Program-made: the position numbers and the translations under genes | The notes under the pieces: model-generated | What the model was told of the DNA's origin: nothing | What the model saw: only the letters and a program-made list of their open reading frames with translations | The model's database searches: none | Origin: Micromonospora sp. NBC_01699 | Lineage (GTDB): Bacteria > Actinomycetota > Actinomycetes > Mycobacteriales > Micromonosporaceae | Length of the DNA: 64,000 nucleotides | NCBI RefSeq assembly: GCF_036250065.1 | Contig: NZ_CP109199.1 | Coordinates: 7,812,083-7,876,082, forward strand | Direction of reading: 5' to 3' | Part shown: piece after piece, positions 1 to 64,000 of the stretch | Position numbering within the stretch: the stretch's first letter is position 1 | Layout of the letters: every line of letters starts with the position of its first letter

Positions 1-855
1 GATCGCGACCCGGGTCGAGTAGACGTTGCGGCCGGCGATCGTCGTGTCCGGGCGGGCGATGTAGACGTATTCGAACAGGCAGCCCTTGGGCTCCGGTACG
101 GCGAACCGGGCCGAACGCAGGCCGTGCTCGTCGATCGCGATCAGCTCACCGGGCTCCACCTCGCGGACCACGCTGGCCCCGACGATGTCGAGCGCGGCGG
201 TCTCACTGGCGACCACCCAGCCGCGTTCCATCCGGCCGAGCACGAGCGGGCGTACGCCGTGCGGGTCGCGGGCGGCGTATAGGGTGCTCTCGTCCATGAA
301 CACGAAGCTGAACGCGCCGCGCAGCATCGGCAGCACCTCCAGCGCGGCGGCCTCGACCGAGAGGTCCGGGCGGCTGGCCAGCAGCGCGGTGACCAGGGCG
401 GTGTCCGAGGTCGAACCGTCGGAGTCCATGCCGCGTGCGGCCGACTCCTTGGCCAGCTCGGCGGTGTTGACCAGGTTGCCGTTGTGCGCCAGCGCGATCG
501 TGGTGCCGGCGGTGTTGGCCCGGATCGTCGGCTGGGCGTTCTCCCAGGTCGAACCGCCGGTGGTCGAGTAGCGGGCGTGCCCGATCGCGAGGTGTCCGCG
601 CAGGCTGGCCAGGGTGGGCTCGTCGAAGACCTGGGCAACCAGGCCGAGGTCCTTGTAGACCACGACACCCGAGCCGTCGCTGACGGCGATCCCCGCCGCC
701 TCCTGGCCACGGTGCTGGAGAGCGTAGAGACCGAAGTAGGTCAGCTTCGCGACCTCTTCACCCGGCGCCCACACTCCGAACACGCCGCAGGCGTCTTGCG
801 GGCCGGGCCGTTCGGGGTCGAGTTCGTGGCTCAACCGGCCGTCGCCTCGGGGCAC
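1..855 (-). CDS. purF: Amidophosphoribosyltransferase (PurF), N-terminal 285 codons; the gene continues past the window start
   Basis: My own translation of the minus strand (this frame is not in the ORF track) gives VPRGDGRLSHELDPERPGPQDACGVFGVWAPGE...HARYSTTGGSTWENAQP...AHNGNLVN. This is the class-II glutamine amidotransferase N-terminal nucleophile domain with the catalytic Cys after GTG at 853-855. Confidence 0.8.
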   Translation of the reverse strand, partial: MPRGDGRLSHELDPERPGPQDACGVFGVWAPGEEVAKLTYFGLYALQHRGQEAAGIAVSDGSGVVVYKDLGLVAQVFDEPTLASLRGHLAIGHARYSTTGGSTWENAQPTIRANTAGTTIALAHNGNLVNTAELAKESAARGMDSDGSTSDTALVTALLASRPDLSVEAAALEVLPMLRGAFSFVFMDESTLYAARDPHGVRPLVLGRMERGWVVASETAALDIVGASVVREVEPGELIAIDEHGLRSARFAVPEPKGCLFEYVYIARPDTTIAGRNVYSTRVAI

Positions 856-1025
856 GTGCCGCTCCTCAAACTGAAGGCTGATCTGCTCTATGCGGATCTG
901 CTCGGACTCGCCTTGCGCGCGGGAATTTGGAAGTTCCGTCGCCGAACAGTGTACGCGAGCCGGAGACAATACAGAAAGTCACCTCGTGGCTCCTCGCTGT
1001 GATGACCGATTAGCGCAGAATTGAG

Positions 1026-1382
1026 TTATTCGAGTGGCACATAGGCAGATATGTCCGCGCGATTCCCACTGGCCCTGACCCGTCCGGCCGCGACCGCGTC
1101 GGCCCATCCCAGCCGACCGGTTGCCAGCAGAATCCAGGTCACCGGATCCAGTTCCACCACGTTCGGCGGCGTACCCCTGGTGTGTCGCGGCCCGGCACCA
1201 CACTGAACCGCGCCGTAAGGTGGAACCCGCACCTCCACCGAACGGCCAGGTGCGCGCCGGGCCAGCTCCGCGAGGAGCGCGCGGACCGCGTCCCGAAGCA
1301 GCTCCCGCTGCGGGGTACGACCAGCGTCGAGTTCCGCGACCGCTGCCACCACCACCGAGGACTTACTGTACGGAGAGGACAC
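1026..1382 (-). CDS. SCP2/SCP_3-like sterol-carrier family protein (small conserved actinobacterial protein)
   Basis: The 118-aa ORF has the C-terminal motif [17 protein letters not shown] typical of bacterial SCP orthologues. It sits between purF and a divergent membrane-protein gene. Confidence 0.5.
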
Positions 1383-1540
1383 GACGGGACGATACGACCT
1401 GCCGTCGTATCAATTGACGCTGCCCCTGGGTCGCGCGAGTCCACTCGAACAAGGCATAGTTGCCGACGGTGTACTCGTACGGTATTGAACCCTGGCCGGA
1501 ATTGAGTCGGTCGGAGAAGCCAGACCGGAAGGCGGTGGAC

Positions 1541-3859
1541 GTGACAACACACCGACATGCCTGGAAGCGACGGGCCGGTGTGGTCGTGGCGCTGGCAGCC
1601 AGTGCCCTGCTCGCTCTCCCCTCGGCACCAGCTCTCGCTGCACCTCCGGACCTTGAGGTCGCAAATTCGGCCACGGTCTCGGCCGGCAGCGACACGACCG
1701 TCAGCGTCCGTGTCAAGACCGACGCCGACATCACGGTAGAGATCAGCGTCACCGGATTGCCACCGGGTGTCACCTGCACCGGCGGTTGCGGCAGGGTGAC
1801 CGTGGTACCGGGTACACAGAAGTCCATCGCGCTAACCCTCAAGGCCAGCGACAACGCTGCTGCCGCCAACGCGACCTCGGTCACGGTGCGGGCCACGGGC
1901 CAGCCATCCGACGACGTCGCCACCAAGGACTTCTCGCTCACCGTCAAGGCCGCGCAGCAGCCGCCGCAGCCCACGCAGCCGGCGGCGACGCCCACGGTCA
2001 AGGAGATCTCCGGGCGGGTCACCGACGCCAACAACACCCCGGTGCCGAACGCCTCGGTCGTCCTGCTCGACTCGGGGGGTCACAGCTACGACGCCACCAC
2101 GAGCACCAGTGGCAGCTTCAAGTTCGTCGGCACCGCCGGCGCCCCGATCACCCCGGGGCAGATCGACCTCGGCGCCAGCCTGAACGACACGATCCAGAAG
2201 AAGCGGATCACGGCTGCCGCCAACCAGACCCTGACCAACCAGCGCATCGTGCTGGCGCTCACCGCCGATGCCTCACCGTCCGCCACCCCGGAGGCCCTGC
2301 CCAGCGACGAGGCGTTGCCGACCGAGGAAGGCGCACCGGCGGCGGACGGCAGCAACGCACCGGGGCAGCAGGCGACGTCGGAAACCGGCTCCGGCGGCGG
2401 GCTCGGCTCCTGGATGCTGATCATCGTCGGTGGCCTGCTGGTCGCCCTCGGCGTCGGCGCCATCGTGCTGCTCTGGATGCGGCGCAAGGAGAACGCGGAC
2501 GACGACGAGGACGGCCCGAGCGGCGCCCGGTCCTCGGCCGCCGCCGGTGCCGGCCAGTACGGCGGGGCCGACCAGACCCGGGTCACGAACCGCGCCGGCA
2601 TGGGGCACGACGCCACCGCGATCAACCGGAGCACCTCGCTCGCCGACGCGCCGACCATGATGCACAGCCGGCCGCTGGTGGACGACGAGTTCCCGGACCC
2701 GTACGGCGCACCGCTGCCGTCCCAGCAGCCACAGGGGTCGGCCTACGGTGCCGCGGGACAGGGCGCCGGCTACGGCTACGGCGGCGCCCCGCAGGGCAAT
2801 AACGAGTACGGTGCCGGCGCAGCCGGTGGCTACGGCAACGCACCGGGCGCCGGTGGCTACGGCAACGCACCCGCCTCCGGCGCTGGTTACGGCAACGCAC
2901 CCGCCTCGGGCGCCGGCTACGGCAACGCACCGGGTTCGGGTGCCGGTTACGGCAACGCACCCGCCTCCGGTGCGGGTGGCTACGGTGCCCCGGCCAACGG
3001 CTACGGCGCCGCTCCCGGTGCCGACTACGGCAACGCACCCGGCTCCGGGGCCGGCGGCTACGGCGCTGCGCCGGGCGCCGGTGGTTACGGCAACACACCC
3101 GGCTCGGACGCCGGTTACGGCAACGCACCCGGCTCGGGCGCGGACGGCTACGGCAGTGCGCCGGGATCCGGTGCCGGCGGCTATGGCGGCGGCAACTACG
3201 GCGGCGAGCAGCCCGGCGCGGGGTACCCCCCGGCGCCCGGTGCGTACCCGCCGGCCGGTCCGGGCGCTGGCCCGTACCCGCCCACCCCGGCTCCGGGTGG
3301 CAGGTACGACGAGCCCACCGGCCGCTACGACGGCCCCAGTGCCGGCGGCAGCGAGTACGCCCCACCGGCCGACCCGTACGCCCAGGGCGGCGGTTCCTAC
3401 GGTGCCGGCGGCGCCGACGGCACCCGCGCGTACGGCGCCGACCAGCAGCCGTACGGCGGTCAGGGCGGTCAGGGCTACGGGCAGCAGGGCGGCGGCGGTG
3501 CGTACGGTGCGCCGAGCGCGGGCGCCGGTTACGACCAGCAGCAGGGCGCGGGCGGCTACGGCGCCGCTGGCGGCGGGTACGGTGACCAGCCCGGTTACGG
3601 TGCCGGTCCGGCAGCGGGCAGCTACGACCAGCCCCAGGCCGGTGGTTACGACCAGCGCGGTGGCTACGACCAGCGGGGCGGCCCCGACCAGCGCGGCGGT
3701 TACGACGACCGAGGCGGCTACGACCAGCAGCAGGGCGGCGGCTACTACGACGAGTCGGCGCAGGGCGGCGGGCACGGCGGCGGCCGGGGCGGCGCGGGCG
3801 GACCGCAGCAACCGAACCGTGGCGGCGAGCGCCGTTCACTGGACTGGCTGGACGACTGA
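1541..3859 (+). CDS. Single-pass membrane protein. It has a signal peptide, an extracellular carboxypeptidase-regulatory-like beta-sandwich, one TM helix and a roughly 450-aa Gly/Tyr/Ala/Pro-rich disordered cytoplasmic tail with GYGNAPxSGA and GGYDQR repeats.
   Basis: The ORF is 1460..3859. The likely start is GTG 1541, located 8 nt after GGAAGG, with a positively charged n-region then VVVALAASALLALPSAPALA. A TM helix is at WMLIIVGGLLVALGVGAIVLLW. The tail is low-complexity with DNA-level 30-bp tandem repeats. Confidence 0.6.
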   Translation: MTTHRHAWKRRAGVVVALAASALLALPSAPALAAPPDLEVANSATVSAGSDTTVSVRVKTDADITVEISVTGLPPGVTCTGGCGRVTVVPGTQKSIALTLKASDNAAAANATSVTVRATGQPSDDVATKDFSLTVKAAQQPPQPTQPAATPTVKEISGRVTDANNTPVPNASVVLLDSGGHSYDATTSTSGSFKFVGTAGAPITPGQIDLGASLNDTIQKKRITAAANQTLTNQRIVLALTADASPSATPEALPSDEALPTEEGAPAADGSNAPGQQATSETGSGGGLGSWMLIIVGGLLVALGVGAIVLLWMRRKENADDDEDGPSGARSSAAAGAGQYGGADQTRVTNRAGMGHDATAINRSTSLADAPTMMHSRPLVDDEFPDPYGAPLPSQQPQGSAYGAAGQGAGYGYGGAPQGNNEYGAGAAGGYGNAPGAGGYGNAPASGAGYGNAPASGAGYGNAPGSGAGYGNAPASGAGGYGAPANGYGAAPGADYGNAPGSGAGGYGAAPGAGGYGNTPGSDAGYGNAPGSGADGYGSAPGSGAGGYGGGNYGGEQPGAGYPPAPGAYPPAGPGAGPYPPTPAPGGRYDEPTGRYDGPSAGGSEYAPPADPYAQGGGSYGAGGADGTRAYGADQQPYGGQGGQGYGQQGGGGAYGAPSAGAGYDQQQGAGGYGAAGGGYGDQPGYGAGPAAGSYDQPQAGGYDQRGGYDQRGGPDQRGGYDDRGGYDQQQGGGYYDESAQGGGHGGGRGGAGGPQQPNRGGERRSLDWLDD

Positions 3860-4025
3860 CCTGGTCTCGCTGGAAGACTGACACATCCGGGCTGGTCGGG
3901 AAGCACTTCCCGACCAGCCCGATCAGTCTGTACCGCTCGGTCGACAGCCACGGAACGTTCGAAACTACCGCTAACCGCCCGGCCGACACGGGCAGAATTC
4001 AGGCCCGGCGAACACGTGCCGGGAC

Positions 4026-4788
4026 TCAGGCGGCGGCCGCGAAGACCCCGTCCCGGAGCAGCGGCACCACGTTGGAGACTCCGAACTCGACGGCGATCTC
4101 CACGTCCTCGCCGAAGCCCCGGTAGATCAACTCGCGGCCGGAGACGCAGCCCCGGATCGCCGCCGGCAGGTCGGGCACACCGCTCAGCGCCGCCAGTGCC
4201 ACCGCCGCCTCCACCGACAGTCCACCGGCAACGGTGACGAGCCCATCGAGGACGGCGGACGCTCCGAGGTGGTCCTCCACGCCGGGGCGGACCGTGCCGT
4301 CCGGCCAACGCTCACCGGCGGCGACCACCCCGATCGGCGCCTGCGCGGTGCCGTACCCCTCGTTGACCAGCCAGCGCGCGACGGCGGGTGCGTTGCGGAG
4401 ACAGGCCGCCACCACCGGCATTCCGGTGGCGCTGGCGGCGGCGCAGATCGCGGAACCGTTCGGTGACGGCAGTACGAGATCGGGCACGACCGGCGCGGTA
4501 CGCAGCGCCGCCGGCGACAACGACCACGGCTGTTCCGGGGTGACCGCACCTCGTCCGACCGCCGCGACGGCGCCGACCCGGCGGGCGTACTCGGCCGCCT
4601 GGGCGCCCCAGGGGAACGGGTGCACCCTGATTCCCCGGCTGACCGCCACCTCCACCGAGGTGGTGAAGGAGAGTACGTCGACCACGACCAGGGCGACACA
4701 GACCCGGCCGAGTTCGGCGGCACCGCCCAGCCCCCAGTCGAACCGTGCCCCGGATCCTGGTTGGGCGTAGACGGTGCCGACCAACGCC

Positions 4789-4796
<8 letters not shown>
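4026..4796 (-). CDS. 2-phosphosulfolactate phosphatase (ComB) family protein
   Basis: The C-terminal 255 aa of ORF 4026..5033 align to the ComB family, starting [23 protein letters not shown]. The likely GTG start at 4796 overlaps the purL stop by 8 nt. The upstream part of the ORF lies in the purL frame overlap and is spurious. Confidence 0.6.
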
Positions 4797-7562
<2,766 letters not shown>

Positions 7563-7566
<4 letters not shown>

Positions 7567-8246
7567 GCCGGCACTCCCGCGAGGTGCTTGAGGACTGAGG
7601 TGAAGAAGCCGAGACCGTCGAGCGAGGGGCCGGTCAACGCCTCCACGGCGTGCTCCGGGTGCGGCATGATGCCGACCACGTTGCCCGCCTCGTTGGTGAT
7701 CGCGGCGATGTCGCGCTCCGAGCCGTTCGGGTTGCCTCGCTGGTAGCGGGCGACCACCCGGCCCTCGGCCTCAAGCTGGTCGAGGACGTGACGGTCGGCG
7801 ACGTACCGGCCCTCGCCGTTCTTGACCGGGATGAGCACGTCCTGCTCGGGCTGGAAGGTGTTGGTCCAGGCGGTCTTGACCGCCTCGATCCGCAGCCACT
7901 GGTCCCGGTTACGGAAGTGCAGATGCTTGTTGCGGGTCAGCGCGCCGGGAAGCAGGTGCGCCTCGCAGAGGATCTGGAAGCCGTTGCAGATGCCAAGCAC
8001 CGGCATGCCCTCGCGGGCGGCATCGATCAGGGATCCCATCACCGGGGCGAACCGGGCGATGGCGCCGCAACGCAGGTAGTCGCCGTAGGAGAAGCCGCCG
8101 GGCAGCACCACCGCGTCGACCTGGTGCAGGTCGGGGTCGTCGTGCCAGAGCCGGACCACGTCCGCCCCGGCGATGCGTGCCGCGCGGGCGGCATCGCCGT
8201 CATCCAGTGACCCGGGGAAGGTCACCACACCGATCCGGGCCGTCAC
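7563..8246 (-). CDS. purQ: Phosphoribosylformylglycinamidine synthase subunit PurQ (glutaminase)
   Basis: 227 aa with a class-I glutamine amidotransferase triad (LGICNGFQ...HPE). It overlaps purS and purL by 4 nt each. Confidence 0.9.
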
Positions 8247-8497
8247 CGATGTTCATCCTCGGCATCGGCCAGCCGGATCGAGAAGTCCTCGATCACGGGG
8301 TTGGCCAGCAGCTTGTCCGCGATCTCCCGAGCCCGATCAAGGTCGGGCTCACCGGCGAACTCAATCTCGATGCGCCGACCGATGCGCACCGAGGAGACGT
8401 CGCCGACGCCCAGGCGAGGCAGCGCGTTTGCGACGGCCTGGCCCTGAGGATCGAGAATCTCCGGCTTGAGCATGACGTCGACGACGACGCGAGGCAC
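8243..8497 (-). CDS. purS: Phosphoribosylformylglycinamidine synthase subunit PurS
   Basis: 84 aa ([22 protein letters not shown]...), the typical PurS size and sequence. It is first in the purSQL operon. Confidence 0.85.
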
Positions 8498-8907
8498 TGG
8501 GCACTCCTGACTGTGTACGCAGTTGGGTGCCGGCCCATAGGGGCGAGCGGGGCTAGCCTACCTGGCAGAGCGCTCGCCCGACGCACCGGCCGCCCTGTGG
8601 ACAACCCTGTGGAAAATCGCACACTCGCCGCCCACCGGCGTGATCGCGACCACCTGGCCGGGGCACCCGTGGGCGTACCGATGATGATCTTCCTTGACTC
8701 CGGCGGTCCGGACGGCGGGATCGTATCGGGCGGGCTCGATTTGACTCTTGTGGATGGACGACGAACGTCCTAGCGTGTGGCGTCGAACGTCTGGTTCGTC
8801 ACACCAAACGTTTGATCTTCAAACCCGTACGGCGGACACCCAACCGCCGTCGGTGGCTCAGCCCGACCCGGAAACCCCGGGTGCCGCCCCCCGGAAGGAG
8901 CCCCTTC

Positions 8908-9588
8908 ATGCGCATCCGCCTCACCCTGGTGACGGTCGCCACCGCGCTGGTCGGTGCGTTCGTCGCCCCCTCCGCCGCCGCCGCGAACGACGTCACCCCG
9001 CTGATCATCGGCGGCGGTACGGTTTCGTCCGCCCCGTGGGCCGCCGCCGTCTTCAGCAACGGCTCGTTCACCTGCTCCGGCACCATCATCGCGTCCCGCT
9101 GGGTGCTCACCGCCCGGCACTGCGTCAGCGGCACGATGTCGGTTCGGGTCGGCAGCGTCAACCGGACCTCCGGCGGCGTCACCAGCGGCGTCTCGTCGTC
9201 CTCCAGCCGCTACGACCTCGCCCTGCTCCAGCTCTCGACCGCGATCAGCACCTCGTACGCGCCGCTGTCCAGCGCCTACCCGCCGGTCAACTCGACGAAC
9301 TCGATCTACGGCTGGGGCATGACCTGCTACGAGGGCTGCGGCGCCTCGACCACGCTCAAGACCGCCAACGTCCGGGTCACCAGCACCAACGTGACCGACG
9401 CGTACGGCGGCCGGGCGATCCGGAGCACCCGGGTCAACGGCAACGCCTGGCGCGGTGACTCCGGCGGGCCGGAGTTCTACAACGGTGCCCAGGTCGGCGT
9501 CGCCTCCACCGCCGACGGCGCGAACATCCAGAACTACGGCAGCGTGGCCTACAACCGGTCCTGGATCACCTCCGTGGCCGGGGTCTAG
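8908..9588 (+). CDS. Secreted trypsin-like (S1 family) serine protease
   Basis: ATG 8908 is preceded by GGAAGGAG. The signal peptide is MRIRLTLVTVATALVGAFVAPSAAAA. The catalytic motifs TARHC (His) and GDSGGP (Ser) are present. The track ORF 8812..9588 is longer. Confidence 0.8.
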   Translation: MRIRLTLVTVATALVGAFVAPSAAAANDVTPLIIGGGTVSSAPWAAAVFSNGSFTCSGTIIASRWVLTARHCVSGTMSVRVGSVNRTSGGVTSGVSSSSSRYDLALLQLSTAISTSYAPLSSAYPPVNSTNSIYGWGMTCYEGCGASTTLKTANVRVTSTNVTDAYGGRAIRSTRVNGNAWRGDSGGPEFYNGAQVGVASTADGANIQNYGSVAYNRSWITSVAGV

Positions 9589-9604
9589 TCCTCCTCAGGG
9601 GTAC

Positions 9605-9653
9605 GGCGCGGACGTTCCGGATCACCCCGGCCGTCCGCGCCGCGCTGTTTCAC
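9605..9653 (+). terminator. Candidate intrinsic terminator downstream of the S1 protease gene
   Basis: A 10-bp GC-rich inverted repeat (GGCGCGGACG ... CGTCCGCGCC) is followed by GCGCTGTTTCAC. Confidence 0.45.
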
Positions 9654-9780
9654 CCGCTCGCGGCGACGTTCGCGCCGCCCGCGCCAAACGGGTACGCGAC
9701 GCGCATTGCACCCTCCGCACGAGGTTACGGGCCGTTGCACGCTCCGCACGCCGTTCTACCGGCGCGCGCGGTTTTGCAGC

Positions 9781-10305
9781 ATGAGCCGACGTGAACAGGC
9801 CTCACAATTGCCGCCACCCCGGCTCTGCCAGCATCAACACGTGCTGGTCGTGACGACGGATGTCCTTCCCGGGTACGAGATCCGCGCAGTCCTCGGCGAA
9901 GTAGTGTCATCGATGGCCCGAACCCGAAACCCGTACCGCGAAGGGGTGAAGAACCTCCGCGGTGGGGCATACGACCCGAAAGCACCGGAGAACCTCACCC
10001 GGTGGCGGACGGAGGCGGTGGCCAATCTGGGCGAAGAAGCCCGCCGGCTCGGCGCGAACGCCGTGATCGGCATGCGTTTCGACCATCGCGAGGTGGGCGA
10101 GATGTGGATGGAACTCTGCGCGTACGGCACGGCCGTGGTGATCCGCGAACAGCCGCGTACACCGCTGCCGGACGAGCCGCTGTTCGCGGCCGACCTGGCC
10201 CACAGCGCGGAGATCCTGCCCGGTCCGATCGGAGTCTCGGAGCCGCCCAGCGCGCCCGACCTGCGCAGTGCGGCAGAGACCCCGACCCCTACCCCGGAGA
10301 CCTGA
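9781..10305 (+). CDS. YbjQ/UPF0145 (DUF74) family protein with a Pro-rich C-terminal tail
   Basis: Start ATG 9781 (MSRREQ...). The core is HVLVVTTDVLPGYEIRAVLGEVVSSMARTRNPYREG...ANAVIGMRFDHREVGEMWMELCAYGTAVVI. Confidence 0.6.
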   Translation: MSRREQASQLPPPRLCQHQHVLVVTTDVLPGYEIRAVLGEVVSSMARTRNPYREGVKNLRGGAYDPKAPENLTRWRTEAVANLGEEARRLGANAVIGMRFDHREVGEMWMELCAYGTAVVIREQPRTPLPDEPLFAADLAHSAEILPGPIGVSEPPSAPDLRSAAETPTPTPET

Positions 10306-10351
10306 CCGTTGCCGGTATCGGGCCAGCGGGCTGGCCCGATACCGGACCGCT

Positions 10352-11797
10352 CTAGAGGATCGGGGCGGGCTCGTACCCGGCCGCCTTCGGGTGCGTCGCG
10401 ACGACCTCGGCGACCCGGTCGGCGACCGCCCGTACCTGGGCCGATGCCGCACCGGCGAACGCGGACCGGTCCGCGACCAGCGTGTCGATCTCGGCCCGGC
10501 CCAGTCCGAGCCGGCCGTCGGTGGCGAGCCGGTCGAACAGGTCGTTCTCGGTCGTACCCTTCTCCCGCATGGCCAGCGCGACGGCGACCGCGTGCTCCTT
10601 GATCACCTCGTGGGCCACCTCCCGGCCCACGCCCCGGCGGACCGCCGCCACCAGCAGCTTCGTGGTCGCCAGGAACGGCAGGTAGCGGTCCAGCTCACGG
10701 GCGATCACGGCCGGGTACGCGCCGAACTCGTCGAGCACGGTCAGGAAGGTCTGGAACAGGCCGTCGGCGGCGAAGAAGGCGTCCGGCAACGCCACCCGGC
10801 GGACCACCGAGCAGGAGACGTCACCCTCGTTCCACTGGTCGCCGGCCAGCTCGCCGACCATCGACAGGTAACCCCGGATGACCACGGCGAGCCCGTTGAC
10901 CCGCTCGCTGGACCGGGTGTTCATCTTGTGCGGCATCGCGCTGGAGCCGACCTGGCCGGGGCGGAAGCCCTCGGTGACCAGCTCCTGGCCGACCATCAGC
11001 CGGATGGTGGTGGCCAGCGACGAGGGTGCCGCCGCGGTCTGGGCCAGCGCGGCCAGCACGTCGAAGTCGAGCGAGCGCGGGTAGACCTGGCCGACGCTGG
11101 ACAGGACCCGGCTGAAGCCGAGGTGCCCGGCGACCCGCCGTTCCAGCTCGGCCAGCCGCTCGTCGTCGCCGTCGAACAGGTCGAGCTGGTCGGCGGCGGT
11201 GCCGACCGGACCCTTGATGCCCCGCAGCGGGTACCGATTGATCAGGTCGTCCAGCCGCTCGTACGCGATCAGCAGTTCCTCGGCGGCCGACGCGAACCGC
11301 TTGCCCAGCGTGGTCGCCTGCGCCGCCACGTTGTGTGAGCGTCCGGTCATGACCAGGTCGGAGTGCTCGACCGCGAGCCGGGCGAGCCGGGCGAGGGTGG
11401 CGACCACCCGGTCCCGGATCAGCTCCAGCGAGGCCCGGATCTGCAACTGCTCGACGTTCTCGGTCAGGTCGCGGGAGGTCATGCCCTTGTGCACGTGCTC
11501 GTGCCCGGCCAGCGCGCTGAACTCCTCGATCCGCGCCTTGACGTCGTGCCGGGTGACCCGCTCACGGGCCGCGATCGACTCCAGGTCGACCTGGTCCAGC
11601 ACCCGCTCGTACGCCTCGACCACGCCGTCCGGCAGCGCCACACCGAGATCCCGCTGGGCCCGGAGTACGGCGAGCCAGAGCCGCCGCTCCATCCGGATCT
11701 TCTCCTCCGGCGACCAGAGCCGCACCAGCTCGGCCGAGGCATACCGCCCCGCAAGCACATTGGGAACCTGAACCCGACCCTGCCCGCTTACCGTCAC
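10352..11797 (-). CDS. purB: Adenylosuccinate lyase (PurB)
   Basis: VPNVLAGRYASAELVRLW...MTGRSHNVAAQATTLGKRFA, the fumarate-lyase signature. The track ORF extends to 11860 through a poly-G/C tract. The likely start is GTG at 11795-11797, 11 nt after GGAGG; TTG at about 11806 is an alternative. Confidence 0.85.
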   Translation of the reverse strand: MTVSGQGRVQVPNVLAGRYASAELVRLWSPEEKIRMERRLWLAVLRAQRDLGVALPDGVVEAYERVLDQVDLESIAARERVTRHDVKARIEEFSALAGHEHVHKGMTSRDLTENVEQLQIRASLELIRDRVVATLARLARLAVEHSDLVMTGRSHNVAAQATTLGKRFASAAEELLIAYERLDDLINRYPLRGIKGPVGTAADQLDLFDGDDERLAELERRVAGHLGFSRVLSSVGQVYPRSLDFDVLAALAQTAAAPSSLATTIRLMVGQELVTEGFRPGQVGSSAMPHKMNTRSSERVNGLAVVIRGYLSMVGELAGDQWNEGDVSCSVVRRVALPDAFFAADGLFQTFLTVLDEFGAYPAVIARELDRYLPFLATTKLLVAAVRRGVGREVAHEVIKEHAVAVALAMREKGTTENDLFDRLATDGRLGLGRAEIDTLVADRSAFAGAASAQVRAVADRVAEVVATHPKAAGYEPAPIL

Positions 11798-11865
11798 ACC
11801 CCCAATCCTCCCGCACCCACCCCCACCCCCCACCCCCACCCCGCTCCCACCCACCCCCACACTCG

Positions 11866-11926
11866 GTTGATCATGAAGTTAGCGACAAAATTCAGGCTCG
11901 AAATCGTCGCTAACTTCATGATCAAC
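11866..11926. repeat. Palindromic intergenic repeat element, copy 1 (18-bp terminal inverted repeats GTTGATCATGAAGTTAGC / GCTAACTTCATGATCAAC around an inner hairpin). A 60-bp C-rich tract is at 11800-11860.
   Basis: Read directly from the sequence. Identical termini occur at the four other loci listed as features. Confidence 0.85.
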
Positions 11927-11933
11927 GCGGTTT

Positions 11934-13859
11934 TTAGAGAGTGCGGGAGAGGCGGTCGGAGAGGAGGCGGGCGAAACGGGCGGGGTCGGTCAGTTCCCCG
12001 CCCTCGGCCAGCAGGGCGGTGCCGTAGAGGAGTTCGGCGGTTTCGGCGATCGCCGGGTCCTCGGGGCGCTGCTCGTGGGCCTTACGCAGGCCGGTGACCA
12101 GCGCGTGCGTCGGGTTCAGTTCGAGGACCCGCTTGATCTGCGGCACCTCCTGGCCCATGGCGCGGTACATCCGCTCCAGGGTCGGGGTCATGTCCTGGGC
12201 GTCACCGACCAGGATCGCCGGGGAGGTGGTCAGGCGGGACGAGAGGCGTACCTCCTTCACCTGCTCCTCAAGCTGTGTCGACAGCCAGGTGAGCAGCGCG
12301 GCGTACTCCTCCTTCTGCTGGTCGCGCTCGGGCTCGTCGGCCTTGTCCTCGCCGTCGGCGTCCAGGTCTACCTGCCCCTTGGCGATCGACCGCAACTGCT
12401 TGCCGTCGAAGTCGCGGACCGCCTCGACCCACATCTCGTCAACCGGGTCGGTGAGCAGCAGCACCTCGTAGCCCTTGGCGTTGAAGGCTTCCATGTGCGG
12501 CGAGTTCTCGATCATCTTGCGGGACTCGCCGGTCATGTAATAGATGTCGGTCTGCCCCTCCTTCATCCGGTCGACGTACTGCTGGAGCGTGACCACCTGC
12601 TCCGGGTCGTGGGTGGAGGCGAACGAGGAGATGTCGAGAATTGCACGCTGGTTCTCGAAGTCGTTGAGCAGGCCCTCCTTGACCGCCCGGCCGAACTCCC
12701 GCCAGAAGGTGCCGTACTTGTCGGCGTCCTGGGCCATCAGGTCCTTGACCGTCGACAGCACCTTCTTGACCAGGCGACGACGCATCAGCTGGATCTGACG
12801 GTCCTGCTGGAGGATCTCCCGCGAGATGTTGAGCGAGAGGTCGTGCGCGTCGACCACGCCCTTGACGAAGCGCAGGTACTCCGGCATCAGCGCCTGGCAG
12901 TCGTCCATGATGAAGACGCGCTTGACGTAGAGCTGGATGCCGAGCTTGGCGTCGCGGGTGAACAGGTCGAACGGCGCCTGCGACGGGATGAAGAGCAGCG
13001 CCTCGTACTCGAAGGTGCCCTCGCCCTTCATCCGGATGATTTCGAGCGGGTCGTTCCAGTCGCGGCTGACGTGCCGGTAGAACTCGTTGTACTCGTCGTC
13101 GCCGACCTCGTTGCGGGGCCGGGCCCAGAGCGCCTTCATCGAGTTGAGGGTCTTGACCTCGTGCTTCGGGGCGTCGTCACCCTCGCCGTCGGTGACCGGC
13201 CGCTCGACCTGCATCCGGATCGGCCAGGCGATGAAGTCGGAGTAGCGCTTGACCAGCTCCCTGATCTTCCATTCACCGGTGTAGTCGAAGAGCTGGTCCT
13301 CCTCGTCCTCCGGCTTGAGGTGCACGGTGACGGCCGTGCCTTGCGGTGCGTCGGCGACCGGCTCGATGGTGTACGTCCCGGCGCCGTCCGACTCCCAACG
13401 GGTGCCGTCCTCCTCGCCCACCCGCCGGCTGACCAGCGATACCCTGTCGGCCACCATGAAGGTGGAGTAGAAACCGACTCCGAACTGGCCGATCAGGTCC
13501 TGCGACGCCGCCGCGTCCTTCGTCTCCTTCAGCTGCCGCAGCAGCTCGGCGGTGCCGGACTTCGCGATCGTGCCGATGAGCCCGACGACCTCGTCCCGCG
13601 ACATGCCGATGCCGTTGTCCCGTACGGTCAGCGTGCGCTGCTCCCGGTCGACTTCGATCTCGATGTGCAGATCGGACGTGTCGACCTGCAACTCCTTGTC
13701 GACCAGCGACTCCAGCCTCAGCTTGTCCAGCGCGTCGGAGGCGTTGGAGATCAGTTCGCGCAGGAAGATGTCCTTGTTCGAATAGATCGAGTGGATCATC
13801 AACTGCAAGAGCTGGCGCGCCTCGGCCTGGAACTCAAGCGTTTCGACCCCGGTGCTCAT
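11934..13859 (-). CDS. htpG: Molecular chaperone HtpG (Hsp90)
   Basis: MSTGVETLEFQAEARQLLQLMIHSIYSNKDIFLRELISNASDALDKLR, the GHKL ATPase domain, 642 aa. The track ORF 11934..14453 carries a spurious N-terminal extension. The start ATG at 13857-13859 is preceded by GGAAAGGGG. Confidence 0.9.
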   Translation of the reverse strand: MSTGVETLEFQAEARQLLQLMIHSIYSNKDIFLRELISNASDALDKLRLESLVDKELQVDTSDLHIEIEVDREQRTLTVRDNGIGMSRDEVVGLIGTIAKSGTAELLRQLKETKDAAASQDLIGQFGVGFYSTFMVADRVSLVSRRVGEEDGTRWESDGAGTYTIEPVADAPQGTAVTVHLKPEDEEDQLFDYTGEWKIRELVKRYSDFIAWPIRMQVERPVTDGEGDDAPKHEVKTLNSMKALWARPRNEVGDDEYNEFYRHVSRDWNDPLEIIRMKGEGTFEYEALLFIPSQAPFDLFTRDAKLGIQLYVKRVFIMDDCQALMPEYLRFVKGVVDAHDLSLNISREILQQDRQIQLMRRRLVKKVLSTVKDLMAQDADKYGTFWREFGRAVKEGLLNDFENQRAILDISSFASTHDPEQVVTLQQYVDRMKEGQTDIYYMTGESRKMIENSPHMEAFNAKGYEVLLLTDPVDEMWVEAVRDFDGKQLRSIAKGQVDLDADGEDKADEPERDQQKEEYAALLTWLSTQLEEQVKEVRLSSRLTTSPAILVGDAQDMTPTLERMYRAMGQEVPQIKRVLELNPTHALVTGLRKAHEQRPEDPAIAETAELLYGTALLAEGGELTDPARFARLLSDRLSRTL

Positions 13860-13960
13860 GGAACCCCTTTCCGACTGTCGGACCTTCCTGACGGATCGTA
13901 CGACCTCGGTCACGATCTCCACTGTCGGCGGTTGGACGGTGGCGGGTACCGCCCCCGCGG

Positions 13961-15226
13961 TCACCCTCCGACAGTGGCCGTCGCCAGGGGCACCGATTCC
14001 GGCGTCACCGGCGGCCGGCTGGGCAGTTGACGTACGTCCCGGCTGGCGAGCATGCCGAGCACCGAGACGGTGACCAGCCCGGCGGCGATCAGCAGGGTCG
14101 TCTCGTTGCCGAGGGCGACCGCCACCGGCCCGATCGCTATCTGGCCGAGCGGGATCGCCAGGAACGATCCGAGCGCGTCGTACGAGTAGACCCGGGCCAG
14201 TCGGTCGGCCGGCACGTACTGCTGCACCGAGGTCTCCCAGGCGACGCCGAACTGTTCCATGGCCAGACCGCCGACGAACGCGGCCGGCACCAGGAGCGCG
14301 AAGACCGGCGCCACCGCGAGCGCCACCAGCAGCAACGCCGATCCGAGCATGCAGGCGACCCCGAGCAGCAACAGCCGGCGGACCCGCACCCGCAGGGCGA
14401 TCAGCGCCCCGGCCACCAGGCCCAGGGTCTGGGCCGCGAGCACCAGCCCCCACGCCTTGCGGCCGATCGTCTCGTCGGCCACGGCCGGGCCGAGTACGCC
14501 GACCCCGCTGCTCAGCGCGGCGTTGAGCACCATGAAGCCGAGCACCACCACCCAGACCCAGGTACGCGAGACAAACTCGGTCCAGCCCTCCCGCAACTCG
14601 ATCCAGGTGCTGCGCCGAGCCTGCGTCCGGTCCCGCACCCCGGCCACCCGTACGCCGGCGAAGGCCAGCCCCGCCAGCGCGAACGTCAGTGCGTCGACGG
14701 CGATGCCCCAGCCCGGACCGACCGCCGCGACCAGAATCCCGCCGGCCGAGGCGCCACCGATCGAACCGATGTTGACGCCGAGCCGGCTGAGCGCGTTCGC
14801 CGACTGGAGCAGGTCCGCCGGCACCGTCTGCGGCATCAGGGCGGCGGCGGCCGGGAAGGCGAAGGCGCTCACCGTGCCGTTGACCGCACTGAGTACGAGC
14901 AGCAGCGGGATCGTCGCGTGCCCGGTCAGCACCAGCGCGGCGACGGCCGCCTGGGTGACGGCGGCCAGCGTGCAGGAGGCGACCATCACGAGCTGCCGGG
15001 GCAGCCGGTCGGCGAGCACCCCGCCGAAGAGCAGGAAAATCACGTTGGCCAGGGACCGGGCCCCGACCACCAGGCCGAGGTCACGCACCGACCCGGTCAG
15101 ATCGAGTACGGCGAAGGCCAGCGCGGTCGGCGCCACCGAGTTGCCGAGCACGTTCACGAACCGGCCGACGGCGAGATAGCGGAACGCACGGTGACGCAGT
15201 GGCGCGAGGGCAGCCCTGCTCGACAT
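13961..15226 (-). CDS. MFS transporter (enterobactin-exporter EntS-like family)
   Basis: 12 predicted TM helices and the MFS_3-type N-terminus MSSRAALAPLRHRAFRYLAVGRFVNVLG. The start ATG is at 15224-15226. Confidence 0.8.
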   Translation of the reverse strand: MSSRAALAPLRHRAFRYLAVGRFVNVLGNSVAPTALAFAVLDLTGSVRDLGLVVGARSLANVIFLLFGGVLADRLPRQLVMVASCTLAAVTQAAVAALVLTGHATIPLLLVLSAVNGTVSAFAFPAAAALMPQTVPADLLQSANALSRLGVNIGSIGGASAGGILVAAVGPGWGIAVDALTFALAGLAFAGVRVAGVRDRTQARRSTWIELREGWTEFVSRTWVWVVVLGFMVLNAALSSGVGVLGPAVADETIGRKAWGLVLAAQTLGLVAGALIALRVRVRRLLLLGVACMLGSALLLVALAVAPVFALLVPAAFVGGLAMEQFGVAWETSVQQYVPADRLARVYSYDALGSFLAIPLGQIAIGPVAVALGNETTLLIAAGLVTVSVLGMLASRDVRQLPSRPPVTPESVPLATATVGG

Positions 15227-15263
15227 CGCCGCGCTCCTTCCGGCCCGAGGGGTGGTCGTCCCG

Positions 15264-15416
15264 GGCAACCATGCCCGAGCAGTGATCTCCCGAGGCAACC
15301 GGGCCCGAGGAGTGATGGCCCCCAGGCAACCGGGCCCGAGGAGTCACGGCCCCAGGCAACCTGGCCCGAAAAGTGATGGCCCCCAGGCAACCAGGTCCGG
15401 GGGCAGTGATCAACCG
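15264..15416. repeat. Five tandem copies of a 30-31-bp unit (GCAACC-GGGCCCGAGGAGTGATGGCCCCCAG) in the divergent MFS/aldo-keto reductase promoter region
   Basis: Direct reading shows units beginning at 15264, 15295, 15326, 15356 and 15387. Confidence 0.8.
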
Positions 15417-15485
15417 AGCTGGTCGAGGCGCCCCACCCGACCTAGACTGACCTGTTCGTTCAGATCAGTTGACCATGGAGTCCAG

Positions 15486-16352
15486 ATGACAGACGCAACC
15501 GTCAGCGCGTCACCCTCCGGCACCTTCCTGCTCGGTGGAGACCTGCCGGTGACCCGGCTCGGATTCGGCTCGATGCGACTCACCGGCGACGGTGTGTGGG
15601 GTGACCCACGCGACCCCGACGAGGCGGTACGCGTACTGCGGCGCTCGGTCGAACTGGGCGTCGACTTCATCGACACCGCCGACTCGTACGGCCCGTTCAC
15701 CGCCGAGCTGTTGATCAGGAAGGCGCTACACCCGTACCCGGAGAATTTGGTTATTGCGACCAAGGCCGGGCTCACTCGCCAGGGGCCGGGACAGTGGACG
15801 GCGGTGGGTCGTCCGGAGTACCTGCGCCAGCAGGCGGAGCTGAGCCTGCGCCACCTCGGGGTGGACCGGATCGACCTGTACCAGTTGCACCGGATCGACC
15901 CGCAGGTTCCGCTGGCCGACCAGATCGGTGAGCTGAAGGCGCTCCAGGACGAGGGCAAGATCCGGCACATCGGGCTGAGCGAGGTGTCGGTCGCCGACGT
16001 CGAGGCGGCATCGAAGTTCGCCGACATCGTCTCGGTGCAGAACCGCTACAACGTCGGTCACCGGGACGCCGAGGCGCTGCTCGACTACTCGGCCGAGCAC
16101 GGCATCGGCTTCATCCCGTGGGCGCCGCTGGCCAGCGGCCCGCTCGCCCGCGAGGGCAGCCCACTGGTCCGGATCGCCCGCGACCACGGCTCCACCCCGG
16201 CCCAACTGGCGCTCGCCTGGCTGCTCAAGCGCTCCCCGGCAATGCTCCCCATCCCCGGCACCTCAACCGTCGCCCACCTGGAACAAAACCTAGGCGCCGC
16301 CTCAATCAAACTAACCGACCAGGAATACGACACCCTCACCACCACCGCCTGA
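15486..16352 (+). CDS. Aldo/keto reductase family oxidoreductase
   Basis: MTDATVSAS...GFGSMRLTGDGVWGDPRDPDEAVRVLRRSVELGVDFIDTADSYG...LYQLHRIDP, the AKR signature. ATG at 15486. Confidence 0.85.
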   Translation: MTDATVSASPSGTFLLGGDLPVTRLGFGSMRLTGDGVWGDPRDPDEAVRVLRRSVELGVDFIDTADSYGPFTAELLIRKALHPYPENLVIATKAGLTRQGPGQWTAVGRPEYLRQQAELSLRHLGVDRIDLYQLHRIDPQVPLADQIGELKALQDEGKIRHIGLSEVSVADVEAASKFADIVSVQNRYNVGHRDAEALLDYSAEHGIGFIPWAPLASGPLAREGSPLVRIARDHGSTPAQLALAWLLKRSPAMLPIPGTSTVAHLEQNLGAASIKLTDQEYDTLTTTA

Positions 16353-16370
16353 CCCGCCCCGCCCCAACTC

Positions 16371-16431
16371 GTTGATCATGAAGTTAACGCACTCCCGAGC
16401 GTCAAAATCGGTTGTTAACTTCATGATCAAC
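16371..16431. repeat. Palindromic intergenic repeat element, copy 2, between the convergent AKR and thiolase genes. It is followed by a G-tract (GGGTGGGGGGTGGGGGGTGGGGGCGGGGGTGGGGG) at 16438-16490.
   Basis: The termini are GTTGATCATGAAGTTAAC / GTTAACTTCATGATCAAC. Confidence 0.85.
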
Positions 16432-16479
16432 GAGTTGTGGGTGGGGGTGGGGGGTGGGGGGTGGGGGCGGGGGTGGGGG

Positions 16480-17847
16480 TTAGCGTTCGAGGATGGCTAC
16501 TACGCCTTGGCCGCCGGAGGCGCAGATGGAGATGAGGCCGCGGCGGGGGCGGGCGGAGGCAGAGGCGCCGGCGGGGTCGCGGGCGTCCTCGTGGAGGAGC
16601 TTGGCGAGGGTGGCGACGATGCGGGCGCCGGTGGCGGCGAACGGGTGGCCGGCGGCGAGGGAGGAGCCGGTCACGTTCAGTTTCGATCGGTCGATGGTGC
16701 CCAGTGGGCCGTCCAGGCCGAGGCGGTCCTTGCAGAAGTCGGCCGACTCCCAGGCGGCGAGGGTGGCCAGCACCTGCGACGCGAACGCCTCGTGGATCTC
16801 GTAGAAGTCGAAGTCGGTCAGGCTCAGCTTGGCCCGCGCCAGCATCCGGGGCACCGCGTACGCGGGGGCCATCAGCAGCCCCTCGTCGCCGTGTACGAAG
16901 TCGACCGCGGCCACCTCGGAGAAGGTCAGGTACGCCAGCACCGGTAGATGGTGCGCGGCGGCCCACTCCTGCGAGGCGAGCAGCACGGTCGACGCGCCGT
17001 CGGTCAGCGGGGACGAGTTGCCGGCCGTCATGGTGGCGCCCGCCCGACCGGGGCCCTTGGTGCCGAACACCGGCGGCAACGCGCCGAGCTTCTCCATCGA
17101 GGTGTCCGGTCGCAGGTTCGCGTCCCTGGTCAGCCCAAGGTAGGGAGTCACCAGGTCGTCGAAGAAGCCGCGCTCGTACGCGGCGGCGAGTCGCCGGTGC
17201 GAGGCGAGCGCGAGCGCGTCCTGGGCCTGCCGGCCGATGCCCCAGCGCAGGGCGGTGATCGCCGCGTGGTCGCCCATCGACAGCCCGGTACGCGGTTCGG
17301 CGTTGCGCGGCGTCTCGGGCAGGAACGGCTGGTGTGGGCGCAGCCGGGCCGCCGCGCGCAGCCGGGCGATCGGCGTACGGGCGGAGTTGAGTTTGAGCAG
17401 GGTGCGCCGGAACTCCTCGTTGACCGCGAGCGGCGCGTCGGAGGTGGTGTCCACCCCACCGGCGATGCCGACGTCGATCTGCCCGAGGGCGATCTTGTTG
17501 CCGACCAGGATGGTCGCCTCCAGCCCGGTGCCGCACGCCTGCTGGATGTCGTACGCCGGGGTGCGTGGGTCGAGCCGGGAGCCGAGCACCACCTCGCGGG
17601 TGAGGTTGAAGTCGCGCGAGTGCTTGAGCACCGCCCCGGCGACCACCTCGCCGATCTGCTCCCCGGCCAACCCGAACCGGGCCACCAGTCCGTTGAGCGC
17701 GGCGGTGAGCATGTCCTGGTTGGATGCGTCGGCATAGCGGCCGTTGGAACGGGCGAACGGGATGCGATTACCCCCGAGCACCGCGACGCGACGTACGGTC
17801 TCCACGTTCCCGTCTCCTCGTTCAGGGCTTGCCTCAAACCTACTCAC
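16480..17847 (-). CDS. fadA2: Acetyl-CoA C-acetyltransferase / 3-ketoacyl-CoA thiolase (FadA2-like)
   Basis: Thiolase fold (VAVLGGNRIPFARS...NQDMLTAAL...ICASGGQGVVAILER). The start is GTG 17847, or GTG 17805 (VETVRRV...). Confidence 0.85.
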   Translation of the reverse strand: MSRFEASPERGDGNVETVRRVAVLGGNRIPFARSNGRYADASNQDMLTAALNGLVARFGLAGEQIGEVVAGAVLKHSRDFNLTREVVLGSRLDPRTPAYDIQQACGTGLEATILVGNKIALGQIDVGIAGGVDTTSDAPLAVNEEFRRTLLKLNSARTPIARLRAAARLRPHQPFLPETPRNAEPRTGLSMGDHAAITALRWGIGRQAQDALALASHRRLAAAYERGFFDDLVTPYLGLTRDANLRPDTSMEKLGALPPVFGTKGPGRAGATMTAGNSSPLTDGASTVLLASQEWAAAHHLPVLAYLTFSEVAAVDFVHGDEGLLMAPAYAVPRMLARAKLSLTDFDFYEIHEAFASQVLATLAAWESADFCKDRLGLDGPLGTIDRSKLNVTGSSLAAGHPFAATGARIVATLAKLLHEDARDPAGASASARPRRGLISICASGGQGVVAILER

Positions 17848-17862
17848 CAGTAGGCTACGCCT

Positions 17863-19290
17863 ATGAGTGACAGGTACGCGAGCTTCGCGAACTCAGGCGC
17901 CGGCCGCGCCCTCGTCAAGCGACTCGGCCTGCCCGATCCGCCCAGACTGCGCCGATACCGGCCGGGCGATCCACTCGTGCCCGGTCCGGTGCTGCTTGAC
18001 GCCGCCCCCGGCGGCCGGCTGCGCGAACCCGTCGCCAAACTGCTCACCGCCGCCGGCATCGAACTCGCCGACCCGTCAACCACCACCACGCCGGTCGCCA
18101 CCACAACACCCACCACCACAACACCCACCACCACAACACCCGCCGCCACAACGCCCACCGGCAGCCGGCCGGCGGCGCTCGTCTACGACGCCACCGGGGT
18201 CACCGACTCCACCGGGCTCCGGCCGCTCTACGACTTCTTCCACGCACACGCCCGGTCGGTCCAACCGAGCGGGCGGGTGATCGTGCTCGGCACCCCGCCG
18301 GAGGTGTGCGCCGCCCCGCGCGAGGCGACCGCGCAGCGTGCCCTCGAAGGACTGACCCGCAGCATCGGCAAGGAGTTCGGCCGGGGCATCACCGCCCAAC
18401 TCGTCTACGTCGACCGTAACGCCGGGACCGCTATCGAGTCGACGCTGCGCTTCCTGCTCTCCGGCCGGTCCGCGTACGTCTCGGGGCAGGTCGTCCGGAT
18501 CAGCGATCCGGGCCCCGGCGACGACGGCGACCGGGAACGGATCGACTGGGACCGGCCGCTCGCCGGCAAGGTCGCCCTGGTCACCGGGGCCGCCCGGGGC
18601 ATCGGCACCGCCGTCGCGCAGGTGCTCGCCCGGGACGGCGCGCACGTGGTCGCGTTGGACGTACCGGCCGTCGGGGACCTGCTCGCCGAGGTGGCGAACG
18701 ACATCCGGGGCAGCGCCGTACAACTGGATCTGACCGCGCCCGACGCGCCGACCCGCCTCGCCGACCTGTTCGGCGACCGGCACGGCCGGGTCGACATCGT
18801 GGTGCACAACGCCGGCATCACCCGGGACCGGACCATCGCCCGGATGGATGCCGCCGGTTGGGACTCGGTGCTGGCGGTGAACCTGTCCAGCCAGGAACGG
18901 ATCAACGACCTGCTGCTCTACCGCGATCTGATCCCGGCCGGCGGGCGGCTGGTCAGCGTCTCCTCGATCGCCGGCATCGCCGGCAACCGGGGCCAGACCA
19001 ACTACGCCACCGCCAAGGCCGGGGTGATCGGGCTGGTGCAGTCGATGACACCGGTGCTCGCCGGACGGGGCATCACCATCAACGCGGTCGCGCCGGGCTT
19101 CATCGAGACCCGGCTGACCGCCAGGATGCCGATCGGCCTGCGTGAGGCCGGTCGACGTCTGAACAGCATGGCGCAGGGCGGGCTCCCGGTGGACGTGGCC
19201 GAGACGATCGCCTGGTTCGCGGCGCCGACCTCCGCCGGAGTCACCGGCAACATCGTCCGCGTCTGCGGCCAGAGCCTGCTGGGGGCGTGA
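17863..19290 (+). CDS. fabG4: High-molecular-weight 3-oxoacyl-ACP reductase (FabG4-like SDR) with an N-terminal pseudo-SDR domain and a Thr/Pro-rich linker insert
   Basis: The C-terminal SDR region is LAGKVALVTGAARGIGTAV...NAGITRD...SSIAGIAGNRGQTNYATAKAG. The architecture and neighbours (thiolase upstream, htdX downstream with ATGA overlap) match Mtb Rv0242c. Confidence 0.8.
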   Translation: MSDRYASFANSGAGRALVKRLGLPDPPRLRRYRPGDPLVPGPVLLDAAPGGRLREPVAKLLTAAGIELADPSTTTTPVATTTPTTTTPTTTTPAATTPTGSRPAALVYDATGVTDSTGLRPLYDFFHAHARSVQPSGRVIVLGTPPEVCAAPREATAQRALEGLTRSIGKEFGRGITAQLVYVDRNAGTAIESTLRFLLSGRSAYVSGQVVRISDPGPGDDGDRERIDWDRPLAGKVALVTGAARGIGTAVAQVLARDGAHVVALDVPAVGDLLAEVANDIRGSAVQLDLTAPDAPTRLADLFGDRHGRVDIVVHNAGITRDRTIARMDAAGWDSVLAVNLSSQERINDLLLYRDLIPAGGRLVSVSSIAGIAGNRGQTNYATAKAGVIGLVQSMTPVLAGRGITINAVAPGFIETRLTARMPIGLREAGRRLNSMAQGGLPVDVAETIAWFAAPTSAGVTGNIVRVCGQSLLGA

Positions 19291-20183
19291 TGTCCAACCC
19301 GGACCGGGACGAGCGGATCGAGCTGAGCGGCGCACCGGCCACCGGGGCGCTCTACCGGCGGGCGGTCACCGCGCTGCTGCCGGGCCGTCGCCGGTCGACG
19401 TCGGCGCAGGCCGGCGGGCCCGACGTCGAGGCACCGTTGCCGGGTACGGAGTTGCTGCTGCGGGGCGTCACCGTCGACCGGGGCCACCTGGCCGCGTACG
19501 ACCGGGTGTGCGGGTTCCGGCTCACCGACACGCTGCCGGCGACGTACCCGCACGTGTTGGCGTTTCCGCTGGCGTTGCGGCTGATGACGGCACCGGACTT
19601 CCCGTTCCCGCTGCTCGGGCTGGTGCACGTGGCGAACCGGATCACCGTGCACCGGGCGGTCGACGCGGGCGAACCGCTGGACCTGTCGGTGCGTACCGCC
19701 GATGCGCGGTCGCATCCGCGTGGCCGGCAGTTCGATGTGCTGTCCACCGCCTCGGTCGGCGGTGAGCCGGTCTGGCAGGAGGTGTCGACGTACCTGCGCC
19801 GGGAGCCAACCCCGACGGCGGACGAGCGGCACGAGCCCGGTGACCGCCCGGCGCCGCCGGCCGCCACCGGACAATGGCCGGTCACCGCCCGAGTGGGTAC
19901 GGACTACGCGCGCGTCTCCGGCGACCGGAACCCGATCCACACCTCCCGGCTCGGCGCCCGCCTGCTCGGTTTCCCGCGCCCGATCGCACACGGCATGTGG
20001 AGCAAGGCCCGCTGCCTGGCCGCGCTGGAGGGGCGCCTACCGGACGCGTACGCGGTCGAGGTGCTGTTCAAACTGCCGATTCCACTGCCGGGTACGGTCG
20101 CCTTCAGCGCCACCCCGGCCTGGGACTTCGCCCTGCACGACGCCGATTCCGGTCGCCCGCACCTGACCGGAACGCTCCGGTAG
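19287..20183 (+). CDS. htdX: MaoC-like (R)-specific enoyl-CoA hydratase / 3-hydroxyacyl-thioester dehydratase (HtdX-like, double hotdog)
   Basis: YARVSGDRNPIHTSRLGARLLGFPRPIAHGM, the MaoC dehydratase motif. It is coupled to fabG4. Confidence 0.75.
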   Translation: MMSNPDRDERIELSGAPATGALYRRAVTALLPGRRRSTSAQAGGPDVEAPLPGTELLLRGVTVDRGHLAAYDRVCGFRLTDTLPATYPHVLAFPLALRLMTAPDFPFPLLGLVHVANRITVHRAVDAGEPLDLSVRTADARSHPRGRQFDVLSTASVGGEPVWQEVSTYLRREPTPTADERHEPGDRPAPPAATGQWPVTARVGTDYARVSGDRNPIHTSRLGARLLGFPRPIAHGMWSKARCLAALEGRLPDAYAVEVLFKLPIPLPGTVAFSATPAWDFALHDADSGRPHLTGTLR

Positions 20184-20186
20184 GGG

Positions 20187-20855
20187 TCAGGGCTGGTCCG
20201 GGGTGGGCGGGTGCCAGACCTCGCCGAGGCGGAGCTGTCCGGCACCGAGCCAGGTGGCGTTCATCAGTCGGGTGGCCAGCGGTTCGGGTTCCTCGTCGGG
20301 GTGGTCGGCGAGCCGGTCGGCCACCGACTCGGCGGCACCGACCAGCGCGTACGCCATGATTTCCAGGTCCGTGTCGCGGACCTGGCGGGCGCCGGGCGCC
20401 GGGGTGGGCAGGTTGCGGCCCAGCAGGCCGGCGACCACCTCGATCACCTGGGCCCGCATCACCGACAGTTCGTCGGCGAACGGCTGCTCGCCGCGCGCCT
20501 GCCGGTAGAGCACGGACCAGCCGTCGCGGTGCGCGCCGACAAATCCGAAGAAGGCCCGCAGGCCACGCCAGAGCTGTTCGTCGGGGGGCAGTTCGGGCGC
20601 GGCGGCGCCGGCGATCGCCTCCATCAGCCGGGTTCCCTCGCGGTGGAGACACGCGGTGAAAAGGCTCTCTTTGGTGCCGAGGTAGGCGTAGACCATGGGT
20701 TTTGAAATGCCCGCATCCTCGGCGATGTCGTCCATGCTGGCGCTGTGGTACCCACGACGGGAGAACACCTTCACGGCGGCGTCGAGCATCTGCTGCTCCC
20801 GGACGGATCGGGGCAGCCGCTTGAAGGTGGGGGCGCTCGGCATCCTTGCGAGCAT
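20187..20855 (-). CDS. TetR/AcrR family transcriptional regulator
   Basis: The N-terminal helix-turn-helix is REQQMLDAAVKVFSRRGYHSASMDDIAEDAGISKPMVYAYLGTKESLF. Confidence 0.8.
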   Translation of the reverse strand: MLARMPSAPTFKRLPRSVREQQMLDAAVKVFSRRGYHSASMDDIAEDAGISKPMVYAYLGTKESLFTACLHREGTRLMEAIAGAAAPELPPDEQLWRGLRAFFGFVGAHRDGWSVLYRQARGEQPFADELSVMRAQVIEVVAGLLGRNLPTPAPGARQVRDTDLEIMAYALVGAAESVADRLADHPDEEPEPLATRLMNATWLGAGQLRLGEVWHPPTPDQP

Positions 20856-20864
20856 ACCTACTCA

Positions 20865-20894
20865 CCCGTAAGGTTACGCCAGAGTAACCTAAGC
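20865..20894. promoter_or_regulatory. Candidate TetR operator: imperfect palindrome CCGTAAGGTTAC-GCCAGAG-TAACCTAAG in the divergent TetR/SCP2 intergenic region
   Basis: The inverted repeat AGGTTAC / GTAACCT lies between the start codons of two divergent genes. Confidence 0.35.
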
Positions 20895-20916
20895 TCTCTC
20901 TCGGAAGGTGCACCTC

Positions 20917-21369
20917 ATGAGCGACTTCGACCCGGCCAACTTCGCCGCCCTGGAACCGAAGCAGTTCGCCAAGCTGGTAAAGACCACTCCGGATGCGCAG
21001 ATCGCCACCATCATGAAGGGCGACAACCGGGCCCCCATCCTGAACCAGATCTTCGAGCGGATGCCGTCGCTGTTCCGGGCCGAGAAGGCCGGGTCGACCC
21101 AGACGGTCATCCACTGGAACATCTCCGGTCGCGCCGACGGCGGCATCGACACCTACGAGGTCGTCATCGACAACGGCACCTGCGTCGTCAACGCCCCGCC
21201 GGAGCGCGACCCGAAGCTCGCCCTCACCCTCGGCCCGGTGGAGTTCCTCAAGATCGTCTCCGGTGGCGGAAACCCGGTGATGATGTTCATGACCGGCAAG
21301 CTGAAGGCAAAGGGCGACCTGGCCCTGGCCTCCAACATCGCCAACCTCTTCGACATCCCCAAGGGCTGA
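20917..21369 (+). CDS. SCP2 sterol-binding domain protein
   Basis: MSDFDPANFAALEPKQFAKLVKTTPDAQIATIMKGDNR...MMFMTGKLKAKGDLALASNIANLF, the SCP2 fold signature. Confidence 0.75.
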   Translation: MSDFDPANFAALEPKQFAKLVKTTPDAQIATIMKGDNRAPILNQIFERMPSLFRAEKAGSTQTVIHWNISGRADGGIDTYEVVIDNGTCVVNAPPERDPKLALTLGPVEFLKIVSGGGNPVMMFMTGKLKAKGDLALASNIANLFDIPKG

Positions 21370-21397
21370 CCAACATGACCGTACGTGCCCTGGCGGC

Positions 21398-22618
21398 ATG
21401 GGCGTGACCGAGTTCTCGCTCGACCTGAACGAGGAACAGCGCGATCTGCGGGACTGGGTGCACGGCTTCGCACAGGAGGTCGTGCGCCCGGCGGCAGCCG
21501 ACTGGGACGCCCGCGAGGAAACCCCCTGGCCGGTCATCCGGGAAGCGGCGAAGATCGGCCTCTACGGCTTCGAGTTCGTCGCCAACTGCTGGGCCGACCC
21601 GACCGGGCTGAGCCTGCCGATCGCCAGTGAGGAACTCTTCTGGGGCGACGCCGGCATCGGGCTCGGCATCTTCGGCACCTCCCTCGCCGTCGCCGCCATC
21701 TACGGCACCGGCACCCCCGAACAACTGGTCGAATGGGTGCCGCAGTGTTACGGCACCGTCGACGAACCGGCGGTCGCCGCGTTTTGCAGCACCGAACCCG
21801 AGGCCGGCTCCGACGTCAGCGCCATCCGGACCCGGGCCCGCTACGACGAGGCCACCGACGAGTGGGTGCTGAGCGGCCAGAAGGCGTACGCGACGAACGG
21901 CGGGATCGCCGGGGTGCACGTGGTGACCGCGTCCGTCGAACCCACGCTCGGCTCACGCGGGCAGGCGGCCTTCGTCGTACCGCCGGGCACCGCGGGACTG
22001 AACGCGACCCGGAAACTGCGCAAGCTCGGGCTGCGCGCCTCGCACACCGCCGACGTCTTCCTCGACGACGTACGCGTACCCGGGCGCTGCCTGCTCGGCG
22101 GCCGGGAACGGCTGCTCGAACGCCTCGACCGGGCGCGCACCGGAGCGCGGTCGACCGGCCAGGCCGCCATGCGCACCTTCGAGCTGACCCGGCCCACCGT
22201 CGGCGCACAGGCCCTCGGCGTCGCCCGCGCCGCGTACGAGTACGCGCTCGACTACGCCAAGGAGCGGGTGCAGTTCGGCCGACCGATCGTGGAGCACCAG
22301 GCGGTCGCGTTCGCCCTGGCCGACATGCGGATGGAGATCGACGCCGCCCGGCTGCTGGTCTGGCGGGCCGCCTGGATGGGGCGCAACAACCACCCGTTCC
22401 TGGCCGGCGAGGGCTCGATGGCCAAACTGAAGGCCGGCGAGGTGGCCGTGTCCGTCACCGAGAAGGCCGTACAGATCCTCGGCGGTGCCGGTTTCCTGCG
22501 TGACCATCCGGTCGAACGCTGGTACCGGGACGCCAAGATCTACACAATTTTCGAGGGAACGTCGGAGATCCAGCGTATGGTCATCGCCCGGGCCATCTCC
22601 GGATCCTCGATCCGCTGA
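21398..22618 (+). CDS. Acyl-CoA dehydrogenase
   Basis: 406 aa with ACAD motifs (FCSTEPEAGSDVSAIRTRA...GQKAYATNGGIA...QILGGAGFLRDHPVERWYRDAKI). Confidence 0.85.
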   Translation: MGVTEFSLDLNEEQRDLRDWVHGFAQEVVRPAAADWDAREETPWPVIREAAKIGLYGFEFVANCWADPTGLSLPIASEELFWGDAGIGLGIFGTSLAVAAIYGTGTPEQLVEWVPQCYGTVDEPAVAAFCSTEPEAGSDVSAIRTRARYDEATDEWVLSGQKAYATNGGIAGVHVVTASVEPTLGSRGQAAFVVPPGTAGLNATRKLRKLGLRASHTADVFLDDVRVPGRCLLGGRERLLERLDRARTGARSTGQAAMRTFELTRPTVGAQALGVARAAYEYALDYAKERVQFGRPIVEHQAVAFALADMRMEIDAARLLVWRAAWMGRNNHPFLAGEGSMAKLKAGEVAVSVTEKAVQILGGAGFLRDHPVERWYRDAKIYTIFEGTSEIQRMVIARAISGSSIR

Positions 22619-22659
22619 CGCGCCTCCACATTCCCCCTCCTCAGAACGAGGCGAGCACT

Positions 22660-23238
22660 ATGTCCGTCGATCTCATTCAGGGTCAGCAACAGTTCTACGT
22701 ACGGCAGCGACTGCGCATGATGGTGAACCAGTACGAGGTTCGCGCGGTGGCACCCGACGGTTCCGAGGGCGACCTGCTCGCCTTCGCGCAGCAGAAGCGG
22801 ATGGCCTTCAAGGAACAGGTCACCTTCTACACCGACGACACCAAGCAGCAGCCGGTGCTCGGCTTCAAGGCACGGCAGAAGATCGACCTCGGCGCGACGT
22901 ACGACATCACCGACGCGGCCGGCAACGCCATCGGCCTGTTCCGCAAGGACTTCAAGGCGTCGCTGCTCCGCTCCACCTGGATCGTCGAGCAGCCCGGCCT
23001 GGGCGCCGCCCGTGGCCAGGAGCGCAGCCTGCCGGTGGCGCTGCTGCGCCGGTTCGTGGACTCGCTGAGCTGGTTGCCGTACCACTTCGACTTCCTGATC
23101 GGCGAGCAGCCGGCGTTCTCGGTGGTCAAGAAGTGGGGCCTGCGCGACAAGTACGTCATCGAGGTGCAGAACCCGCAGCTCGACCGCCGCCTGGTGATCG
23201 CCATGGCGATCGGCCTGGACGCCCTCCAAAGCCGCTGA
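22660..23238 (+). CDS. LURP-one-related (LOR/DUF567, tubby/scramblase-like) family protein
   Basis: 192 aa with MMVNQYEVRAVAPDG...FYTDDTKQQPVLGFKARQKIDLGATYDITDAAGNAIGLFRK. Confidence 0.65.
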   Translation: MSVDLIQGQQQFYVRQRLRMMVNQYEVRAVAPDGSEGDLLAFAQQKRMAFKEQVTFYTDDTKQQPVLGFKARQKIDLGATYDITDAAGNAIGLFRKDFKASLLRSTWIVEQPGLGAARGQERSLPVALLRRFVDSLSWLPYHFDFLIGEQPAFSVVKKWGLRDKYVIEVQNPQLDRRLVIAMAIGLDALQSR

Positions 23239-23295
23239 CCCACCCCCACCCCCACCCCCCTCCCTCCTCCCTCCCTCCTCCCCCACCCTCCTCCC

Positions 23296-23359
23296 CGTCG
23301 ATCTAGGGCAAATACGTGCTACTTGATCTTCAAGCGCCACCATTTGCCCTAGATCGACG
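23296..23359. repeat. Variant palindromic element (CGTCGATCTAGGGCAAAT ... ATTTGCCCTAGATCGACG with a nested CTTGA-TCT-TCAAG hairpin). It is flanked by a 70-bp C/CT-rich tract (23222-23295) and a G-tract (23360-23385).
   Basis: It has the same architecture as the GTTGATC family but a different sequence. It lies between the convergent LOR and anti-sigma genes. Confidence 0.75.
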
Positions 23360-23529
23360 GGGGTGGGGGGCTGGGGAGGGCAGTCTGGCCGACGGCGCCA
23401 GCGTGGACTGGGAACGCGGCTGAGGATCGCCTCATCAGCACCTGACCGCTGAGCCACAGGAGTGCGGCCGGACCCGTCAAGCGGGGTCCGGCCGCTTCCG
23501 CTTTCCCGGAGACCATGCCGCGAGCGCGG

Positions 23530-24303
23530 TCAGCCGCCGGCCGGACGGCGCGCGGGACCGTTGTCGACAAAGCGGAACGTGCTGCGCGGCGGAGCGTCGC
23601 CCAGCTCCTCCAGGATCAGACCGCGGGTCGCGGAGAACTGGAGGAACGCCGAGGAGTTGCTGATCGCGTACGCGTCCTTGCCGCTGGCGGTGATCGTGAA
23701 CCGCTGACCCGGATTGTCCGCGTCACAGGCCGCCGCCTCGACCGTCAGCGACTCCGACGTACCCGGGTTGAGCACCTGCCAGCAGGACGCCTCATCCGAG
23801 GCGGGGTGATTGTCGGGCTTGCCGTATGCCTTGATCAGGTACGTGTCACCGTCGAGCGGCGTCGGCACGAACAACTGACGTCCGCTGTCGTCGTCGACCT
23901 CGACCAGATCGCCGTCGAGCGACACCGCAGACTCGGACGCCTGTACGCGCACGATGGTGACCTCACGCGTACCCGAAAGCACGGGATCGGTCGCACGCCC
24001 GGGGATGGGCGGTGGTGGGGACAGCGACGGCGACACCGGTACGGAAACGGAGGGTCCGGCGGACGCGGGAGGGGCCGCGGGCGGACCCGTGTACGGCCGG
24101 TTGTCCGGCCGGGCCAGGGCGACGCCCGTGGTGAGCACGCCCACCAGCGCGACACCGAGCGTTGCCGTGGCGACGTGCCTCCGCTTACGCCGAGCGTCAC
24201 CGCGCTTGCGGATGTCGGCGGCGACGGTGGTGAGCCGGCCGGTACGGGCAGCGTGCGCGGCGATTGAACGCAGCCCGTCGTCGAGATGGTCGTCACGCAT
24301 CAC
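23530..24303 (-). CDS. Putative anti-sigma factor: a cytoplasmic N-terminus, one TM helix and a Pro-rich linker carrying a roughly 150-aa extracytoplasmic domain
   Basis: It overlaps the ECF sigma stop by 11 nt. The TM helix is ATLGVALVGVLTTGVALA. The C-terminal domain is paralogous to the lipoprotein at 25014..25708. Confidence 0.6.
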   Translation of the reverse strand: MMRDDHLDDGLRSIAAHAARTGRLTTVAADIRKRGDARRKRRHVATATLGVALVGVLTTGVALARPDNRPYTGPPAAPPASAGPSVSVPVSPSLSPPPPIPGRATDPVLSGTREVTIVRVQASESAVSLDGDLVEVDDDSGRQLFVPTPLDGDTYLIKAYGKPDNHPASDEASCWQVLNPGTSESLTVEAAACDADNPGQRFTITASGKDAYAISNSSAFLQFSATRGLILEELGDAPPRSTFRFVDNGPARRPAGG

Positions 24304-24805
24304 GGCCCCTCCCGCCCATGACGTACTGCTCGTTGCTGGTCAGGTGCTCGGCCAGGGCCCGGCGGCCCCGGGCGAGCCAGGTCTTGACCGTGTTGGCGGA
24401 GGTTCCGATCTCCGCCGCGATCTCGGCGACGCTGAGACCGACGAGATGGTGCAGGACGACGACCCTACGTTGATCGGCTGAGATCTGGCGCAGGGCCTGC
24501 ACCAGCGCCACGTGGTCGGGGTTGATCGGGTCGACATGGTCGTCGGTCACGTCCCGGCGATGAGCCCGGAGACGGTTCGCGGCCTTGCGCCACGCCGAGA
24601 CCGCTATCCGGTACGCGACCCGGCGCACCCACCCTTCGGGGCTTTCGCACTCACGCACCCGACTCCACCGATCCCACGCCCGCAGGTACGCCTCTGCCAC
24701 GGCATCCTCGGCCTCGGCGCGGTTGCCGACCATCGCGTACACCTGCCCCAGCACCCGCCGAGAGGATCCGGCGTAGAAGTCATCGAACTCCTCGGCGTTA
24801 CGCAT
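24293..24805 (-). CDS. ECF (sigma-70 family) RNA polymerase sigma factor
   Basis: Region 2 is DAVAEAYLRAWDRWSRV. Region 4 is LSVAEIAAEIGTSANTVKTWLARGRRAL. Confidence 0.85.
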   Translation of the reverse strand: MRNAEEFDDFYAGSSRRVLGQVYAMVGNRAEAEDAVAEAYLRAWDRWSRVRECESPEGWVRRVAYRIAVSAWRKAANRLRAHRRDVTDDHVDPINPDHVALVQALRQISADQRRVVVLHHLVGLSVAEIAAEIGTSANTVKTWLARGRRALAEHLTSNEQYVMGGRGRDA

Positions 24806-25013
24806 GTGCCATGTACTCCCACCCGACCGGACAACATCCGGCTGACCCAGTTACCCAGCGTACGGATTCGGTACACGCCTAGACCGTCATCGACTTCCGT
24901 CGAAGAGGGTAGGCGCCCGACACCGGCCGTCAGGCGTGGGGGTGGAGCGTTCGTGCGGTGTCAGGACGGCGACTCGATTCGCCGCCCCCTGACACCGGCG
25001 CGCTCGAACGTGG

Positions 25014-25708
25014 TCAGCCACCCGCCGGACGGCGCGCGGGGCCATTGTCGACAAAGCGGAACGTCGTACGCAGCGGCGCGTCGCCCAGTTCCTCCATGAT
25101 CAGGCCACGGGTGGAAGAGAACTGGAGGTACGCCGAGGAGTTGCTGATCGCGTACACCCCTTTGCCCTTTGCGGTGATGGTGAACCGCTGAGCCGGCTTG
25201 GCCTGGTCACAGACGGCCCCCTCGACCGTCAGTGGCGCCGACGTACCCGGGTTGAGCACCTGCCAGCAGGTCGGCTCGTCCGAGGCGGGGTGGTTGTTGG
25301 ACTTGCCGTACGCCTTGATCAGGTACGTGTCACCACCGAGCGGCGTCGGGACGAACAACTGCCGGCCACTGTCGTCGTCGGCCTCGCCCAACCGACCGTC
25401 GAGCGACACGCCGGACTCCGACGCCTGCACTCGCACGATCGTCACCTCACGCTTGCCCGACAGCACCGCGTCGGTCGAACCTCCCGGGACGGGCGGCGGC
25501 GCGACGGACGAATTCCCCGGGACGGGCGGCGGCGCGACGGACGGCGAGGCCGGTGCCGTGGCTGTGGCCGCCGGTGATGCCGTCACGGAAGCGGAGGCGG
25601 TGGGTCCGGCGGATGCGGTAGGGCCTGCGGGCGAACCGCTCTGGCACGCCACCAGCGCACCGGTGCACGCCAGCATCGTCGCGCCGGTCAGCCACTTCAC
25701 CTTGGACA
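25014..25708 (-). CDS. Lipoprotein carrying a paralogue of the anti-sigma factor extracytoplasmic domain
   Basis: Start ATG at 25706-25708 after GGAG. Signal and lipobox are MSKVKWLTGATMLACTGALVAC. The C-terminus (TIVRVQASESGVSLDG...RFVDNGPARRPAGG) is about 85% identical to the C-terminus of 23530..24303. The rest of track ORF 25014..26090 is spurious. Confidence 0.6.
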
Positions 25709-25865
25709 TGCCGTACTCCTCACACACACTGCCCGCAACTGTCCGCCGGGCGATCAACATGGACGCCACACCGGCCCTCATCGCGCCGACGCACCCCCAA
25801 CACGCCTGCCCCCACCCCCCGGTTTCAGAAACCCCAAAAAACTTCCCCCCACCCCGAAAACGCGC

Positions 25866-25925
25866 GTTGATCATGAAGTTAGCGCGCCCCGGGCGGCAAA
25901 AATCCGCGCTAACTTCATGATCAAC
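25866..25925. repeat. Palindromic intergenic repeat element, copy 3, immediately downstream of the giant ATPase gene stop. A C-rich tract is at 25795-25860.
   Basis: The termini are GTTGATCATGAAGTTAGCGCG / CGCGCTAACTTCATGATCAAC. Confidence 0.85.
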
Positions 25926-25939
25926 GAGGCGATGGCGGG

Positions 25940-28900
25940 TTAGGGGTGGGTGGCTCGGGTTATGGCGGATTCGATGGCGGCTATGCGGTCGGCCAGGAGG
26001 CCGAGGGCGCCTACGGCTCGGGTGATGGGGTCGTCGGAGGTGCCGCCCAGGGCGCGTTCGCGCAGGTAGCCGGTTTTTACCTCGGTCCATCGGCGGGACT
26101 GGCCGGGGGTCAGACGGCCCCGCAGGTCGGCCAGCTTGAGGAGGTTCGCCTCGGCTCCCGCTGCCAGGGTCTGCGCCTCACCGAGGTAGTGGTCGTCGAT
26201 GACCCGTTCCAGCTCCTCGTCGTTCATCACCGGCACGATTCGCTCGGTCAGCTTGTTCATGTTCCGGTAGGAACCCTGGAGCAGGAACGGTGGCTCCGTA
26301 CGCGACGCGTCCGCCTGCGCCGCCGAGGCGATGTACGCCCGGTTGTTCGCCAACACCACCTCCTGCACCCGGACCAGTTTGCGCAGCACCGAAAGGATCT
26401 GGTCCAACTCGACCGCCGCGTACGGGTGGGTGAGCTGGTCGGCGCGGACCGTCTCGTCGCCACGGGCCAGCCGGACCAGCAGTTGCAGGTCACCACGGTC
26501 CCGTCCGGCGAGCGGTGCCAGCACCGGGTTCGAGGTGATCGCGTTCTCCAGGTAGCTGAGCGCGAACACCTCCTCGCGGCCGGAGAGCACGTCACCGAGG
26601 TTCCACACGTCCGCCCGGTTCGCCAGCATGTCCGGCACCCGGAACCGCCGCCCCGACTCCGTGTACGGGTTGCCCGCCATGCACACCGCGAACCGCTTTC
26701 CGCGCAGGTCGTAGCTGCGGGTACGGCCGTCCCAGACGCCCTCCATCCGGCGCTGCCCGTCACAGAGCGAGATGAACTTCTGCAACAGCTCGGGCGAGGT
26801 GTGCTGGATGTCGTCCAGGTAGAGCATGACGTTGTTGCCCAGCTCCAACGCGAACGAGATCTTCTCCACCTCCTGCCGGGCGGTGGCGTTCGGTGCCTCG
26901 GCCGGGTCGACCGAGGTGACCGCCGAACCGAGCGCCGGCCCGTTCACCTTGACGAAGACCAGGCCGAGCCGGCTGGCGACGTACTCCATCAGGGTTGTCT
27001 TGCCGTAACCCGGTGGGGAGATGAGCAGCAGCAGGCCCATCTGGTCGACCCGTTTGCCGTCACCGGTCGCGCCGATCTGGCGGGCCAGGTTGTCCCCGAT
27101 CAGCGGCAGGTAGACCTCGTCCAGCAGCCGGTTGCGGACGAACGAACCGAGCACCTTCGGCTGGTGCTCGGCCAGGCGCAGCCGCTTGCGCTCGCTGGCC
27201 ACCAGCTCGTTGCGCCGCTTCTGGTACGCCCGGTACGCCGGCACCCGCACGGTCCGGAACTCACCGGTACGCGACAGCAGCTCGTCCATCCGTACCGACA
27301 GCCGGGCGTCGGTGATCCGGGGATGGGTGGCGAGCAGCCCGGTCACCTCGGCGGTCAGGGTGGCCGCCGACTCGTGCCGGGGCAGACCCGAGCCGCAGAG
27401 TTCGATCGCCACCGCCTCCGGCAGGTCGTACGCGTCCAGCGCCGGGCCGCCGCCGACCGGTTCGGACAGATCCGCCGTACGCAGGAACGACTCCAGCCAC
27501 GCTTCGACCAGTTGGTGCCGGGCGGCCAGGTCGTCGCCGAGTGCCCGCAGGTCCTCCTCGTACTCCTGCACCGACTTGGAGGCGGGGCCGCCGAGGGTGC
27601 GCCGGAACCGGTCGAGCAGCGCGCGGGCACCGGCGCCGGTGACGAAGCCGAACGGCGCCCGGGACAGCTCCTCGAACAGGTACTCGGCGGCGAGCGGGGC
27701 CGCCGAGGCGTGTTCCGGCAACCCGGCCGTACGCAGGAACCGCTCCGCCGCGTCGGCCAGCTCCGTACGGAGTTCCCCGATCGCGTCCGTGGCGCCGAAC
27801 GCGGTCCGGGCCCTGGCCAGCGAACCGGCCCGGGTGGACCAGGCGGTACGGGTCGGCTCGTCCACGCCGAAGGTCCAGAACAGTTGTGCGGCGGCGCGGG
27901 CGCCCGGCCGGAAGCGCAGCAGACCGGCACCGTCGTAGAGGCGCAGCAGCGGCTCCAGGATCGCCGCCGCGTCGTGGTCGTGGATGCCGCGTTCGTAACC
28001 CTCGTCGTACCGGCCCTCGGCGACCCGGCGGACCAGGTCGAGCAGCGCCGGCCGGCTCACCGCCGCCTTGTGCAACGCCTCCAGGGTCAGTCCGCCGACG
28101 CCCGCCCCGGCGTCGGTGAGGATCGAGGTGGCCAGGTGTTCGGCCCGGCTCACCTCGGGCGACTCGGAAACCAGAAGCTGGTCCCAGAAGGCGCTGGTCT
28201 GCTGGAAGCTCTCGTCCCGGATCGGTGACCGGTAGTCGGTGCCGGTGACCGCGACCGCCAGCCGGCCGTCCTGCGGCACCAGCGTGACGTCGACCTCCTG
28301 GGTGTTGACCGAGAAGCTGTGCCGGCCGAGCCGAATCGTCGCACCGCCGTCGAGGTACAGGTCCTGCTGGTCGCGCAGGGCCCGGCCCGCCTCCTGCCGG
28401 GCGGCCTTGATCCGCCCGGCGAGCTCCTCGGCCCGGACCGGGTCGCCCAGCGTACGCAGCTCGTCGGCGACCCCGCGCAGCTTCGCCACCATCGGATCGG
28501 AGGCGAAGTACGTGTTGATCTCGTCGATCGAGCGCAGCCCGGAGAGCCGGCGGTGCACGCTGACCAGGATCCGCTCGGCCGAGCCGACCAGCCGGTCGGA
28601 GCGGCGGGCCCGCTCGTCCAGCAGGGCCTGCTTGCGGGCGGAGAACGCCTCGTAGATGTCGGCCCGGCGGGTGCTCAGCTCGGCGAGGAAGTCGTCGAAC
28701 TCGCCGAACCGGGACTCCAGGTTCTCCACCTGGAGCAGCAGCCGGCCCAGTTGCTCGTCACAACGCTCGGCCGTGTCGGCGACCGCCAGCGCACCGGTCA
28801 CCGCCTGCCCGAGCAGCGCGAACTCGGCCGCGAAGCCGGCCCGCCCCTCGGCGGTGAGCAGCTGGGCGCGACGGCCGTCGAGGGTGGCCCGAGCCCGGTT

Positions 28901-30994
28901 GACCGCGCCGAGCACCTCGCCGATGCTGGCCAGGATCCCGGTCCGTACGGTCGCGTCGCCGATCTCCAGCGAGCCGACCACCTCGGTCACCACCTGTAGG
29001 CCCTCGGCCTGCTCGGCGAGCCGGTCGCGCGGCGGGGCGGCCTCGGCCACCGTGCCGATCTCGGCGGCGCCGGTACGCAGCCGCTCCACCTCGGCCTGGT
29101 AGTCGCCGAACGCGTCGTCGCGGCGCAGGAAGGCGACCACCCGCTGCCCGGTGGAGGTCAGCTCGGCGGCGAGGTCGACACCGAGCGCGTCGATCCGGGC
29201 CAGGTCGACATACCGCAGGTCGCGCAGGGTCACGAGTTGACCCTGCGCCTGGCGGAGGCCGGCGAGCTGGCGTACCCACTCGTCGGCGGTGCGCGGGGCT
29301 TCGCCGCGTACCTGGCGGACCAGGGTCGCGGTGCGGGCGGCGGCCTCGTCCAGGGTGGCGGCGGCGTGCGCGGTGAGCGACTGGACCTTCTCGAACTCGT
29401 CCAGCACCTGTTTGCCGCTGGCGCGTACCTCGCTCAGTGGGGCACGCAGGTCACCGAGGTCGGCCTCACCGAGCCAGTGGTAGTGGTCGAAGATCCGGGC
29501 ACAGGCCGTGATCAGCGCCTCGAACACCCCGAGGGTCGGTGTCATCTCGTTGACCATCCGGGCCACCGACAGACAGTCCGAGATTCCGCGTACGAGGTCC
29601 GCGTTGCCGACCCGCTCCAGCGGACCGGTGCCGACCGGCTGTCCGGCGGCGTAACTGTCGGACAGGTACGGCGTCTGCCACACCTGCATCGGGTGCACCC
29701 GGGTCGGCTCGTCCGAGGTGGCCCGGAAGACCACCAGCGTCCCGTCGTCGAACAGCGAGTAGCCGTGACACGGAACCGGGGTCGCGACCTCCTTGCGGAT
29801 CACGTTGTACGGCAGCAGCAGCGTTCGCCCGGCACCTCGGGCGTGGAAGACGTAGAGCACGTCCTCGCCGTTGGTCGACCGGATGGTCCGCTCGAACTCC
29901 AGCCCCTCGGTGTCGGTGTCGAAGGTCCGGCTGACCCCGGTGGCCAGGTAGTAGCCGCCGGGGAAGATGATGCCGTGGTCCTCGGGCAGCCGCTGGCAGG
30001 CCTGCCCGATGCCGTCGAGCCGGACCACCTCCTTGGTCCTGGTGTTGAAGACCAGGTGCCGCCACCGCGTCTCCTTGTACGGCCGCATCCGCAGCAGGAT
30101 CAGCGGGCCGATCCGGGCGTGCTGGACGTCGGCGTCGGCGAGGCTCTGCAACGGCTCGTCGACCGGCTCGGAGTAGATGCCCTCGCCGGTCTCGGTGTTG
30201 TTCTCCAGCTTGACCGTGAGCGTGCCGCCGACCGTCTCGACAAAGACCTCGTCCTCGATCGAGATGTGCGGGTGCCGGCCGAGGATGTGGTCGTCGCGGG
30301 TGGTCGGAATCCACTCGAAGTCGTGCGACGGCGGGAAAACATGGTCGCGCTCGCCCCGGTTGTCCAGGTACGTGACCCTGCCGTCGACGTCGACCTGCCA
30401 CCGCAACACCCGGATGTCCTCGGTACGCGGCCCGGTCTGGAAGACCGCCAGCAACCGCCCGTCCAGCCGTCGCAACTGCACCAACCGGGTCTCCCGGTAG
30501 TAGCGGTACAGCTCGCCGAAGTCGCGTTCGAACTGCGGGTCGCGCAGCAGCCCGGCGAGCTGCGCCGGATCGACGTCGTCGAACCGGAACGCGTCCTCGT
30601 CGTCGCCGGAGGGGTCGTCGGTGGCGGCCCGGCCACGGGCGAAGTGGTGCAGCGAGAAGACGTCGTCCACGGTCGTCTCGGGCTTGAGCCCGATGAAGAC
30701 GTTGTAGCCGAACAGCATCAGGCCGCCGACCGAGACGATGTCCCGGGGTACGCAGTTGTTCCGGGTCCGGATCCGCTCGGTGCCGATCAGCCGCAGCTCG
30801 GTGCCGCCGAAGACCTCCAACCGGCGGCTGTTCAGCCACTCGGCCCGCCGAGCCAGCTCCCCGGCCCGCTCGGCGAGCCGGGCCCGCAACACCTCGTACG
30901 TGCCGGCGTCGACTCCGCCGCCGGTGGCCGCCCCGGCTCCGGCATCCGGCTCAACCGTGCTGGTCACCGTGCCGGCGGTCGACGGGTCACTCAC
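25940..30994 (-). CDS. Giant (1684 aa) multidomain protein with a C-terminal AAA+ ATPase of the MoxR/McrB/dynein-like (AAA_5) type. It is the last gene of the NfeD-flotillin operon.
   Basis: Walker A is LLLISPPGYGKTTLMEYV. Walker B is VMLYLDDIQ. Sensor is FAVCMAGNPYTESG and the arginine region is PDMLANRADVWNLGD. The N-terminal roughly 1250 aa are uncharacterised (a beta-rich region then long helical segments). The GTG start at 30992-30994 overlaps the flotillin stop at 30987-30989. Confidence 0.7.
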   Translation of the reverse strand: MSDPSTAGTVTSTVEPDAGAGAATGGGVDAGTYEVLRARLAERAGELARRAEWLNSRRLEVFGGTELRLIGTERIRTRNNCVPRDIVSVGGLMLFGYNVFIGLKPETTVDDVFSLHHFARGRAATDDPSGDDEDAFRFDDVDPAQLAGLLRDPQFERDFGELYRYYRETRLVQLRRLDGRLLAVFQTGPRTEDIRVLRWQVDVDGRVTYLDNRGERDHVFPPSHDFEWIPTTRDDHILGRHPHISIEDEVFVETVGGTLTVKLENNTETGEGIYSEPVDEPLQSLADADVQHARIGPLILLRMRPYKETRWRHLVFNTRTKEVVRLDGIGQACQRLPEDHGIIFPGGYYLATGVSRTFDTDTEGLEFERTIRSTNGEDVLYVFHARGAGRTLLLPYNVIRKEVATPVPCHGYSLFDDGTLVVFRATSDEPTRVHPMQVWQTPYLSDSYAAGQPVGTGPLERVGNADLVRGISDCLSVARMVNEMTPTLGVFEALITACARIFDHYHWLGEADLGDLRAPLSEVRASGKQVLDEFEKVQSLTAHAAATLDEAAARTATLVRQVRGEAPRTADEWVRQLAGLRQAQGQLVTLRDLRYVDLARIDALGVDLAAELTSTGQRVVAFLRRDDAFGDYQAEVERLRTGAAEIGTVAEAAPPRDRLAEQAEGLQVVTEVVGSLEIGDATVRTGILASIGEVLGAVNRARATLDGRRAQLLTAEGRAGFAAEFALLGQAVTGALAVADTAERCDEQLGRLLLQVENLESRFGEFDDFLAELSTRRADIYEAFSARKQALLDERARRSDRLVGSAERILVSVHRRLSGLRSIDEINTYFASDPMVAKLRGVADELRTLGDPVRAEELAGRIKAARQEAGRALRDQQDLYLDGGATIRLGRHSFSVNTQEVDVTLVPQDGRLAVAVTGTDYRSPIRDESFQQTSAFWDQLLVSESPEVSRAEHLATSILTDAGAGVGGLTLEALHKAAVSRPALLDLVRRVAEGRYDEGYERGIHDHDAAAILEPLLRLYDGAGLLRFRPGARAAAQLFWTFGVDEPTRTAWSTRAGSLARARTAFGATDAIGELRTELADAAERFLRTAGLPEHASAAPLAAEYLFEELSRAPFGFVTGAGARALLDRFRRTLGGPASKSVQEYEEDLRALGDDLAARHQLVEAWLESFLRTADLSEPVGGGPALDAYDLPEAVAIELCGSGLPRHESAATLTAEVTGLLATHPRITDARLSVRMDELLSRTGEFRTVRVPAYRAYQKRRNELVASERKRLRLAEHQPKVLGSFVRNRLLDEVYLPLIGDNLARQIGATGDGKRVDQMGLLLLISPPGYGKTTLMEYVASRLGLVFVKVNGPALGSAVTSVDPAEAPNATARQEVEKISFALELGNNVMLYLDDIQHTSPELLQKFISLCDGQRRMEGVWDGRTRSYDLRGKRFAVCMAGNPYTESGRRFRVPDMLANRADVWNLGDVLSGREEVFALSYLENAITSNPVLAPLAGRDRGDLQLLVRLARGDETVRADQLTHPYAAVELDQILSVLRKLVRVQEVVLANNRAYIASAAQADASRTEPPFLLQGSYRNMNKLTERIVPVMNDEELERVIDDHYLGEAQTLAAGAEANLLKLADLRGRLTPGQSRRWTEVKTGYLRERALGGTSDDPITRAVGALGLLADRIAAIESAITRATHP

Positions 30995-33014
30995 CCGTAC
31001 CCCGTTGCCTCGGGCTGCCGCTCAGTGCGGCGATCGGCTGATCGGCCAGGCCGAGCTGCTGGGCCGCCCGCAGCAGGTCCTGCAACTTGTCCGAGTTGGA
31101 CCCGCCGGCCTTGATCTGCTGCAACAACCACGCCGACACGGTCAGGTTCTGTACGTCACCGGTGTTCAGCGAGCCGAGTATCCGGGTCAGGTCGGCGGGG
31201 AAGCTCGCCTCGCCGTCCAGCCACGGCTTGGCCAGGCTCTGCGCGACCTCGGAGTGCTGCACGAAGCCGTCGACGCTCTTGCCGAGGGTGATCGAGTTGA
31301 CCAGCCGGTCGAAGAACATGGTGTCCCCGCCGACGATGTCGATGTTCGCCTTCTCCAGCCCGGCGGCGAGCACCATCGCCTGCGACTCGGCCACCCGGTG
31401 CTGCGCGTTGATCTCGGCCAGCCGGAGGTCCTTCTCCGCCTCCAACCGCAGCCGGAACTCCTCGTGCCCCCGGCTGGCGTCGGTCAGCGCGGCCATCGCG
31501 GCGGCCTTCTCGGTCAGACCCTCCGCCTCGCCCTTGAGCTTGTCACGCAGGGCGTCGGCCAGGACCAGCGCCTTCTCGCGTTCGACCATCGCCTCGGCCC
31601 GGCCCTCCTTCTCGATGGCCTCGGCGCCGCGCTCGCGTACCTGGACCTGGGCCAGACCGGTCGCGGCGGCCTCGGCCTGCGCGCCCTCGGCCAGCCGGAT
31701 CTTGGCGCGGGTCTCCAGTTCGGCGGCCTGCTGCCGGGCCTCGGCCAGGACCAGGTTCTCCCGCGCCTTGTGCTTGGCCGCCTGCTCCGACGCCTCGGCC
31801 GCCTTGATGTCCTTGACCAGGGCCTCCTGCGCCTCCGCCTCGGCCTGGATGATCACCGCCTGCCGGGTCCGCTCGGCCTCCTCGACCACCCGCAGGCGCT
31901 TGATGTTCTCCTCCTGCTCGGCGACGGTCTTGTCGACCGCTATCCGCTCCCGGATCACCTCGGCGATCGCCCGCTTCTCGACCTCGACCTCTTTGTCCTT
32001 GGAGATGGTGGACAGCTCGGTCTCCCGCTGCCGGCCGATCACCTCCAGCATCCGGTCCTTCTCGATCCGCTCCGACTCGATAGCGATGACCCGTTCCCGG
32101 TTCTTCTCCGCGACCGCGATCTCCCGAGCCTTGTTCTCCTTCTGGATGCCCAACTGCTCGTCCGTACGGATGTGCGCGGCTTCCGAGCGGAGCCGCTCCT
32201 CCGCCCGTACCTTGGAGATCTCCGCGTCCTCGCGGGCCCGCAGCGTCTCGATCTCGCGATTCTGCTTGAGCTCGGCGTCGGCCTGGCGTCGTTCCAGCTC
32301 CAGGATGGCCTCCCGGGCGTCGACGTTCTGCCGGGTGATCTCCTTCTGCTCGTTGCGCTGGAACTCGTTGGTACGGATGTGCTCGATCGCGGTCAGCTCG
32401 GTGATCTTCCGGATGCCCTGGGCGTCGAGGATGTTCGCCGCGTCCAGTTTGGACAGTGGGGTCTGCTCAAGGAAGTCGATCGCCGCGTCCTCCAGGCTGT
32501 AGCCGTTGAGGTCGGTGCCGATCACCCGGATGATCTGATCCCGGAACTCGTTCCGCTTGGTGTAGAGGTCGACGAAGTCGAGCTGCTTGCCGACCGTCTT
32601 CAGCGCCTCGGAGAACTTCGCGTTGAACAGTTCCTGCAACGTCTCCCGGTCACTGGCCCGCGCGGTGCCGATCGCCTGCGCCACCTTGATCACGTCTTCG
32701 GTGGTCTTGTTCACCCGGACGAAGAAGGTGATCCTGATGTCTGCCCGGATGTTGTCCCGGCAGATCAGGCCCTCCTGGCCGGTCCGCTCGATGTCGATCG
32801 TCTTCACCGAGATGTCCATGATCTCGGACTTGTGCAGCACCGGCAGCACGACCGCACCGGTGAACGTCACGTCCACCCGGCGGACCTTGGAGATGATCAG
32901 CGCCTTGCCCTGTTCGACCTTCCGGAACAGGCGGCTGACCAGGAAAACCACGCCGATCGCGACGAGCAGGACGACGGCCAGGAGCACGCCGAACCCGGTG
33001 GTGATCACATCCAT
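30987..33014 (-). CDS. Flotillin-like SPFH/band-7 protein (YqiK/FloT-like) with a long Glu/Ala-rich coiled coil
   Basis: N-terminal TM helix (FGVLLAVVLLVAIGVVFLV). The SPFH domain is QGKALIISKVRRVDVTF...VLHKSEIMDISVKTIDIERTG...ITFFVRVN. An EA-rich heptad region follows. RBS GAAGGA precedes ATG 33014. Confidence 0.85.
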   Translation of the reverse strand: MDVITTGFGVLLAVVLLVAIGVVFLVSRLFRKVEQGKALIISKVRRVDVTFTGAVVLPVLHKSEIMDISVKTIDIERTGQEGLICRDNIRADIRITFFVRVNKTTEDVIKVAQAIGTARASDRETLQELFNAKFSEALKTVGKQLDFVDLYTKRNEFRDQIIRVIGTDLNGYSLEDAAIDFLEQTPLSKLDAANILDAQGIRKITELTAIEHIRTNEFQRNEQKEITRQNVDAREAILELERRQADAELKQNREIETLRAREDAEISKVRAEERLRSEAAHIRTDEQLGIQKENKAREIAVAEKNRERVIAIESERIEKDRMLEVIGRQRETELSTISKDKEVEVEKRAIAEVIRERIAVDKTVAEQEENIKRLRVVEEAERTRQAVIIQAEAEAQEALVKDIKAAEASEQAAKHKARENLVLAEARQQAAELETRAKIRLAEGAQAEAAATGLAQVQVRERGAEAIEKEGRAEAMVEREKALVLADALRDKLKGEAEGLTEKAAAMAALTDASRGHEEFRLRLEAEKDLRLAEINAQHRVAESQAMVLAAGLEKANIDIVGGDTMFFDRLVNSITLGKSVDGFVQHSEVAQSLAKPWLDGEASFPADLTRILGSLNTGDVQNLTVSAWLLQQIKAGGSNSDKLQDLLRAAQQLGLADQPIAALSGSPRQRGTGE

Positions 33015-33028
33015 CAGTGGTCCTTCTG

Positions 33029-33661
33029 TCAGTGGGGGTGGTAGTCGGGGTCACCGGTGGCCTCCACCGGCAGCACCCAGAAGAACTCGCGGTCGGCGTC
33101 GTAGTCGTAGATGAGCGCGCGACTGCCGGAGCCGAGGTTGTCGCCGCTGGCCTGCCGGACCTGGATCACCGCCGACGAGCCGTCGGGGGAGGTCACCTCG
33201 GCCTGGCCGAAGTCGACACTGACCAGCCCGGTACGGACCACGCAGACCCGACCGACGAAGGCGTTACGGGAAACGGTCTGATCGGTCTGGAAGAACTGTC
33301 GCAGTGGCCGTACCAGCAGTCGGGTGACCAGCCAGCCGCCGGCCAGGGCGAACAGCAGCAGCACCGTGGAGAGCACCGCCGCCAGCGCACCGGACCAACC
33401 GGGCTGTTCCAGCAGCACCGTGCCGGCCAGGCTGACGAACCAGGCCACCGCGATCAGCAGGGAGAGGACAACCGTGGCCGGCGGTCCGCCGAGCCCGAGC
33501 CCGGCCAGGAATCCGGCCGCCCCGGCGGGCTCGGCAGCCGCGTCGTCGTCCAGTCCGACCACCCCGAACAGCACCAGCGCCCAGTAGCCGACCACCACCA
33601 CGAGCAGGAAACTGAATAGTGCGGTCGGGAAACCGAGCGCCACGTCCAGGAACTCACCCAT
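33029..33661 (-). CDS. NfeD/YqiJ-like membrane protein (multi-TM N-terminus plus C-terminal OB-fold), partner of flotillin
   Basis: 210 aa with four hydrophobic segments and a C-terminal beta-rich segment (RVCVVRTGLVSVDFGQAEVTSPDGSSAVIQVRQA). It lies 14 nt upstream of the flotillin gene. This is the classical yqiJ-yqiK arrangement. Confidence 0.65.
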   Translation of the reverse strand: MGEFLDVALGFPTALFSFLLVVVVGYWALVLFGVVGLDDDAAAEPAGAAGFLAGLGLGGPPATVVLSLLIAVAWFVSLAGTVLLEQPGWSGALAAVLSTVLLLFALAGGWLVTRLLVRPLRQFFQTDQTVSRNAFVGRVCVVRTGLVSVDFGQAEVTSPDGSSAVIQVRQASGDNLGSGSRALIYDYDADREFFWVLPVEATGDPDYHPH

Positions 33662-33863
33662 CGAACTTCGTCGACCTCCCCCACGCTGCCAACAGCCGCG
33701 CGGAGCCCCCTGAGACAGAGCTGGATGTCAATCCGTTCGGCGCGACAGGCTGATCATGGCACGGGGTGTCAACGCAGGATGCCCGGTCGTTACACCGAAC
33801 GGACGATCCGGGAAGACGATCGGTCAGCGGTGCCGATCGGGGTGGCCGACCGGCACCAACCTC

Positions 33864-34550
33864 TCAGACTTCCGCCTTGTCGTACACCGTGGCGGTGGCG
33901 GTGACCGTACGGGTCTCGACGTACGAGCCGTGCTTGGCGGTGATCTTGTAGGTGTGCTTCTCGATGCTGCCGGGAGTGCCGCCGCAGGAGAAGGTGAAGG
34001 TCTCCTTGCTCTGCGCGGGATAGGTGTCGTAGAGACCCGGCCCGTCCACCGCCAGCTCCACCTGATCCGCCCCGGTGACCTTCCACTCGATCACCAGCGG
34101 CGTCGCCTCCACCGGGAACTCCGAGGTGCCCTGCGGGCAGGTCGGCTTCTGCGCGATCCTGAACTGCACGATCTTCACGGGTGAGCTGGCCGCGCCGGGA
34201 GCCTTGCCGGTGGGGGTGGGCAGCGGCTTGCCCGGTTGACCGGCGGAGGTGGCCTCGGGGCTGGTGCCGGGATCCACGGCGGACGCCGTCGGGACCGCAC
34301 CGAGCCCGGCCGACGAACTGGCGGCGGGCTGACCCGCCGACGAAGCCGGAGCCCGGTCCTTCGACGAACACCCGGCCGCCCCGGCCACGACCAGCGCACC
34401 CGCCAGCAGCGGCAGCGTCAGCCGGCCGACCCTGCTCCGCGCCACCCGCCGGCCGTACCTGGTGGCGGGACCGCCACCGGCACTCTGCCCGCTCGTGCGC
34501 TGCTCGTCGGTCGGCTGCCCGACGTACCGGCTGGCCACGATCGTGTTCAT
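33864..34550 (-). CDS. Hypothetical secreted lipoprotein
   Basis: Start ATG at 34548-34550 (MNTIVASRY...). The lipobox is LLAGALVVAGAAGCSS. It has a Ser/Ala/Pro-rich linker and a C-terminal beta-rich domain. The track ORF 33864..34838 is longer. Confidence 0.5.
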   Translation of the reverse strand: MNTIVASRYVGQPTDEQRTSGQSAGGGPATRYGRRVARSRVGRLTLPLLAGALVVAGAAGCSSKDRAPASSAGQPAASSSAGLGAVPTASAVDPGTSPEATSAGQPGKPLPTPTGKAPGAASSPVKIVQFRIAQKPTCPQGTSEFPVEATPLVIEWKVTGADQVELAVDGPGLYDTYPAQSKETFTFSCGGTPGSIEKHTYKITAKHGSYVETRTVTATATVYDKAEV

Positions 34551-34659
34551 GGTCGCTCCCTGCGGAACTCGCCCCGGCCGATGATCGACCGGGTGTCGGA
34601 TCCCAAGGTAAGGACCGGACCGGCTTCGGCGAATCCCGCTTTCGTGCCGTTGCCGCCAA

Positions 34660-35914
34660 CTAGCGACGAGGCGGGGTGACCCGACCCTCGATCGCCGCCA
34701 GCGCGATGTCCCGTCGATAGTGCGAGTCGGCCAACCCGATCCCCTCGACCAGGGCGTACGCCGCGTCCCGCGCGACCTCCAGGTCCGGGCCGATCGCCGT
34801 ACCGCAGAGGACCCGGCCCCCGGCGGACACCAGGGCACCGTCTTCCTCGCGGCGCGCGGTGCCGGCGTGGATGATGCCCGACCGCTCGGCGCCCGTGATC
34901 ACGTCGCCGGTGCGGGCCGACTCGGGATATCCGGCCGAGGCCACCACCACCGCGACCCCGGCACCGCCGCGCCAGGTCAGCGGCGGGTGCGCGGCGAGCG
35001 TCCCGGTCGCGGCCGCGTGCAGCAGGCCGGCCAGCGGCGTCTCCAACAGCGCGAGTACGACCTGCGTCTCCGGATCCCCGAAGCGCGCGTTGAACTCGAT
35101 CACCTTGGGCCCGCTGGCGGTGATGGCCAGGCCGACGTAGAGCAGCCCGGAGAACGGGGTGCCGCGTCGGCGCATCTCCGCCAGGGTCGGCTCGACCACC
35201 CGGGCCATCACGTCCTCGACCAGGTCCGGTGCCGCCCACGGCAGTGGCGCGTACGCCCCCATGCCGCCGGTGTTCGGACCGGTGTCGCCGTCGCCGACCC
35301 GCTTGAAGTCCTGGGCCGGCAGCAGCGGCAGCGCCGCCTCCCCATCGGTCACCACGAACAGCGAGACCTCGGGTCCGGCCAGATATTCCTCGACCACCAC
35401 GCGGTTGCACTGGGCGGCGTGTTCGAGCGCGTGGGTCCGGTCCTCGGTCACCACCACGCCCTTGCCGGCGGCCAGCCCGTCGTCCTTCACCACGTACGGC
35501 GGGCCGAACTCGTCCAGCGCGCGAGCCACCTCGTCCGCATCAGTGCAGGTGTACGCGCGAGCGGTGGGCACCCCGGCAGCCGTCATGATCTCCTTGGCGA
35601 ACGCCTTGGAGCCCTCCAACTGGGCAGCCGCCCCGGACGGCCCGAAGACCGCGATCCCCTTGGCCCGAACCGCGTCGGCGACCCCGGCGACGAGTGGCGC
35701 CTCCGGCCCGATCACCACCAGGTCGGCCCCGGTCTCCACGGCCAGCCCCGCGACCGCCCCCGGATCAACCGCGTCAATCGCCCGGCATTCCGCCACAGCC
35801 GCGATCCCCGGATTCCCCGGCGCCGCAACCACCGCCTCAACCGCCGAGTCACCCGTCAACCCGAGCACGAGCGCATGCTCCCGCCCACCACCACCCACCA
35901 CAAGTACGCGCACG
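34660..35914 (-). CDS. purD: Phosphoribosylamine--glycine ligase (PurD)
   Basis: VRVLVVGGGGREHALV... ATP-grasp ...KVIEFNARFGDPETQ. GTG start at 35912-35914. The upstream part of track ORF 34660..36609 is spurious. Confidence 0.9.
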
Positions 35915-35949
35915 ACCCCAGATCCTACCCACCCACCCACCCCCCGCTC

Positions 35950-36010
35950 GTTGATCATGAAGTTAGCAACGCCTCCAGGCGCATTTTCCGTTGCCAACTT
36001 CATGATCAAC
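35950..36010. repeat. Palindromic intergenic repeat element, copy 4, between the divergent purD and AbiEi/DUF559 genes. It is flanked by a C-tract (35885-35945) and a roughly 90-bp G-tract (36011-36100).
   Basis: The termini are GTTGATCATGAAGTTAGCAACG / CGTTGCCAACTTCATGATCAAC. Confidence 0.85.
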
Positions 36011-36095
36011 GGGGCTGGGGTGGGGGTTATCCACAGGGGGGGTGGGGGTTGTGCACAGGGGGTGGTGGGAGGGGGTGGAAGGGGGGTGGGTCGGG

Positions 36096-37024
36096 GGATG
36101 GATGGGATGACGTTGGTTCGGCGGGTGGCGGCGGGGCAGGACGGGGTGGTGACTCGGGAGCAGGCGTTGGCCGCGGGGTTGACGGTGCGGGAGATCGATC
36201 GACTGTGTCGCAGCCGCGAGTGGCGGAGGCTGGCTCGGGCGGCGTACCTGGTGGATCTGACGCCGAGTCCGGTGGCGGCGCGGCGAGCCCGGATCCGGGC
36301 GGCAGTCGCCTCGTTCGGGGAGCTGGCGACGGCGGTGCTCGGGACCTCGGCCGAGTTGCACGGGTTGGCGGGACTGCGGCCGGATGCGCGGATCCACGTC
36401 TCCGTACCCGGCCCGGCCGCCCGACCGCTGCGATCGAAAGATCCGGCCGTGGTGGTGCACCAGCTCGTGATCCCGGCCGGGCAGATCGGCACGGTCGCCG
36501 GGATCCGAACCACCACCGCGACCCGTACGGCCGCCGACCTGGCACTCCGGGTGGACCGCTTCGCGGCCGTGTCGCTGCTGGACTCGGCTCTGCACCAGGG
36601 CTCGATCACCGAGCCGGACCTGCTGGTCGTACGCGCGCTGCTCGCCCGGCGCCGAGGTGCGGTGGCCGCCCGGCGTCACCTGGCCGAGGCGGACGGGCGG
36701 GCCGAGTCCCCACTGGAGACCCGGGTACGCCTGCGTTGCGTGGACGGTGGCGTACCACCGGACGCACTACAGCACCCGGTACGCGACGACGACGGCCACC
36801 TGCTGGCCGTGGGCGATCTCGCCTGGCTCCGCGAACGGATCATCGGCGAAGCCGACGGCGCGCTCGTACACGCCACCCCGGAAGCCCTCTACCGCGACCG
36901 CCGCCGCCAGAACCTGATCGCCAACGCCGGCTGGCGCGTACTCCGCTTCACCTGGGCCGACACCCTGAACCCCACCTACATCCCCACCACCATCCGCGCC
37001 GCCCAGACCCACCCGGCCCGTTGA
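36096..37024 (+). CDS. Protein with an AbiEi-type N-terminal domain and a DUF559 (Vsr-endonuclease-like) C-terminal domain
   Basis: MDGMTLVRRVAAGQDGVVTREQALAAGLTVREIDRLCRS... C-terminal ...NLIANAGWRVLRFTWADT. It lies exactly between repeat copies 4 and 5. Its TGA stop is inside copy 5. Confidence 0.65.
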
Positions 37025-37080
37025 CCATGAAGTTAGCGACGGTTCGGAGCACGTTTCCGGTCGCTAACTTCATGATCAAC
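37020..37080. repeat. Palindromic intergenic repeat element, copy 5 (GTTGACCATGAAGTTAGCGACGG...CCGGTCGCTAACTTCATGATCAAC). It is followed by three 21-bp tandem repeats GGCGGTCAGAGGAGGGRGTGG at 37087-37150.
   Basis: Direct reading. It overlaps the DUF559 gene stop codon. The downstream tandem repeats run into the purA 3' end. Confidence 0.85.
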
Positions 37081-37129
37081 GAACGAGGGCGGTCAGAGGA
37101 GGGGGTGGCGGTCAGAGGAGGGAGGGCGG

Positions 37130-38476
<1,347 letters not shown>

Positions 38477-38541
38477 TCAGATTAACAAGAAGTGACAGCC
38501 CTGCCAGTAGTGGCCGGGAGACAGGCAGGAGGCCACCGCCC

Positions 38542-39549
38542 GTGTACGACGTGGTGCTGCTCACCCTCGGGTCCGGCCGGGACGGCTCCGCCGGCTGCGG
38601 AAACGGCGACGGATGCTGTGGTACGAGCGCCGACAGTGCCGGCGACAGCTGCACCGACACCCCTCGCGTACCCGTGTTGAACTGCGCGGACGCGTTGACC
38701 GCCCGGGGCGCCCGGGTGGAGATGGTCACCGCCGGATCGGACGCGGAGATCGACGAGGTGCTGGCCCGGCTGGACGCCCCGCCCCGCCCCGACGGCCTCA
38801 CCTGGCCGGACGGCGACAGCAAGACCCGCCTGATCATCGCCACCGCCAGTGACGGCCAGTTACGCGCCGTGATCCGCCGGATGGTCCGCCGGTACGCCCC
38901 GCCGCCGAGCCGCCGCCCGGCCGACCTCGCCGGCAACCGTACGGTCCCGGACCTGCCACCGATCGGCCTGCTCCCGCTCGACCCGACCGGGACCGCCGGC
39001 CGGTCCCCCGGCGCCGGGTCCCCCGTGGACCTGGTCGGCCAGCTCGGGCTGCCCCGGGAACCGGCCGAGGTCGCCGCCGCGCTGCTCGACGGCCCGGTCC
39101 GCCGGCTCGACCTGCTGCGCAACGACGGCGGCTCGGTCACCCTGGACGGGGTGCTGCTCGGCGGTGGCGACGAGGAGGGCCGGACGATCCCCTGGCGCGG
39201 CCGGGTAGAGGTGGACGACACGATCCTCACCGCAGGCGACGACCCCGTGCTGGCCTGCGCGATCGGCAACGGACGCGGGTACTCCCAGCTCGCCGGGCTT
39301 CCGCTGCTCACCGAGGCGGACCCGACCAGCGGCACAATCGAGGTCGCGGTGGCGGTCCCGGTGCTCGCCGGTAGCCGTTGGGGGCGCAAAAAGGTACGCA
39401 TCGAGGTGCGCCGGGCCAGGGGACGCGCGGTCGCGGTCGTGCCCCGAGACGGCGACCTGCCGTACGTGGACGACGGCGTGAGCGGGGACCTCAGCCGCAA
39501 GCGGTCCTGGTGGATCGAGCCCGGTGCCTGGGCGGTCTACGGCCGCTGA
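38542..39549 (+). CDS. Hypothetical protein with a degenerate diacylglycerol-kinase catalytic-like (DAGK_cat / ATP-NAD kinase) core and a Cys-rich N-terminal patch
   Basis: GTG 38542 after AGGAGG. RLIIATASDGQLRAVIRRMV resembles the GGDGT motif. The Cys-rich patch is CGNGDGCCGTSADSAGDSC. Confidence 0.4.
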   Translation: MYDVVLLTLGSGRDGSAGCGNGDGCCGTSADSAGDSCTDTPRVPVLNCADALTARGARVEMVTAGSDAEIDEVLARLDAPPRPDGLTWPDGDSKTRLIIATASDGQLRAVIRRMVRRYAPPPSRRPADLAGNRTVPDLPPIGLLPLDPTGTAGRSPGAGSPVDLVGQLGLPREPAEVAAALLDGPVRRLDLLRNDGGSVTLDGVLLGGGDEEGRTIPWRGRVEVDDTILTAGDDPVLACAIGNGRGYSQLAGLPLLTEADPTSGTIEVAVAVPVLAGSRWGRKKVRIEVRRARGRAVAVVPRDGDLPYVDDGVSGDLSRKRSWWIEPGAWAVYGR

Positions 39550-39638
39550 CCACGTACGTCGGCCGACAGCCGGGCTCGGTGCCGGGCTGATCCCGCCCGG
39601 CGGGCATATCCTCGGGCGGAGCAGGGGGGAGTTAGCCG

Positions 39639-42124
39639 TGGTGGACGACCAACCGGACCAGTTCCGCGGGCCGGGCCAGGGGGCGGCGCCCCGTGACGTC
39701 GAGCCGTTCTGGCCGCCGGACGAGATCGTCGCCGAACCGCCGCAGCCGAGCGGTGGCGGCACCCCGGCCAGCCACGCCGGATCGGGCACCGGCAGTACGC
39801 CGGTACCGGCGCAGCCGCCGGGGGTCGGTGCGGACATCGCCTGGGGCGGGGGTTCGGTCCCGTCCCCGCTTCCGGTCCCGCCCCTGATGCTGCCCCGCCC
39901 AACCGCACCACCACCGCCCGCGATGCCACCAGCCTCCGCAGTGCCGCCACCACCGGCGATGCCACCAGCCTCCGCAGTGCCGCCACCACCGGCGATGCCA
40001 CCGGCCTCCGCAGTGCCACCAGCGGCGACGCCTTCGGTGCCGCTGGCGCAGGCAGCGCCGGTCACGCCGGTTCCGTCGGCGCCACCGGCCCCGCCCTCTC
40101 CCCCGGCACCGATCCACCTCACCCCGGCGATCGACGCGACCACCGGCACCGTTGGCGGCGGGGCTACCGCAGGGGTCGTTGGCAGCGGAGCTACCGGCAT
40201 CGGCGGGACGATCACGGACGGGGGTGCGGCGGGCGCGCCCGTGGCGGCCGGAGACCCGACGGTGCAGGCCAGGGCGGCGGTCGAGCAGCCGACCAGGGCG
40301 TGGCCGTTGATCACGAGCGCGGCCGGCGCGGCGGCCGGTCGTCCTCCGGGCCGAGCGGCCCGAGCCGGCAACGACGACCCGGCGCAGACCACGTCCGCAT
40401 CGCAATCGTCGCCGCCGGATCCGTGGGCACCGAAGGCCGGCACCCCCACCCCAGGTACGGCACCCGGCCCGGCAACCCCCTCGGCACGCCTCGACGACCC
40501 GTTCACCATCGACACCCTGCTCGCCGGTGGACCCGACGGCATGAGCGGTACGACGGACGGCACAGCCGCCGGACCCCGGACCGGCCGGCCGACGGCACCC
40601 GAGTCTCCGTGGGCGCAGCCGCCGCAGCGCCCCGCCGCCGACCGTTCGGCGCCATCGCCAGTGGCAACCGGCCCCGAGCCGGCGACCGATGTCCCGGCAC
40701 CGGCCGGCCACGGCTACCCACCCGGCGGGCACCATCCCCGAGCAGCCGAGCAGGGTCATCCCGACCAGCACCACCCCGGACCGACCCAGCACGGGTATAC
40801 CGACCAGCACCACCCCGGACCGACCCAGCACGGGTATACCGACCAGCACCACCCCGGACCGACCCGACACGATCAAGCCGTCCAGTACCAGCCCGCACCG
40901 GCCGGGCCCGGGTTTCCGGCAGGCGGCACGGCAGGCGACACGACAAGCGGCACGGCAGGCGACACGACAAGCGGCACAGCAGGCGGGACGGCGGTTGGGG
41001 CTGCGGCCGTACCGGGGCAACCGGCAGCCAGGTCGGCGCCGTACCCGCCGGTTGGTGGGCGGCAGCCGCGGGCCGAGGCGTATCCCGGCGTGGCCGAGGT
41101 GCCGCAGCAGGCGTACCGGGAGGCACCGGGGGTGACCAGGATGCCGCCGCCACCGGCGACGTACCCGGAACCGGTCTGGACGCCGGACTCGTCGACCCCG
41201 ACCGCGGAGGAGTTCGCGCGGCGCCGGGCGAACCGGCCGGCCGACCCGATCGCGACGATGGGCGTACGGGCGGCGGTCAACAAGAGCACGCTCGGGCTGG
41301 TACGGCTGTCGCCGGGGCGGCACGAGCAGGAGATTCGGCAGGACGTCGAGATGGTGCGCCGGAACTTCGGCGGGCTGCGACAGGTGACCGTGGTCAACCC
41401 GAAGGGTGGGGCGGGCAAGACGGTGGCCATCCTGCTGCTCGCGATGACCTTCGGTCAGAAGCGCGGCGGGTACGTGCTGGCCTGGGACAACAACGAGACG
41501 CAGGGCACCCTCGGGATGCGGGCGCAGCAGGACTTCCACTCGCGTACGGTCCGGGACATGCTGCGGGACCTGGGGCAGTTCCAGGTGTCCCACGGGCGGG
41601 TCGGTGACCTGTCGCAGTACGTCCGGTCGCAGGGCGAGGGGATGTTCGACGTACTCGCCTCGGACGAGTCGGCGACCGGTGGCGAGATGCTGACCGCCGC
41701 CGCCTTCGCGGAGATCCGTGAGGTGGTCAGCCGGTTCTACAAGTTGATCTTCGTGGACACCGGCAACAACGTACGGGCGCAGAACTGGCAGGCCGCCATC
41801 GACGCGACCGACCAGCTCCTGATCACCATGTCCGCCCGGAACGACTCCGCCGAGACCGCCGCCCGGATGCTCGACCACCTGGAGCAGAGCGGCCGGCAAC
41901 GGCTGGTCCGGCAGGCCGTGACGGTGGTGTCCATGCCGCCGTCGCGCAAGGAGATCGACCTGCCGGCTATCCAGCGCCACTTCGCCGCCCGGACCAGGGC
42001 GGTGCTGCTGGCCCCGTACGAGCGCTTGATCGACACCGGCGAGCCGATCCGGTACGGGCAGCTCTCCGCCGCCAGCCGGGACGCCTGGCTGAAGATTGCC
42101 GCCGCGGTGGCCGAGGGGCTGTGA
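39639..42124 (+). CDS. ParA/MinD-family (CpaE/Ssd-like) P-loop ATPase with a roughly 530-aa Pro/Ala/Gly-rich disordered N-terminal region
   Basis: The C-terminal domain is VTVVNPKGGAGKTVAILLLAMTF...IFVDTGNN (deviant Walker A, ParA type). The likely GTG start is at about 39639 after GGGGGAG; the track ORF starts at 39524. Three distinct tandem-repeat arrays lie in the linker. Confidence 0.65.
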
Positions 42125-42199
42125 CGGGTTCTCCCCGCCCCGGTTCGACCGGGGCGGGGAGCGGACCCGCAGGCAGGACGAGCTGCGGTGCGAGGTGGC

Positions 42200-42628
42200 T
42201 CAGGAGCCGGCGAGGGCGTCCCCGGCCTCGGGGTCGCAGTCGCGCAGGAACTGCGCGCAGCGCGCCGCCTCGTCCGACTCGCCGATCTCACCGGCGGCCC
42301 GGGACAACACGTGCAGGCAGCGCAGGAACCCCTGGTTGGGGCCGTGCGACCAGGGCACCGGACCGTGCCCCTTCCAGCCGTTGCGGCGGAGCTGGTCCAG
42401 CCCACGGTGGTAGCCGGTACGCGCGTACGCGTACGCCGTGACGACCTGCCCGGACGCGAACGCCCGCGAGGCCAGTGCCCCCCAGGCGGCGCTGGAGGTC
42501 GGGAAACGCGCGGCAACCGAGGCGTACGCCTCGTCGGTGTCGGCCTCGATGGCCTCGGCGAGGGCCGCCTCGGCCGCGTCGTCGCCGGGGAGGAGGGTGG
42601 CCGGCGGTTCGGGCAACAGACTCTGCAT
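42200..42628 (-). CDS. DUF3151-family conserved actinobacterial protein
   Basis: 142 aa with YAYARTGYHRGLDQLRRNGWKGHGPVPWSHGPNQGFLRCLHVL. Confidence 0.55.
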   Translation of the reverse strand: MQSLLPEPPATLLPGDDAAEAALAEAIEADTDEAYASVAARFPTSSAAWGALASRAFASGQVVTAYAYARTGYHRGLDQLRRNGWKGHGPVPWSHGPNQGFLRCLHVLSRAAGEIGESDEAARCAQFLRDCDPEAGDALAGS

Positions 42629-42792
42629 CGGCCCATTGAACCTGCCCGACCTGCGGGGTGGCGAGGCGGGATGCCTTTCGGCCTGACTGAAAGGCTGAGG
42701 GTTTGGTCACGCGTGCGGCCGGTGCGGGCGATGGTCGACTCGACTACAAATAGAGGTCCGGAGCCTCCCCAGGACCCGGTAAGGAGAGCCCG

Positions 42793-42987
42793 GTGATCTC
42801 GGTCACCGGGCTCTCGCCGTCGAGGCGCCGTCGAGGCGACGTCGAGGCGACATCCGGGAGACGTCCGGGAGACGTCCGGCTGGACCAGTTCGGCCGGACC
42901 GGGCGGGACTCGGCGAGACCCCGACGAGACCCGGCGCGGCCCCGCGCGTGGTCGCCGGTTGCCGGTTGCCGGCGCGGAGGAGGATGA
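42793..42987 (+). other. Candidate 64-codon Arg-rich leader uORF translationally coupled (ATGA) to the LOG-family gene. Its RBS and start are embedded in a 13-bp perfect inverted repeat.
   Basis: AAGGAGAG (42781-42788) then GTG 42793. The TGA stop at 42985-42987 overlaps ATG 42984. Internal 11-bp tandem repeats are present. Confidence 0.3.
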
Positions 42988-44270
42988 CGGACGTGCCCAC
43001 ACCACCCTCGACCCACCTACTCGAACCGGACGACGACACCACGGAGTCCGAGATCGAGTCCCGCGCCGAACTCGACCGCCACCTGGCCACCGGCAGCCTT
43101 GCCGGGCTGACGGTGCAGGGCCTGCGGTTGGACCTCGACCCGGAGCCCGACCTCACCAGCGTCGACCTGACCGACACCCTCTTCATCGGCTGCCGGTTCG
43201 CCGACCGGCAGGTCGAGGCGGACCTGATCCGGCGGGGCGCCCACCTGCTGCCGCCGTTCGCCGACCTGCCGTACTCGACCCAGCCGCCCCGGCTCTACAC
43301 CCCGGACGACCTGGTCGCCGGCTTCGGCACCGGGGGCTTCGCCAGCATGTTCGACGCGCTGGTCTACGAGCACTTCCGGACGCACGGTGGGGCGATGCCA
43401 CCGGTTCGGGAGGCGCTGGCCCAGCGGATGCACGACCACGGGGTCGACAACGCGCTCGCCGACGCCACCCGGAGCTGGCTGGCCGTGCACGGCCCCGGTT
43501 CGGTGATCGGGGTGATGGGCGGGCACGCCGTACCGCGCGGAACCTCCGCGTACCGGCTGGCGGCCACGCTGGGCTGGGAGCTGGCTCGGGCGGACCGGCT
43601 GGTGGTGACCGGTGGCGGGCCGGGTGTGATGGAGGCGGCGAACCTCGGCGCGTACCTCTCCGGCCGTACCCCGGAGGAGCTGGCGGCGGCCATCGACCTG
43701 CTCGCCGCCGCACCCGACTTCACCGACCACGACCGCTACACGGCGGCGGCGCTGCGGGTCCGGGCCGAGTTCGGGCCGGGCCCGGACGGGCCGGGGTTCA
43801 CCACCGGGCTCGGTGCGGCACCGGCCGGTGCCGCACCCGCCCAGCGTGGCGGCGACCGGTCCGTCGTGGCCGACACCGTCGGCTGGGCGCGGCGCGGTGG
43901 CCTGTCCATCCCCACCTGGCTGTACGGACACGAGCCGGCGAACCTGTTCGCGGGCAGGATCGCCAAGTACTTCTCGAACGCCATCCGCGAGGACACCCTG
44001 CTCCGGCTGGCCCGGGGCGGGATCGTCTTCGCCGCCGGCCGGGCCGGGACGGTGCAGGAGGTGTTCCAGGCGGCGACGAAGACGTTCTACGGCACCGACG
44101 GGGCGAGCGGCGCGTACGTCTTCCTCGACCGTGCCTTCTGGACCGAGACGCTGCCGATCGAGTCGCTGCTCCGGCCGCTGTTCTCGCTCACCCCGTTCGG
44201 CGACCTGACCGGCTCGATCCACGTGACCGACGACGTGCACGAGGCGGTACGACTGCTCGTCCGAGACTGA
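42984..44270 (+). CDS. LOG-family (TIGR00730, Rossmann-fold, 'lysine decarboxylase-like') protein with an N-terminal extension
   Basis: VVTGGGPGVMEAANLGA...GGIVFAAGRAGTVQEVFQ, the LOG motifs. The start ATG is at 42984-42986. Confidence 0.7.
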   Translation: MTDVPTPPSTHLLEPDDDTTESEIESRAELDRHLATGSLAGLTVQGLRLDLDPEPDLTSVDLTDTLFIGCRFADRQVEADLIRRGAHLLPPFADLPYSTQPPRLYTPDDLVAGFGTGGFASMFDALVYEHFRTHGGAMPPVREALAQRMHDHGVDNALADATRSWLAVHGPGSVIGVMGGHAVPRGTSAYRLAATLGWELARADRLVVTGGGPGVMEAANLGAYLSGRTPEELAAAIDLLAAAPDFTDHDRYTAAALRVRAEFGPGPDGPGFTTGLGAAPAGAAPAQRGGDRSVVADTVGWARRGGLSIPTWLYGHEPANLFAGRIAKYFSNAIREDTLLRLARGGIVFAAGRAGTVQEVFQAATKTFYGTDGASGAYVFLDRAFWTETLPIESLLRPLFSLTPFGDLTGSIHVTDDVHEAVRLLVRD

Positions 44271-44342
44271 CACCGGTACGTGAAACGGCCGGTCCCGGTT
44301 GTGTCCGGGACCGGCCGTACGCGTTCGATCAGCGAAAACGGG

Positions 44343-45368
<1,026 letters not shown>

Positions 45369-45520
45369 GTCGAACGCTCCTTACTAACCACTTCGGCCGC
45401 AACGGCCGCTGTCTCACGTGTACGCGCCGGACCGCGCTGTCCTTCGCGGGCAGTATCCCGCAGGACGCCCTTGCCGACACAACCGACCCGGATCGACCCG
45501 ATTCACCGACCCGGAGCGGC

Positions 45521-45904
45521 TCACCGACGGTCGAACCGGTCCGGTACGAAGACGCTGATCAACCAGCTCACCACCGCCACCACGATGGCTCCCCAGAAGG
45601 CCGCCCAGAAGCCGTTCACGTGGAACGGCAGATCGAACTCGCCGGCAATCCAGTCGGTCAGCAGGAACAGCAGCGCGTTCACGACCAGGGCGAACAGCCC
45701 CAGGGTGAGGACGTAGAACACGCAGCCGACCACCCGGATGACCGGCTTCAGCACCATGTTGACCACACCGAAGATCACCGCCACGACCAGCAGCGTCAAC
45801 GCGTTCTCCCCGGCCGACGAACCGGACACGTCGATGCCGGGCACCAGTGCGGTGGTGACCCACAACGCGACCGCCGTGATCACCAGCCGGATCAGGTAGC
45901 CCAC
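45521..45904 (-). CDS. Phage-holin-family-4 / YvlD (DUF360)-like small membrane protein
   Basis: 127 aa with four TM helices (LVITAVALWVTTALVPGIDV...VIFGVVNMVLKPVI...). Confidence 0.55.
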   Translation of the reverse strand: MGYLIRLVITAVALWVTTALVPGIDVSGSSAGENALTLLVVAVIFGVVNMVLKPVIRVVGCVFYVLTLGLFALVVNALLFLLTDWIAGEFDLPFHVNGFWAAFWGAIVVAVVSWLISVFVPDRFDRR

Positions 45905-46058
45905 CGGCCCATCGTGTCACCGCCACCGCCCGGCGGGGTGCCATTCGGCCCGACTGGCGCCACCGACCGGCCGGGCTCGGGTTTGCCGGCACGTACCCGA
46001 CGGACCGGCAGGTCAACCCGTACGGTGAAAACAGCACCGCGGACCGGAGGAGGCGACG

Positions 46059-46307
46059 ATGACCCAGCCCGACGATGATTTTGTCCTCGGCGAGGAGTTC
46101 GCCCCCGGCGACCACCTCGACCCGGACGAGCGTGATCCGGAGGCACCCGCCGACGACGCCGTCGAGCAGGCGTCCGCCGTGGACCCGACCGACGACGGTC
46201 CCCCGTCCGCCACCGACGCGCAGCAGTTGCCCCGGGGCATCGAGGTGGACGAGTGGGACGCGCTCGAACAGGCCCGGATCATCGGCCCGGAGGACGACTA
46301 CCGCTGA
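46059..46307 (+). CDS. Small acidic hypothetical protein
   Basis: 82 aa, Asp/Glu-rich. Codon usage is consistent with a real gene. No recognisable domain. Confidence 0.35.
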   Translation: MTQPDDDFVLGEEFAPGDHLDPDERDPEAPADDAVEQASAVDPTDDGPPSATDAQQLPRGIEVDEWDALEQARIIGPEDDYR

Positions 46308-46358
46308 CCGGCACCGAGCCCGGCCCCACCGGGCCGCTACCGGCGACCGGATCCGGCT

Positions 46359-47438
46359 CTACCTGGGCGTGATCCGCTCCGGGTGGCGACCGACCCACTC
46401 GGCCAGCGTGTCGGCGTGCAGGGCGGCGAACAGGCTGCCGCTGACCACCGGGTCCAGGGCCTGGTAGACCGGTCCCGCCGAGGGCGCCGCGCTCATCTCC
46501 CAGCCGATCCCGGTCGTCTGGGCGCCGGCGAGTTCGGCCAGCACCGGCAGCAGTTCGACCAGCGAGGTGCCACCGGTGTCGGTGGCGAGCCCGTCGCCGA
46601 CGGTTTGCAGGATCTTCGACAGCCGGACCGGGTTGGTGACGGTTCCCGCGTCGGTCAGTTCCGCCAGCAGGGCGGCACCGAACCGTTGGGCGTTGCGGTC
46701 CCGGTCGTGCGCGCCGAGCGGCAGGCCGTAGCGCTGCCGGAGCAGGTCGAGCGCGCCGGCGCCGTCGAGCCGTTGACAGCCGGCCGGGAACACCCGCCCG
46801 GTGTGCTGGGACGGCACCCTCTTCGGCAGGCAGACCCGTACGCCGCCGACCGCGTCGGTGAGTTTGCGCAGCCCGTCGAAGGTGAGTACGGCGGTGGCGT
46901 CGAAGGCCGGTGCGCCGAGCCCGGTGAGGGTACGCGCGGTGAGCCGGGCACCGGCGGTCAGGTCGACGGCGCCGCCGGGGCGGGTACTGCCGAGGTGGAA
47001 CGCCTCGTTCAGCTTGCCGAACCCGTGGCCGGGAATGTCGATCCCGAGGTCGCGCGGCATCGAGACGAAGTACACCTGGCCACGGTCGCGGGGCACGTGC
47101 ACGATCAGCACCGTGTCGGCCCGGTAGCCGGTGTCCGAGCCGGGCTGCCCGTCCGCCCCGAGCAGCAGCACGTTCAACGCCCGATCCGGTACGACGACCG
47201 GGGCGGCCGGCGCTCCGGTCAGGCTCTCGGCCGGCGTCGGCGTCGCACTCAGGTTCCGGCCCACCACCGGCACCGCGACCACGGCCAGTACGGCGAGCGC
47301 CGCACCCGCGGACCGGATCGTGTGCCGCCGTCGACGGCGACGTACGGCGATCCGGTCGATGGCGGCCCGCACCGGTTCGGTGTCCGGCACCAGGGCCTCC
47401 TGTCGGGCGAACGCCGCCCGCAGCTCTTCCTCGATCAT
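46359..47438 (-). CDS. LCP (LytR-CpsA-Psr) family cell-wall glycopolymer transferase with an N-terminal cytoplasmic segment plus TM helix. It is ATGA-coupled to an ECF sigma factor and may act as an anti-sigma.
   Basis: The LCP core is LNVLLLGADGQPGSDTGYRADTVLIVHVPRDRGQVYFVSMPRDL. The N-terminus MIEEELRAAFARQ...TM overlaps the sigma stop by 4 nt. Confidence 0.8.
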   Translation of the reverse strand: MIEEELRAAFARQEALVPDTEPVRAAIDRIAVRRRRRRHTIRSAGAALAVLAVVAVPVVGRNLSATPTPAESLTGAPAAPVVVPDRALNVLLLGADGQPGSDTGYRADTVLIVHVPRDRGQVYFVSMPRDLGIDIPGHGFGKLNEAFHLGSTRPGGAVDLTAGARLTARTLTGLGAPAFDATAVLTFDGLRKLTDAVGGVRVCLPKRVPSQHTGRVFPAGCQRLDGAGALDLLRQRYGLPLGAHDRDRNAQRFGAALLAELTDAGTVTNPVRLSKILQTVGDGLATDTGGTSLVELLPVLAELAGAQTTGIGWEMSAAPSAGPVYQALDPVVSGSLFAALHADTLAEWVGRHPERITPR

Positions 47439-47950
47439 GAGCCGGCCTCCACCAGTTCGGCCCGCAGGGCGGCGAGCGCACGCGAAATGGACGCCCGTAC
47501 GGTCCCGACCGCGCAGCCGAGGATGTCGGCGATCTCCGCGTCGGGCAGGTCCTCGTAGAACCGCAGTACCAGGGCGGCCCGCTGTCGGCGGGGCAGCCGC
47601 ATCACCCAGCCCCAGACCTGGTCCCGGTCGGCGGAGAGCTGGGCGTGGTCGGGCCGTACGGGGGCCACCGCCTCCTCCGGGTCGGCGCGCAGCAGCACCC
47701 GCTTGAACCAGGTGCCGCGCTGCCAGTCGAAGTACTGGTTGGTCAGCATGCGGCGGACGTACCGCTCGGGTGAGTCGGCCCGGACGACCCTGCGCCAGTT
47801 GAGCTGGACCCGGACCATCGTCTCCTGCACCAGGTCCTGGGCGAGGTGGGGATCGCCGGTGAGCAGCACCGCGTACCGCAGTAGCGGGCCGAGCCGGGTG
47901 TCGGCGAACTCCGCGAAGGTGGCCGGTGCGTCCGGGCCCGGGTCACTCAT
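47435..47950 (-). CDS. ECF RNA polymerase sigma factor
   Basis: Region 2 is AQDLVQETMVRVQLNWRRV. Region 4 is LPDAEIADILGCAVGTVRASISRALAAL. Confidence 0.85.
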   Translation of the reverse strand: MSDPGPDAPATFAEFADTRLGPLLRYAVLLTGDPHLAQDLVQETMVRVQLNWRRVVRADSPERYVRRMLTNQYFDWQRGTWFKRVLLRADPEEAVAPVRPDHAQLSADRDQVWGWVMRLPRRQRAALVLRFYEDLPDAEIADILGCAVGTVRASISRALAALRAELVEAGS

Positions 47951-49361
47951 TCTTCGGTGCGACCACGTCCGGGTGGGCGCGGACGAACTCGGGCAGGGTG
48001 CCGTCGCGCGCCGCGTGCAGCATGCTCATCGACTCGGCGGTGAGCTTCTGGTACGAGATGCCGTTGATCTTCACTTCGGCAAAGTTGCCCTGGTTCGTCC
48101 TGAGTACGGTCATGTCGTTGGCGGCGACGCCCTTCAGGGTGAACAGGAAGTCCGCCATGGACACGCCCTGGGTGTCGAGGATGAACGCCTTACCGGCGGC
48201 GGTGATCACCCGGTCGATCTTGCCGAGGTCGGTGAGCACACCGGCGCTGGTCGCCTTCTTGACCATGGCCTTGATGAGCTGCTGCTGATGGCGCTGCCGG
48301 TCGTAGTCGGTCTTCGGCAGGCCGTACCGGATCCGGGCGTAGTCGAGGGCGAGCTCCGCCGACATCGGTCGGCAGCCGACCTCGTGCACGACGACCTTCC
48401 CGCCCGGCGGCAGGTCGAAGACCCTGCGCGACGCCTCGTCGAACTTGATCGGCACGATCTTGCCCTTGCGGTCGTACGCGTAGTGGATCGAGGAGGCGCG
48501 CTGGTCGATGCACATGTCGACGCCGCCCAGGGCCCGGATGACCGCCTGGAAGCCCTGGAAGTCGATCAGCGCGGCGCCGTTGAAGGTGATCCCGGTCTGC
48601 TTGTTCAACGTACGGGCGAGCAGCTTGAACCCACGGGCCCGCTTCTCGATCTCCGTACCCTCGCCCCGGTAGCCGAACTCGAACGCCGCGTTGATCTTGT
48701 CGGTGCCACCTCGGTAGTTGGTCGCCGGGTTCGCCGGGATCGGCACCCGCCAGTCCCGGGGAATCGAGATCAGGTACGCCTGGTCGTGGCTGGCCGGGAT
48801 GTGCACGATCATGATCGTGTCGGACCGGGCCCCGGCGTCCCAGTCCGGCCGCACGTCGATGCCGACCAGGAGCAGGTTCAGCGCCCCGTCGATCTTCTTC
48901 CCGGTCGGGCCGGGGGTCTCCGCCGGCAGCGCCACCGCCTCCCCGTCGAGCAGGGTGGCCTGGGTGATCTTCGAGGTCGCCTTGTCGATCGCGACCCTGG
49001 TCAGCGCGTACGCCCCGCCGCTCATCACCAGCAGCAGGGACCCCGTGGCGACCAGCACCTTCGTCCACACCGGAGTACGGCGCCGCCCCGACCCGCGCTT
49101 CCCCTTACCGGACCCCGAACCGGTCCCGGCCGTCGCCTCCCCTACGGAACCGCCCGTCACAGTCCGCGCGGAACCGGTGGTCGCATCCGCCGCCGTCGGG
49201 GCGGCCCGGGAACCGACCGGTCGCCGCGGCTGCGGCACCCGCTCCGACTGCTTTGACTGACCCGATTCCCTCGGTCGCTTCGACTGTCCCGATCGCTTCG
49301 ATTTCTGCTTGCCGTCCACGCCCGAGTCGCTGCCTCTGCCGCTGCGAGCCCGCATCGTCAC
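47943..49361 (-). CDS. LCP (LytR-CpsA-Psr) family protein with a long basic, Ser/Gly-rich cytoplasmic N-terminus
   Basis: LNLLLVGIDVRPDWDAGARSDTIMIVHIPASHDQAYLISIPRDWRV. The TM helix is VWTKVLVATGSLLLVMSGGAYAL. Confidence 0.8.
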   Translation of the reverse strand: MTMRARSGRGSDSGVDGKQKSKRSGQSKRPRESGQSKQSERVPQPRRPVGSRAAPTAADATTGSARTVTGGSVGEATAGTGSGSGKGKRGSGRRRTPVWTKVLVATGSLLLVMSGGAYALTRVAIDKATSKITQATLLDGEAVALPAETPGPTGKKIDGALNLLLVGIDVRPDWDAGARSDTIMIVHIPASHDQAYLISIPRDWRVPIPANPATNYRGGTDKINAAFEFGYRGEGTEIEKRARGFKLLARTLNKQTGITFNGAALIDFQGFQAVIRALGGVDMCIDQRASSIHYAYDRKGKIVPIKFDEASRRVFDLPPGGKVVVHEVGCRPMSAELALDYARIRYGLPKTDYDRQRHQQQLIKAMVKKATSAGVLTDLGKIDRVITAAGKAFILDTQGVSMADFLFTLKGVAANDMTVLRTNQGNFAEVKINGISYQKLTAESMSMLHAARDGTLPEFVRAHPDVVAPKNE

Positions 49362-49863
49362 CGTCCGGATTCCCTGTCGCGTCGCGCTGCCATAACTATT
49401 GACGGGTCGAGACCCGGGAAAGGCTGCAATTTCCCGGTGACGGTTTCATCAACTCGGCCGGTCGACCATCGAAAGGGCCGACCGTACCCGCCGCTCGTGC
49501 CCGGGCGCCGGCCGATAAGGGCGACGCGGGCAGCTGCTGACTGAGATCATTCCTGACGTTCCGCTCACCGTCACCACCACCCACCGACCCGCCAACGACC
49601 TGGCCAGCCGCCCCGTCCGGGGGTGAGGTGCCGGGGGTGGGGTGCCGACGAGTCCGAGCCGATCGATTCCTCGGCTGTAACCGAGGTCACCCGTACGGCT
49701 GGCCCGCCCACCGGGCGGGGGAGACGTCGGCGGGCGGGCACGCACCGTCGCCACCTAGACTGCGGGGGTACCCGTCGCCGTCGCGGAGGGTCGTCACCTG
49801 CTTGGAATGTCCGCCGATGCGCGGAAAGTCGCTACCCGACCGGGAAACCTCGGAGGTCACCCC

Positions 49864-50571
49864 GTGCCGACGCCCACCACCACGCTGGCCCTGGGGCCTC
49901 AGTTCCTCGACCCGGAGTGGCTGATCTCGACCTTCGGGCTGCTCGGCATCCTGGCCATCGTCTTCGCCGAGTCCGGGCTGCTCATCGGGTTCTTCCTGCC
50001 CGGCGACTCGCTGCTGTTCACCACCGGCCTGCTGACCTCGGACGGGCAGTACATCACGTACCCGATCTGGCTGGTCTGCCTGCTGATCACGATCGCGGCG
50101 ATCGCCGGTGACCAGGTGGGTTACCTGTTCGGCCGGCGGGTCGGCCCGGCGCTGTTCCGCCGCCCGAACTCACGCCTGTTCAAGCAGGAGAACCTGCTCA
50201 AGGCGCACGAGTTCTTCGACAAGTACGGCGCGCGGTCGATCGTGCTGGCCCGATTCGTGCCGATCGTACGGACCTTCACCCCGATCGTGGCCGGGGTGAG
50301 CAAGATGAACTACCGCACGTTCGTGATCTACAACGTGATCGGCGGCGCCCTCTGGGGCACCGGGGTCACCCTGCTCGGCTACTTCCTCGGCCAGATCGAC
50401 TTCGTCAAGGAACACATCGAGATCATCCTGATCCTGATCGTGGTCATCTCGGTCGTACCGATCATCATCGAGCTGCTCCGGGCCCGGCTGGCCGCCCGTC
50501 GCGGCACCACCCCGGCCGAGCAGGCCGCGTTGGACGAGGCCGCCCGGGAGAGCCAGCAGCACCGCCCCTGA
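49864..50571 (+). CDS. DedA/SNARE-associated (TVP38-like) family membrane protein
   Basis: FLPGDSLLFTTGLL...IAGDQVGYLFGRR...ARFVPIVRTFTPIVAGVSKMNYRTF. The likely GTG start is at 49864; the track ORF starts at 49807. Confidence 0.75.
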   Translation: MPTPTTTLALGPQFLDPEWLISTFGLLGILAIVFAESGLLIGFFLPGDSLLFTTGLLTSDGQYITYPIWLVCLLITIAAIAGDQVGYLFGRRVGPALFRRPNSRLFKQENLLKAHEFFDKYGARSIVLARFVPIVRTFTPIVAGVSKMNYRTFVIYNVIGGALWGTGVTLLGYFLGQIDFVKEHIEIILILIVVISVVPIIIELLRARLAARRGTTPAEQAALDEAARESQQHRP

Positions 50572-50574
50572 TCC

Positions 50575-51222
50575 TCAGATCCGGTCGAGCAGGTCGGGCG
50601 GAAGCTCGGTCAGGTCGTCGAGCCGACCGGCGACCAGGGCGTGATAGGTCAGCCGGGCCGCTTCTTCGAGATTGACCGCCCGCTTGTGCGCCAGTTCCAC
50701 GCTGTCGGCCAGCACCGAGCAGCCGTGCCGGCTCAACACCACGCAGTTGGTGCCGTCGGCCACCGCCGCGGCGGCGAGGTCCGCCAGCTCCGCCGAACCC
50801 GGCGGCCGGAACGGCACCCGGACCACCCGGCGCAGGTAGAAGGCATGATCGGTGGTGACCAGCCGGATGGCCACGCCGAGGGCGTCGAGCAGCAGGGCAT
50901 GCTGCGGGTGCAGGTGCACGATCGCCCGTACGTCCGGGCGGGCGCGGTAGGTGGCGAGGTGCAGCGCCAACTCACTCGTCGGCACGCCGCCGTCGGCGGC
51001 ACCGTCGGCGTGCACGGTGCCGTCGGTGATGCCGACCCGCACGAAGTCGGACCGGTCGAGCCGGTCCAACCAGGTGCCGGCCGCGGTGACCCAGCACGAA
51101 TCCGTACCGGGTAGCCGGACGGAAAGGTTTCCGCCGGAGCCCACGACGAGGCCGGACCGCACCACATCGCGGCCGACCCGGGCGAGCTGCGCACGCAGGT
51201 CACCGGTGAGGTCGTCGTTCAC
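50575..51222 (-). CDS. Class II aldolase/adducin family protein (L-fuculose-phosphate aldolase-like)
   Basis: 215 aa with GNLSVRL...HLHPQHALLL...H motifs. Confidence 0.7.
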   Translation of the reverse strand: MNDDLTGDLRAQLARVGRDVVRSGLVVGSGGNLSVRLPGTDSCWVTAAGTWLDRLDRSDFVRVGITDGTVHADGAADGGVPTSELALHLATYRARPDVRAIVHLHPQHALLLDALGVAIRLVTTDHAFYLRRVVRVPFRPPGSAELADLAAAAVADGTNCVVLSRHGCSVLADSVELAHKRAVNLEEAARLTYHALVAGRLDDLTELPPDLLDRI

Positions 51223-51319
51223 CCCAGCGAACCCCGCACCGTCGAGTCCACCCGGAAAGCCGTCGGTCCGTCTGGTGCCACCCGGACAGGGGAGGGCACC
51301 AGACGGGCCGCTCGCTGAT

Positions 51320-51697
51320 TCAGCGAGCCTTCTTGGTGGCTCGCTTACGGGGCGGAGTCAACAGGTCGGCGATCGTAGCGATCGCCGTCGGCACCAGCCG
51401 GTAGTACGCCCACACGCCACGCTTCTCCCGCTCCAGCAAGCCGGCCTCGGTGAGGATACGCAGGTGGTGACTGACCGTCGGCTGCGAGAGGCCGAGAGGT
51501 GCGGTGAGATCACACACGCACGCCTCGCCCTCGGGCGCCGACTGGATCAGACTGAGCAGCCGCAGCCGGGCGGGGTCGGCGAGGGCCTTGAGGACCCCCG
51601 CAAGTCGCTCGGCGTCGGCACGTTCGATCGGCTCGCCGGCAAGCGGCGAGATCTGAGGCATAGTCATTTCAGCCAACGCAGTTCCCACGTTTTCCAT
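51320..51697 (-). CDS. ArsR/SmtB family metalloregulator
   Basis: The helix-turn-helix is LADPARLRLLSLIQSAPEGEACVCDLTAPLGLSQPTVSHHLRILTEAGLL, with a CVC metal site. Confidence 0.8.
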   Translation of the reverse strand: MENVGTALAEMTMPQISPLAGEPIERADAERLAGVLKALADPARLRLLSLIQSAPEGEACVCDLTAPLGLSQPTVSHHLRILTEAGLLEREKRGVWAYYRLVPTAIATIADLLTPPRKRATKKAR

Positions 51698-51754
51698 CCT
51701 TCCACCAGCAGCATCGACCCGCCTGCATATCAGCAGATCCGAATCGTCAAACTT

Positions 51755-52303
51755 TTAGGCCACTAGGCCGAGGTCAGGCAACGTATAGGCCGCTCGGTAT
51801 GGCAGTCCGGCCGCTCGAACGGCGTCGCCCGCGCCTCGATCAACAATAACCGCAACGCCTACAACCTCGGCCCCAGCCTCTTGCAACGCCTCGACCGCGG
51901 TCAGCACACTGCCACCCGTCGTCGAAGTATCCTCCACCGCCAGCACTCGGCGACCGGCCACCTCCGGGCCCTCGATCCGCCGTTGCAGGCCGTGCGTCTT
52001 CTCTGCCTTGCGCACCACGAAGGCATCCAGTCGGCGTCCCGTCGCCGAAGCGGCGTGCAGCATGGACGCGGCGACCGGATCGGCGCCCAGTGTCAGGCCA
52101 CCGACCGCGTCGAAATCCCAGTCTGCGGTCAGGTCGAGCAACACTCGGCCTACCAACGGTGCCGCCGCGTGATGGAGCGTCACGCGGCGCAGATCCACGT
52201 ACCAGTCCGCCTCACGACCGGAGGACAGCACCACCCGGCCGTGTACTACGGCCAGGTCAGAAATGAATTTACGCAGGTCGTCGTGGTCCCCCATGGCGCC
52301 CAA
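51755..52303 (-). CDS. pyrE: Orotate phosphoribosyltransferase
   Basis: The PRPP-binding motif is VLAVEDTSTTGGSVLTAVEAL. 182 aa. Confidence 0.85.
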   Translation of the reverse strand: MGAMGDHDDLRKFISDLAVVHGRVVLSSGREADWYVDLRRVTLHHAAAPLVGRVLLDLTADWDFDAVGGLTLGADPVAASMLHAASATGRRLDAFVVRKAEKTHGLQRRIEGPEVAGRRVLAVEDTSTTGGSVLTAVEALQEAGAEVVGVAVIVDRGAGDAVRAAGLPYRAAYTLPDLGLVA

Positions 52304-52481
52304 GGGTACTGCTCGTGTCTGGGTGCCGTTGGGTGGACCCGACCGGACGACGATCCGAAGCCGACGATGATGGTCAGGAATGACGGTGCGCGACTACGCT
52401 GCGTACTCGGATTTTGGTGTAGCGAACCGGATCGCGGGATCCCCCGGTCGCTCGCCCACGGACCGTCGCCGGGGCGGCGGA

Positions 52482-53348
52482 TCAACGCTCGTCGCGGCCG
52501 ATCCGGGCCCGGCCGCCGCCGCCGAACGTCCGCAGCAGCCCACGGGGCGCGTGCCGCAGCCCGAAGACCGCCGCCTTGTATTTCCAGTCCGGGACGCTGA
52601 CGAACCTACCTTTTCCCAGGTCACGTAGGGCGTCGACCACCACGTCGTCAGCCGAGAGCCACAGCCAATCGGGCATTTTAGACACGTTGATGCCGGCCCG
52701 CTGGTGGAATTCGGTACGGGTGAAGCCGGGGCAGAGGGCCATCACCCGTACGCCGGAGCGGCGGGCGGACAGCCCCACGGACTCGCTGAAATTGGTCACC
52801 CACGCCTTGCTGGCGGAGTAGGTGGAGCCCGGCATTACGGCTCCGAAGCCGGCTACCGAAGAGACATTTATCACTGCCCCATGCCGCCGTACGGTCATCG
52901 TGGCCAGCGCCGCAAGGGTTAACCGCATCACCGCGTGGACATTCAGCCGTAACAACCGGGCCTCATCTTCGGCGGTCGACCTGATGAACGACCGGGCGAG
53001 ACTGATACCCGCACTGTTCACCAGAAGTTCGATCGGTTCGGCCGAATCGGCGAGCCGTCGCTCCACCGCCGCGCACCCGTCGTCCGTACTGAGATCGGCC
53101 GAAAGGATGTCCACCGGAACCCGATGCCGCTCGGTCAACTCCGCCGCCAGCCCGGCCAGCCGGTCCGCGTCGCGGGCGACCAGCACCAGGTGCGTCCCGT
53201 CGGCGGCGAGCCGTCGGGCGAACGCCGCACCGATGCCCGCGGTCGCGCCGGTCACCAGGGCAAGCGCCGGGCCGGTACGGGACGGAACGGGCACTGCTGG
53301 CACGGGCAGGGTCCTTAGCGGTTCGGCGGCGGTGGCACCGGTGGCCAT
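52482..53348 (-). CDS. SDR-family oxidoreductase
   Basis: LALVTGATAGIGAAFARRLA...NSAG...SSVAGFGAVMPGSTYSASKAWV (TGxxxGxG, YxxxK). The start is uncertain. Confidence 0.8.
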   Translation of the reverse strand: MATGATAAEPLRTLPVPAVPVPSRTGPALALVTGATAGIGAAFARRLAADGTHLVLVARDADRLAGLAAELTERHRVPVDILSADLSTDDGCAAVERRLADSAEPIELLVNSAGISLARSFIRSTAEDEARLLRLNVHAVMRLTLAALATMTVRRHGAVINVSSVAGFGAVMPGSTYSASKAWVTNFSESVGLSARRSGVRVMALCPGFTRTEFHQRAGINVSKMPDWLWLSADDVVVDALRDLGKGRFVSVPDWKYKAAVFGLRHAPRGLLRTFGGGGRARIGRDER

Positions 53349-53968
53349 ACCGGGACGGACGCCCGCTCACGGAAGAAGGCGTTCGCCGCGGGCAGCACCA
53401 GCAGCGTTGCTACTACAAAGTAACCGAGTGCCTGAGCCACCGAAAGACCGGCGGTCAGCGGAACCCACCAGGACGGGTACGCGTCGGTCAACGCCCGGAT
53501 CGCCTCGGCCGACATCCGGTCGTCCCCGCCGCCGGTCAGCGGCACCGCCCGCTGCACGATCAGTGCCGCCAGCGTGCCGCACCCGCAGAGCAGACCGAGC
53601 CCGCAGACCACCCAGGTGGCGATCCGGACCCGGTTGCGGCCCCGCAGGTTGCCCACCGCCAACCCGACCAGCAGGGCGGCCGCCCCGACCGCCACGGCGG
53701 TGCTGATCCCCGCACCGACCCGCAGCAGCGCGACCAAGCCGTCGATCTCCGACCGGTCGACCCCGGCCGGCTCGGCGGCGGCCCGGAACCGGTCCACCGT
53801 GCCGGTCGACGTGACCAGCCCGACCAACGCGTGGACCAGCCCACCGGTCGCCATCACGCCCAGCACGACAGCGGCCAGCAGCACCGCCCCCGGCCGCCGG
53901 CTCGGTGCCACGGCCGACACCGGGTCGGGCCAACCGGCCGTCGGCGGAACCACACCGCCGGGCCACAT
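53315..53968 (-). CDS. Pro-rich-tailed multi-TM membrane protein, paralogue A of a three-member family
   Basis: The conserved motifs are NLRGRNRVRIATWVVCG and PAANAFFRERASVPVWPPVPPPP. Start ATG at 53966-53968. Confidence 0.5.
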   Translation of the reverse strand: MWPGGVVPPTAGWPDPVSAVAPSRRPGAVLLAAVVLGVMATGGLVHALVGLVTSTGTVDRFRAAAEPAGVDRSEIDGLVALLRVGAGISTAVAVGAAALLVGLAVGNLRGRNRVRIATWVVCGLGLLCGCGTLAALIVQRAVPLTGGGDDRMSAEAIRALTDAYPSWWVPLTAGLSVAQALGYFVVATLLVLPAANAFFRERASVPVWPPVPPPPNR

Positions 53969-54127
53969 GTGCGCTGGTTCCGACACGACAGATCCCCCCG
54001 AGTAGGCGTCGGAATGCAACCTACTCGGGAAGATCACCCGGAAGTCCGATCCCGGTCCGACCAATTTGACGAGTCGCCGATCCGGTCGGCCGACAAGCGC
54101 TCTCCGGTCGGCTTTCGGATGGTCCGA

Positions 54128-54886
54128 TCAGCCGTTGGACGGCCCGGACGGCGGGGGTGCCGACGGCGGGAATTCCCGTCGGTCGTCCGGGTCGCCGCCG
54201 GACGGGTCGACCGGCGGGCTGCCGGCGCCCGGTCCGGACCACTGCTGCGGGCCGGCCGGCGGCATCGCCTGGGGAAAACCGGGGTACGCCGAGCCGGGCA
54301 CGGGCGGCTGCCAGACCGGCTGCGGCTTGCGGAAGAACTCGTTCGAGGGCGGCAGGGCCAGCAGGATCAGCGCCACCAGCACCGCTATCACCGTCAGTAC
54401 GCTGACCAGCGTGGTCACCGGGGTGTACCAGCCCGGCAGCCGGTCGTCCAACATGCGCTGGACCTCGGCCTCGTCCGGCAGGTTGGCATCGCCGGAGGAC
54501 GGGCTGAGCGCGCTGCCGGCCGCGCTCAGCGAGAGGGCCGCGATCGAGCAGCAGAGGAAGAGACCACCGAGCACCCAGGTCACGATCCGAGCGGGGTTCT
54601 TGCCACGGTTGTTCAGCAGTGCGAGGACCACCAACCCGATGGCGACGATCAGCCCGATCACCGCGCCAGCGATCACCGTCACGCTGCCCACCGCACCCGC
54701 ACCCGCCAGGTCGCTGCCGGCGTACGCCTCTTCGTAGACATCGTTGATGGTGCCGATGAACGGGAGTGCTATGAGCGCTCCGATCAGTTGGAGCGCGGCG
54801 GCCAGGTAGAGCAGGTAGCCGGCGACGGTGACGGTGCTGGGGCGCGGCCTCGCCGCGGCGCTCGCCGGATTGTGTGGATCAGACAC
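54128..54886 (-). CDS. Pro-rich-tailed multi-TM membrane protein, paralogue B
   Basis: NNRGKNPARIVTWVLGG and PPSNEFFRKPQPVWQPPVPG. A Pro/Gly-rich C-terminal tail. Confidence 0.5.
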   Translation of the reverse strand: MSDPHNPASAAARPRPSTVTVAGYLLYLAAALQLIGALIALPFIGTINDVYEEAYAGSDLAGAGAVGSVTVIAGAVIGLIVAIGLVVLALLNNRGKNPARIVTWVLGGLFLCCSIAALSLSAAGSALSPSSGDANLPDEAEVQRMLDDRLPGWYTPVTTLVSVLTVIAVLVALILLALPPSNEFFRKPQPVWQPPVPGSAYPGFPQAMPPAGPQQWSGPGAGSPPVDPSGGDPDDRREFPPSAPPPSGPSNG

Positions 54887-55018
54887 GGCGCTCCCTCCAC
54901 AGATCGAGAATTACCGTATCGGTACCCCGCCAGCCCGACAGACCAAACCGGCGTGTCGAAGCACGACACGACACAAAATCATCACTGAGCCTCGATGTGT
55001 CACCCCTTCGCGCGGCGG

Positions 55019-56626
55019 TCAGTAGCTGCGCCACTCGGCCCGGGCGTATTCGAGCACCCGTGGGTGCAGCAGGGTCGACGGCGGCAGGTCCTGCCGGCGC
55101 CGGTCCGGGGGGAAGTTCGCGGCCAGCCGGAGCGTGTCCGCGTCGAGGAACCGCAACGGCGGTACGTCCGACGGCAGCCCCAGCACCGGCGCGGTCGCAC
55201 CCGGCGCCGCCAGCACGAAGCCCCAGTCCCCGAAGGACGGCACGTCCACGTGGTACGGCGTGGTGGTGAAGCCGGCAGCTCGGATCGACGCCTCGATGCA
55301 CCAGTACGACTTAGCCGCGAAGTAGGGCGAACCGGACTGGACCACCAGCCGTCCGCTCTCGGCCAGCACGGCGCGTACCAGTGCGTAGAACTCCACCGAG
55401 TAGAGCTTGGCGGTGGCCGTCTCGTCCGGGTCGGGCAGGTCCACCACTATCGCGTCGAACCGTTGCGCCTGGGTACGCATCCACTGGAACGCGTCGGCGT
55501 TGACCACCCGCACCCGGGGATCGGCGAACGCGTCGGCGTTGAGCGTACGGAGCTGTGGCTCGGTCCGGGCCAGCCGGACCACCGCCGGGTCGAGTTCCAC
55601 CACCGTCACCGAGTCGACGTCGGGATAGCGCAGCAGCTCCCGTACGGCGAGCCCGTCACCGCCGCCGAGGACCAGCACGGAACCCCGGCTGCCACTGAGC
55701 ACCGGATGCACCAGCGCCTCGTGGTAGCGGTACTCGTCGACCGAACTGAACTGGAGGTCCCCGTTGAGGAACAGCCGCAGGTCGGTCACGCCCTGCGAGA
55801 CGAGCGGAACCGACCGGGTCAGCACGATCTCCTGGTACGGGGTGCGCTCGGCGTACACCACCGGGTCCCGGAAGAGCTGCTGCCGGGCGGTCACCTCGAA
55901 GTCGTACGCCGTCACGTAGGCGTACCCGAGGATCAGCCCGACCAGCACGGACCCGGCGGCCAGGCCGACCCTGGCCCGCCGACCCAGCTCGCGCCGGAAC
56001 ACGGTGTAGACCAGCGCGAGCCCGGCGATAGCGTTCACCACGCCGACCACGAGCACCCCGCGCAGCTGGCCGAACACCGGCATCAGCAGAAACGGGAAGG
56101 CCAGCCCGCCGAGCAGGGCGCCGACGTAGTCGGCGGCGAACAGGTCGGCGACCGCGCTGCCGGCCGACTGCGCCCGGATCCGTTGCAGCAGCACCATCAG
56201 CAGCGGGATCTCCGCCCCGATCAGCAGACCGAGCAGGAACGCGGTGCCGACCAGGGCCGGGACGTACAGGTCGAGCCAGGCGAAGGCGGCGTAGAGCCCG
56301 AGCACCGAGAGCCCGCCGAACAGGGCGAGGGCGAGTTCCACGGCGGCGAACGCGACCGCCGCACGGGACTGCAACGGCTTGGCGGCGAGCGCACCGATGC
56401 CCATCGCGAAGACCATCACCCCGAGCACGATCGACGCCTGCCCGACCGTGTCCCCGATCAGGTAGCTGCCCAGCGCCACCAGCGCCAACTCGTAGACCAG
56501 CCCGCACGCGGCACAGACAAAAACCGCCGCGAGTACGGCCGCCCGCGCCCCCCGCCAGCGCGGACGCGCGGACGTCTCGGCCGGATCGGACGTCGAGGCC
56601 GGGTCGGTCACCGCCTCAACCGTCAT
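55019..56626 (-). CDS. speE: Polyamine aminopropyltransferase (spermidine synthase) fused to an N-terminal multi-TM domain
   Basis: VLVLGGGDGLAVRELLRY...VVELDPAVV...AIVVDLPDPD...LYSVEFY. 535 aa, as in mycobacterial SpeE. Confidence 0.85.
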   Translation of the reverse strand: MTVEAVTDPASTSDPAETSARPRWRGARAAVLAAVFVCAACGLVYELALVALGSYLIGDTVGQASIVLGVMVFAMGIGALAAKPLQSRAAVAFAAVELALALFGGLSVLGLYAAFAWLDLYVPALVGTAFLLGLLIGAEIPLLMVLLQRIRAQSAGSAVADLFAADYVGALLGGLAFPFLLMPVFGQLRGVLVVGVVNAIAGLALVYTVFRRELGRRARVGLAAGSVLVGLILGYAYVTAYDFEVTARQQLFRDPVVYAERTPYQEIVLTRSVPLVSQGVTDLRLFLNGDLQFSSVDEYRYHEALVHPVLSGSRGSVLVLGGGDGLAVRELLRYPDVDSVTVVELDPAVVRLARTEPQLRTLNADAFADPRVRVVNADAFQWMRTQAQRFDAIVVDLPDPDETATAKLYSVEFYALVRAVLAESGRLVVQSGSPYFAAKSYWCIEASIRAAGFTTTPYHVDVPSFGDWGFVLAAPGATAPVLGLPSDVPPLRFLDADTLRLAANFPPDRRRQDLPPSTLLHPRVLEYARAEWRSY

Positions 56627-57609
56627 CGCTGCCGACCGCTCGGACCGGCAACCGTGCCGGTGCCGTTGCCGTTGCCGTTGCCGGTGCCGTTGCCGGTGCC
56701 GGTGCCGGTGCCGTCGGACGGTTTCTTCGGCTTCGTGCCGCCGCGCTGGTGGCGTCGCTCGAACCAGCCGACGGCCAGCAGGAGCACGCTGATCAGGAAG
56801 AGGAAGCCGGCACCGATGGCCTGGAACGAGCGGTCACGCCAGAAGTCGCTGCCCGGATCCGGGAGCGCCGCCAGGGTGGCCTGCGGTGACGGTGACGGCG
56901 ACGGCCCCGCTCCGGACGTCGGTACGGGTGCGGCCGGCACCGCGTCGGACTCGGCCACCAGCAACGGCAGGAACACCGCCGCCCGGCAGATCGCCCAGCC
57001 CGGATCGGCGAGAAAGTCGTCGTCGGTCAGCCCCAACCGGCTCAGCCCTTCGACGTAGTCGATCCCCGACAGGTCGTCGGAACTGGTCACCCAGAACGAG
57101 GCCCAGTCCTCGCTCTCGCTGGACTCCTCGGTGTAGGTGACATCGGCGATGACCTTCACCCACCGCGAACACTGTGACGGGTCGGTGCCCAGCGCCACAC
57201 TGACGCCGAGATTCGAGCCGACACTGACCTTTTGGGTCCCGCCCAGAAGCTCCCACCCGTAGCAGATTTCCTGCGTCCGATGGGCGTTACGCAGCAGCAC
57301 GACGGTATCGGCGCGCTCGGTCGGTTCCGGCCCCGGCACCGCCGTACCACTAGCGTCGTTGGAAACGTCGCCCCCGGCATTGACGACCCACACCACCACG
57401 ATGGCCAGCACGGCGACCAGCACCGCGCCGCCGATCTTGATCCGCCTGGCGATCCGCTGGTCCCGCGTGCGCGGGCGACCTGTGGGCCGCTTCGCAGCCG
57501 CCGCCCGTCGCGCCGTTTCGGCCCGCTTCGCCGCCGCCGCTCGCTTCGCCGCCTCAGCCGGACTCAGGGGCGGCTTCGCCTGCTGGTCCCGCCCCGATCT
57601 GTCCGCCAT
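56623..57609 (-). CDS. Membrane protein with a basic N-terminus, TM helices and a C-terminal (GNG/GTG)n tail
   Basis: 328 aa with TM helices IGGAVLVAVLAIVVVWVV and GAGFLFLISVLLLAVGWF. The tail GTGTGNGTGNGNGNGTG is encoded by hexanucleotide repeats at 56644-56705. Confidence 0.5.
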   Translation of the reverse strand: MADRSGRDQQAKPPLSPAEAAKRAAAAKRAETARRAAAAKRPTGRPRTRDQRIARRIKIGGAVLVAVLAIVVVWVVNAGGDVSNDASGTAVPGPEPTERADTVVLLRNAHRTQEICYGWELLGGTQKVSVGSNLGVSVALGTDPSQCSRWVKVIADVTYTEESSESEDWASFWVTSSDDLSGIDYVEGLSRLGLTDDDFLADPGWAICRAAVFLPLLVAESDAVPAAPVPTSGAGPSPSPSPQATLAALPDPGSDFWRDRSFQAIGAGFLFLISVLLLAVGWFERRHQRGGTKPKKPSDGTGTGTGNGTGNGNGNGTGTVAGPSGRQR

Positions 57610-58034
57610 CAGCTGATCGCGGCGGCGATCACGGCGCCCGTGGCGAGGTGCACCACCGCCGAGACCCAGACGGCCGGGTGCGGTTCCGGGTCGACCAGGA
57701 TCTCGCCCAGCCGGCCCGGCGTAGCCATGTCCAGCAGGAGGAACGCGCCGGCCATGATGACCAGCCCGATCAGCCCGTACGCGGCACTGCCGACCAGGCC
57801 GGCGACGAAGTCGTCGTCACTGGCCACGATCGCGGTGGTCACGATGATGCCGACGCCGGCCAGGTTCGAGGTGAGCAGCAGCGCGGCGTTGCGGTTCCGG
57901 TCGGCCCAGATCAGCTCGTGCAGCCGACCCGGTGTGGCCATGTCGACCAGGGCGTAACCGACGCCCATCAGCAGCACACCGACCACGCCGAAGGCGAGCG
58001 TGGCCAGCAGGTCGTTGGCGAGGGTGCTCAACAT
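57609..58034 (-). CDS. DUF350-type tandem-repeat small membrane protein
   Basis: Two repeats of (A/G)xxLLLDMATPGRL(x)E(I/L). Start ATG at 58032-58034. Confidence 0.55.
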   Translation of the reverse strand: MLSTLANDLLATLAFGVVGVLLMGVGYALVDMATPGRLHELIWADRNRNAALLLTSNLAGVGIIVTTAIVASDDDFVAGLVGSAAYGLIGLVIMAGAFLLLDMATPGRLGEILVDPEPHPAVWVSAVVHLATGAVIAAAIS

Positions 58035-58066
58035 GGGACTCCCGAGGGATGAGGAGGGAAGACGAA

Positions 58067-58492
58067 CTACTTGCCGGCGCCGGGACCGCCGCCCCGTACG
58101 GTCACGCCCCGCCCCCAGCCCCACTCGTTACCGACCTTGGAGTGGTAGCGCCCTTGGGCGGTGGTGACCTTTTCCAGCAGGATCAGCGAGCCGCCGGCCA
58201 ACGGCAGGATCACCACCGAGTCGTCGTCGTAACGCAGGTAGACCCCGCTGGCGTCGACGTACTGGTCGGCCGGGCGCCAGTGGCCGGTGACCTCCTTGGC
58301 CACCGCGCTGGGTGCCTTGTTCGAGCTGTAGGCCATTGCCTGCGACCCGATGTCCCGGGTCGCCGACCGGGAGTAGTGGTCCTGGACGTATCCCCGTGGC
58401 GAGAAGTTGCCGTAGAAGATCGCGAATCCGGCGACCAGCGACCCCACCAGGGCGAACGCCGATCCGACAAAGAGCCACCTGCGGTACGTCAT
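58067..58492 (-). CDS. Conserved hypothetical membrane-anchored protein of the speE-associated cluster
   Basis: ATG at 58490-58492. One N-terminal TM helix (WLFVGSAFALVGSLVAGFAIF). Confidence 0.45.
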   Translation of the reverse strand: MTYRRWLFVGSAFALVGSLVAGFAIFYGNFSPRGYVQDHYSRSATRDIGSQAMAYSSNKAPSAVAKEVTGHWRPADQYVDASGVYLRYDDDSVVILPLAGGSLILLEKVTTAQGRYHSKVGNEWGWGRGVTVRGGGPGAGK

Positions 58493-59037
58493 GCCGTACT
58501 CACCACCGTCTCGGTCTCGACTAGCTCGCCACTTTGCGGGTACGCGTGCCAGGTGCTCCAACCGATCGCCATCGTGCCGCCGGACCGGTCGGTGGTGTGG
58601 TCCCGGTGCAGCCGCAGCGCGGTGATCGCTTCCGGGCCGCCGGGAAAGACCCCGATCAACGCGTACGGGTCGTCGGCGAGGTCCCGCCGCAACACGGCCG
58701 TACGGGCCGACATCTCGGCCGGGTCCAGCCGCAGCACCCGTGCGGCGAACCGGTAGCCGTTGACCGGATCGGCCAGTTCCGCCGGCAGCTCGGGTTGCCG
58801 GCCCGGCAGGCAGGCCACCGTCTCGACCAGCTCCCCCGACGGCACGAGCGGGTCACCGTCGCGCCGGAGTACCACCTGGTGGGAGGCGCCGAGCAGGCGC
58901 AGTCGCAGGCGCACGCCGGGCCGGTCCGGATGGACCAGGTCGAGTACGTGCAACGCCGGCAGTTCCGGCCCACCGAGCGCGAGACTCAGCTCGGCGGCGG
59001 TGGTGTCGGCGTACGGGGCGTCCAGGGTGACGAGCAT
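58489..59037 (-). CDS. Conserved hypothetical protein of the speE-associated cluster
   Basis: 182 aa, coupled to flanking genes by 4-nt overlaps. Confidence 0.45.
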   Translation of the reverse strand: MLVTLDAPYADTTAAELSLALGGPELPALHVLDLVHPDRPGVRLRLRLLGASHQVVLRRDGDPLVPSGELVETVACLPGRQPELPAELADPVNGYRFAARVLRLDPAEMSARTAVLRRDLADDPYALIGVFPGGPEAITALRLHRDHTTDRSGGTMAIGWSTWHAYPQSGELVETETVVSTA

Positions 59038-59039
59038 GT

Positions 59040-59768
59040 TCAGCCGGCCCGCCCGATCGGTCCACCGTCGGTGCCGGAGGTCGACTGCGGATAGATCCGC
59101 ACCTCGGACCGTTGCAGCAGCTCGCCCGTTGACGCCTCCCAGGTCGGGCTGTCGCCGTACGACTCGAAGGAGAGCCGGGCGCCGGTCGGGTCCAGGTAGT
59201 CGTGGTAGCGGACGGTGCCGCTGGGGTTGAGCCCGGTGGTTCCGGTGGCGGTGTAACGGGCCTGCCCGGCCTCGTCACTGGTGTAGCTCCGGCCGGCGAA
59301 GTCGAGTCGCGCCGGACCGGGCTGCGGTACGCCGTCCGGGCCCGGCACCCCGGTCCAGAACACCAGCTCCAGGTCGGGGTCCTCCTCGACCGAGAGCCAG
59401 ATTTTCGCGCCCTGCGCGTCGTCCAGCAGGTGCTCGGCCCAGCCCCAGTCGCCCTCGGCGAACCGCAGGGTGCCGCGTACGCCGTACTGGGTGTTCCGGA
59501 TCTCCACGATGTCACCGGGGCGCAGCCTGCGTGGATCGCCCCGGACGGCGTCGGCGTCGTCGTCCACCACCCGGAACGGGTCCCGCTCCTTGGTCTGCCC
59601 GGACTTCCGGGCCTGTCGCCGCTTCGCCCGCAGGGCCAGTACGGCTACCACCACGCCCGCCACCGCGACGAGGCACCCGAGCGTTGCCACCAGGTACGCA
59701 GTCCCGCCATCCACCGGGTTCACCCCTCTCGACCTTGTTCGGGCGCCGACGGTAACAACCCCGCGCAC
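59040..59768 (-). CDS. Conserved hypothetical membrane protein of the speE-associated cluster
   Basis: The TM helix LVATLGCLVAVAGVVVAVLAL is followed by a soluble domain. The start is uncertain. Confidence 0.45.
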   Translation of the reverse strand: MRGVVTVGARTRSRGVNPVDGGTAYLVATLGCLVAVAGVVVAVLALRAKRRQARKSGQTKERDPFRVVDDDADAVRGDPRRLRPGDIVEIRNTQYGVRGTLRFAEGDWGWAEHLLDDAQGAKIWLSVEEDPDLELVFWTGVPGPDGVPQPGPARLDFAGRSYTSDEAGQARYTATGTTGLNPSGTVRYHDYLDPTGARLSFESYGDSPTWEASTGELLQRSEVRIYPQSTSGTDGGPIGRAG

Positions 59769-60688
59769 CCTTCCGGAACACCCGCTGCCGCCTCCGGCGC
59801 GGCCGGCCCCTCCGTCGTGATCGGACAGTCACCCACCTTCAAATCCGCCGGGGGCTGCTGGAATGGCTGTCCGAACGACCCGAACACCGGCACCGGCACC
59901 GGCACCGGCACCGGATACGCGTATCCGGTGCCATAGCCGGGCCAGGAGGGCGGGGGTTGGTGCTGCGGTCGGAAGAACCGGTTCGCCGGCGGCGTCAGCA
60001 ACAGCACCGTCGCCGCCACCGTCAGCCCGAACGCCAGCAGCACCAGCAGCGGCGTGACGACCGAGAGGGCGTCGAAGACCGGGTCGGTGTCGCTGTAGAG
60101 CACCTCGTAGAACTCGGACTCCTCGTAGCCGGAAAAGTCCGGGTCGGCCGGGTAGTCGGGGTAGTCGGGGTCCGACTCGGGCCACGGTCCGCTCGCCGTC
60201 GGCTCGTCCAGCACCGGGCTGGCCAGCAGGAACAGCGCCAAGATCGAACCGAACATGGCCGGTACGCAACACATCAGCAGCGTCAGGCCGGCCGGGATCA
60301 TGGTGAGGATCCGGGCCGCGTTCCGTCCCCGCAGCAGCGGTGGGACGCAGACCGCGAGCCAGATCGCGAACAGCAGTGCCGGGCCGCCGGTGAACAGCAG
60401 GCCCATGACGTTGCCGAACCGCTCGCCGTCCACCTCGCCCGACGTGGCGTCGGTCAGCTCGGCGGTCCGGTCGATCACGCCCGCGAAGTGCACCGCCTCC
60501 ACCACGGCGAGCACGATCTCGATCAGCAGTACGGCAACGACGCCGCACACCAACCAGGCCGCCACGGTCACCGCCGCCGGTCGGTTCGGGTACGACCCGT
60601 ACGGCCCCATCGGCGGGGGACCGGGCGACGGGAAGCCCGGCGGTGGGTACTGCCACGCGTAGCTCACCGGCGTGACGGTAGCGATCAA
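59720..60688 (-). CDS. Pro-rich-tailed multi-TM membrane protein, paralogue C. Its C-terminal tail contains (PV)n encoded by the hexamer repeat (GGCACC)n.
   Basis: LLRGRNAARILTMIPAG and PPANRFFRPQHQPPPSWP are conserved with paralogues A and B. Confidence 0.5.
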   Translation of the reverse strand: MIATVTPVSYAWQYPPPGFPSPGPPPMGPYGSYPNRPAAVTVAAWLVCGVVAVLLIEIVLAVVEAVHFAGVIDRTAELTDATSGEVDGERFGNVMGLLFTGGPALLFAIWLAVCVPPLLRGRNAARILTMIPAGLTLLMCCVPAMFGSILALFLLASPVLDEPTASGPWPESDPDYPDYPADPDFSGYEESEFYEVLYSDTDPVFDALSVVTPLLVLLAFGLTVAATVLLLTPPANRFFRPQHQPPPSWPGYGTGYAYPVPVPVPVPVFGSFGQPFQQPPADLKVGDCPITTEGPAAPEAAAGVPEGCAGLLPSAPEQGREG

Positions 60689-60737
60689 GGGGTCCCGGCG
60701 ACAGTGGGCGAAGAGCCGTTCGCCGACGCCGTACGGA

Positions 60738-61130
60738 TCAGCCCTGGTCGAGCTGTGCGGTGGCGTACTCGCCGACGGTCGTCTGGTCGATCAGGCAACC
60801 GGTGTAGGTGGTGAACTCGGCCCGCTCGTCGGTCAGCGCCTCCCAGGCGGCACGGGCGGCGGCCGGGTCGAAGCGGGCGAGCAGGGTGGCCGCGTACACC
60901 TTGCCGGCGGGTGAGCCGTGGGTCAGCAGCTCGCAGATGTGCGGGCGTACCTCGTCCAGCCGGCTCGGCAGCGCCACCTCAAGGATGTTGTACGCCTCGG
61001 TGGACGGCATGATCCGGCCGGCGAAACCGACGCCGCCGAACGCCACCGCCTCGGCGGTACGGAGTTCCCGCACCGCCGCCTCGATGCCGTCGCTCGCCTC
61101 GCGGGAACTCGCTGCGGGGGAATCAGCCAT
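60738..61130 (-). CDS. Hypothetical protein
   Basis: Coding-like ORF, 131 aa from MADSPAASS..., with no recognisable motif. Confidence 0.4.
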   Translation of the reverse strand: MADSPAASSREASDGIEAAVRELRTAEAVAFGGVGFAGRIMPSTEAYNILEVALPSRLDEVRPHICELLTHGSPAGKVYAATLLARFDPAAARAAWEALTDERAEFTTYTGCLIDQTTVGEYATAQLDQG

Positions 61131-61159
61131 GGTTCGATTGTGCCCCAATCGAAGCTTTC

Positions 61160-61225
61160 CGAACCCGGATCCCGGTGGAAGCGTGCCGCCCGTACGGCGG
61201 CCGCCCCCACCGGGATCCGGGTTCG
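61160..61225. terminator. Long hairpin downstream of clpB: a 19-bp perfect inverted repeat (CGAACCCGGATCCCGGTGG / CCACCGGGATCCGGGTTCG) with an inner palindrome in the loop. It is followed on the plus strand by 13-bp tandem repeats GATCAGCCGGGTC x3 at 61225-61262.
   Basis: Direct reading. It lies in the 3' UTR of clpB (minus strand). Confidence 0.4.
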
Positions 61226-61252
61226 ATCAGCCGGGTCGATCAGCCGGGTCGA

Positions 61253-63844
61253 TCAGCCGGCGGAGACCGCCAGCGCGTCCTTGCTCTCGGCCAGGTCGAC
61301 CCGGACCACGTCACCGTCGCGGATGTCACCGGCGAGCAGTGCTCGGGCGAGCCGGTCGCCGATGGCCGACTGGACCAGTCGGCGTAGCGGGCGGGCACCG
61401 TAGATCGGGTCGTACCCGTGCTGGGCCAGCCAGTCGCGGGCCGGGTCGGCGACGACCAGCGCGAGCCGCCGGTCGGCCAGCCGCCGGCGCAGCCGATCGA
61501 GCTGAATGTCCACGATGGACCGCAGATCGTCGCCGGTCAGAGCCGCGAAGACCACTATGTCGTCGAGCCGGTTGAGAAACTCCGGCTTGAAATGGGTACG
61601 GACGACCGCGAGCACCGCGTCGCGCCGCTGCTCGTGGGTGAGGGTCGGGTCGGTGATCAGCCCCGAGCCGAGATTGGAGGTGAGGATCAGGATCGCGTTG
61701 CGGAAGTCGACGGTGCGTCCCTGACCATCGGTGAGCCGGCCGTCGTCGAGCACCTGGAGCAGCACGTCGAAGACGTCCGGGTGGGCCTTCTCCACCTCGT
61801 CCAGCAGCACCACCGAGTACGGTCGCCGACGCACCGCCTCGGTGAGCTGGCCGCCCTCCTCGTACCCGACGTAGCCGGGCGGGGCACCGACCAGGCGGGC
61901 CACCGAGTGCTTCTCGGCGTACTCGCTCATGTCGATGCGGACCATGGCCCGCTCGTCGTCGAAGAGGAACTCGGCCAGCGCCTTGCCCAGCTCGGTCTTG
62001 CCGACACCGGTGGGGCCGAGGAAGAGGAAGCTGCCGGTGGGCCGGTCCGGATCGGCGACACCGGCCCGCGCCCGGCGGACCGCGTCGGCGACGGCGCCGA
62101 CCGCCTCGGTCTGCCCGACCACCCGCGAACCGAGGGACTCCTCCATCCGCAGCAGCTTGGCGGTCTCGCCCTCCAGCAGCCGGCCGGCCGGGATACCGGT
62201 CCAGGAGGCGACGACGGCGGCGATGTCGTCGGCGCCGACCTCCTCCTTCAGCATCGCCCCGGCGGCCTGGAGTACGGCGAGCTCCGCCTCGGCCCTGGCC
62301 AGTTCGCCCTGCATGGTGGGGATGCGGCCGTAGCGCAGCTCGGCGGCCAGCTCCAGCTCGCCGTCGCGCTCGGCCCGCTCGGCCTCGCCGCCGAGCCGTT
62401 CCAGCTCCTCCTTGGCGGTGGACAGCCGGGTGATGTGCTCCTTCTCCAGCCGCCACCGGTCGCTGAGCGCGGTGAGCTGCTCGCGCTTGTCGGCCAGTTC
62501 CTTGCGCAGCCGTTCGAGGCGCTCGGCGGAGGCGGCGTCCGGCTCCTTGGCCAGCGCCATCTCCTCGATTTCGAGCCGGCGGACCGCCCGCTCGATCTCG
62601 TCCACCTCGACCGGCCGGGAGTCGATCTCCATCCGTAGCCGGGAGGCGGACTCGTCCACCAGGTCGATCGCCTTGTCCGGCAGGAAACGCTCGGTGATGT
62701 ACCGGTCGGACAGCGACGCGGCGGCGACGAGCGCGGCGTCGGTGATCCGTACGCCGTGGTGGACCTCGTAGCGCTCCTTGAGGCCGCGCAGGATGCCGAT
62801 GGTGTCCTCGACGGTCGGCTCACCGACCAGCACCGGCTGGAACCGGCGCTCCAGCGCCGCGTCCTTCTCGATGTGCTCGCGGTACTCGTCGAGCGTGGTC
62901 GCGCCGACCATCCGCAGCTCACCCCGGGCCAGCATGGGCTTGAGCATGTTGCCGGCGTCCATCGAGCCCTCGCCCTTGCCCGCGCCAACGACGGTGTGCA
63001 GCTCGTCCAGGAAGGTGATCACCTGGCCGTCGGAGCCCTTGATCTCCTCCAGCACCGACTTGAGGCGTTCCTCGAACTGTCCCCGGTACTGCGCGCCGGC
63101 CACCATCGCGCCCAGGTCGAGCGAGACCAGCTTCTTGTTCCGCAGCGACTCCGGTACGTCACCGGCGACGATGCGCTGGGCCAGGCCCTCGACGATCGCG
63201 GTCTTACCGACGCCGGGCTCGCCGATGAGGACCGGGTTGTTCTTGGTACGCCGGGAGAGCACCTGGATCACCCGGCGGATCTCCGAGTCGCGCCCGATCA
63301 CCGGGTCGATCTTGCCTGCGCGGGCGCTGGCGGTCAGGTCGACGCCGTACTTCTCCAGGGCCTGGTAGGTCTGCTCGGGGTCGGCGGTGGTCACCCGACG
63401 GTCGCCACCGCGTACGGTCGGGAACGCCGCGACCAGGTTCTCCTCGGTGGCACCGGCGGTCTTGAGCGTCTGGGCCACCACGCCGCCCACCCGGGCCAGG
63501 CCGGCGAGCAGGTGCTCGGTGGAGGTGTACTCGTCGCCGAGCGGCCGGGCGATCTGCTCGGCCGCGCCGATGGCGTTGGCGAACTCGCGGGAGAGACTGG
63601 GTTCGGCGACGCTGGCGCCGCGCGCGGCGGGCAGGTTCTCCACCGCTCGTGCGGCGGCCCGGCGGATGTCCGCCGGGTTGGCGCCCACGGCGCGCAGCAG
63701 GCCGCCGGCGGTCGAGCCGCCGGTGTCCAGCAACGACAGCAGTAGGTGCCACGGTTCGACGGTGGCGTGGCCGCGCTGGTTGGCGATGGCGACCGCGCCG
63801 GTGATGACTTCGCGGCTCTTGGTGGTCAGGCGTTCGGCGTTCAT
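61253..63844 (-). CDS. clpB: ATP-dependent chaperone ClpB
   Basis: 863 aa with an N-terminal Clp_N domain and two AAA+ modules ([18 protein letters not shown]; [18 protein letters not shown]). Confidence 0.9.
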
Positions 63845-63885
63845 GGGCTCCCCTGGATCGGCGTGTCCACTGGTGACGACACAAC

Positions 63886-63912
63886 CAGAGTTGAGTCTAT
63901 TCCGCTCAACTC
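63886..63912. promoter_or_regulatory. HAIR-like (HspR-associated inverted repeat) operator in the clpB promoter region: AGAGTTGAG-N9-CTCAACTCT
   Basis: A perfect 9-bp inverted repeat containing TTGAGT...N7...GCTCAA, close to the HAIR consensus CTTGAGT-N7-ACTCAAG. It lies about 40 bp upstream of the clpB start. Confidence 0.5.
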
Positions 63913-64000
63913 TACGTTGTGACGTCGATCACTCGGGAAACCGGAACATCGCGATCAACTCGGCCGTGATCAGCACACTTTCGCCCCGTGGGCGGTACGT

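Follow-up and report, generated by a model that had tools for sequence, protein, structure and literature searches.

A possible REPIN-like repeat system in Micromonospora: hairpin-forming palindromes between C- and G-rich tracts and a candidate AbiEi-DUF559 partner nuclease

Why does a 64-bp palindrome sit between a tract of cytosines and a tract of guanines, directly behind a gene? We ask this for element F (23296 to 23359) in the window, the whole stretch of 64,000 nucleotides of Micromonospora sp. NBC_01699 that was analysed. A first-pass annotation had described F as the sixth element of one architecture (C tract, palindrome, G tract). Our answer, to which we assign a probability of about 60%, is that F is a solo copy of one family (family 2) in a REPIN-like repeat system, whose nuclease would be an AbiEi-DUF559 protein and not a RAYT.

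The palindrome is as first described. Its arms CGTCGATCTAGGGCAAAT (23296 to 23313) and ATTTGCCCTAGATCGACG (23342 to 23359) are exact reverse complements of 18 nt each, without a mismatch, and the nested hairpin CTTGA-TCT-TCAAG lies at 23322 to 23334 in an asymmetric centre of 28 nt. The arm pair has two matches in the window, where shuffles predict 0.04. The predicted DNA fold of the core has an energy of −30.4 kcal/mol (z = −11.4), and the RNA fold of 23236 to 23390 reaches −80.4 kcal/mol (z = −7.5).

Both flanks of F are extreme in composition. The gene at its left encodes a LOR/YxjI-family protein (22660 to 23238, plus strand; precomputed PF04525 annotation). The 5' tract (23239 to 23295) begins at the base directly after the TGA of this reading frame and consists of 57 nt with 45 C, 8 T, 4 A and 0 G, arranged in CCCACC and CCCT repeats (TRF periods 4, 6 and 7). 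It was earlier taken for a 70-bp C/CT tract: it is indeed C-rich and free of G, but the 70 bp include the end of the LOR gene. The G tract at the right (23360 to 23381) had been recognised correctly; 17 of its 22 nt are G, it matches a G-quadruplex motif, and in the RNA fold it can pair with the C tract, which lengthens the stem. In five relatives an ordinary G+C-rich hairpin stands behind the LOR/YxjI gene, exactly at F's place, and none of these five genomes has an F-type C or G tract at the site. The F locus is found in two independent SRA assemblies, and their contigs break inside the element. C/G tracts of this kind break short-read assemblies, as these two contigs illustrate.

F is not alone. 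The pattern CTAGGGCAAAT-N18-44-ATTTGCCCTAG, by which we define the loci of family 2, matches at least 120 times in Micromonosporaceae genomes. We derived the boundaries and the 64-bp consensus, CGTCGATCTAGGGCAAATCC…GGATTTGCCCTAGATCGACG, from 100 oriented copies: conserved arms of 18 to 24 nt surround a 28-nt centre with a conserved TTGATCTCCAATCA, the equivalent of the nested hairpin in F. An nhmmer search with the profile of 100 copies finds F at an E-value of 8.9e-17, with 57 bits on the plus strand and 37.5 bits on the minus strand, and finds no other copy in the 64-kb window. The 18-nt arms of F are identical to those of more than 100 copies elsewhere, the centre has the same length, and the motif TTGATCT.CAA is common to F and the family-2 centres. 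F is a genuine though diverged member of a 64-bp repeat family that is specific to Micromonosporaceae, and it is solo and non-coding.

The family is distributed very unevenly. Among the matches listed, most loci are in Micromonospora sp. NPDC049559 and copy number varies more than 100-fold between species; in some Micromonospora genomes the repeat is present more than 100 times. Covariation is confined to a few outer positions and we found no compensating changes in the inner stem. Hence the centre is not kept paired by compensating changes. Neither family 2 nor family 1 (below) has a match in plasmid or phage collections. The whole window has no Rfam hits at gathering thresholds, and an E-value search of Rfam returns nothing but generic miRNA models of the long-hairpin kind, with scores that fall far short of the threshold (35 vs 150 bits). 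A full-text search of the literature found no account that matches these repeats, or DUF559/AbiEi genes with palindromes.

The other five elements of the window belong to family 1, the GTTGATCATGAAGTTA (GTTGATC) palindromes A to E; like F, they are annotated without a strand. Palindrome A (GTTGATCATGAAGTTAGCGAC…, 11866 to 11926) has a 70-nt C tract at its left. Palindrome B (16371 to 16431), at the 3' end of a thiolase gene, has a 48-nt (G5T)n tract at its right and an orthologous copy in Micromonospora sp. NPDC049523. Palindrome C (25866 to 25925) lies at the 3' end of a 1684-aa DUF3686/AAA gene, and in its M. pisi ortholog both arms have changed in a compensating way. Palindromes D (35950 to 36010) and E (37020 to 37080) bracket an AbiEi-DUF559 gene upstream and downstream; compared with its ortholog in NBC_01796, E has the loop in reverse complement. 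A small ORF (MKLAT…VANFMIN) that runs through family-1 palindromes lacks a ribosome-binding site, and we rejected it as a by-product of the palindrome.

The sequence of F had been called unrelated to the GTTGATC family. This is wrong because the two share the heptamer at their ends. Families 1 and 2 have the ends GTYGATC…GATCRAC in common, as well as a length of 61 to 64 bp, a nested central hairpin, a location just after stop codons and flanks that are C-rich at the left and G-rich at the right. An intermediate family, GTCGATCATGGAGTT, links the two, and in relatives three related palindrome families are seen. Together with the family match of F (E = 9e-17), these likenesses in ends, size, position and polarity support a single superfamily of hairpin-forming repeats, and with it the earlier suggestion that F is a second member of something broader.

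All copies lie outside genes. None of 174 copies is inside an ORF; 49% lie between convergent, 43% between tandem and 8% between divergent genes, and the median distance from the upstream stop codon is 17 to 23 nt. Between tandem genes the orientation of the element relative to transcription is not significantly biased (26 vs 14). Near-identical cores have unrelated flanks, with 16.0 vs 15.5 matches of 40, so only the core of 61 to 64 bp is copied and the flanks cannot be part of the mobile unit. Nor are the flanks the two arms of an older, specific hairpin, as true partners pair no better than shuffled ones. Target-site duplications are absent from 100 copies: direct repeats of 4 to 8 nt occur in 0 and of 2 to 3 nt in one or two of them. 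Solitary arms that bound a longer element do not occur in 1.6 Mb of loci; of the seven solitary arms found, most are at the end of a contig or at a gap. Family-2 pairs that lie close together enclose no transposase, and the genes between them are ordinary metabolic ones. The presence of palindromes differs between close species, and we found no orthologous pair of filled and empty sites with both flanks conserved.

The flanks follow a strict polarity. In both families the left flank has 55-56% C and 20-22% G, and the right flank 52-54% G and 19-29% C. The bases that most frequently adjoin the core are CCCC at the left and GGGG at the right, and the skew fades gradually across more than 50-80 nt without a sharp motif. 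Extreme tracts have the C-left/G-right polarity in 11 and 12 of 100 cases, and the reverse polarity in 0 and 0. If a strict tract is a 30-nt window in which C makes up 70% or more and G 7% or less, or vice versa, then all five such tracts in the 64 kb adjoin one of the six palindromes; relaxing the threshold does not alter this picture. The first-pass annotation had worried that further copies might be lacking and that such tracts might be common everywhere in the genome. Copies exist, and in the 64 kb the tracts are not common, with five of five adjoining palindromes.

Two general explanations of the skew fail. It is not a property of hairpins, as 326 other perfect hairpins in the same loci do not have it. 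A C tract that belongs to 3'-UTRs in general is rejected because the skew is also present on flanks that face the 5' ends of genes, independent of gene orientation; element-free gene ends have 41.5% C and 36.5% G. The skew is therefore specific to the element, and the idea of a general mechanism that makes poly-C/hairpin/poly-G modules stands as a pattern, not as a demonstrated mechanism.

Some tracts betray their origin. Tandem repeats hold 14.5% of flank bases vs 4.7% elsewhere. In the G-rich right flank of palindrome E (37088 to 37148) a 19-nt unit that includes the purA stop codon is present in three tandem copies; in NBC_01796 it is single. At the orthologous site beside palindrome D, GGGTGGGACTT is replaced by ACCCACCCCCC, a change from a G run to a C run. 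The flank tracts are not copied with the core, and some have visibly arisen by local tandem duplication.

The gene between D and E leads to the candidate partner. It is an AbiEi-DUF559 fusion gene of 305 aa (36107 to 37024, plus strand; Pfam, tblastn, AlphaFold), and its stop codon falls inside the left arm of palindrome E. Using tblastn, we find the gene in 9 family-1 metagenome loci (0.70 Mb), with palindromes on both sides wherever the contig extends. The interval between purA and purD holds it in seven genomes or contigs. At all 12 of 12 master loci, which include the window and one locus with F's family, the order is palindrome, boxes, gene, palindrome, and both brackets are of one family. 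The bracketed gene is found at two different chromosomal positions, next to purD and purA (window, L246-L249) or next to deoD and an ABC/FtsX gene (L250). This bracketing of an AbiEi-DUF559 gene by palindromes of the same family, at 12 loci, is new. The boxes are two DnaA-box-like motifs (TTATCCACA at 36027 and TTGTGCACA at 36049; 36027 to 36057, plus strand) in the G tract between D and the gene. A box pair ending in CACAG is present at 11 of the 12 loci; at the remaining locus, L161, there is a single TTATCCACA.

The palindrome family differs from one gene lineage to another. The purA-purD lineage has the 55-nt family 1, and at L249 a fifth family on both sides; a lineage at 33-40% identity has a 66-nt palindrome variant; and the deoD-linked lineage has family 2 (L250). 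Palindromes of each family thus enclose an AbiEi-DUF559 gene of their own, always in one arrangement, a further argument for the superfamily. For family 2 the putative link comes from just two loci: L250, a metagenome contig with a frameshift in the gene (possibly an assembly error), and L080, where an 81-aa remnant of the gene adjoins a family-2 copy. NPDC049559, the genome richest in family 2, has no intact partner gene in the 0.92 Mb examined.

The encoded protein resembles a DNA-binding regulator joined to a nuclease. Its Pfam matches are AbiEi_4, AbiEi_1, DUF559 (21.4 bits, cut-off 20.6) and MTES_1575 only; PF01797 is absent. The N-terminal part of about 190 residues is an AbiEi-like winged helix that matches AbiEi profiles and the AbiEi fold, and PADLOC AbiEi models match it with an E-value of 7e-21. 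The C-terminal domain is of the DUF559/MTES_1575 type, a Vsr-like PD-(D/E)xK fold. From one gene lineage to the next its motifs SPxE, D and ExDG…H are invariant or at least conserved; E248 and D250 (numbering of the window protein) are invariant. An AlphaFold model (pLDDT 83) matches AbiEi 6y8q and Rv2827c, and weakly the catalytic domain of I-Bth0305I (probability 0.63). We regard the protein as the candidate partner enzyme of family 1. No AbiEii toxin gene adjoins the AbiEi-DUF559 gene at the loci examined.

From these observations we propose the following scenario. Each family would have a chromosomal master locus, at which two palindromes of its own bracket an AbiEi-DUF559 gene. The nuclease may recognise the folded palindrome or its GTYGATC ends and spread or maintain the copies; it is the association of gene and repeat that points to such a role. 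After insertion, local tandem duplication and slippage beside the palindrome would produce the C-rich 5' and G-rich 3' flanks. Their polarity may be kept because a transcript from either side meets the same module: C-rich, G-poor RNA, a stable hairpin and a G-rich partner. Such a module could act as a two-way terminator or as a protector of 3' ends. At the F locus, it would replace the ordinary terminator hairpin of the relatives.

Could the repeats be something more familiar? They may be ordinary MITEs moved by a conventional transposase, with the AbiEi-DUF559 gene as a neighbour that is preferred or tolerated, for instance because it is dispensable and lies in an insertion-prone spacer. Numerous, short, palindromic copies outside genes, present in one species and absent from the next, suit this idea, and our sampling covered a small part of any genome. 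Yet we see neither target duplications nor solitary arms bounding a longer element, closely spaced pairs contain no transposase, and a chance neighbour would not be expected to be bracketed at 12 of 12 loci in two chromosomal positions by palindromes that change family, on both sides, with the gene lineage. We consider ordinary MITEs improbable. More improbable still is that the palindromes are binding or "self" sites of an AbiEi-DUF559 defence or repair nuclease, as in a regulon or a marking system. The PADLOC matches (E 7e-21), the conserved box pair upstream of the gene and the fact that AbiEi proteins are DNA-binding autoregulators (PMC3985639) agree with this. However, the gene has purA/purD or deoD/ABC neighbours and no adjoining AbiEii toxin gene, the upstream boxes (TCCACAG) differ from the palindromes, and the elements lie at gene 3' ends and not at promoters; a more than 100-fold range of copy numbers between species, among the matches listed, is that of a replicating population. 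That F is merely a strong terminator evolved on the spot, or a palindrome by chance, with no kinship to any repeat family, has virtually no probability left: F is the single copy of its type in the window and sits where relatives have a terminator hairpin, but the arms it has in common with more than 100 copies, the 28-nt centre and the shared TTGATCT.CAA refute the idea.

The tracts, in turn, could result from target choice if the element inserts where a C run already meets a G run, such as the top of a terminator stem with a C arm and a G arm. A target effect would be a simple way to account for flanks that do not travel with the core, and CCCC and GGGG are what most often adjoins the core. 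But the skew declines gradually over more than 50-80 nt without a sharp motif, left and right flanks from the same copy do not pair better than those from different copies, and ordinary hairpins in these loci have no asymmetry of C arm and G arm. Moreover, tracts differ between orthologous occupied sites through tandem duplication and replacement, and the site of F is free of C or G tracts in five relatives. Target choice is a contender, though in our view an unlikely one.

A bolder form of the REPIN-like scenario, speculative and rather doubtful, makes AbiEi-DUF559 proteins an unrecognised class of domesticated hairpin or cruciform nucleases, each lineage of which propagates and homogenises its own palindromes of about 60 bp. 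Nicking at the GTYGATC ends would prime outward, slipping synthesis that leaves telomere-like G-rich 3' tracts on both strands. Such synthesis would account for the strict C-5'/G-3' polarity and the tandem duplications beside the elements, as well as for flipped loops and the inverted cassette.

The palindromes also matter for the genes they follow. No U/T tract follows the F hairpin, and 22900 to 23800 contains no terminator-like site. By the canonical criterion F is no intrinsic terminator; its hairpin is followed by a G tract, not a U tract. The composition of the 5' tract (45 C and 0 G in 57 nt) fits a rut-like stretch, and the palindrome copies probably act as two-way terminators. The tracts place G-quadruplex motifs and rut-like stretches at gene ends, which bears on terminator annotation in antibiotic-producing Micromonospora. 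Polar C/G tracts are, in addition, a measurable mark of a local DNA process beside a hairpin. If the proposed partnership is real, it offers the first functional lead for DUF559 and AbiEi-fusion proteins, which are very common in actinobacteria and uncharacterised.

How do these repeats compare with known systems? MITEs with terminator activity, such as Correia elements of Neisseria and ERIC/IRU sequences, are likewise small, intergenic and palindromic; in transcripts they can fold into stem-loops, with effects on termination or RNA stability. A MITE is flanked by target-site duplications and has a parent IS that encodes a DDE transposase; for these palindromes we found neither, in 100 copies and 1.6 Mb of loci. 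Integron attC sites (RYYYAAC…GTTRRRY) carry their triplets inward, whereas here GTT and AAC are outermost (GTTGATC…GATCAAC); no cassette array or integrase is seen in the window. Actinobacteria have intrinsic terminators that consist of a hairpin only, and Rho-dependent terminators have C-rich rut sites, G-poor and unstructured over about 70-80 nt upstream of the point of release. F resembles both: its hairpin follows the stop codon directly, without a U tract, behind a rut-like G-free, C-rich tract, and the arrangement reads alike from both directions. Unlike such terminators, the hairpin is a repeated, homologous sequence, and the tracts are tied to the repeat and not to gene orientation.

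The gene has relatives of two kinds. AbiEi, of the AbiE type IV toxin-antitoxin and abortive infection system, is a DNA-binding autoregulator (PMC3985639). In profile and fold, the N-terminal part is like AbiEi (PDB 6y8q) and M. tuberculosis Rv2827c (PDB 1zel), and the repeat pair upstream of our gene suggests autoregulation by analogy with what is described for AbiEi. Unlike AbiE, the system lacks the AbiEii nucleotidyltransferase toxin and has a C-terminal DUF559 domain and palindrome brackets. That domain, DUF559/MTES_1575 with acidic and histidine motifs, is like Vsr and Vsr-like homing endonucleases (I-Bth0305I, PDB 3r3p), a likeness that is weak in both sequence and fold. Unlike these nucleases, it has no known mismatch or homing site, and throughout the genus the gene stays in synteny and does not move.

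The closest parallel is the REPIN-RAYT system. In enterobacteria and Pseudomonas, REPs have GTAG at the 5' end; our palindromes end in (C)GTYGATC. We know of no REPIN counterpart to the polar C-5'/G-3' flank tracts and the conserved TCCACAG box pair. The bracketed gene encodes an AbiEi winged helix with DUF559 and not a Y1/HUH transposase (no PF01797), and the hosts are high-G+C actinomycetes. REPINs are REP doublets that form hairpins and are accompanied by a single-copy REP-associated tyrosine transposase (Bertels and Rainey 2011, PMC3116915; PMC3337134). As in REPINs, short extragenic inverted arms enclose a less conserved spacer and form a long hairpin, copies number tens to hundreds in some lineages and few in relatives, and the 3' ends of genes are favoured. 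As in REPIN-RAYT, a vertically inherited, syntenic gene is bracketed by its own repeat family, and gene lineages and repeat families change together. REPIN-RAYT, known mainly from proteobacteria, is at present the leading case of a repeat population that is long-lived, inherited vertically and maintained by a domesticated enzyme. If our reading is true, actinomycetes have a parallel system built on a different nuclease fold, and this lifestyle evolved more than once.

Palindrome F (23296-23359) is observed in the sequence as two perfect 18-nt arms, CGTCGATCTAGGGCAAAT and ATTTGCCCTAGATCGACG, that enclose a nested hairpin (CTTGA-TCT-TCAAG, 23322-23334). In the window, which has a G+C content of about 70%, F-type perfect arms match twice compared to 0.04 times expected by chance. 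Protein homologues assign the window to Micromonospora, and one of its proteins is 100% identical to an entry of Micromonospora sp. NBC_01699. Upstream of F lies an ORF of the LOR/YxjI family (22660-23238). The 57 nt between its TGA and F form a C tract (45 C, 0 G), and a G tract follows 3' of F (17 G in 22 nt). F with its flanks folds as RNA at -80.4 kcal/mol (z -7.5), and its core folds as DNA at -30.4 kcal/mol (z -11.4). At a strict threshold, all five C-only or G-only tracts in the window adjoin one of six palindromes: F and five copies of GTTGATCATGAAGTTA (A to E, family 1). Strong C-only or G-only tracts are no general feature of the window DNA.

The F locus is also present in two independent SRA assemblies (L001, 3637-3662; L002, end), whose contigs end within the C tract or the palindrome; F-type modules break short-read assemblies. 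One of the SRA contigs carries an artificial poly-G tail at the break, and in L002 a C6 run at the F locus is one C shorter. Tract length at the F locus may be variable or miscalled.

F belongs to a large repeat family, which we call family 2. The pattern CTAGGGCAAAT-N18-44-ATTTGCCCTAG, searched in one genome per prokaryotic species, matches at least 120 loci. Among the matches listed nearly all are from Micromonospora, the majority from Micromonospora sp. NPDC049559. Other sources among the matches listed are M. vulcania, M. sonneratiae, NBC_01638 and NPDC050397, as well as one Micromonosporaceae MAG and one Sporichthyaceae MAG. A few matches in low-G+C MAGs are unrelated palindromes. From 100 oriented copies we derived the consensus CGTCGATCTAGGGCAAATCCtCGTTAGTTGATCTCCAATCACGACGATTTGCCCTAGATCGACG, with sharp boundaries and an asymmetric centre that is found in both orientations. 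A profile of these copies finds F in the window at E 8.9e-17, with the + strand scoring higher, and nothing besides F. F keeps the family-2 arms and the 28-nt centre length; the centre itself has diverged (17 of 28 positions equal the consensus).

The first-pass annotation described F as sharing the architecture of the GTTGATC elements, with an unrelated sequence. The architecture is indeed the same, but "unrelated" is too strong. Families 1 and 2 are related: they have the outermost bases GTYGATC…GATCRAC, a size of 61-64 bp and a nested central hairpin in common, and a bridging family beginning GTCGATCATGGAGTT stands between them. Family 1 has at least 120 loci in a metagenome scan, where the matches listed fall into 55-nt and 66-nt subtypes, many with the loop motif CGGCGTGTCG. 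Relatives of the window strain carry two additional families. One, CATGATCATTGCGCTCTGAGCTGTT, lies at a thiolase 3' end (L123, 3505-3585), a site holding family 1 in other species. The other, GGTGATCAAGAGGTTTGCGTCAG, counted as the fifth family, lies on both sides of a purA-purD gene (L249, about 2850-2910 and 3960-4030). NPDC049559 adds the family GTCGATCATGGAGTTGTGG (L114, 2784-2857; L119, 852-924). The arms of these last three families contain TGATCA or GATC. From the common ends, size and hairpin, together with the bridging and additional families, it follows that the earlier suggestion of a broader superfamily was right.

Where do the copies sit, and what is copied? Of 174 copies, from both families, that have called genes to the left and right, 86 lie between convergent, 74 between tandem and 14 between divergent genes, and none of the 174 lies inside an ORF. 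In tandem gene pairs the element lies close behind the stop codon of the upstream gene (median distance 17-23 nt). Copies are thus found outside genes, beside stop codons. Around them we looked for target-site duplications and found none. Solitary arms are rare and mostly occur at contig ends or gaps, and the genes between closely spaced palindrome pairs are ordinary. The flanks of near-identical cores are no more alike than those of random pairs; hence only the core is copied.

Palindrome presence varies between close species. In five relatives F is missing 3' of the LOR gene, where an ordinary G+C hairpin and a different downstream gene are found. B (16371-16431) is present in NPDC049523. 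NBC_01796 lacks C (25866-25925). M. pisi has it, and there both arms carry a compensating change (A/T to G/C). The segment between F and C (23400-25860) is variable, with a palindrome at either edge. Its genes encode a 257-aa protein, an ECF sigma factor (24293-24805) and a paralogue, 228 aa long, of the 257-aa protein. The segment stands in place of the beta-lactamase gene that follows the LOR gene in five relatives. NBC_01796 and NPDC004704 have further genes there besides the beta-lactamase gene.

The tracts have a fixed polarity. In the 10 nt beside the core of the 100 family-2 copies, the left flank has 55% C and 22% G, the right flank 52% G and 29% C, and this skew fades over more than 50 nt. 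Family 1 is alike (left C 56/G 20, right G 54/C 19). Extreme tracts with C-left/G-right polarity number 11 + 12 of 100, those with reverse polarity 0 + 0. Because this arrangement is its own reverse complement, each strand has its G-rich tract on the 3' side of the palindrome. The skew is the same whether the flank faces a gene 3' end or 5' end, and it is absent from 326 further perfect hairpins of these loci. Gene ends that lack an element have only a mild C excess. An origin of the flanks as the two arms of a specific, earlier hairpin is ruled out, since the left flank of a copy pairs with its right flank no better than with flanks of other copies.

The skew of the flanks goes with the elements, and it shifts over time. 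A 19-nt unit beside E, GGCGGTCAGAGGAGGGGGT, which includes the purA stop codon, is present in three tandem copies in the window (37088-37148) and in one copy in NBC_01796 (L246, 3960-3990); here the growth of a G tract next to a palindrome is seen directly. In the left flank of D the window (35929-35945) has ACCCACCCCCC/CACCCACCCACCCCCC and NBC_01796 (L246, 2838-2852) has GGGTGGGACTT/CACCCGGGTGGGACTT: at this orthologous site a G run is replaced by a C-rich counterpart of unchanged length. Tandem repeats cover 14.5% of flank bases compared to 4.7% elsewhere, a threefold difference, and half of the 16 G-quadruplex motifs in the window lie within 120 nt of the six palindromes. Our conclusion is that local duplication after insertion has made the tracts, at least in part. 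Separately, at 49566-49644, in the spacer of divergent genes, C-rich and G-rich stretches lie 22 nt apart without a palindrome between them and contain CCCCGTC|CGGGGG; this pair might be an empty site, a footprint or chance. At 15242-15399, away from any palindrome, a 30-nt unit, GGCCCGAGGAGTGATGGCCCCAGGCAACCA, is repeated in tandem about five times.

One gene is bracketed by the palindromes. A 305-aa ORF (36107-37024) lies between purD and purA, flanked by D (35950-36010) and E (37020-37080), and its stop codon falls in the left arm of E. Pfam finds AbiEi_4 and AbiEi_1 over its N-terminal two-thirds and, C-terminally, DUF559 and MTES_1575, with near-threshold scores; PADLOC AbiEi models match at E 7e-21. 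An AlphaFold model (pLDDT 83) matches AbiEi 6y8q (E 1.7e-5) and Rv2827c (1zel); for the C-terminal domain, the Vsr-like homing endonuclease I-Bth0305I is a weak match. The residues SPLE, D237 and E248-x-D250-G…H are (nearly) invariant in 47 orthologues and kept in distant lineages too.

With tblastn we find the gene in nine family-1 metagenome loci (0.70 Mb); on every contig that reaches far enough it is flanked by two palindromes, one on either side, at a spacing of about 1.05 kb. The purA-purD position recurs in NBC_01796, CP118615, Verrucosispora WMMD573, a JBFAHZ assembly and two metagenome contigs. The same tblastn search gives no match in 0.92 Mb of family-2 loci. There, a profile search has a sole match (E 4.7e-16), an 81-aa DUF559 remnant wedged between a family-2 palindrome and deoD in NPDC049559 (L080, 1007-1222). 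This strain, the richest in family 2 among the matches listed, may have lost most of a deoD-linked partner gene at this site. The remnant has one database relative, which leads to contig L250. On this contig deoD is followed by a long C tract, after which come a degenerate family-2 palindrome, a G tract and two GTTATCCACAG boxes. A frameshifted AbiEi-DUF559 gene of full length is next, then a canonical family-2 palindrome with a G tract behind it, and finally an ABC/FtsX gene.

The palindrome/gene/palindrome layout is common to all 12 bracketed-gene loci (the window and 11 others), and palindrome type varies in step with gene lineage. The purA-purD lineage has 55-nt family-1 palindromes, except in L249, where both sides have the fifth family; the lineage at 33-40% identity has the 66-nt variant, and the deoD lineage has family-2 palindromes, a link that comes from two loci. 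Each gene lineage is bracketed by palindromes of the matching family. Between the upstream palindrome and the start codon, 11 of the 12 loci have two DnaA-box-like motifs ending in CACAG, (T/G)T(A/G)TCCACAG, 12-16 nt apart. In the window they lie at 36027-36035 and 36049-36057 (the second is TTGTGCACA); the others are L246-L250, L140, L230, L193, L209 and L214, while L161 has a single TTATCCACA instead. The pair occurs in all three gene lineages and may serve as an operator for autoregulation or as a DnaA site.

The E loop (37041-37060) is the reverse complement of the NBC_01796 loop, with GGAAACGTGC common on opposite strands; the difference is a flip/flop of the hairpin centre. Relative to purA/purD, the whole cassette (35950-37080) has one orientation in the window and in NBC_01796 and the opposite one in five further genomes or contigs (L247, L248, L249, L140 and L230). 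The flipped loop and the inverted cassette suggest that the palindromes take part in recombination.

We propose that the AbiEi-DUF559 protein copies or maintains the palindrome family, which it would recognise by the folded form or by the ends of the palindrome. The C and G tracts would lengthen through slippage or duplication beside the hairpin. Read either way, the module would give a C-rich, G-poor RNA, then a very stable hairpin and its G-rich partner. It may persist for this reason, as a putative two-way terminator or 3'-end protector. In relatives, an ordinary terminator hairpin occupies the place that the module has at the F locus.

The module matches no Rfam family, a parent IS, looked for in 1.6 Mb of loci, was not found, and the full-text literature (mostly outside subscription journals) has no description of the sequences or of DUF559/AbiEi with palindromes. 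Canonical terminators differ by their U tract, AbiE toxin-antitoxin systems by their AbiEii partner, and MITEs by their target-site duplication, all missing here. REPIN-RAYT systems have the same arrangement, a gene bracketed by its own palindrome family, but the enzyme here is different, and two defining features of REPINs, RAYT and the GTAG head, are missing. We rate the system as interspersed palindromic repeats with a domesticated (candidate) partner nuclease.

Follow-up and report, generated by a model that had tools for sequence, protein, structure and literature searches.

A three-gene operon of Micromonospora that joins a YqiJ-like membrane protein and a flotillin to a large AAA+ ATPase

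We report on three adjacent minus-strand genes in a 64-kb window of Micromonospora sp. NBC_01699 (the window is the whole stretch of DNA that was analysed), which form one operon and encode, in order, a putative small membrane protein of the YqiJ/YuaF type, a flotillin, and a cytosolic ATPase. Across related loci from eight phyla, the ATPase gene is invariably found next to a flotillin gene. On the strength of this genomic context and of predicted structures, we lean, with moderate confidence, towards a reading in which the operon encodes a cytosolic, ATP-driven remodeller that would be docked on a flotillin/YqiJ cage and tied to the biology of envelope stress (Psp).

The operon is not a new kind of system, although a preliminary description of this DNA took it not to be a described module. 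The same operon type, including an abbreviated form that lacks PspA, has been reported by Ravi et al. (2024, mSystems 9:e00847-23; PMC11237479), in a description that is purely computational and that takes the mechanism no further than 'membrane dynamics / chaperone-like'. The operon analysed here is an instance of that abbreviated, PspA-less form.

Structure and boundaries of the operon

The features discussed in this paper are collected in Table 1. The three open reading frames encode proteins of 210, 675 and 1684 residues, in that order; the first two are 14 nt apart and the last two overlap by 8 nt. The coordinates, the strands, the overlap and the 14-nt spacer, within which GAAGGA precedes the flotillin ATG, are all as the preliminary description gave them. 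Third-position GC content lies between 0.88 and 0.93 across all three frames, and this supports each of them as a reading frame. RefSeq contains an identical (100%) 1684-residue protein from Micromonospora sp. NBC_01699, and thus the GTG start of the ATPase has been called independently at the same position.

The overlap of the flotillin stop codon with the ATPase start codon is a lineage-specific trait, and not a universal one. Overlaps of -8 or -4 nt are also found in 12 actinomycete loci outside Streptomyces, whereas gaps of 40-260 nt replace the overlap in other lineages (Streptomyces, myxobacteria); these distances rest, in the compared loci, on heuristically chosen start codons. Stoichiometric production of the two proteins, which had been read from the overlap, does not follow from it.

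On its 5' side the operon is preceded by an intergenic region of 200 nt, which contains a family-conserved motif, TTGACACCCCGTGCCATGATC. Four Micromonosporaceae loci have it, aligned and conserved, 5' of their orthologous operons, and the pattern TTG[AC]C-N3-6-[CG]GTG[TC]CA-N0-3-ATC occurs four times in the 3.9 Mb of fetched loci, with both strands searched, each time at the operon-upstream position. We regard the motif as a candidate promoter or operator; a scan of the upstream region for the sigma-70 consensus found no promoter. On the 3' side, the ATPase gene is followed by a perfect hairpin, which is likely the terminator of the operon: a 151-nt RNA fold over this hairpin has a dG of -71.2 kcal/mol (z = -4.9). 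The upstream region with its conserved motif and the strong hairpin after the ATPase stop codon together mark the boundaries of the operon. The hairpin belongs to a repeated palindromic element with five copies in the window, and it was overlooked by a simple terminator scan because its loop exceeds 8 nt. A scan of positions 25000-34900 against Rfam found no family.

Table 1. Positions in the window of the three genes, of the domains and motifs of the ATPase, and of the flanking signals.
Feature	Coordinates	Strand	Residues or size	Description	Basis
Gene 1	33029..33661	-	210 aa	ATG start; putative YqiJ/YuaF-type membrane protein	ORF and translation
Gene 2	30987..33014	-	675 aa	ATG start; YqiK/FloT-type flotillin	ORF and translation
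Gene 3	25940..30994	-	1684 aa	GTG start; cytosolic beta-propeller / coiled-coil / AAA+ ATPase	ORF and translation
Overlap of flotillin TGA and ATPase GTG	30987..30994	-	8 nt	GTGAGTGA	Read off sequence
Upstream motif	33752..33772	-		TTGACACCCCGTGCCATGATC; 91 nt before gene 1	Alignment of orthologous loci
Downstream hairpin	25866..25925	-	21 bp, perfect	Followed by U-runs; 15 nt past ATPase stop codon	Inverted-repeat search
DUF3686 domain (PF12458)	29477..30859	-	46-506		Pfam, E 1.4e-223
Long-helix / coiled-coil region	28355..29617	-	460-880	Helices of up to 58 residues	AF2
DUF7902 (PF25472)	28865..29116	-	627-710	Inside coiled-coil region	Pfam, E 1.2e-30
Small beta domain and conserved helical domain	27155..28339	-	886-924 and 950-1280		AF2 models
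AAA+ core	26585..27058	-
Walker A	26993..27016	-	1327-1334	PPGYGKTT; invariant
Walker B	26801..26824	-		LYLDDIQH; DD, not canonical DE
Sensor-1	26660..26680	-		MAGNPYT; nearly invariant
Arg motif	26609..26629	-		MLANRAD; nearly invariant

The three encoded proteins

The first protein has three hydrophobic segments (residues 3-39, 51-86 and 87-118) and a beta-rich C-terminal domain. It had been labelled NfeD, for which Pfam offers no support: the NfeD profile (PF01957, the OB-fold C-terminal domain) does not match this protein even at E = 10, and neither NfeD nor YqiJ matches any of its 53 orthologues at E = 0.01. By profile comparison the protein is, all the same, YqiJ-like. When the family profile (A3, 53 sequences) is aligned by hhalign with E. 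coli YqiJ, the two are colinear over 120 columns, with a probability of 75.6% and E = 2.4e-5; the family profile is required for this result, as a pairwise BLAST of the two proteins is not significant (E = 0.18). The orthologue in locus L090 (26% identity, E = 1.5e-16) has a weak match to PF21001, YqiJ_N. There is moderate support, from such sequence comparisons, for assigning the protein to the type with three transmembrane segments represented by YqiJ and YuaF, which are themselves regarded as NfeD homologues, or as NfeD-like, in SPFH2 operons (Hinderhofer et al. 2009).

The second protein matches Pfam Band_7 over residues 32-175 (E = 7.5e-7). It has one hydrophobic segment, at residues 1-34, which provides an N-terminal membrane anchor, and a long coiled-coil region besides the SPFH/Band_7 domain. 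Its similarity to E. coli YqiK (29% identity, E = 1e-38) extends through the coiled-coil region; Pfam did not detect a C-terminal 'Flot' domain in it. In other phyla, the flotillins encoded next to the ATPase share 42-52% identity with the Micromonospora protein, as compared with 29% for the unlinked YqiK of E. coli. The ATPase-linked flotillins form a separate, better conserved orthologue group. The profile of conservation along the flotillin contains no sharply conserved C-terminal docking tail, and it decays past residue 600 or so.

The third protein has no hydrophobic segment. Its N-terminal 1250 residues had been described as having no motif recognisable by eye; in fact, they contain DUF3686, which scores 742.7 bits against a gathering cut-off of 25, and DUF7902, for which the score is 105.9 bits and the cut-off 26, and they are modelled by AF2 as a propeller followed by long helices; the AF2 models of the ATPase have pLDDT values of 83 and 89. 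The core of the beta-propeller, as delimited by AF2 strands, spans residues 68-440 and is preceded by a helix at residues 32-62; Foldseek matches it to generic beta-propellers (Sec12, WD40, clathrin terminal domain) at E of about 1e-5. A structural search with the small beta domain and the helical domain that follow gave no informative match. In alignments of the ATPase family, residues G890, F894, E944, R950, Y1000, G1003, H1005 and D1008 are invariant. In a sequence search of the PDB with all three proteins, the ATPase had P-loop-level matches only, while the flotillin and the small protein had none, and an NCBIfam search gave no meaningful match.

The full-length architecture, of 1600-1900 residues, is common to hundreds of homologues of the ATPase. 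The N-terminal part is therefore not a mis-joined neighbouring gene, an explanation that the preliminary description had kept in view and that is now excluded. Identity exceeds 70% across actinomycete orders, and the AAA+ motifs stay nearly invariant among family members down to 30% overall identity; sequence comparison argues strongly that the ATPase is under strong purifying selection. One protein, P0188 (NfeD1b_N plus DUF3686), was considered as a possible Rosetta-stone fusion, and was rejected: its linker is Arg/Pro-rich and looks out-of-frame, and the fusion probably stems from a gene call that reads through on a high-GC metagenome contig.

Gene linkage and relation to known systems

A flotillin orthologue lies directly 5' of the ATPase gene, on the same strand, in 81 of 81 related loci with upstream DNA and in five of five further ones, 86 of 86 in all. 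These loci cover Actinomycetota, Myxococcota, Acidobacteriota, a Clostridia MAG, Planctomycetota, Bacteroidota, Gammaproteobacteria and Deinococcota, and the linkage is far beyond chance. The view of the genes as a tight, conserved unit is borne out by these counts. Moreover, the ATPase gene was never found apart from an SPFH gene, and no well-annotated function unrelated to flotillin emerged for its product, the two outcomes that had been named as speaking against such a unit. A YqiJ-like gene accompanies the pair in 69 of the 81 loci; since it is absent from 12 (11 in Streptomyces and one in Polyangiaceae), a strict three-part complex is not universal. In the window, the genes upstream of the operon are a 324-residue ORF without assigned family and purD. 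Conservation of other neighbours (the 324-residue ORF, the downstream genes, clpB/hspR) does not extend beyond close relatives. Members of the family occur in tractable hosts, among them Streptomyces, Myxococcus, Corallococcus, P. fluorescens pQBR103, Proteus mirabilis and Vibrio campbellii.

The operon agrees with the type of Ravi et al. in its three proteins, in their domain architectures (a YqiJ/YuaF-type protein with three transmembrane segments, a flotillin, and a propeller/coiled-coil AAA+ ATPase) and in its same-strand gene order; in their supplementary table the order YqiJ, flotillin, ATPase is identical in Dokdonia donghaensis (around ANH61663.1). Their operon type is linked to CesT/Tir-PspA, and their paper offers a reading in terms of membrane dynamics (PMC11237479). 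The full form has an adjacent CesT/Tir-PspA dyad. The operon in the window has no such dyad, no polyamine genes and no phospholipase D, and searches of the 64-kb window, with two distant PspA queries as the only PspA probes, gave no match to PspA or DUF2170. We found no experiment in the literature on any member of the operon, no paper on DUF3686 or PF12458, and nothing relevant that connects a 'DNA repair ATPase' with flotillin or SPFH. A paper on Streptomyces StlP concerns another SPFH protein, SCO2834, and the survey of conflict systems by Kaur et al. (2020) does not cover the module.

The E. coli yqiJ-yqiK and B. subtilis yuaF-floT genes are pairs of an NfeD-like gene and a flotillin gene. 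The E. coli pair resembles the present operon in its homologous flotillin and in its small protein, which occupies the same position and has 209 residues as against 210. It differs in that YqiK, at 553 residues, is about 120 residues shorter than the ATPase-linked flotillin, and in that no ATPase gene follows yqiK. Thus the ATPase, which had been called an obligate third member of such pairs, is always accompanied by a flotillin, but the E. coli pair does without the ATPase.

Two further systems provide comparisons for the ATPase itself. FtsH is an AAA+ protease inside the SPFH cage of HflK/C, and it is the best precedent for the coupling of an SPFH membrane scaffold to an AAA+ machine; the ATPase studied here, however, has neither a protease domain nor a membrane anchor, belongs to another AAA+ clade, and is operon-linked to a flotillin rather than to HflK/C. 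The AAA+ module is structurally closest to the MoxR-class remodellers CbbQ and NorQ and to the AAA_5 proteins dynein and midasin, at an identity of only 12-15%. Its Walker A conforms to the GxxGxGK[ST] of that clade, while its Walker B has DD instead of DE, and this single AAA+ module is fused to some 1280 N-terminal residues. MoxR-class ATPases normally act with a VWA partner, and no gene for a VWA-domain protein is found among the neighbours in any annotated locus.

A proposed function and its alternatives

We infer an interaction, an oligomeric state, an ATPase activity, a substrate and a role in stress as follows. The YqiK/FloT-type flotillin, like other SPFH proteins, would assemble into a large oligomeric cage at the cytoplasmic side of the membrane, where the small three-segment protein would join it. 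The ATPase would be recruited to this assembly through its propeller and coiled-coil part, and would oligomerise through its AAA+ module. ATP binding, and probably slow hydrolysis, may then serve to assemble, disassemble or remodel the flotillin scaffold, or proteins held there, during membrane stress or repair. The closest parallels would be FtsH inside its HflK/C cage and the MoxR ATPases CbbQ and NorQ, which remodel a partner complex. The topology of the three proteins, with three, one and no hydrophobic segments, fits the proposed assembly, and the pspA genes found near the triad in five of nine annotated non-actinobacterial loci (see below) speak for its tie to envelope stress. Counting against the proposal are the DD of Walker B, the missing VWA partner, the loci that have no YqiJ-like gene, and the negative result of the two PspA queries in the window. 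A bolder form of the proposal, which we offer tentatively and rate as somewhat short of probable, is that the beta-propeller/coiled-coil AAA+ protein may be the energy source of flotillin microdomains, opening, closing or recycling SPFH cages and possibly PspA/ESCRT-III polymers.

It is important to weigh the association with PspA, because it admits a different arrangement: the ATPase may act mainly on PspA, as a Vps4-like motor that disassembles and recycles PspA polymers, with the flotillin/YqiJ cage only as its membrane platform. The ATPase family is often encoded beside PspA, a bacterial relative of ESCRT-III, and Vps4 offers the analogy of a recycling motor for a membrane-bound polymer. 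In five of nine annotated non-actinobacterial loci, pspA lies directly 5' of the triad or at most five genes upstream on the same strand, accompanied by DUF2170/YjfI in L085, pQBR103 and L092 and by CesT_Tir_1 in L084 and L091; the pQBR103 locus also has yjfK/L/M/C-like genes. The form linked to CesT/Tir (or DUF2170) and PspA is reproduced in the Hymenobacter, Reinekea, pQBR103, L091 and L092 loci. Nevertheless, we consider a motor for PspA unlikely. The invariant neighbour is the flotillin, not pspA; no pspA adjoins the operon, either in the window or among the other actinomycete loci that were examined; we identified in the ATPase no MIT-like domain of the kind that binds ESCRT-III; and its closest AAA+ clade is that of MoxR and dynein, not the classic Vps4/katanin clade.

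Alternatively, the ATPase may be a nucleotide-dependent scaffold or switch, in which ATP binding leads to oligomerisation, or to coiled-coil tethering of flotillin cages to another structure, with little or no hydrolysis. The preliminary description considered Walker A/B, sensor and Arg motifs to be complete and the enzyme probably active. Walker A, sensor-1 and the Arg motif are indeed there, but D1394-D1395 of Walker B is invariant or nearly so in three alignments, so that the catalytic Glu of hhhhDE is replaced by Asp in essentially every family member. Robust ATP hydrolysis is therefore uncertain. The long helices, some 420 residues in all, would suit a spacer or tether, and the D2 ring of NSF provides a parallel, being a non-hydrolysing ring with an altered Walker B that uses ATP structurally. 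On the other hand, aspartate can be the catalytic base in some P-loop NTPases, and the sensor-1 Asn, the Arg motif and the Lys of Walker A are invariant without exception, a degree of constraint beyond what nucleotide binding by itself would usually require. A scaffold or switch of this kind seems to us quite improbable.

A 'defence machine' was also suggested at the outset. On this view the module would act against phage or bring about abortive infection, with an SPFH protein in the membrane as the sensor that sets off a large NTPase as the effector. In its favour, conflict systems commonly contain large multidomain NTPases whose sensors are repeat domains; the megaplasmid pQBR103 has one copy of the module, a phospholipase D gene is nearby in some loci, and the window has an AbiEi_4/DUF559 gene some 2.4 kb upstream. 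Yet the matches in PADLOC-DB 2.0 do not rise above P-loop-level noise (IetA, E = 0.004-0.008, over 29 residues of the P-loop), with none for the flotillin and the small protein, and no relative is found in 50,697 phage records or in IMG/VR. The flanks are housekeeping genes (purA, purD, ECF sigma factor, acyl-CoA dehydrogenase), whose synteny is kept across the Micromonosporaceae, and Pfam detects no nuclease, protease or other effector domain in the ATPase. Furthermore, the high identity across actinomycete orders implies vertical, constrained inheritance, unlike that of patchy, fast-evolving defence genes. We judge a role in defence very unlikely.

Finally, a role in DNA repair is scarcely credible. 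It is named in the description of PF12458 and in the RefSeq product name, 'DNA repair ATPase'. Apart from these names it can call on RuvB, which is matched weakly at the P-loop (17.9-19.4 bits, where the cut-offs are 282-299) and is among the Foldseek matches, whereas we found no DNA-binding or nuclease domain, no repair-family membership, no conserved repair neighbour in the loci and no evidence supporting the RefSeq name, so that the RefSeq/Pfam name is most likely a misnomer.

If the ATPase is indeed the energy source of flotillin microdomains, then a large proportion of soil and marine bacteria would remodel their flotillin scaffolds actively instead of having passive ones, and the name 'DNA repair ATPase' would be an error in thousands of annotations. 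The role of bacterial flotillins and the dynamics of SPFH cages are still debated, and an ATPase whose gene keeps its flotillin neighbour across eight phyla offers a strong experimental handle on both, with the invariant DD of its Walker B as an unusual feature to probe. The link between ATPase and flotillin bears, as well, on how membrane repair of the PspA type is energised.

The operon in its chromosomal setting

The three minus-strand reading frames of the preliminary description were recovered by ORF calls and translations, and the overlap it reported between the flotillin stop codon and the ATPase start codon can be read directly from the window sequence (GTGAGTGA). Genes 1 and 2 are separated by 14 nt, with GAAGGA ahead of the flotillin ATG, and all three frames are backed by a third-position GC content of 0.88-0.93. 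RefSeq holds an identical protein of 1684 aa, entered as 'DNA repair ATPase [Micromonospora sp. NBC_01699]'; thus, PGAP calls the same ATPase start. The operon's flanks, which also include an acyl-CoA dehydrogenase gene, consist of housekeeping or regulatory genes.

Coordinates of features in the window, in comparison loci carrying ATPase relatives (L numbers) and in the ATPase model
Feature	Position	Strand	Remark
Gene 1, YqiJ-like, 210 aa	33029-33661	minus	ORF with ATG start, translation
Gene 2, flotillin, 675 aa	30987-33014	minus	ORF with ATG start, translation
Gene 3, ATPase, 1684 aa	25940-30994	minus	ORF with GTG start, translation
Upstream motif TTGACACCCCGTGCCATGATC	33752-33772	minus	91 nt 5' of gene 1
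Palindromic intergenic element, ~60 nt, 5 copies	11866-11926, 16371-16431, 25866-25925, 35950-36010, 37020-37080		
ECF sigma factor gene	24293-24805		flank
purD	within 34660-36609		flank
Small gene, weak AbiEi_4 and DUF559/MTES_1575 matches	~36100-37024	plus	between purD and purA
purA	37130-38416		flank
clpB, window	61259-63832	minus	
clpB, L001	1535-4153		
clpB, L052	15916-18495		
Lineage-specific insertions in or beside triad	L086 7296-7928; L092 6485-6976; L092 12323-13875; L088 3879-4433		
ATPase helix	residues 32-62		AlphaFold2 model
ATPase beta-rich domain	residues 68-440		AlphaFold2 model
ATPase long helices	residues 460-880		AlphaFold2 model
ATPase small beta domain	residues 886-924		AlphaFold2 model
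ATPase helical domain	residue 950 onward		AlphaFold2 model

The 200-nt intergenic region 5' of gene 1 contains a motif that does not match the -35/-10 spacing of sigma-70. Its pattern, TTGAC-N4-CGTGYCA-N1-2-ATC, is kept at this site in four Micromonosporaceae orthologous loci and occurs nowhere else in 3.9 Mb of retrieved sequence. At the other end of the operon, 15 nt past the ATPase stop codon, stands a perfect 21-bp hairpin with U-runs behind it (z = -4.9), which is probably the terminator.

The palindromic element has the consensus CGTTGATCATGAAGTTAGCG, a variable loop of 18-20 nt and CGCTAACTTCATGATCAACG, with flanking tracts CCCACCCC and GGGGTGGG. Its arm occurs eight times at three or fewer mismatches, against 0.01 expected, and in the copy at 16371 the two arms have changed together in a compensatory way. 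Among 92 retrieved loci the element appears only in L003, from a 93%-identical Micromonospora relative, where it does not follow the ATPase gene. An Rfam scan of 25000-34900, a stretch with one of the five copies in it, gave no match. The element resembles a repeat family of the REP or terminator type.

A 300-nt direct repeat of 85% identity (23521-23820 versus 25005-25304; also 24026-24087 versus 25576-25637) marks two paralogous minus-strand genes, one at 23530-24303, just 3' of the ECF sigma gene, and the other at ~25014-25710, just 3' of the ATPase operon. Both lack a match in Pfam; the former is possibly an anti-sigma factor. The plus-strand ORF at 25198-25920 is probably spurious. The AbiEi_4/DUF559-like gene is opposite in strand to purD and purA and has a palindromic element at its 3' end. 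In the window clpB lies ~28 kb from the operon; in Nocardiopsis gilva the triad is immediately preceded by dnaJ-hspR(MerR)-clpB, and in Glycomyces clpB lies ~1 kb 3' of the ATPase gene. In some actinomycetes this could reflect a loose neighbourhood of heat-shock genes, or mere synteny.

Linkage across bacteria

A search with the N-terminal 720 aa of the ATPase against clusters at 50% identity returned 935 clusters at E ≤ 1e-3 and 311 at E ≤ 1e-30, the full-length members measuring 1600-2000 aa. In a one-genome-per-species collection a relative is encoded in at least 594 cases, that is, in 594 of the 600 candidate stretches listed. For linkage, 80 loci were retrieved and queried with the window proteins, together with L001 and L083-L086, and adjacency was counted in 81 loci, each with more than 2.5 kb of DNA upstream. 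With the ATPase as seed, a flotillin orthologue lies directly 5' on the same strand in all 81 loci, and in 86 of 86 once further distant loci are included. Among the distant members are loci of Planctomycetota (Gimesia), Bacteroidota (Hymenobacter, Seonamhaeicola), Deinococcus and Gammaproteobacteria (Reinekea, plasmid pQBR103 of P. fluorescens, L092); the arrangement is unchanged at 38-49% ATPase identity and 42-52% flotillin identity to the window. The pairing had been called obligate, and this holds for the ATPase, which is accompanied by flotillin in all 86 loci, but not for the reverse: we looked for an ATPase gene downstream of E. coli yqiJ-yqiK, and it is absent.

Of the 81 loci counted first, 69 have the YqiJ-like gene as well; the gene is missing 5' of the flotillin gene in one Polyangiaceae locus and in 11 Streptomyces loci with flotillin and ATPase genes (L037, L038, L040, L046, L054, L060, L061, L062, L064, L067 and L078; L077 is listed beside this set), and is truncated in a few others. 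In this Streptomyces subgroup the protein is therefore either dispensable or encoded elsewhere. Loci L031-L033 and L035 have only a shortened version, matching the membrane part. The flotillin/ATPase overlap is a lineage trait: it measures -4 or -8 in a dozen non-Streptomyces actinomycetes and is replaced by a gap of 40-260 nt in Streptomyces, myxobacteria and others. In two loci the flotillin gene is separated from the ATPase gene by an inserted one, which encodes a 210-aa unknown in Seonamhaeicola (L086) and a DUF2059 protein in L092. In a plasmid collection the family occurs in Proteus mirabilis (H7, H8), Vibrio campbellii (H11) and the 425-kb megaplasmid pQBR103 (H10); at ~4 Mb, the Proteus records are evidently chromosomes that were entered as plasmids.

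Ravi et al. (mSystems 2024, PMC11237479; bioRxiv 2020) described operons joining CesT/Tir-PspA to three further proteins, in Dokdonia in the order YqiJ-YuaF, Band-7+coiled-coil+Flotillin, beta-propeller+coiled-coil+AAA-ATPase. Compared with these operons, the Hymenobacter, L091, Reinekea, L092 and pQBR103 loci have the full form and the window holds the abbreviated form, the triad without PspA. The order is CesT_Tir-PspA-triad in Hymenobacter and L091; DUF2170-PspA-triad in Reinekea; and yjfI-pspA-rhomboid-yjfK-yjfL-yjfM-GspS-like-triad in pQBR103. In L092, DUF2170 and PspA accompany the triad, with three genes between pspA and the triad, and rhomboid protease and PLDc_2 phospholipase D genes lie on the 3' side. 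A literature search found no experimental work on any triad member. Of the preliminary interpretation, then, the linked operon stands but 'undescribed' does not: the module is genuine, ancient and widespread, and is not novel as a kind, being catalogued in Pfam, RefSeq and one comparative-genomics paper.

Protein architecture and possible function

The flotillin has a single, N-terminal hydrophobic segment, a Band_7 domain (Pfam) and 29% identity to E. coli YqiK (E 1e-38). The 210-aa protein, with three hydrophobic segments, finds no Pfam match even at E 10. Aligned with E. coli YqiJ, a profile built from 53 orthologues is colinear with it (hhalign probability 75.6%, E 2.4e-5), and one distant orthologue has a weak YqiJ_N match, which makes 'YqiJ/YuaF-like' a reasonable label; the NfeD half of its earlier name, in the Pfam sense, is unproven.

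We found no hydrophobic segment in the ATPase. Its N-terminal region, in which no motif had been recognised by eye, matches Pfam DUF3686 (residues 46-506, E 1.4e-223) and DUF7902 (627-710, E 1.2e-30), and residues 1322-1445 match AAA and AAA_5, both over cut-offs. AlphaFold2 gave a pLDDT of 83 for residues 1-1200 (48-sequence alignment) and 89 for residues 851-1684, and Foldseek groups the N-terminal domain with beta-propellers, for example Sec12, WD40 and the clathrin terminal domain (E ~1e-5). Among family members as distant as 30% overall identity, Walker A (PPGYGKTT), sensor-1 (MAGNPYT) and MLANRAD vary little or not at all.

The two membrane proteins are inherited together with the soluble AAA+ protein, and PspA envelope-stress genes are recurrently linked to all three. 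As modelled, the ATPase architecture suits binding (propeller), reaching across a distance (helices) and either oligomerisation or remodelling (MoxR-like AAA+ module). By analogy with FtsH within HflK/C, and with MoxR remodellers, we lean towards a model in which a cage of flotillin and YqiJ would receive the ATPase on the cytoplasmic face of the membrane, where ATP would drive remodelling of the cage or of its clients.

A Vps4-like action on PspA, a frequent but not invariant neighbour of the triad, is in our judgement unlikely. Walker B reads LYLDDIQH, with an invariant DD as against DE, and this prompts the suggestion of a nucleotide-dependent scaffold or switch, which we regard as rather improbable. 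The defence machine of the preliminary description fares worse, and is very improbable: a PADLOC search gave no meaningful match, relatives are absent from phage records and IMG/VR, the family is strongly conserved and vertically inherited, and purA and purD synteny is maintained across Micromonosporaceae. A literal DNA repair ATPase is scarcely credible, as the likeness to RuvB is limited to the P-loop (17.9-19.4 bits against cut-offs of 282-299).

The RefSeq name 'DNA repair ATPase' is probably wrong. The ATPase family occurs in genetically tractable Gammaproteobacteria, Proteus mirabilis included.

Follow-up and report, generated by a model that had tools for sequence, protein, structure and literature searches.

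A giant AAA+ ATPase encoded in an operon with a flotillin and a YqiJ-like protein in Micromonospora sp. NBC_01699

The operon and the gene of the giant protein

The window, a stretch of 64,000 nucleotides from the genome of Micromonospora sp. NBC_01699, carries an operon of three genes in which a YqiJ-family gene is followed by a flotillin gene (SPFH/Band-7, YqiK-like) and by the gene of a giant AAA+ ATPase, whose GTG start overlaps the stop region of the flotillin gene by 8 nt (Table 1). The operon is flanked by purD upstream and by an ECF sigma factor gene downstream, and its wider surroundings are housekeeping genes, purA, purD and fba among them. The first-pass annotation had reported the open reading frame of the giant protein with exactly the coordinates given in Table 1, and the codon-position GC content (GC3 0.92, GC2 0.47), which is typical of genuine genes in this strain, agrees with it, as does a full-length match of 100% identity to an NCBI protein of the same strain named "DNA repair ATPase". 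That annotation did not mention the YqiJ-flotillin operon context, which we regard as decisive.

The YqiJ-like protein is an inner-membrane protein of the YqiJ/YuaF type, with three hydrophobic (TM) segments; its soluble, beta-rich domain lies at the C-terminus. The window protein by itself had no Pfam match, and a 3-sequence profile was also unconvincing; a 9-sequence cross-phylum profile, when aligned with E. coli YqiJ, gave an hhalign probability of 93.7% (E 1.9e-7), and the Planctomycetota counterpart of the protein matches Pfam YqiJ_N (E 3e-9). The flotillin shares 29% identity with E. coli YqiK in an alignment of 458 aa (E 1e-38). A single N-terminal hydrophobic segment, the membrane anchor, is followed by a long helical region rich in Ala and Glu, and the C-terminal region, ~125 aa in length, is conserved. 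The giant protein showed no TM segment in a hydrophobic-segment scan. Neither a PspA nor a CesT gene was present among the open reading frames scanned on either side of the operon.

Scanning the operon for a consensus promoter and terminator was uninformative. Judging from its sequence, the perfect hairpin past the stop codon of the giant gene could plausibly be the operon terminator; its arm has 8 matches in the window, against 0 expected by chance, and the hairpin is one of the dispersed copies of a palindromic element.

Table 1. Features of the operon and of the giant ATPase (nt, positions in the window; aa, positions in the giant protein)
Feature	aa	nt	Strand	Remarks
YqiJ-family gene, first in operon		33029..33661	-	210 aa; GC3 0.88
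Flotillin gene, second in operon		30987..33014	-	675 aa; Pfam Band_7, E 7.5e-7
Giant AAA+ ATPase gene, third in operon		25940..30994	-	GTG start; 1684 aa
Beta-rich domain, core of Pfam DUF3686	68-440	29675..30793	-	AlphaFold model
Helical rod, tandem spectrin-like three-helix bundles	446-879	28358..29659	-	model; includes DUF7902
Middle region	880-1314	27053..28357	-	C-terminal model
AAA+ alpha/beta core	1315-1470	26585..27052	-	Pfam, alignment, model
Walker A, PPGYGKTT	1327-1334	26993-27016	-	sequence
Walker B, LYLDDIQ	1391-1397	26804-26824	-	sequence
Pre-sensor-1 beta-hairpin	1416-1429		-	model
Sensor-1 Asn1442 in AGNPYTESG	1440-1448	26651-26677	-	putative role, from fold position
Candidate Arg finger R1459 in PDMLANRADV	1454-1463	26606-26635	-	putative role, from fold position
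AAA+ lid and C-terminal helical extension	1471-1684	25943..26584	-	model, invariant columns
QGSYRNM, candidate sensor-2 arginine	1573-1579	26258-26278	-	invariant motif; putative role
Perfect hairpin, 20-nt arms		25867..25924	.	begins 16 nt past the stop codon of the giant gene

Domain architecture and the ATPase module

The N-terminal part of the giant protein matches Pfam DUF3686 (aa 46-506) over profile positions 1-448 of 448 (E 1.4e-223), and DUF7902 lies at aa 627-710 (E 1.2e-30). The domain scan did not assign the whole protein to any characterised family of the same architecture. NCBIfam and PADLOC scans returned P-loop-level matches only, and searches of the PDB with the single sequence or a 19-member profile found no solved relative; the matches there were confined to ~40-70 residues at the P-loop of Rix7, NVL, p97 or RuvB (E ~1e-3). 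The first-pass annotation had described an uncharacterised N-terminal region of about 1250 aa fused to the ATPase. Such an extension is indeed present, but it is closer to 1300 aa, because the AAA+ core begins near aa 1315, and while no characterised family shares the architecture, the region was already catalogued in Pfam under the two DUF entries.

AlphaFold models of the protein (pLDDT 86.8 and 88.8; C-terminal model pLDDT 88.8, pTM 0.78) predict the order of an N-terminal helix (aa 32-62), a divergent beta-propeller, a spectrin-like rod, a helical middle region and a single AAA+ module. The beta-rich stretch had earlier been placed at residues 230-500; in the models it occupies aa 68-440, which we read as a divergent propeller, probably with seven blades given the ~26 modelled strands. 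The helical segments that follow, for which coiled coils had been suggested, are modelled as tandem three-helix bundles rather than as a simple two-stranded coiled coil, and structural comparison of the model showed a resemblance to spectrin, plectin and talin repeats. The middle region is matched by no Pfam family over aa 880-1314 and is colinear among family members down to 27% identity. Its parts are a small domain of beta structure (aa 886-924), a helical one (~aa 950-1205) and a further small beta unit (aa 1206-1235), after which a long helix (aa 1236-1272) serves as the linker to the ATPase.

All four ATPase motifs quoted in the first-pass annotation were located, between aa 1327 and 1463. 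In alignments of 19-47 diverse family members the motifs SPPGYGKTT, (L/I)Y(L/V)DDIQH, MAGNPYTE.G and PDML.NR are invariant, and all of them occur in the window protein. Since the divergent members are only 27-35% identical to it over the first 1200 aa, this (near-)invariance indicates conservation far beyond chance. The Walker B motif reads DD in the window protein, as it does in every intact member of the alignment, and none of them has the canonical hhhhDE with its catalytic Glu; with this residue pair hydrolysis could be slow, or the module may serve as a switch. In the model, the pre-sensor-1 hairpin expected of the MoxR/AAA_5 group is formed by two strands (aa 1416-1421 and aa 1424-1429) that follow helix 3 and precede strand 4.

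The module had been assigned to the AAA_5 clade, a placement that the structures support better than the sequence does. At the sequence level AAA_5 scores 26.0 bits (cut-off 22), no better than the generic AAA family with 26.8 bits, whereas among solved folds the modelled AAA+ module comes closest to the MoxR ATPases CbbQ and NorQ, and next to dynein and midasin; the alignment with CbbQ takes in 239 of its 267 residues. The model thus supports an AAA_5/MoxR placement. There are nonetheless differences from MoxR ATPases such as CbbQ, NorQ and RavA, which have ~270-500 aa where the giant protein has a 1300-aa N-terminal arm, and which work with a VWA/MIDAS partner (CbbO, NorD and ViaA). The first-pass annotation had pointed out that bacterial AAA_5 proteins normally pair with separate VWA proteins. 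No such partner was seen here: a Pfam scan found no VWA or MIDAS match in the giant protein or in the adjoining open reading frames of the window, and none was found in nine related loci. The DD Walker B also differs from MoxR. Where a helix-2 insert would be expected, the model has a conserved, confidently predicted loop of 14 residues (aa 1356-1369), flanked by a short helix and by helix 2, in which no clear hairpin is predicted. At the position of pore loop 1, inspection of the alignment, as opposed to a ring structure, showed that a conserved aromatic residue is absent. Midasin (Rea1/Mdn1) and dynein, in turn, are eukaryotic proteins with six concatenated AAA modules per chain, whereas the giant protein has one; they also have other binding domains (MIDAS and the microtubule-binding domain) and their parts follow another order.

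The gene triad in other genomes

The architecture is widespread: it was found in its entirety in >1000 protein clusters at 50% identity, and at least 584 matched stretches were recovered from a collection with one genome per species. The ATPases of the family have 1600-1900 aa. A solitary relative of 1040 aa (P0306) lacks both the AAA+ module and a neighbouring flotillin, and we treat it as a truncated derivative. Across many actinomycete genera the C-terminal half is 59-91% identical and the gene order is fixed. We scanned 80 loci, 79 from Actinomycetota and one from Acidobacteriota, two of which end at a contig edge; the flotillin lies immediately upstream in all 78 loci with upstream DNA, and in most of the loci we could also detect the YqiJ-like gene. 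In Nocardiopsis and Saccharothrix the same triad is surrounded by unrelated flanking genes.

The triad is also found outside the actinomycetes, in Bacteroidota, Planctomycetota, Deinococcota and Pseudomonadota, where it is often accompanied by PspA and CesT/Tir genes. The examples include Flavobacterium, one Planctomycetota genome, three metagenome contigs (L086, L091 and L093), the Pseudomonas plasmid pQBR103 and a Deinococcus plasmid. A CesT_Tir-PspA pair lies directly upstream of the triad in Flavobacterium and in a metagenome-assembled genome (the full version of the operon), while other related loci have two PspA genes upstream, PspA and a classical AAA gene downstream, or TelA downstream. 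Near some triads there are genes for DUF350, DUF2491 or DUF1190 proteins, a glutathionylspermidine-synthase-like gene or a spermine synthase gene. We read these various neighbours as a link of the triad to PspA and membrane stress. No PspA gene was found in the operon in the window or in the sampled Actinomycetota loci with listed genes, including those of Nocardiopsis and Saccharothrix.

The window flotillin is 47-65% identical to the giant-adjacent flotillins of other phyla, and 30% identical to that of the most divergent locus, L086; in this comparison the value for E. coli YqiK is 28%. Its C-terminal region is common to the giant-adjacent flotillins and was undetected in E. coli YqiK, and these flotillins form a dedicated subfamily.

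An operon of this kind has been described in silico, with a proposed role in assembling membrane-linked complexes (Ravi et al. 2024, mSystems; PMC11237479). Its three gene products are the same as those in the window and its giant protein has the same domain description; the window operon is the version named 'abbreviated' there. The probable match of that giant protein to the DUF3686 family rests on identical operon content. The description takes up one paragraph, which offers neither a structure nor a motif analysis and names no AAA+ clade. Our search of the literature on DUF3686 (PF12458), DUF7902 and flotillin-ATPase topics found no experimental work on any family member. The giant protein is thus one more ortholog of a family that is already catalogued and briefly described, yet uncharacterised.

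Possible functions of the giant ATPase

Because the giant ATPase shares an operon with a flotillin, we favour a role at membrane scaffolds. AAA+ machines are known to work together with SPFH assemblies, examples being FtsH with HflK/C and the m-AAA protease with prohibitin. On balance it seems likely, though by no means certain, that the giant protein is a soluble cytoplasmic AAA+ mechano-enzyme that remodels flotillin/PspA membrane assemblies. By analogy with MoxR ATPases, its AAA+ modules would be assumed to form a ring, from which the long arms could extend the propellers towards the flotillin assembly at the membrane or towards PspA polymers; the subfamily-specific C-terminal region of the flotillin is a candidate docking site. 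ATP hydrolysis would then move the arms, and the scaffold would be assembled or disassembled, or clients extracted from it, possibly while the membrane is being maintained or the envelope is under stress. The protein would more likely pull by way of a lever or linker, like midasin and dynein, than thread a substrate, since the position of pore loop 1 has no conserved aromatic residue.

The known systems resemble such a machine in part. In HflK/C-FtsH and prohibitin-m-AAA the SPFH scaffold and the AAA+ enzyme are functionally paired, whereas the pairing in the window is known as a genetic one; furthermore, FtsH and m-AAA are membrane-anchored proteases of the classical clade, whereas the giant protein belongs to another clade, has no TM segment and showed no peptidase domain (M41) in the Pfam scan. 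The idea of an ATPase that recycles a membrane polymer is shared with Vps4 and ESCRT-III, and PspA, a member of the ESCRT-III superfamily, is indeed found in the operon in several phyla; but Vps4 is a small AAA+ protein of the classical clade that has an MIT domain and threads its substrate, and it is unrelated in sequence and domains to the N-terminal arm of the giant protein. Clathrin heavy chain and IFT-A have a propeller followed by a helical rod in the same N-terminal order (Foldseek E 3e-5), although the TM-scores are very low (0.08-0.19). The coat-protein rod is an alpha-solenoid, in contrast to the spectrin-like three-helix bundles seen here, and these proteins have no ATPase. The resemblance may be purely architectural.

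Other readings of the same data must be weighed against the remodelling of flotillin and PspA assemblies. The top structural neighbours, CbbQ and NorQ, are MoxR maturation or activation factors, and flotillin scaffolds are proposed to bring client complexes together (PMC11237479); the giant protein could accordingly be a maturation chaperone of the MoxR type, in which the N-terminal arm takes over the part of a VWA adaptor and the ring matures, or inserts a cofactor into, a specific membrane protein complex concentrated by the flotillin. We consider this unlikely, as none of the inspected loci has a VWA/MIDAS partner and the operon has no conserved gene for a client enzyme, its constant neighbours being only the flotillin and the YqiJ-like gene. 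Somewhat less probable still is a structural sub-membrane skeleton, in which rods and propellers would form a lattice with the flotillin and the AAA+ module would be a nucleotide-controlled assembly switch rather than a motor. The likeness of the rod to spectrin, plectin and talin repeats, the propeller-then-rod order that recalls clathrin and IFT-A, and the slow hydrolysis that a DD Walker B could mean all point in this direction; however, Walker A and B, the sensor-1 Asn, the candidate Arg finger and sensor 2 are invariant across phyla, which argues for genuine catalysis, and self-assembly into lattices is without evidence.

The presence of copies on large plasmids (pQBR103 and plasmids of Deinococcus and Streptomyces), and of an HTH/S24 repressor, an ABC/SMC-like ATPase insert or a phospholipase D gene near some loci, would fit an effector or sensor of a membrane-acting anti-phage or abortive-infection system. 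We think this improbable: the PADLOC-DB matches are to the P-loop only (IetA, E 0.004; mad8, E 0.018), the window operon has housekeeping surroundings, and the conservation of the C-terminal half and the fixed gene order across actinomycetes indicate a vertically inherited core function and not a defence island. A part in DNA repair, finally, is suggested by names alone ('ATPase involved in DNA repair' for Pfam DUF3686, 'DNA repair ATPase' at NCBI) and by RuvB being among the weak P-loop matches. The features expected of a repair ATPase were not found; these would be either an ABC-type split head and long antiparallel coiled coil (SMC/Rad50/RecN type) or a RuvB-like AAA+ module carrying a DNA-binding winged helix, in both cases with repair genes linked in the genome. 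This role is very improbable, and the database name has no support. That label has nevertheless spread through databases and can mislead the interpretation of genomes.

To our knowledge, no ATPase dedicated to bacterial flotillins has been reported. The giant ATPase is tied genetically to a flotillin subfamily in at least six phyla, in several of them beside PspA, and this makes it an obvious and tractable candidate for a flotillin/PspA ATPase; genetics is available in both Streptomyces and Micromonospora. More tentatively, and with clear reservations, we raise the possibility that the family constitutes a new functional class of AAA+ proteins, in which a MoxR-like motor ring with six spectrin-like, propeller-tipped arms takes hold of SPFH (flotillin) cages and ESCRT-III-like PspA polymers at the inner membrane and remodels them mechanically. 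If this were true, the family would be a prokaryotic counterpart of the disassembly machines of the Vps4 or midasin type, and it would supply the missing ATP-dependent factor of bacterial membrane-microdomain dynamics.

The flotillin/YqiJ operon

The decisive clue to the giant protein is the operon in which its gene lies, the key context that the first-pass annotation missed. The giant gene begins within the end of a flotillin gene, with an 8-nt overlap, and a yqiJ-like gene sits 14 nt upstream of the flotillin gene. The flotillin has a single, N-terminal membrane segment and shares 29% identity with E. coli YqiK over 458 aa (E 1e-38). The window YqiJ-like protein by itself gave no Pfam match; a profile of nine counterparts from at least five phyla matched E. 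coli YqiJ with 93.7% probability (E 1.9e-7), and the Planctomycetota counterpart matches Pfam YqiJ_N directly. The identities of the two upstream genes thus give the operon order yqiJ-like, flotillin, giant ATPase.

The surroundings are housekeeping or unrelated genes: upstream lie purD and purA, and on the downstream side come genes for an ECF sigma factor and a TetR regulator together with genes of fatty-acid metabolism. The ECF sigma factor gene (Sigma70_r2 and r4_2), about 1.1 kb downstream, overlaps a same-strand 257-aa ORF that could be its anti-sigma factor. In the mechanically called purD ORF the GARS domains begin only at residue 234, and translation probably starts some 230 codons further downstream; a palindromic half copy (35951-35970) falls within this apparent N-terminal extension. 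The Phage_holin_4_2 and SLOG cluster-4 genes appear to have no relation to the giant gene. The hairpin beyond the giant gene belongs to a dispersed palindromic element found after or between genes, with TTGATCATGAAGTTAGCG arms and a loop of about 19 nt; its arms matched 8 times in the window versus 0 expected by chance, and it appears to be a REP-like or terminator element of the Micromonospora sp. NBC_01699 genome.

Features of the window, of the giant protein (aa; predicted models) and of relatives' loci (L numbers)
Feature	Position	Strand	Description
Giant gene	30994 to 25940	minus	ORF, GTG start, 1684 codons
Flotillin gene	30987-33014	minus	675 aa; Pfam Band_7
yqiJ-like gene	33029-33661	minus	210 aa; three hydrophobic segments
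Palindromic element	25867-25924		perfect 20-nt-arm hairpin, begins 16 nt past giant gene stop codon
Other full copies	11867-11925; 37021-37079		
Half copies	16372-16391; 35951-35970		
ECF sigma factor gene and 257-aa ORF	24293-24805 and 23530-24303	both minus	
purD ORF	34660-36609	minus	649 aa
fba	44343-45380		
Phage_holin_4_2 family membrane protein gene	45521-45916	minus	near fba
SLOG cluster-4 domain protein gene	42783-44270	plus	near fba
Disordered N-terminal tail	aa 1-30		
Helix	aa 32-62		
Beta domain	aa 68-440		about 26 strands
All-helical rod	aa 446-879		
Small beta domain	aa 886-924		
Helical domain	about aa 950-1205		
Small beta unit and long linker helix	aa 1206-1272		
AAA+ alpha/beta core	about aa 1315-1470		
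Lid and helical C-terminal extension	up to aa 1684		
Flavobacterium litorale, L085			CesT_Tir, PspA, YqiJ-like, flotillin, inserted ABC/SMC-like ATPase, giant
L085 insert	7228-8988		586 aa
Metagenome-assembled genome, L091			CesT_Tir, PspA, YqiJ-like, flotillin, giant, DUF4178, DUF350, spermine synthase
Planctomycetota contig			PspA, PspA, YqiJ, flotillin, giant
Metagenome contig, L093			268-aa gene at YqiJ position (placed by position only), flotillin, giant, PspA, classical AAA gene
L093 PspA and classical AAA genes	13454-15941		
Metagenome contig, L086			triad, then TelA
Pseudomonas plasmid pQBR103			DUF2491, DUF350, DUF1190, glutathionylspermidine-synthase-like gene, then triad
Deinococcus plasmid			bare triad
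Membrane-stress/polyamine genes	L086 13989-15227; L088 1-3620; L091 13230-17162		
P0306 gene, L087	9001-12123		1040-aa relative

Conservation of the triad

A scan of a one-genome-per-species collection found relatives of the giant gene in at least 584 encoding stretches. Among the best 80 of these loci, which we inspected (79 from many genera of Actinomycetota and one from Acidobacteriota), a flotillin lies directly upstream in 78 by tblastn, the remaining two being cut by a contig end, and the YqiJ-like gene was detected in most of the loci. Nocardiopsis and Saccharothrix keep the triad of yqiJ-like, flotillin and giant ATPase genes among otherwise different flanking genes. The genetic coupling of the giant gene to the flotillin and the YqiJ homologue is strict. 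When aa 1-1200 served as query in an exhaustive HMMER search, 1386 clusters (50% identity) scored E below 1e-3; among the best matches many reach 1600-1930 aa and align colinearly with the giant protein down to 27% identity, and shorter ones are listed as well. Proteus, Vibrio, Photobacterium, Halomonas and Hymenobacter have homologues too, and PspA recurs beside the triad. The adjoining flotillins share 47-65% identity with the window flotillin across phyla (30% in L086, the most divergent locus) versus 28% for YqiK in the same comparison, and have in common about 125 C-terminal residues without a match in YqiK; by these sequence comparisons they form a dedicated subfamily.

Outside the actinomycetes the triad is accompanied by membrane-stress or polyamine genes (TelA, DUF350 (YjfL), DUF2491, DUF1190, DUF4178, glutathionylspermidine-synthase-like and spermine synthase), and in pQBR103 also by rhomboid and phospholipase D genes. 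The ATPase gene inserted between flotillin and giant gene in L085 alone (Walker A NGFGKSS, faint SMC_N match) could be an insertion of a mobile or defence type. In L093, PspA and a separate classical AAA protein of 579 aa are encoded downstream of the giant gene, and therefore two different AAA+ ATPases occur in one PspA/flotillin cluster. Two 1040-aa relatives, P0306 and P0307, carry DUF3686 and DUF7902 without the AAA+ module; the P0306 gene stands among Por-secretion-tail genes without flotillin or YqiJ, and P0306 may be a truncated or re-purposed derivative.

The neighbourhood was already described in silico: the comparative genomics of Ravi et al. [quoted passage not shown] We equate the two operons by gene content, not accessions, because the retrieved loci match that description gene for gene. 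The literature searched yielded no mention of DUF3686, PF12458 or DUF7902 and no experimental study of the family.

Architecture and the ATPase module

The ORF reported by the first-pass annotation was confirmed, with codon-position GC typical of a genuine gene (GC1 0.73, GC2 0.47, GC3 0.92; window about 70% G+C), and its product is identical end to end to the NCBI entry 'DNA repair ATPase [Micromonospora sp. NBC_01699]'. The N-terminal region, which had been called uncharacterised, is already catalogued as two Pfam families in a widespread architecture: DUF3686 ('ATPase involved in DNA repair') matches over its full length at aa 46-506 (E 1e-223) and DUF7902 at aa 627-710 (E 1e-30). NCBIfam and PADLOC scans gave no match beyond the P-loop, and sequence similarity to any solved structure is confined to some 40-70 residues around it. 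No membrane-spanning hydrophobic segment was found, and the protein is soluble. Its structure was predicted as two overlapping halves from alignments mixing actinomycete and distant homologues, both with confidence (aa 1-880, pLDDT 86.8; aa 871-1684, pLDDT 88.8, pTM 0.78).

The four ATPase motifs of the first-pass annotation were located at aa 1327-1334, 1391-1397, 1440-1448 and 1454-1463. Since SPPGYGKTT, (L/I)Y(L/V)DDIQH, MAGNPYTE.G and PDML.NR are invariant in relatives with only 27-35% identity over the first 1200 aa, conservation indicates a functional ATPase site rather than a chance pattern. Its assignment to the AAA_5 clade is supported by the predicted structure, whereas sequence scores alone (Pfam AAA 26.8 bits, AAA_5 26.0 bits, both weak) do not decide. 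The model has a pre-sensor-1 beta-hairpin at aa 1416-1429; at the helix-2 insert position it shows a conserved 14-residue loop without a clear hairpin. A RuvB-like module had initially been suspected, given the resemblance of DDIQH..SPE to RuvB DEIHRLSP and RuvB models as top NCBIfam matches; the structure favours AAA_5 instead. From their positions in the predicted fold, Asn1442 would act as sensor 1, with Arg1459 as a candidate arginine finger and Arg1577, part of the invariant QGSYRNM, as a candidate sensor 2. Unlike MoxR, which has DE, all intact members aligned have a DD Walker B. A further departure from MoxR, correctly anticipated as the lack of a VWA partner, is that no VWA/MIDAS domain was found in the giant protein or neighbouring ORFs. 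The pore loop 1 position (consensus NGPALGH.VTS.DPAEAPN) has no conserved aromatic.

A possible remodeller of membrane scaffolds

Elsewhere, SPFH scaffolds pair with AAA+ machines (HflK/C with FtsH, prohibitin with the m-AAA protease), so a flotillin-giant ATPase pairing is plausible. We lean slightly towards the whole explanation that the giant protein is an ATP-driven remodeller of flotillin/PspA membrane scaffolds; its membership of the DUF3686-type family and of a flotillin operon is close to certain, and the mechanism itself is about evenly balanced. The MoxR-like modules would form a ring, from which arms of about 1300 aa (spectrin-like rod and propeller) would reach a membrane-bound flotillin assembly or PspA polymers, and ATP turnover would move these arms, leading to assembly, disassembly or clearing of the scaffolds. 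By analogy we favour a pulling or lever mechanism, because midasin and dynein, which are closest among the solved relatives that bear long appendages, pull through linkers rather than threading clients, and the pore loop offers no conserved aromatic.

A MoxR-style chaperone maturing a client concentrated by flotillin is unlikely, given that both a VWA partner and a conserved client gene are missing. Slightly less probable again is a chiefly structural role, as a skeleton beneath the membrane with a nucleotide switch; this would suit the spectrin-like rod and the DD Walker B, but not the invariant catalytic apparatus. Some copies lie on plasmids and some have variable neighbours, as might be expected of a membrane-acting anti-phage system, yet the place in the core genome, the strict synteny, the high conservation and the absence of PADLOC matches make this improbable. 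DNA repair, finally, has the database name as its sole support and is very improbable; 'DNA repair ATPase' is a misleading name.

The giant protein is thus a further member of a known, experimentally untouched family, and the window by itself contributes no new biology. The family, on the other hand, is a good candidate for an energy-dependent factor that works on flotillin/PspA assemblies in bacteria.
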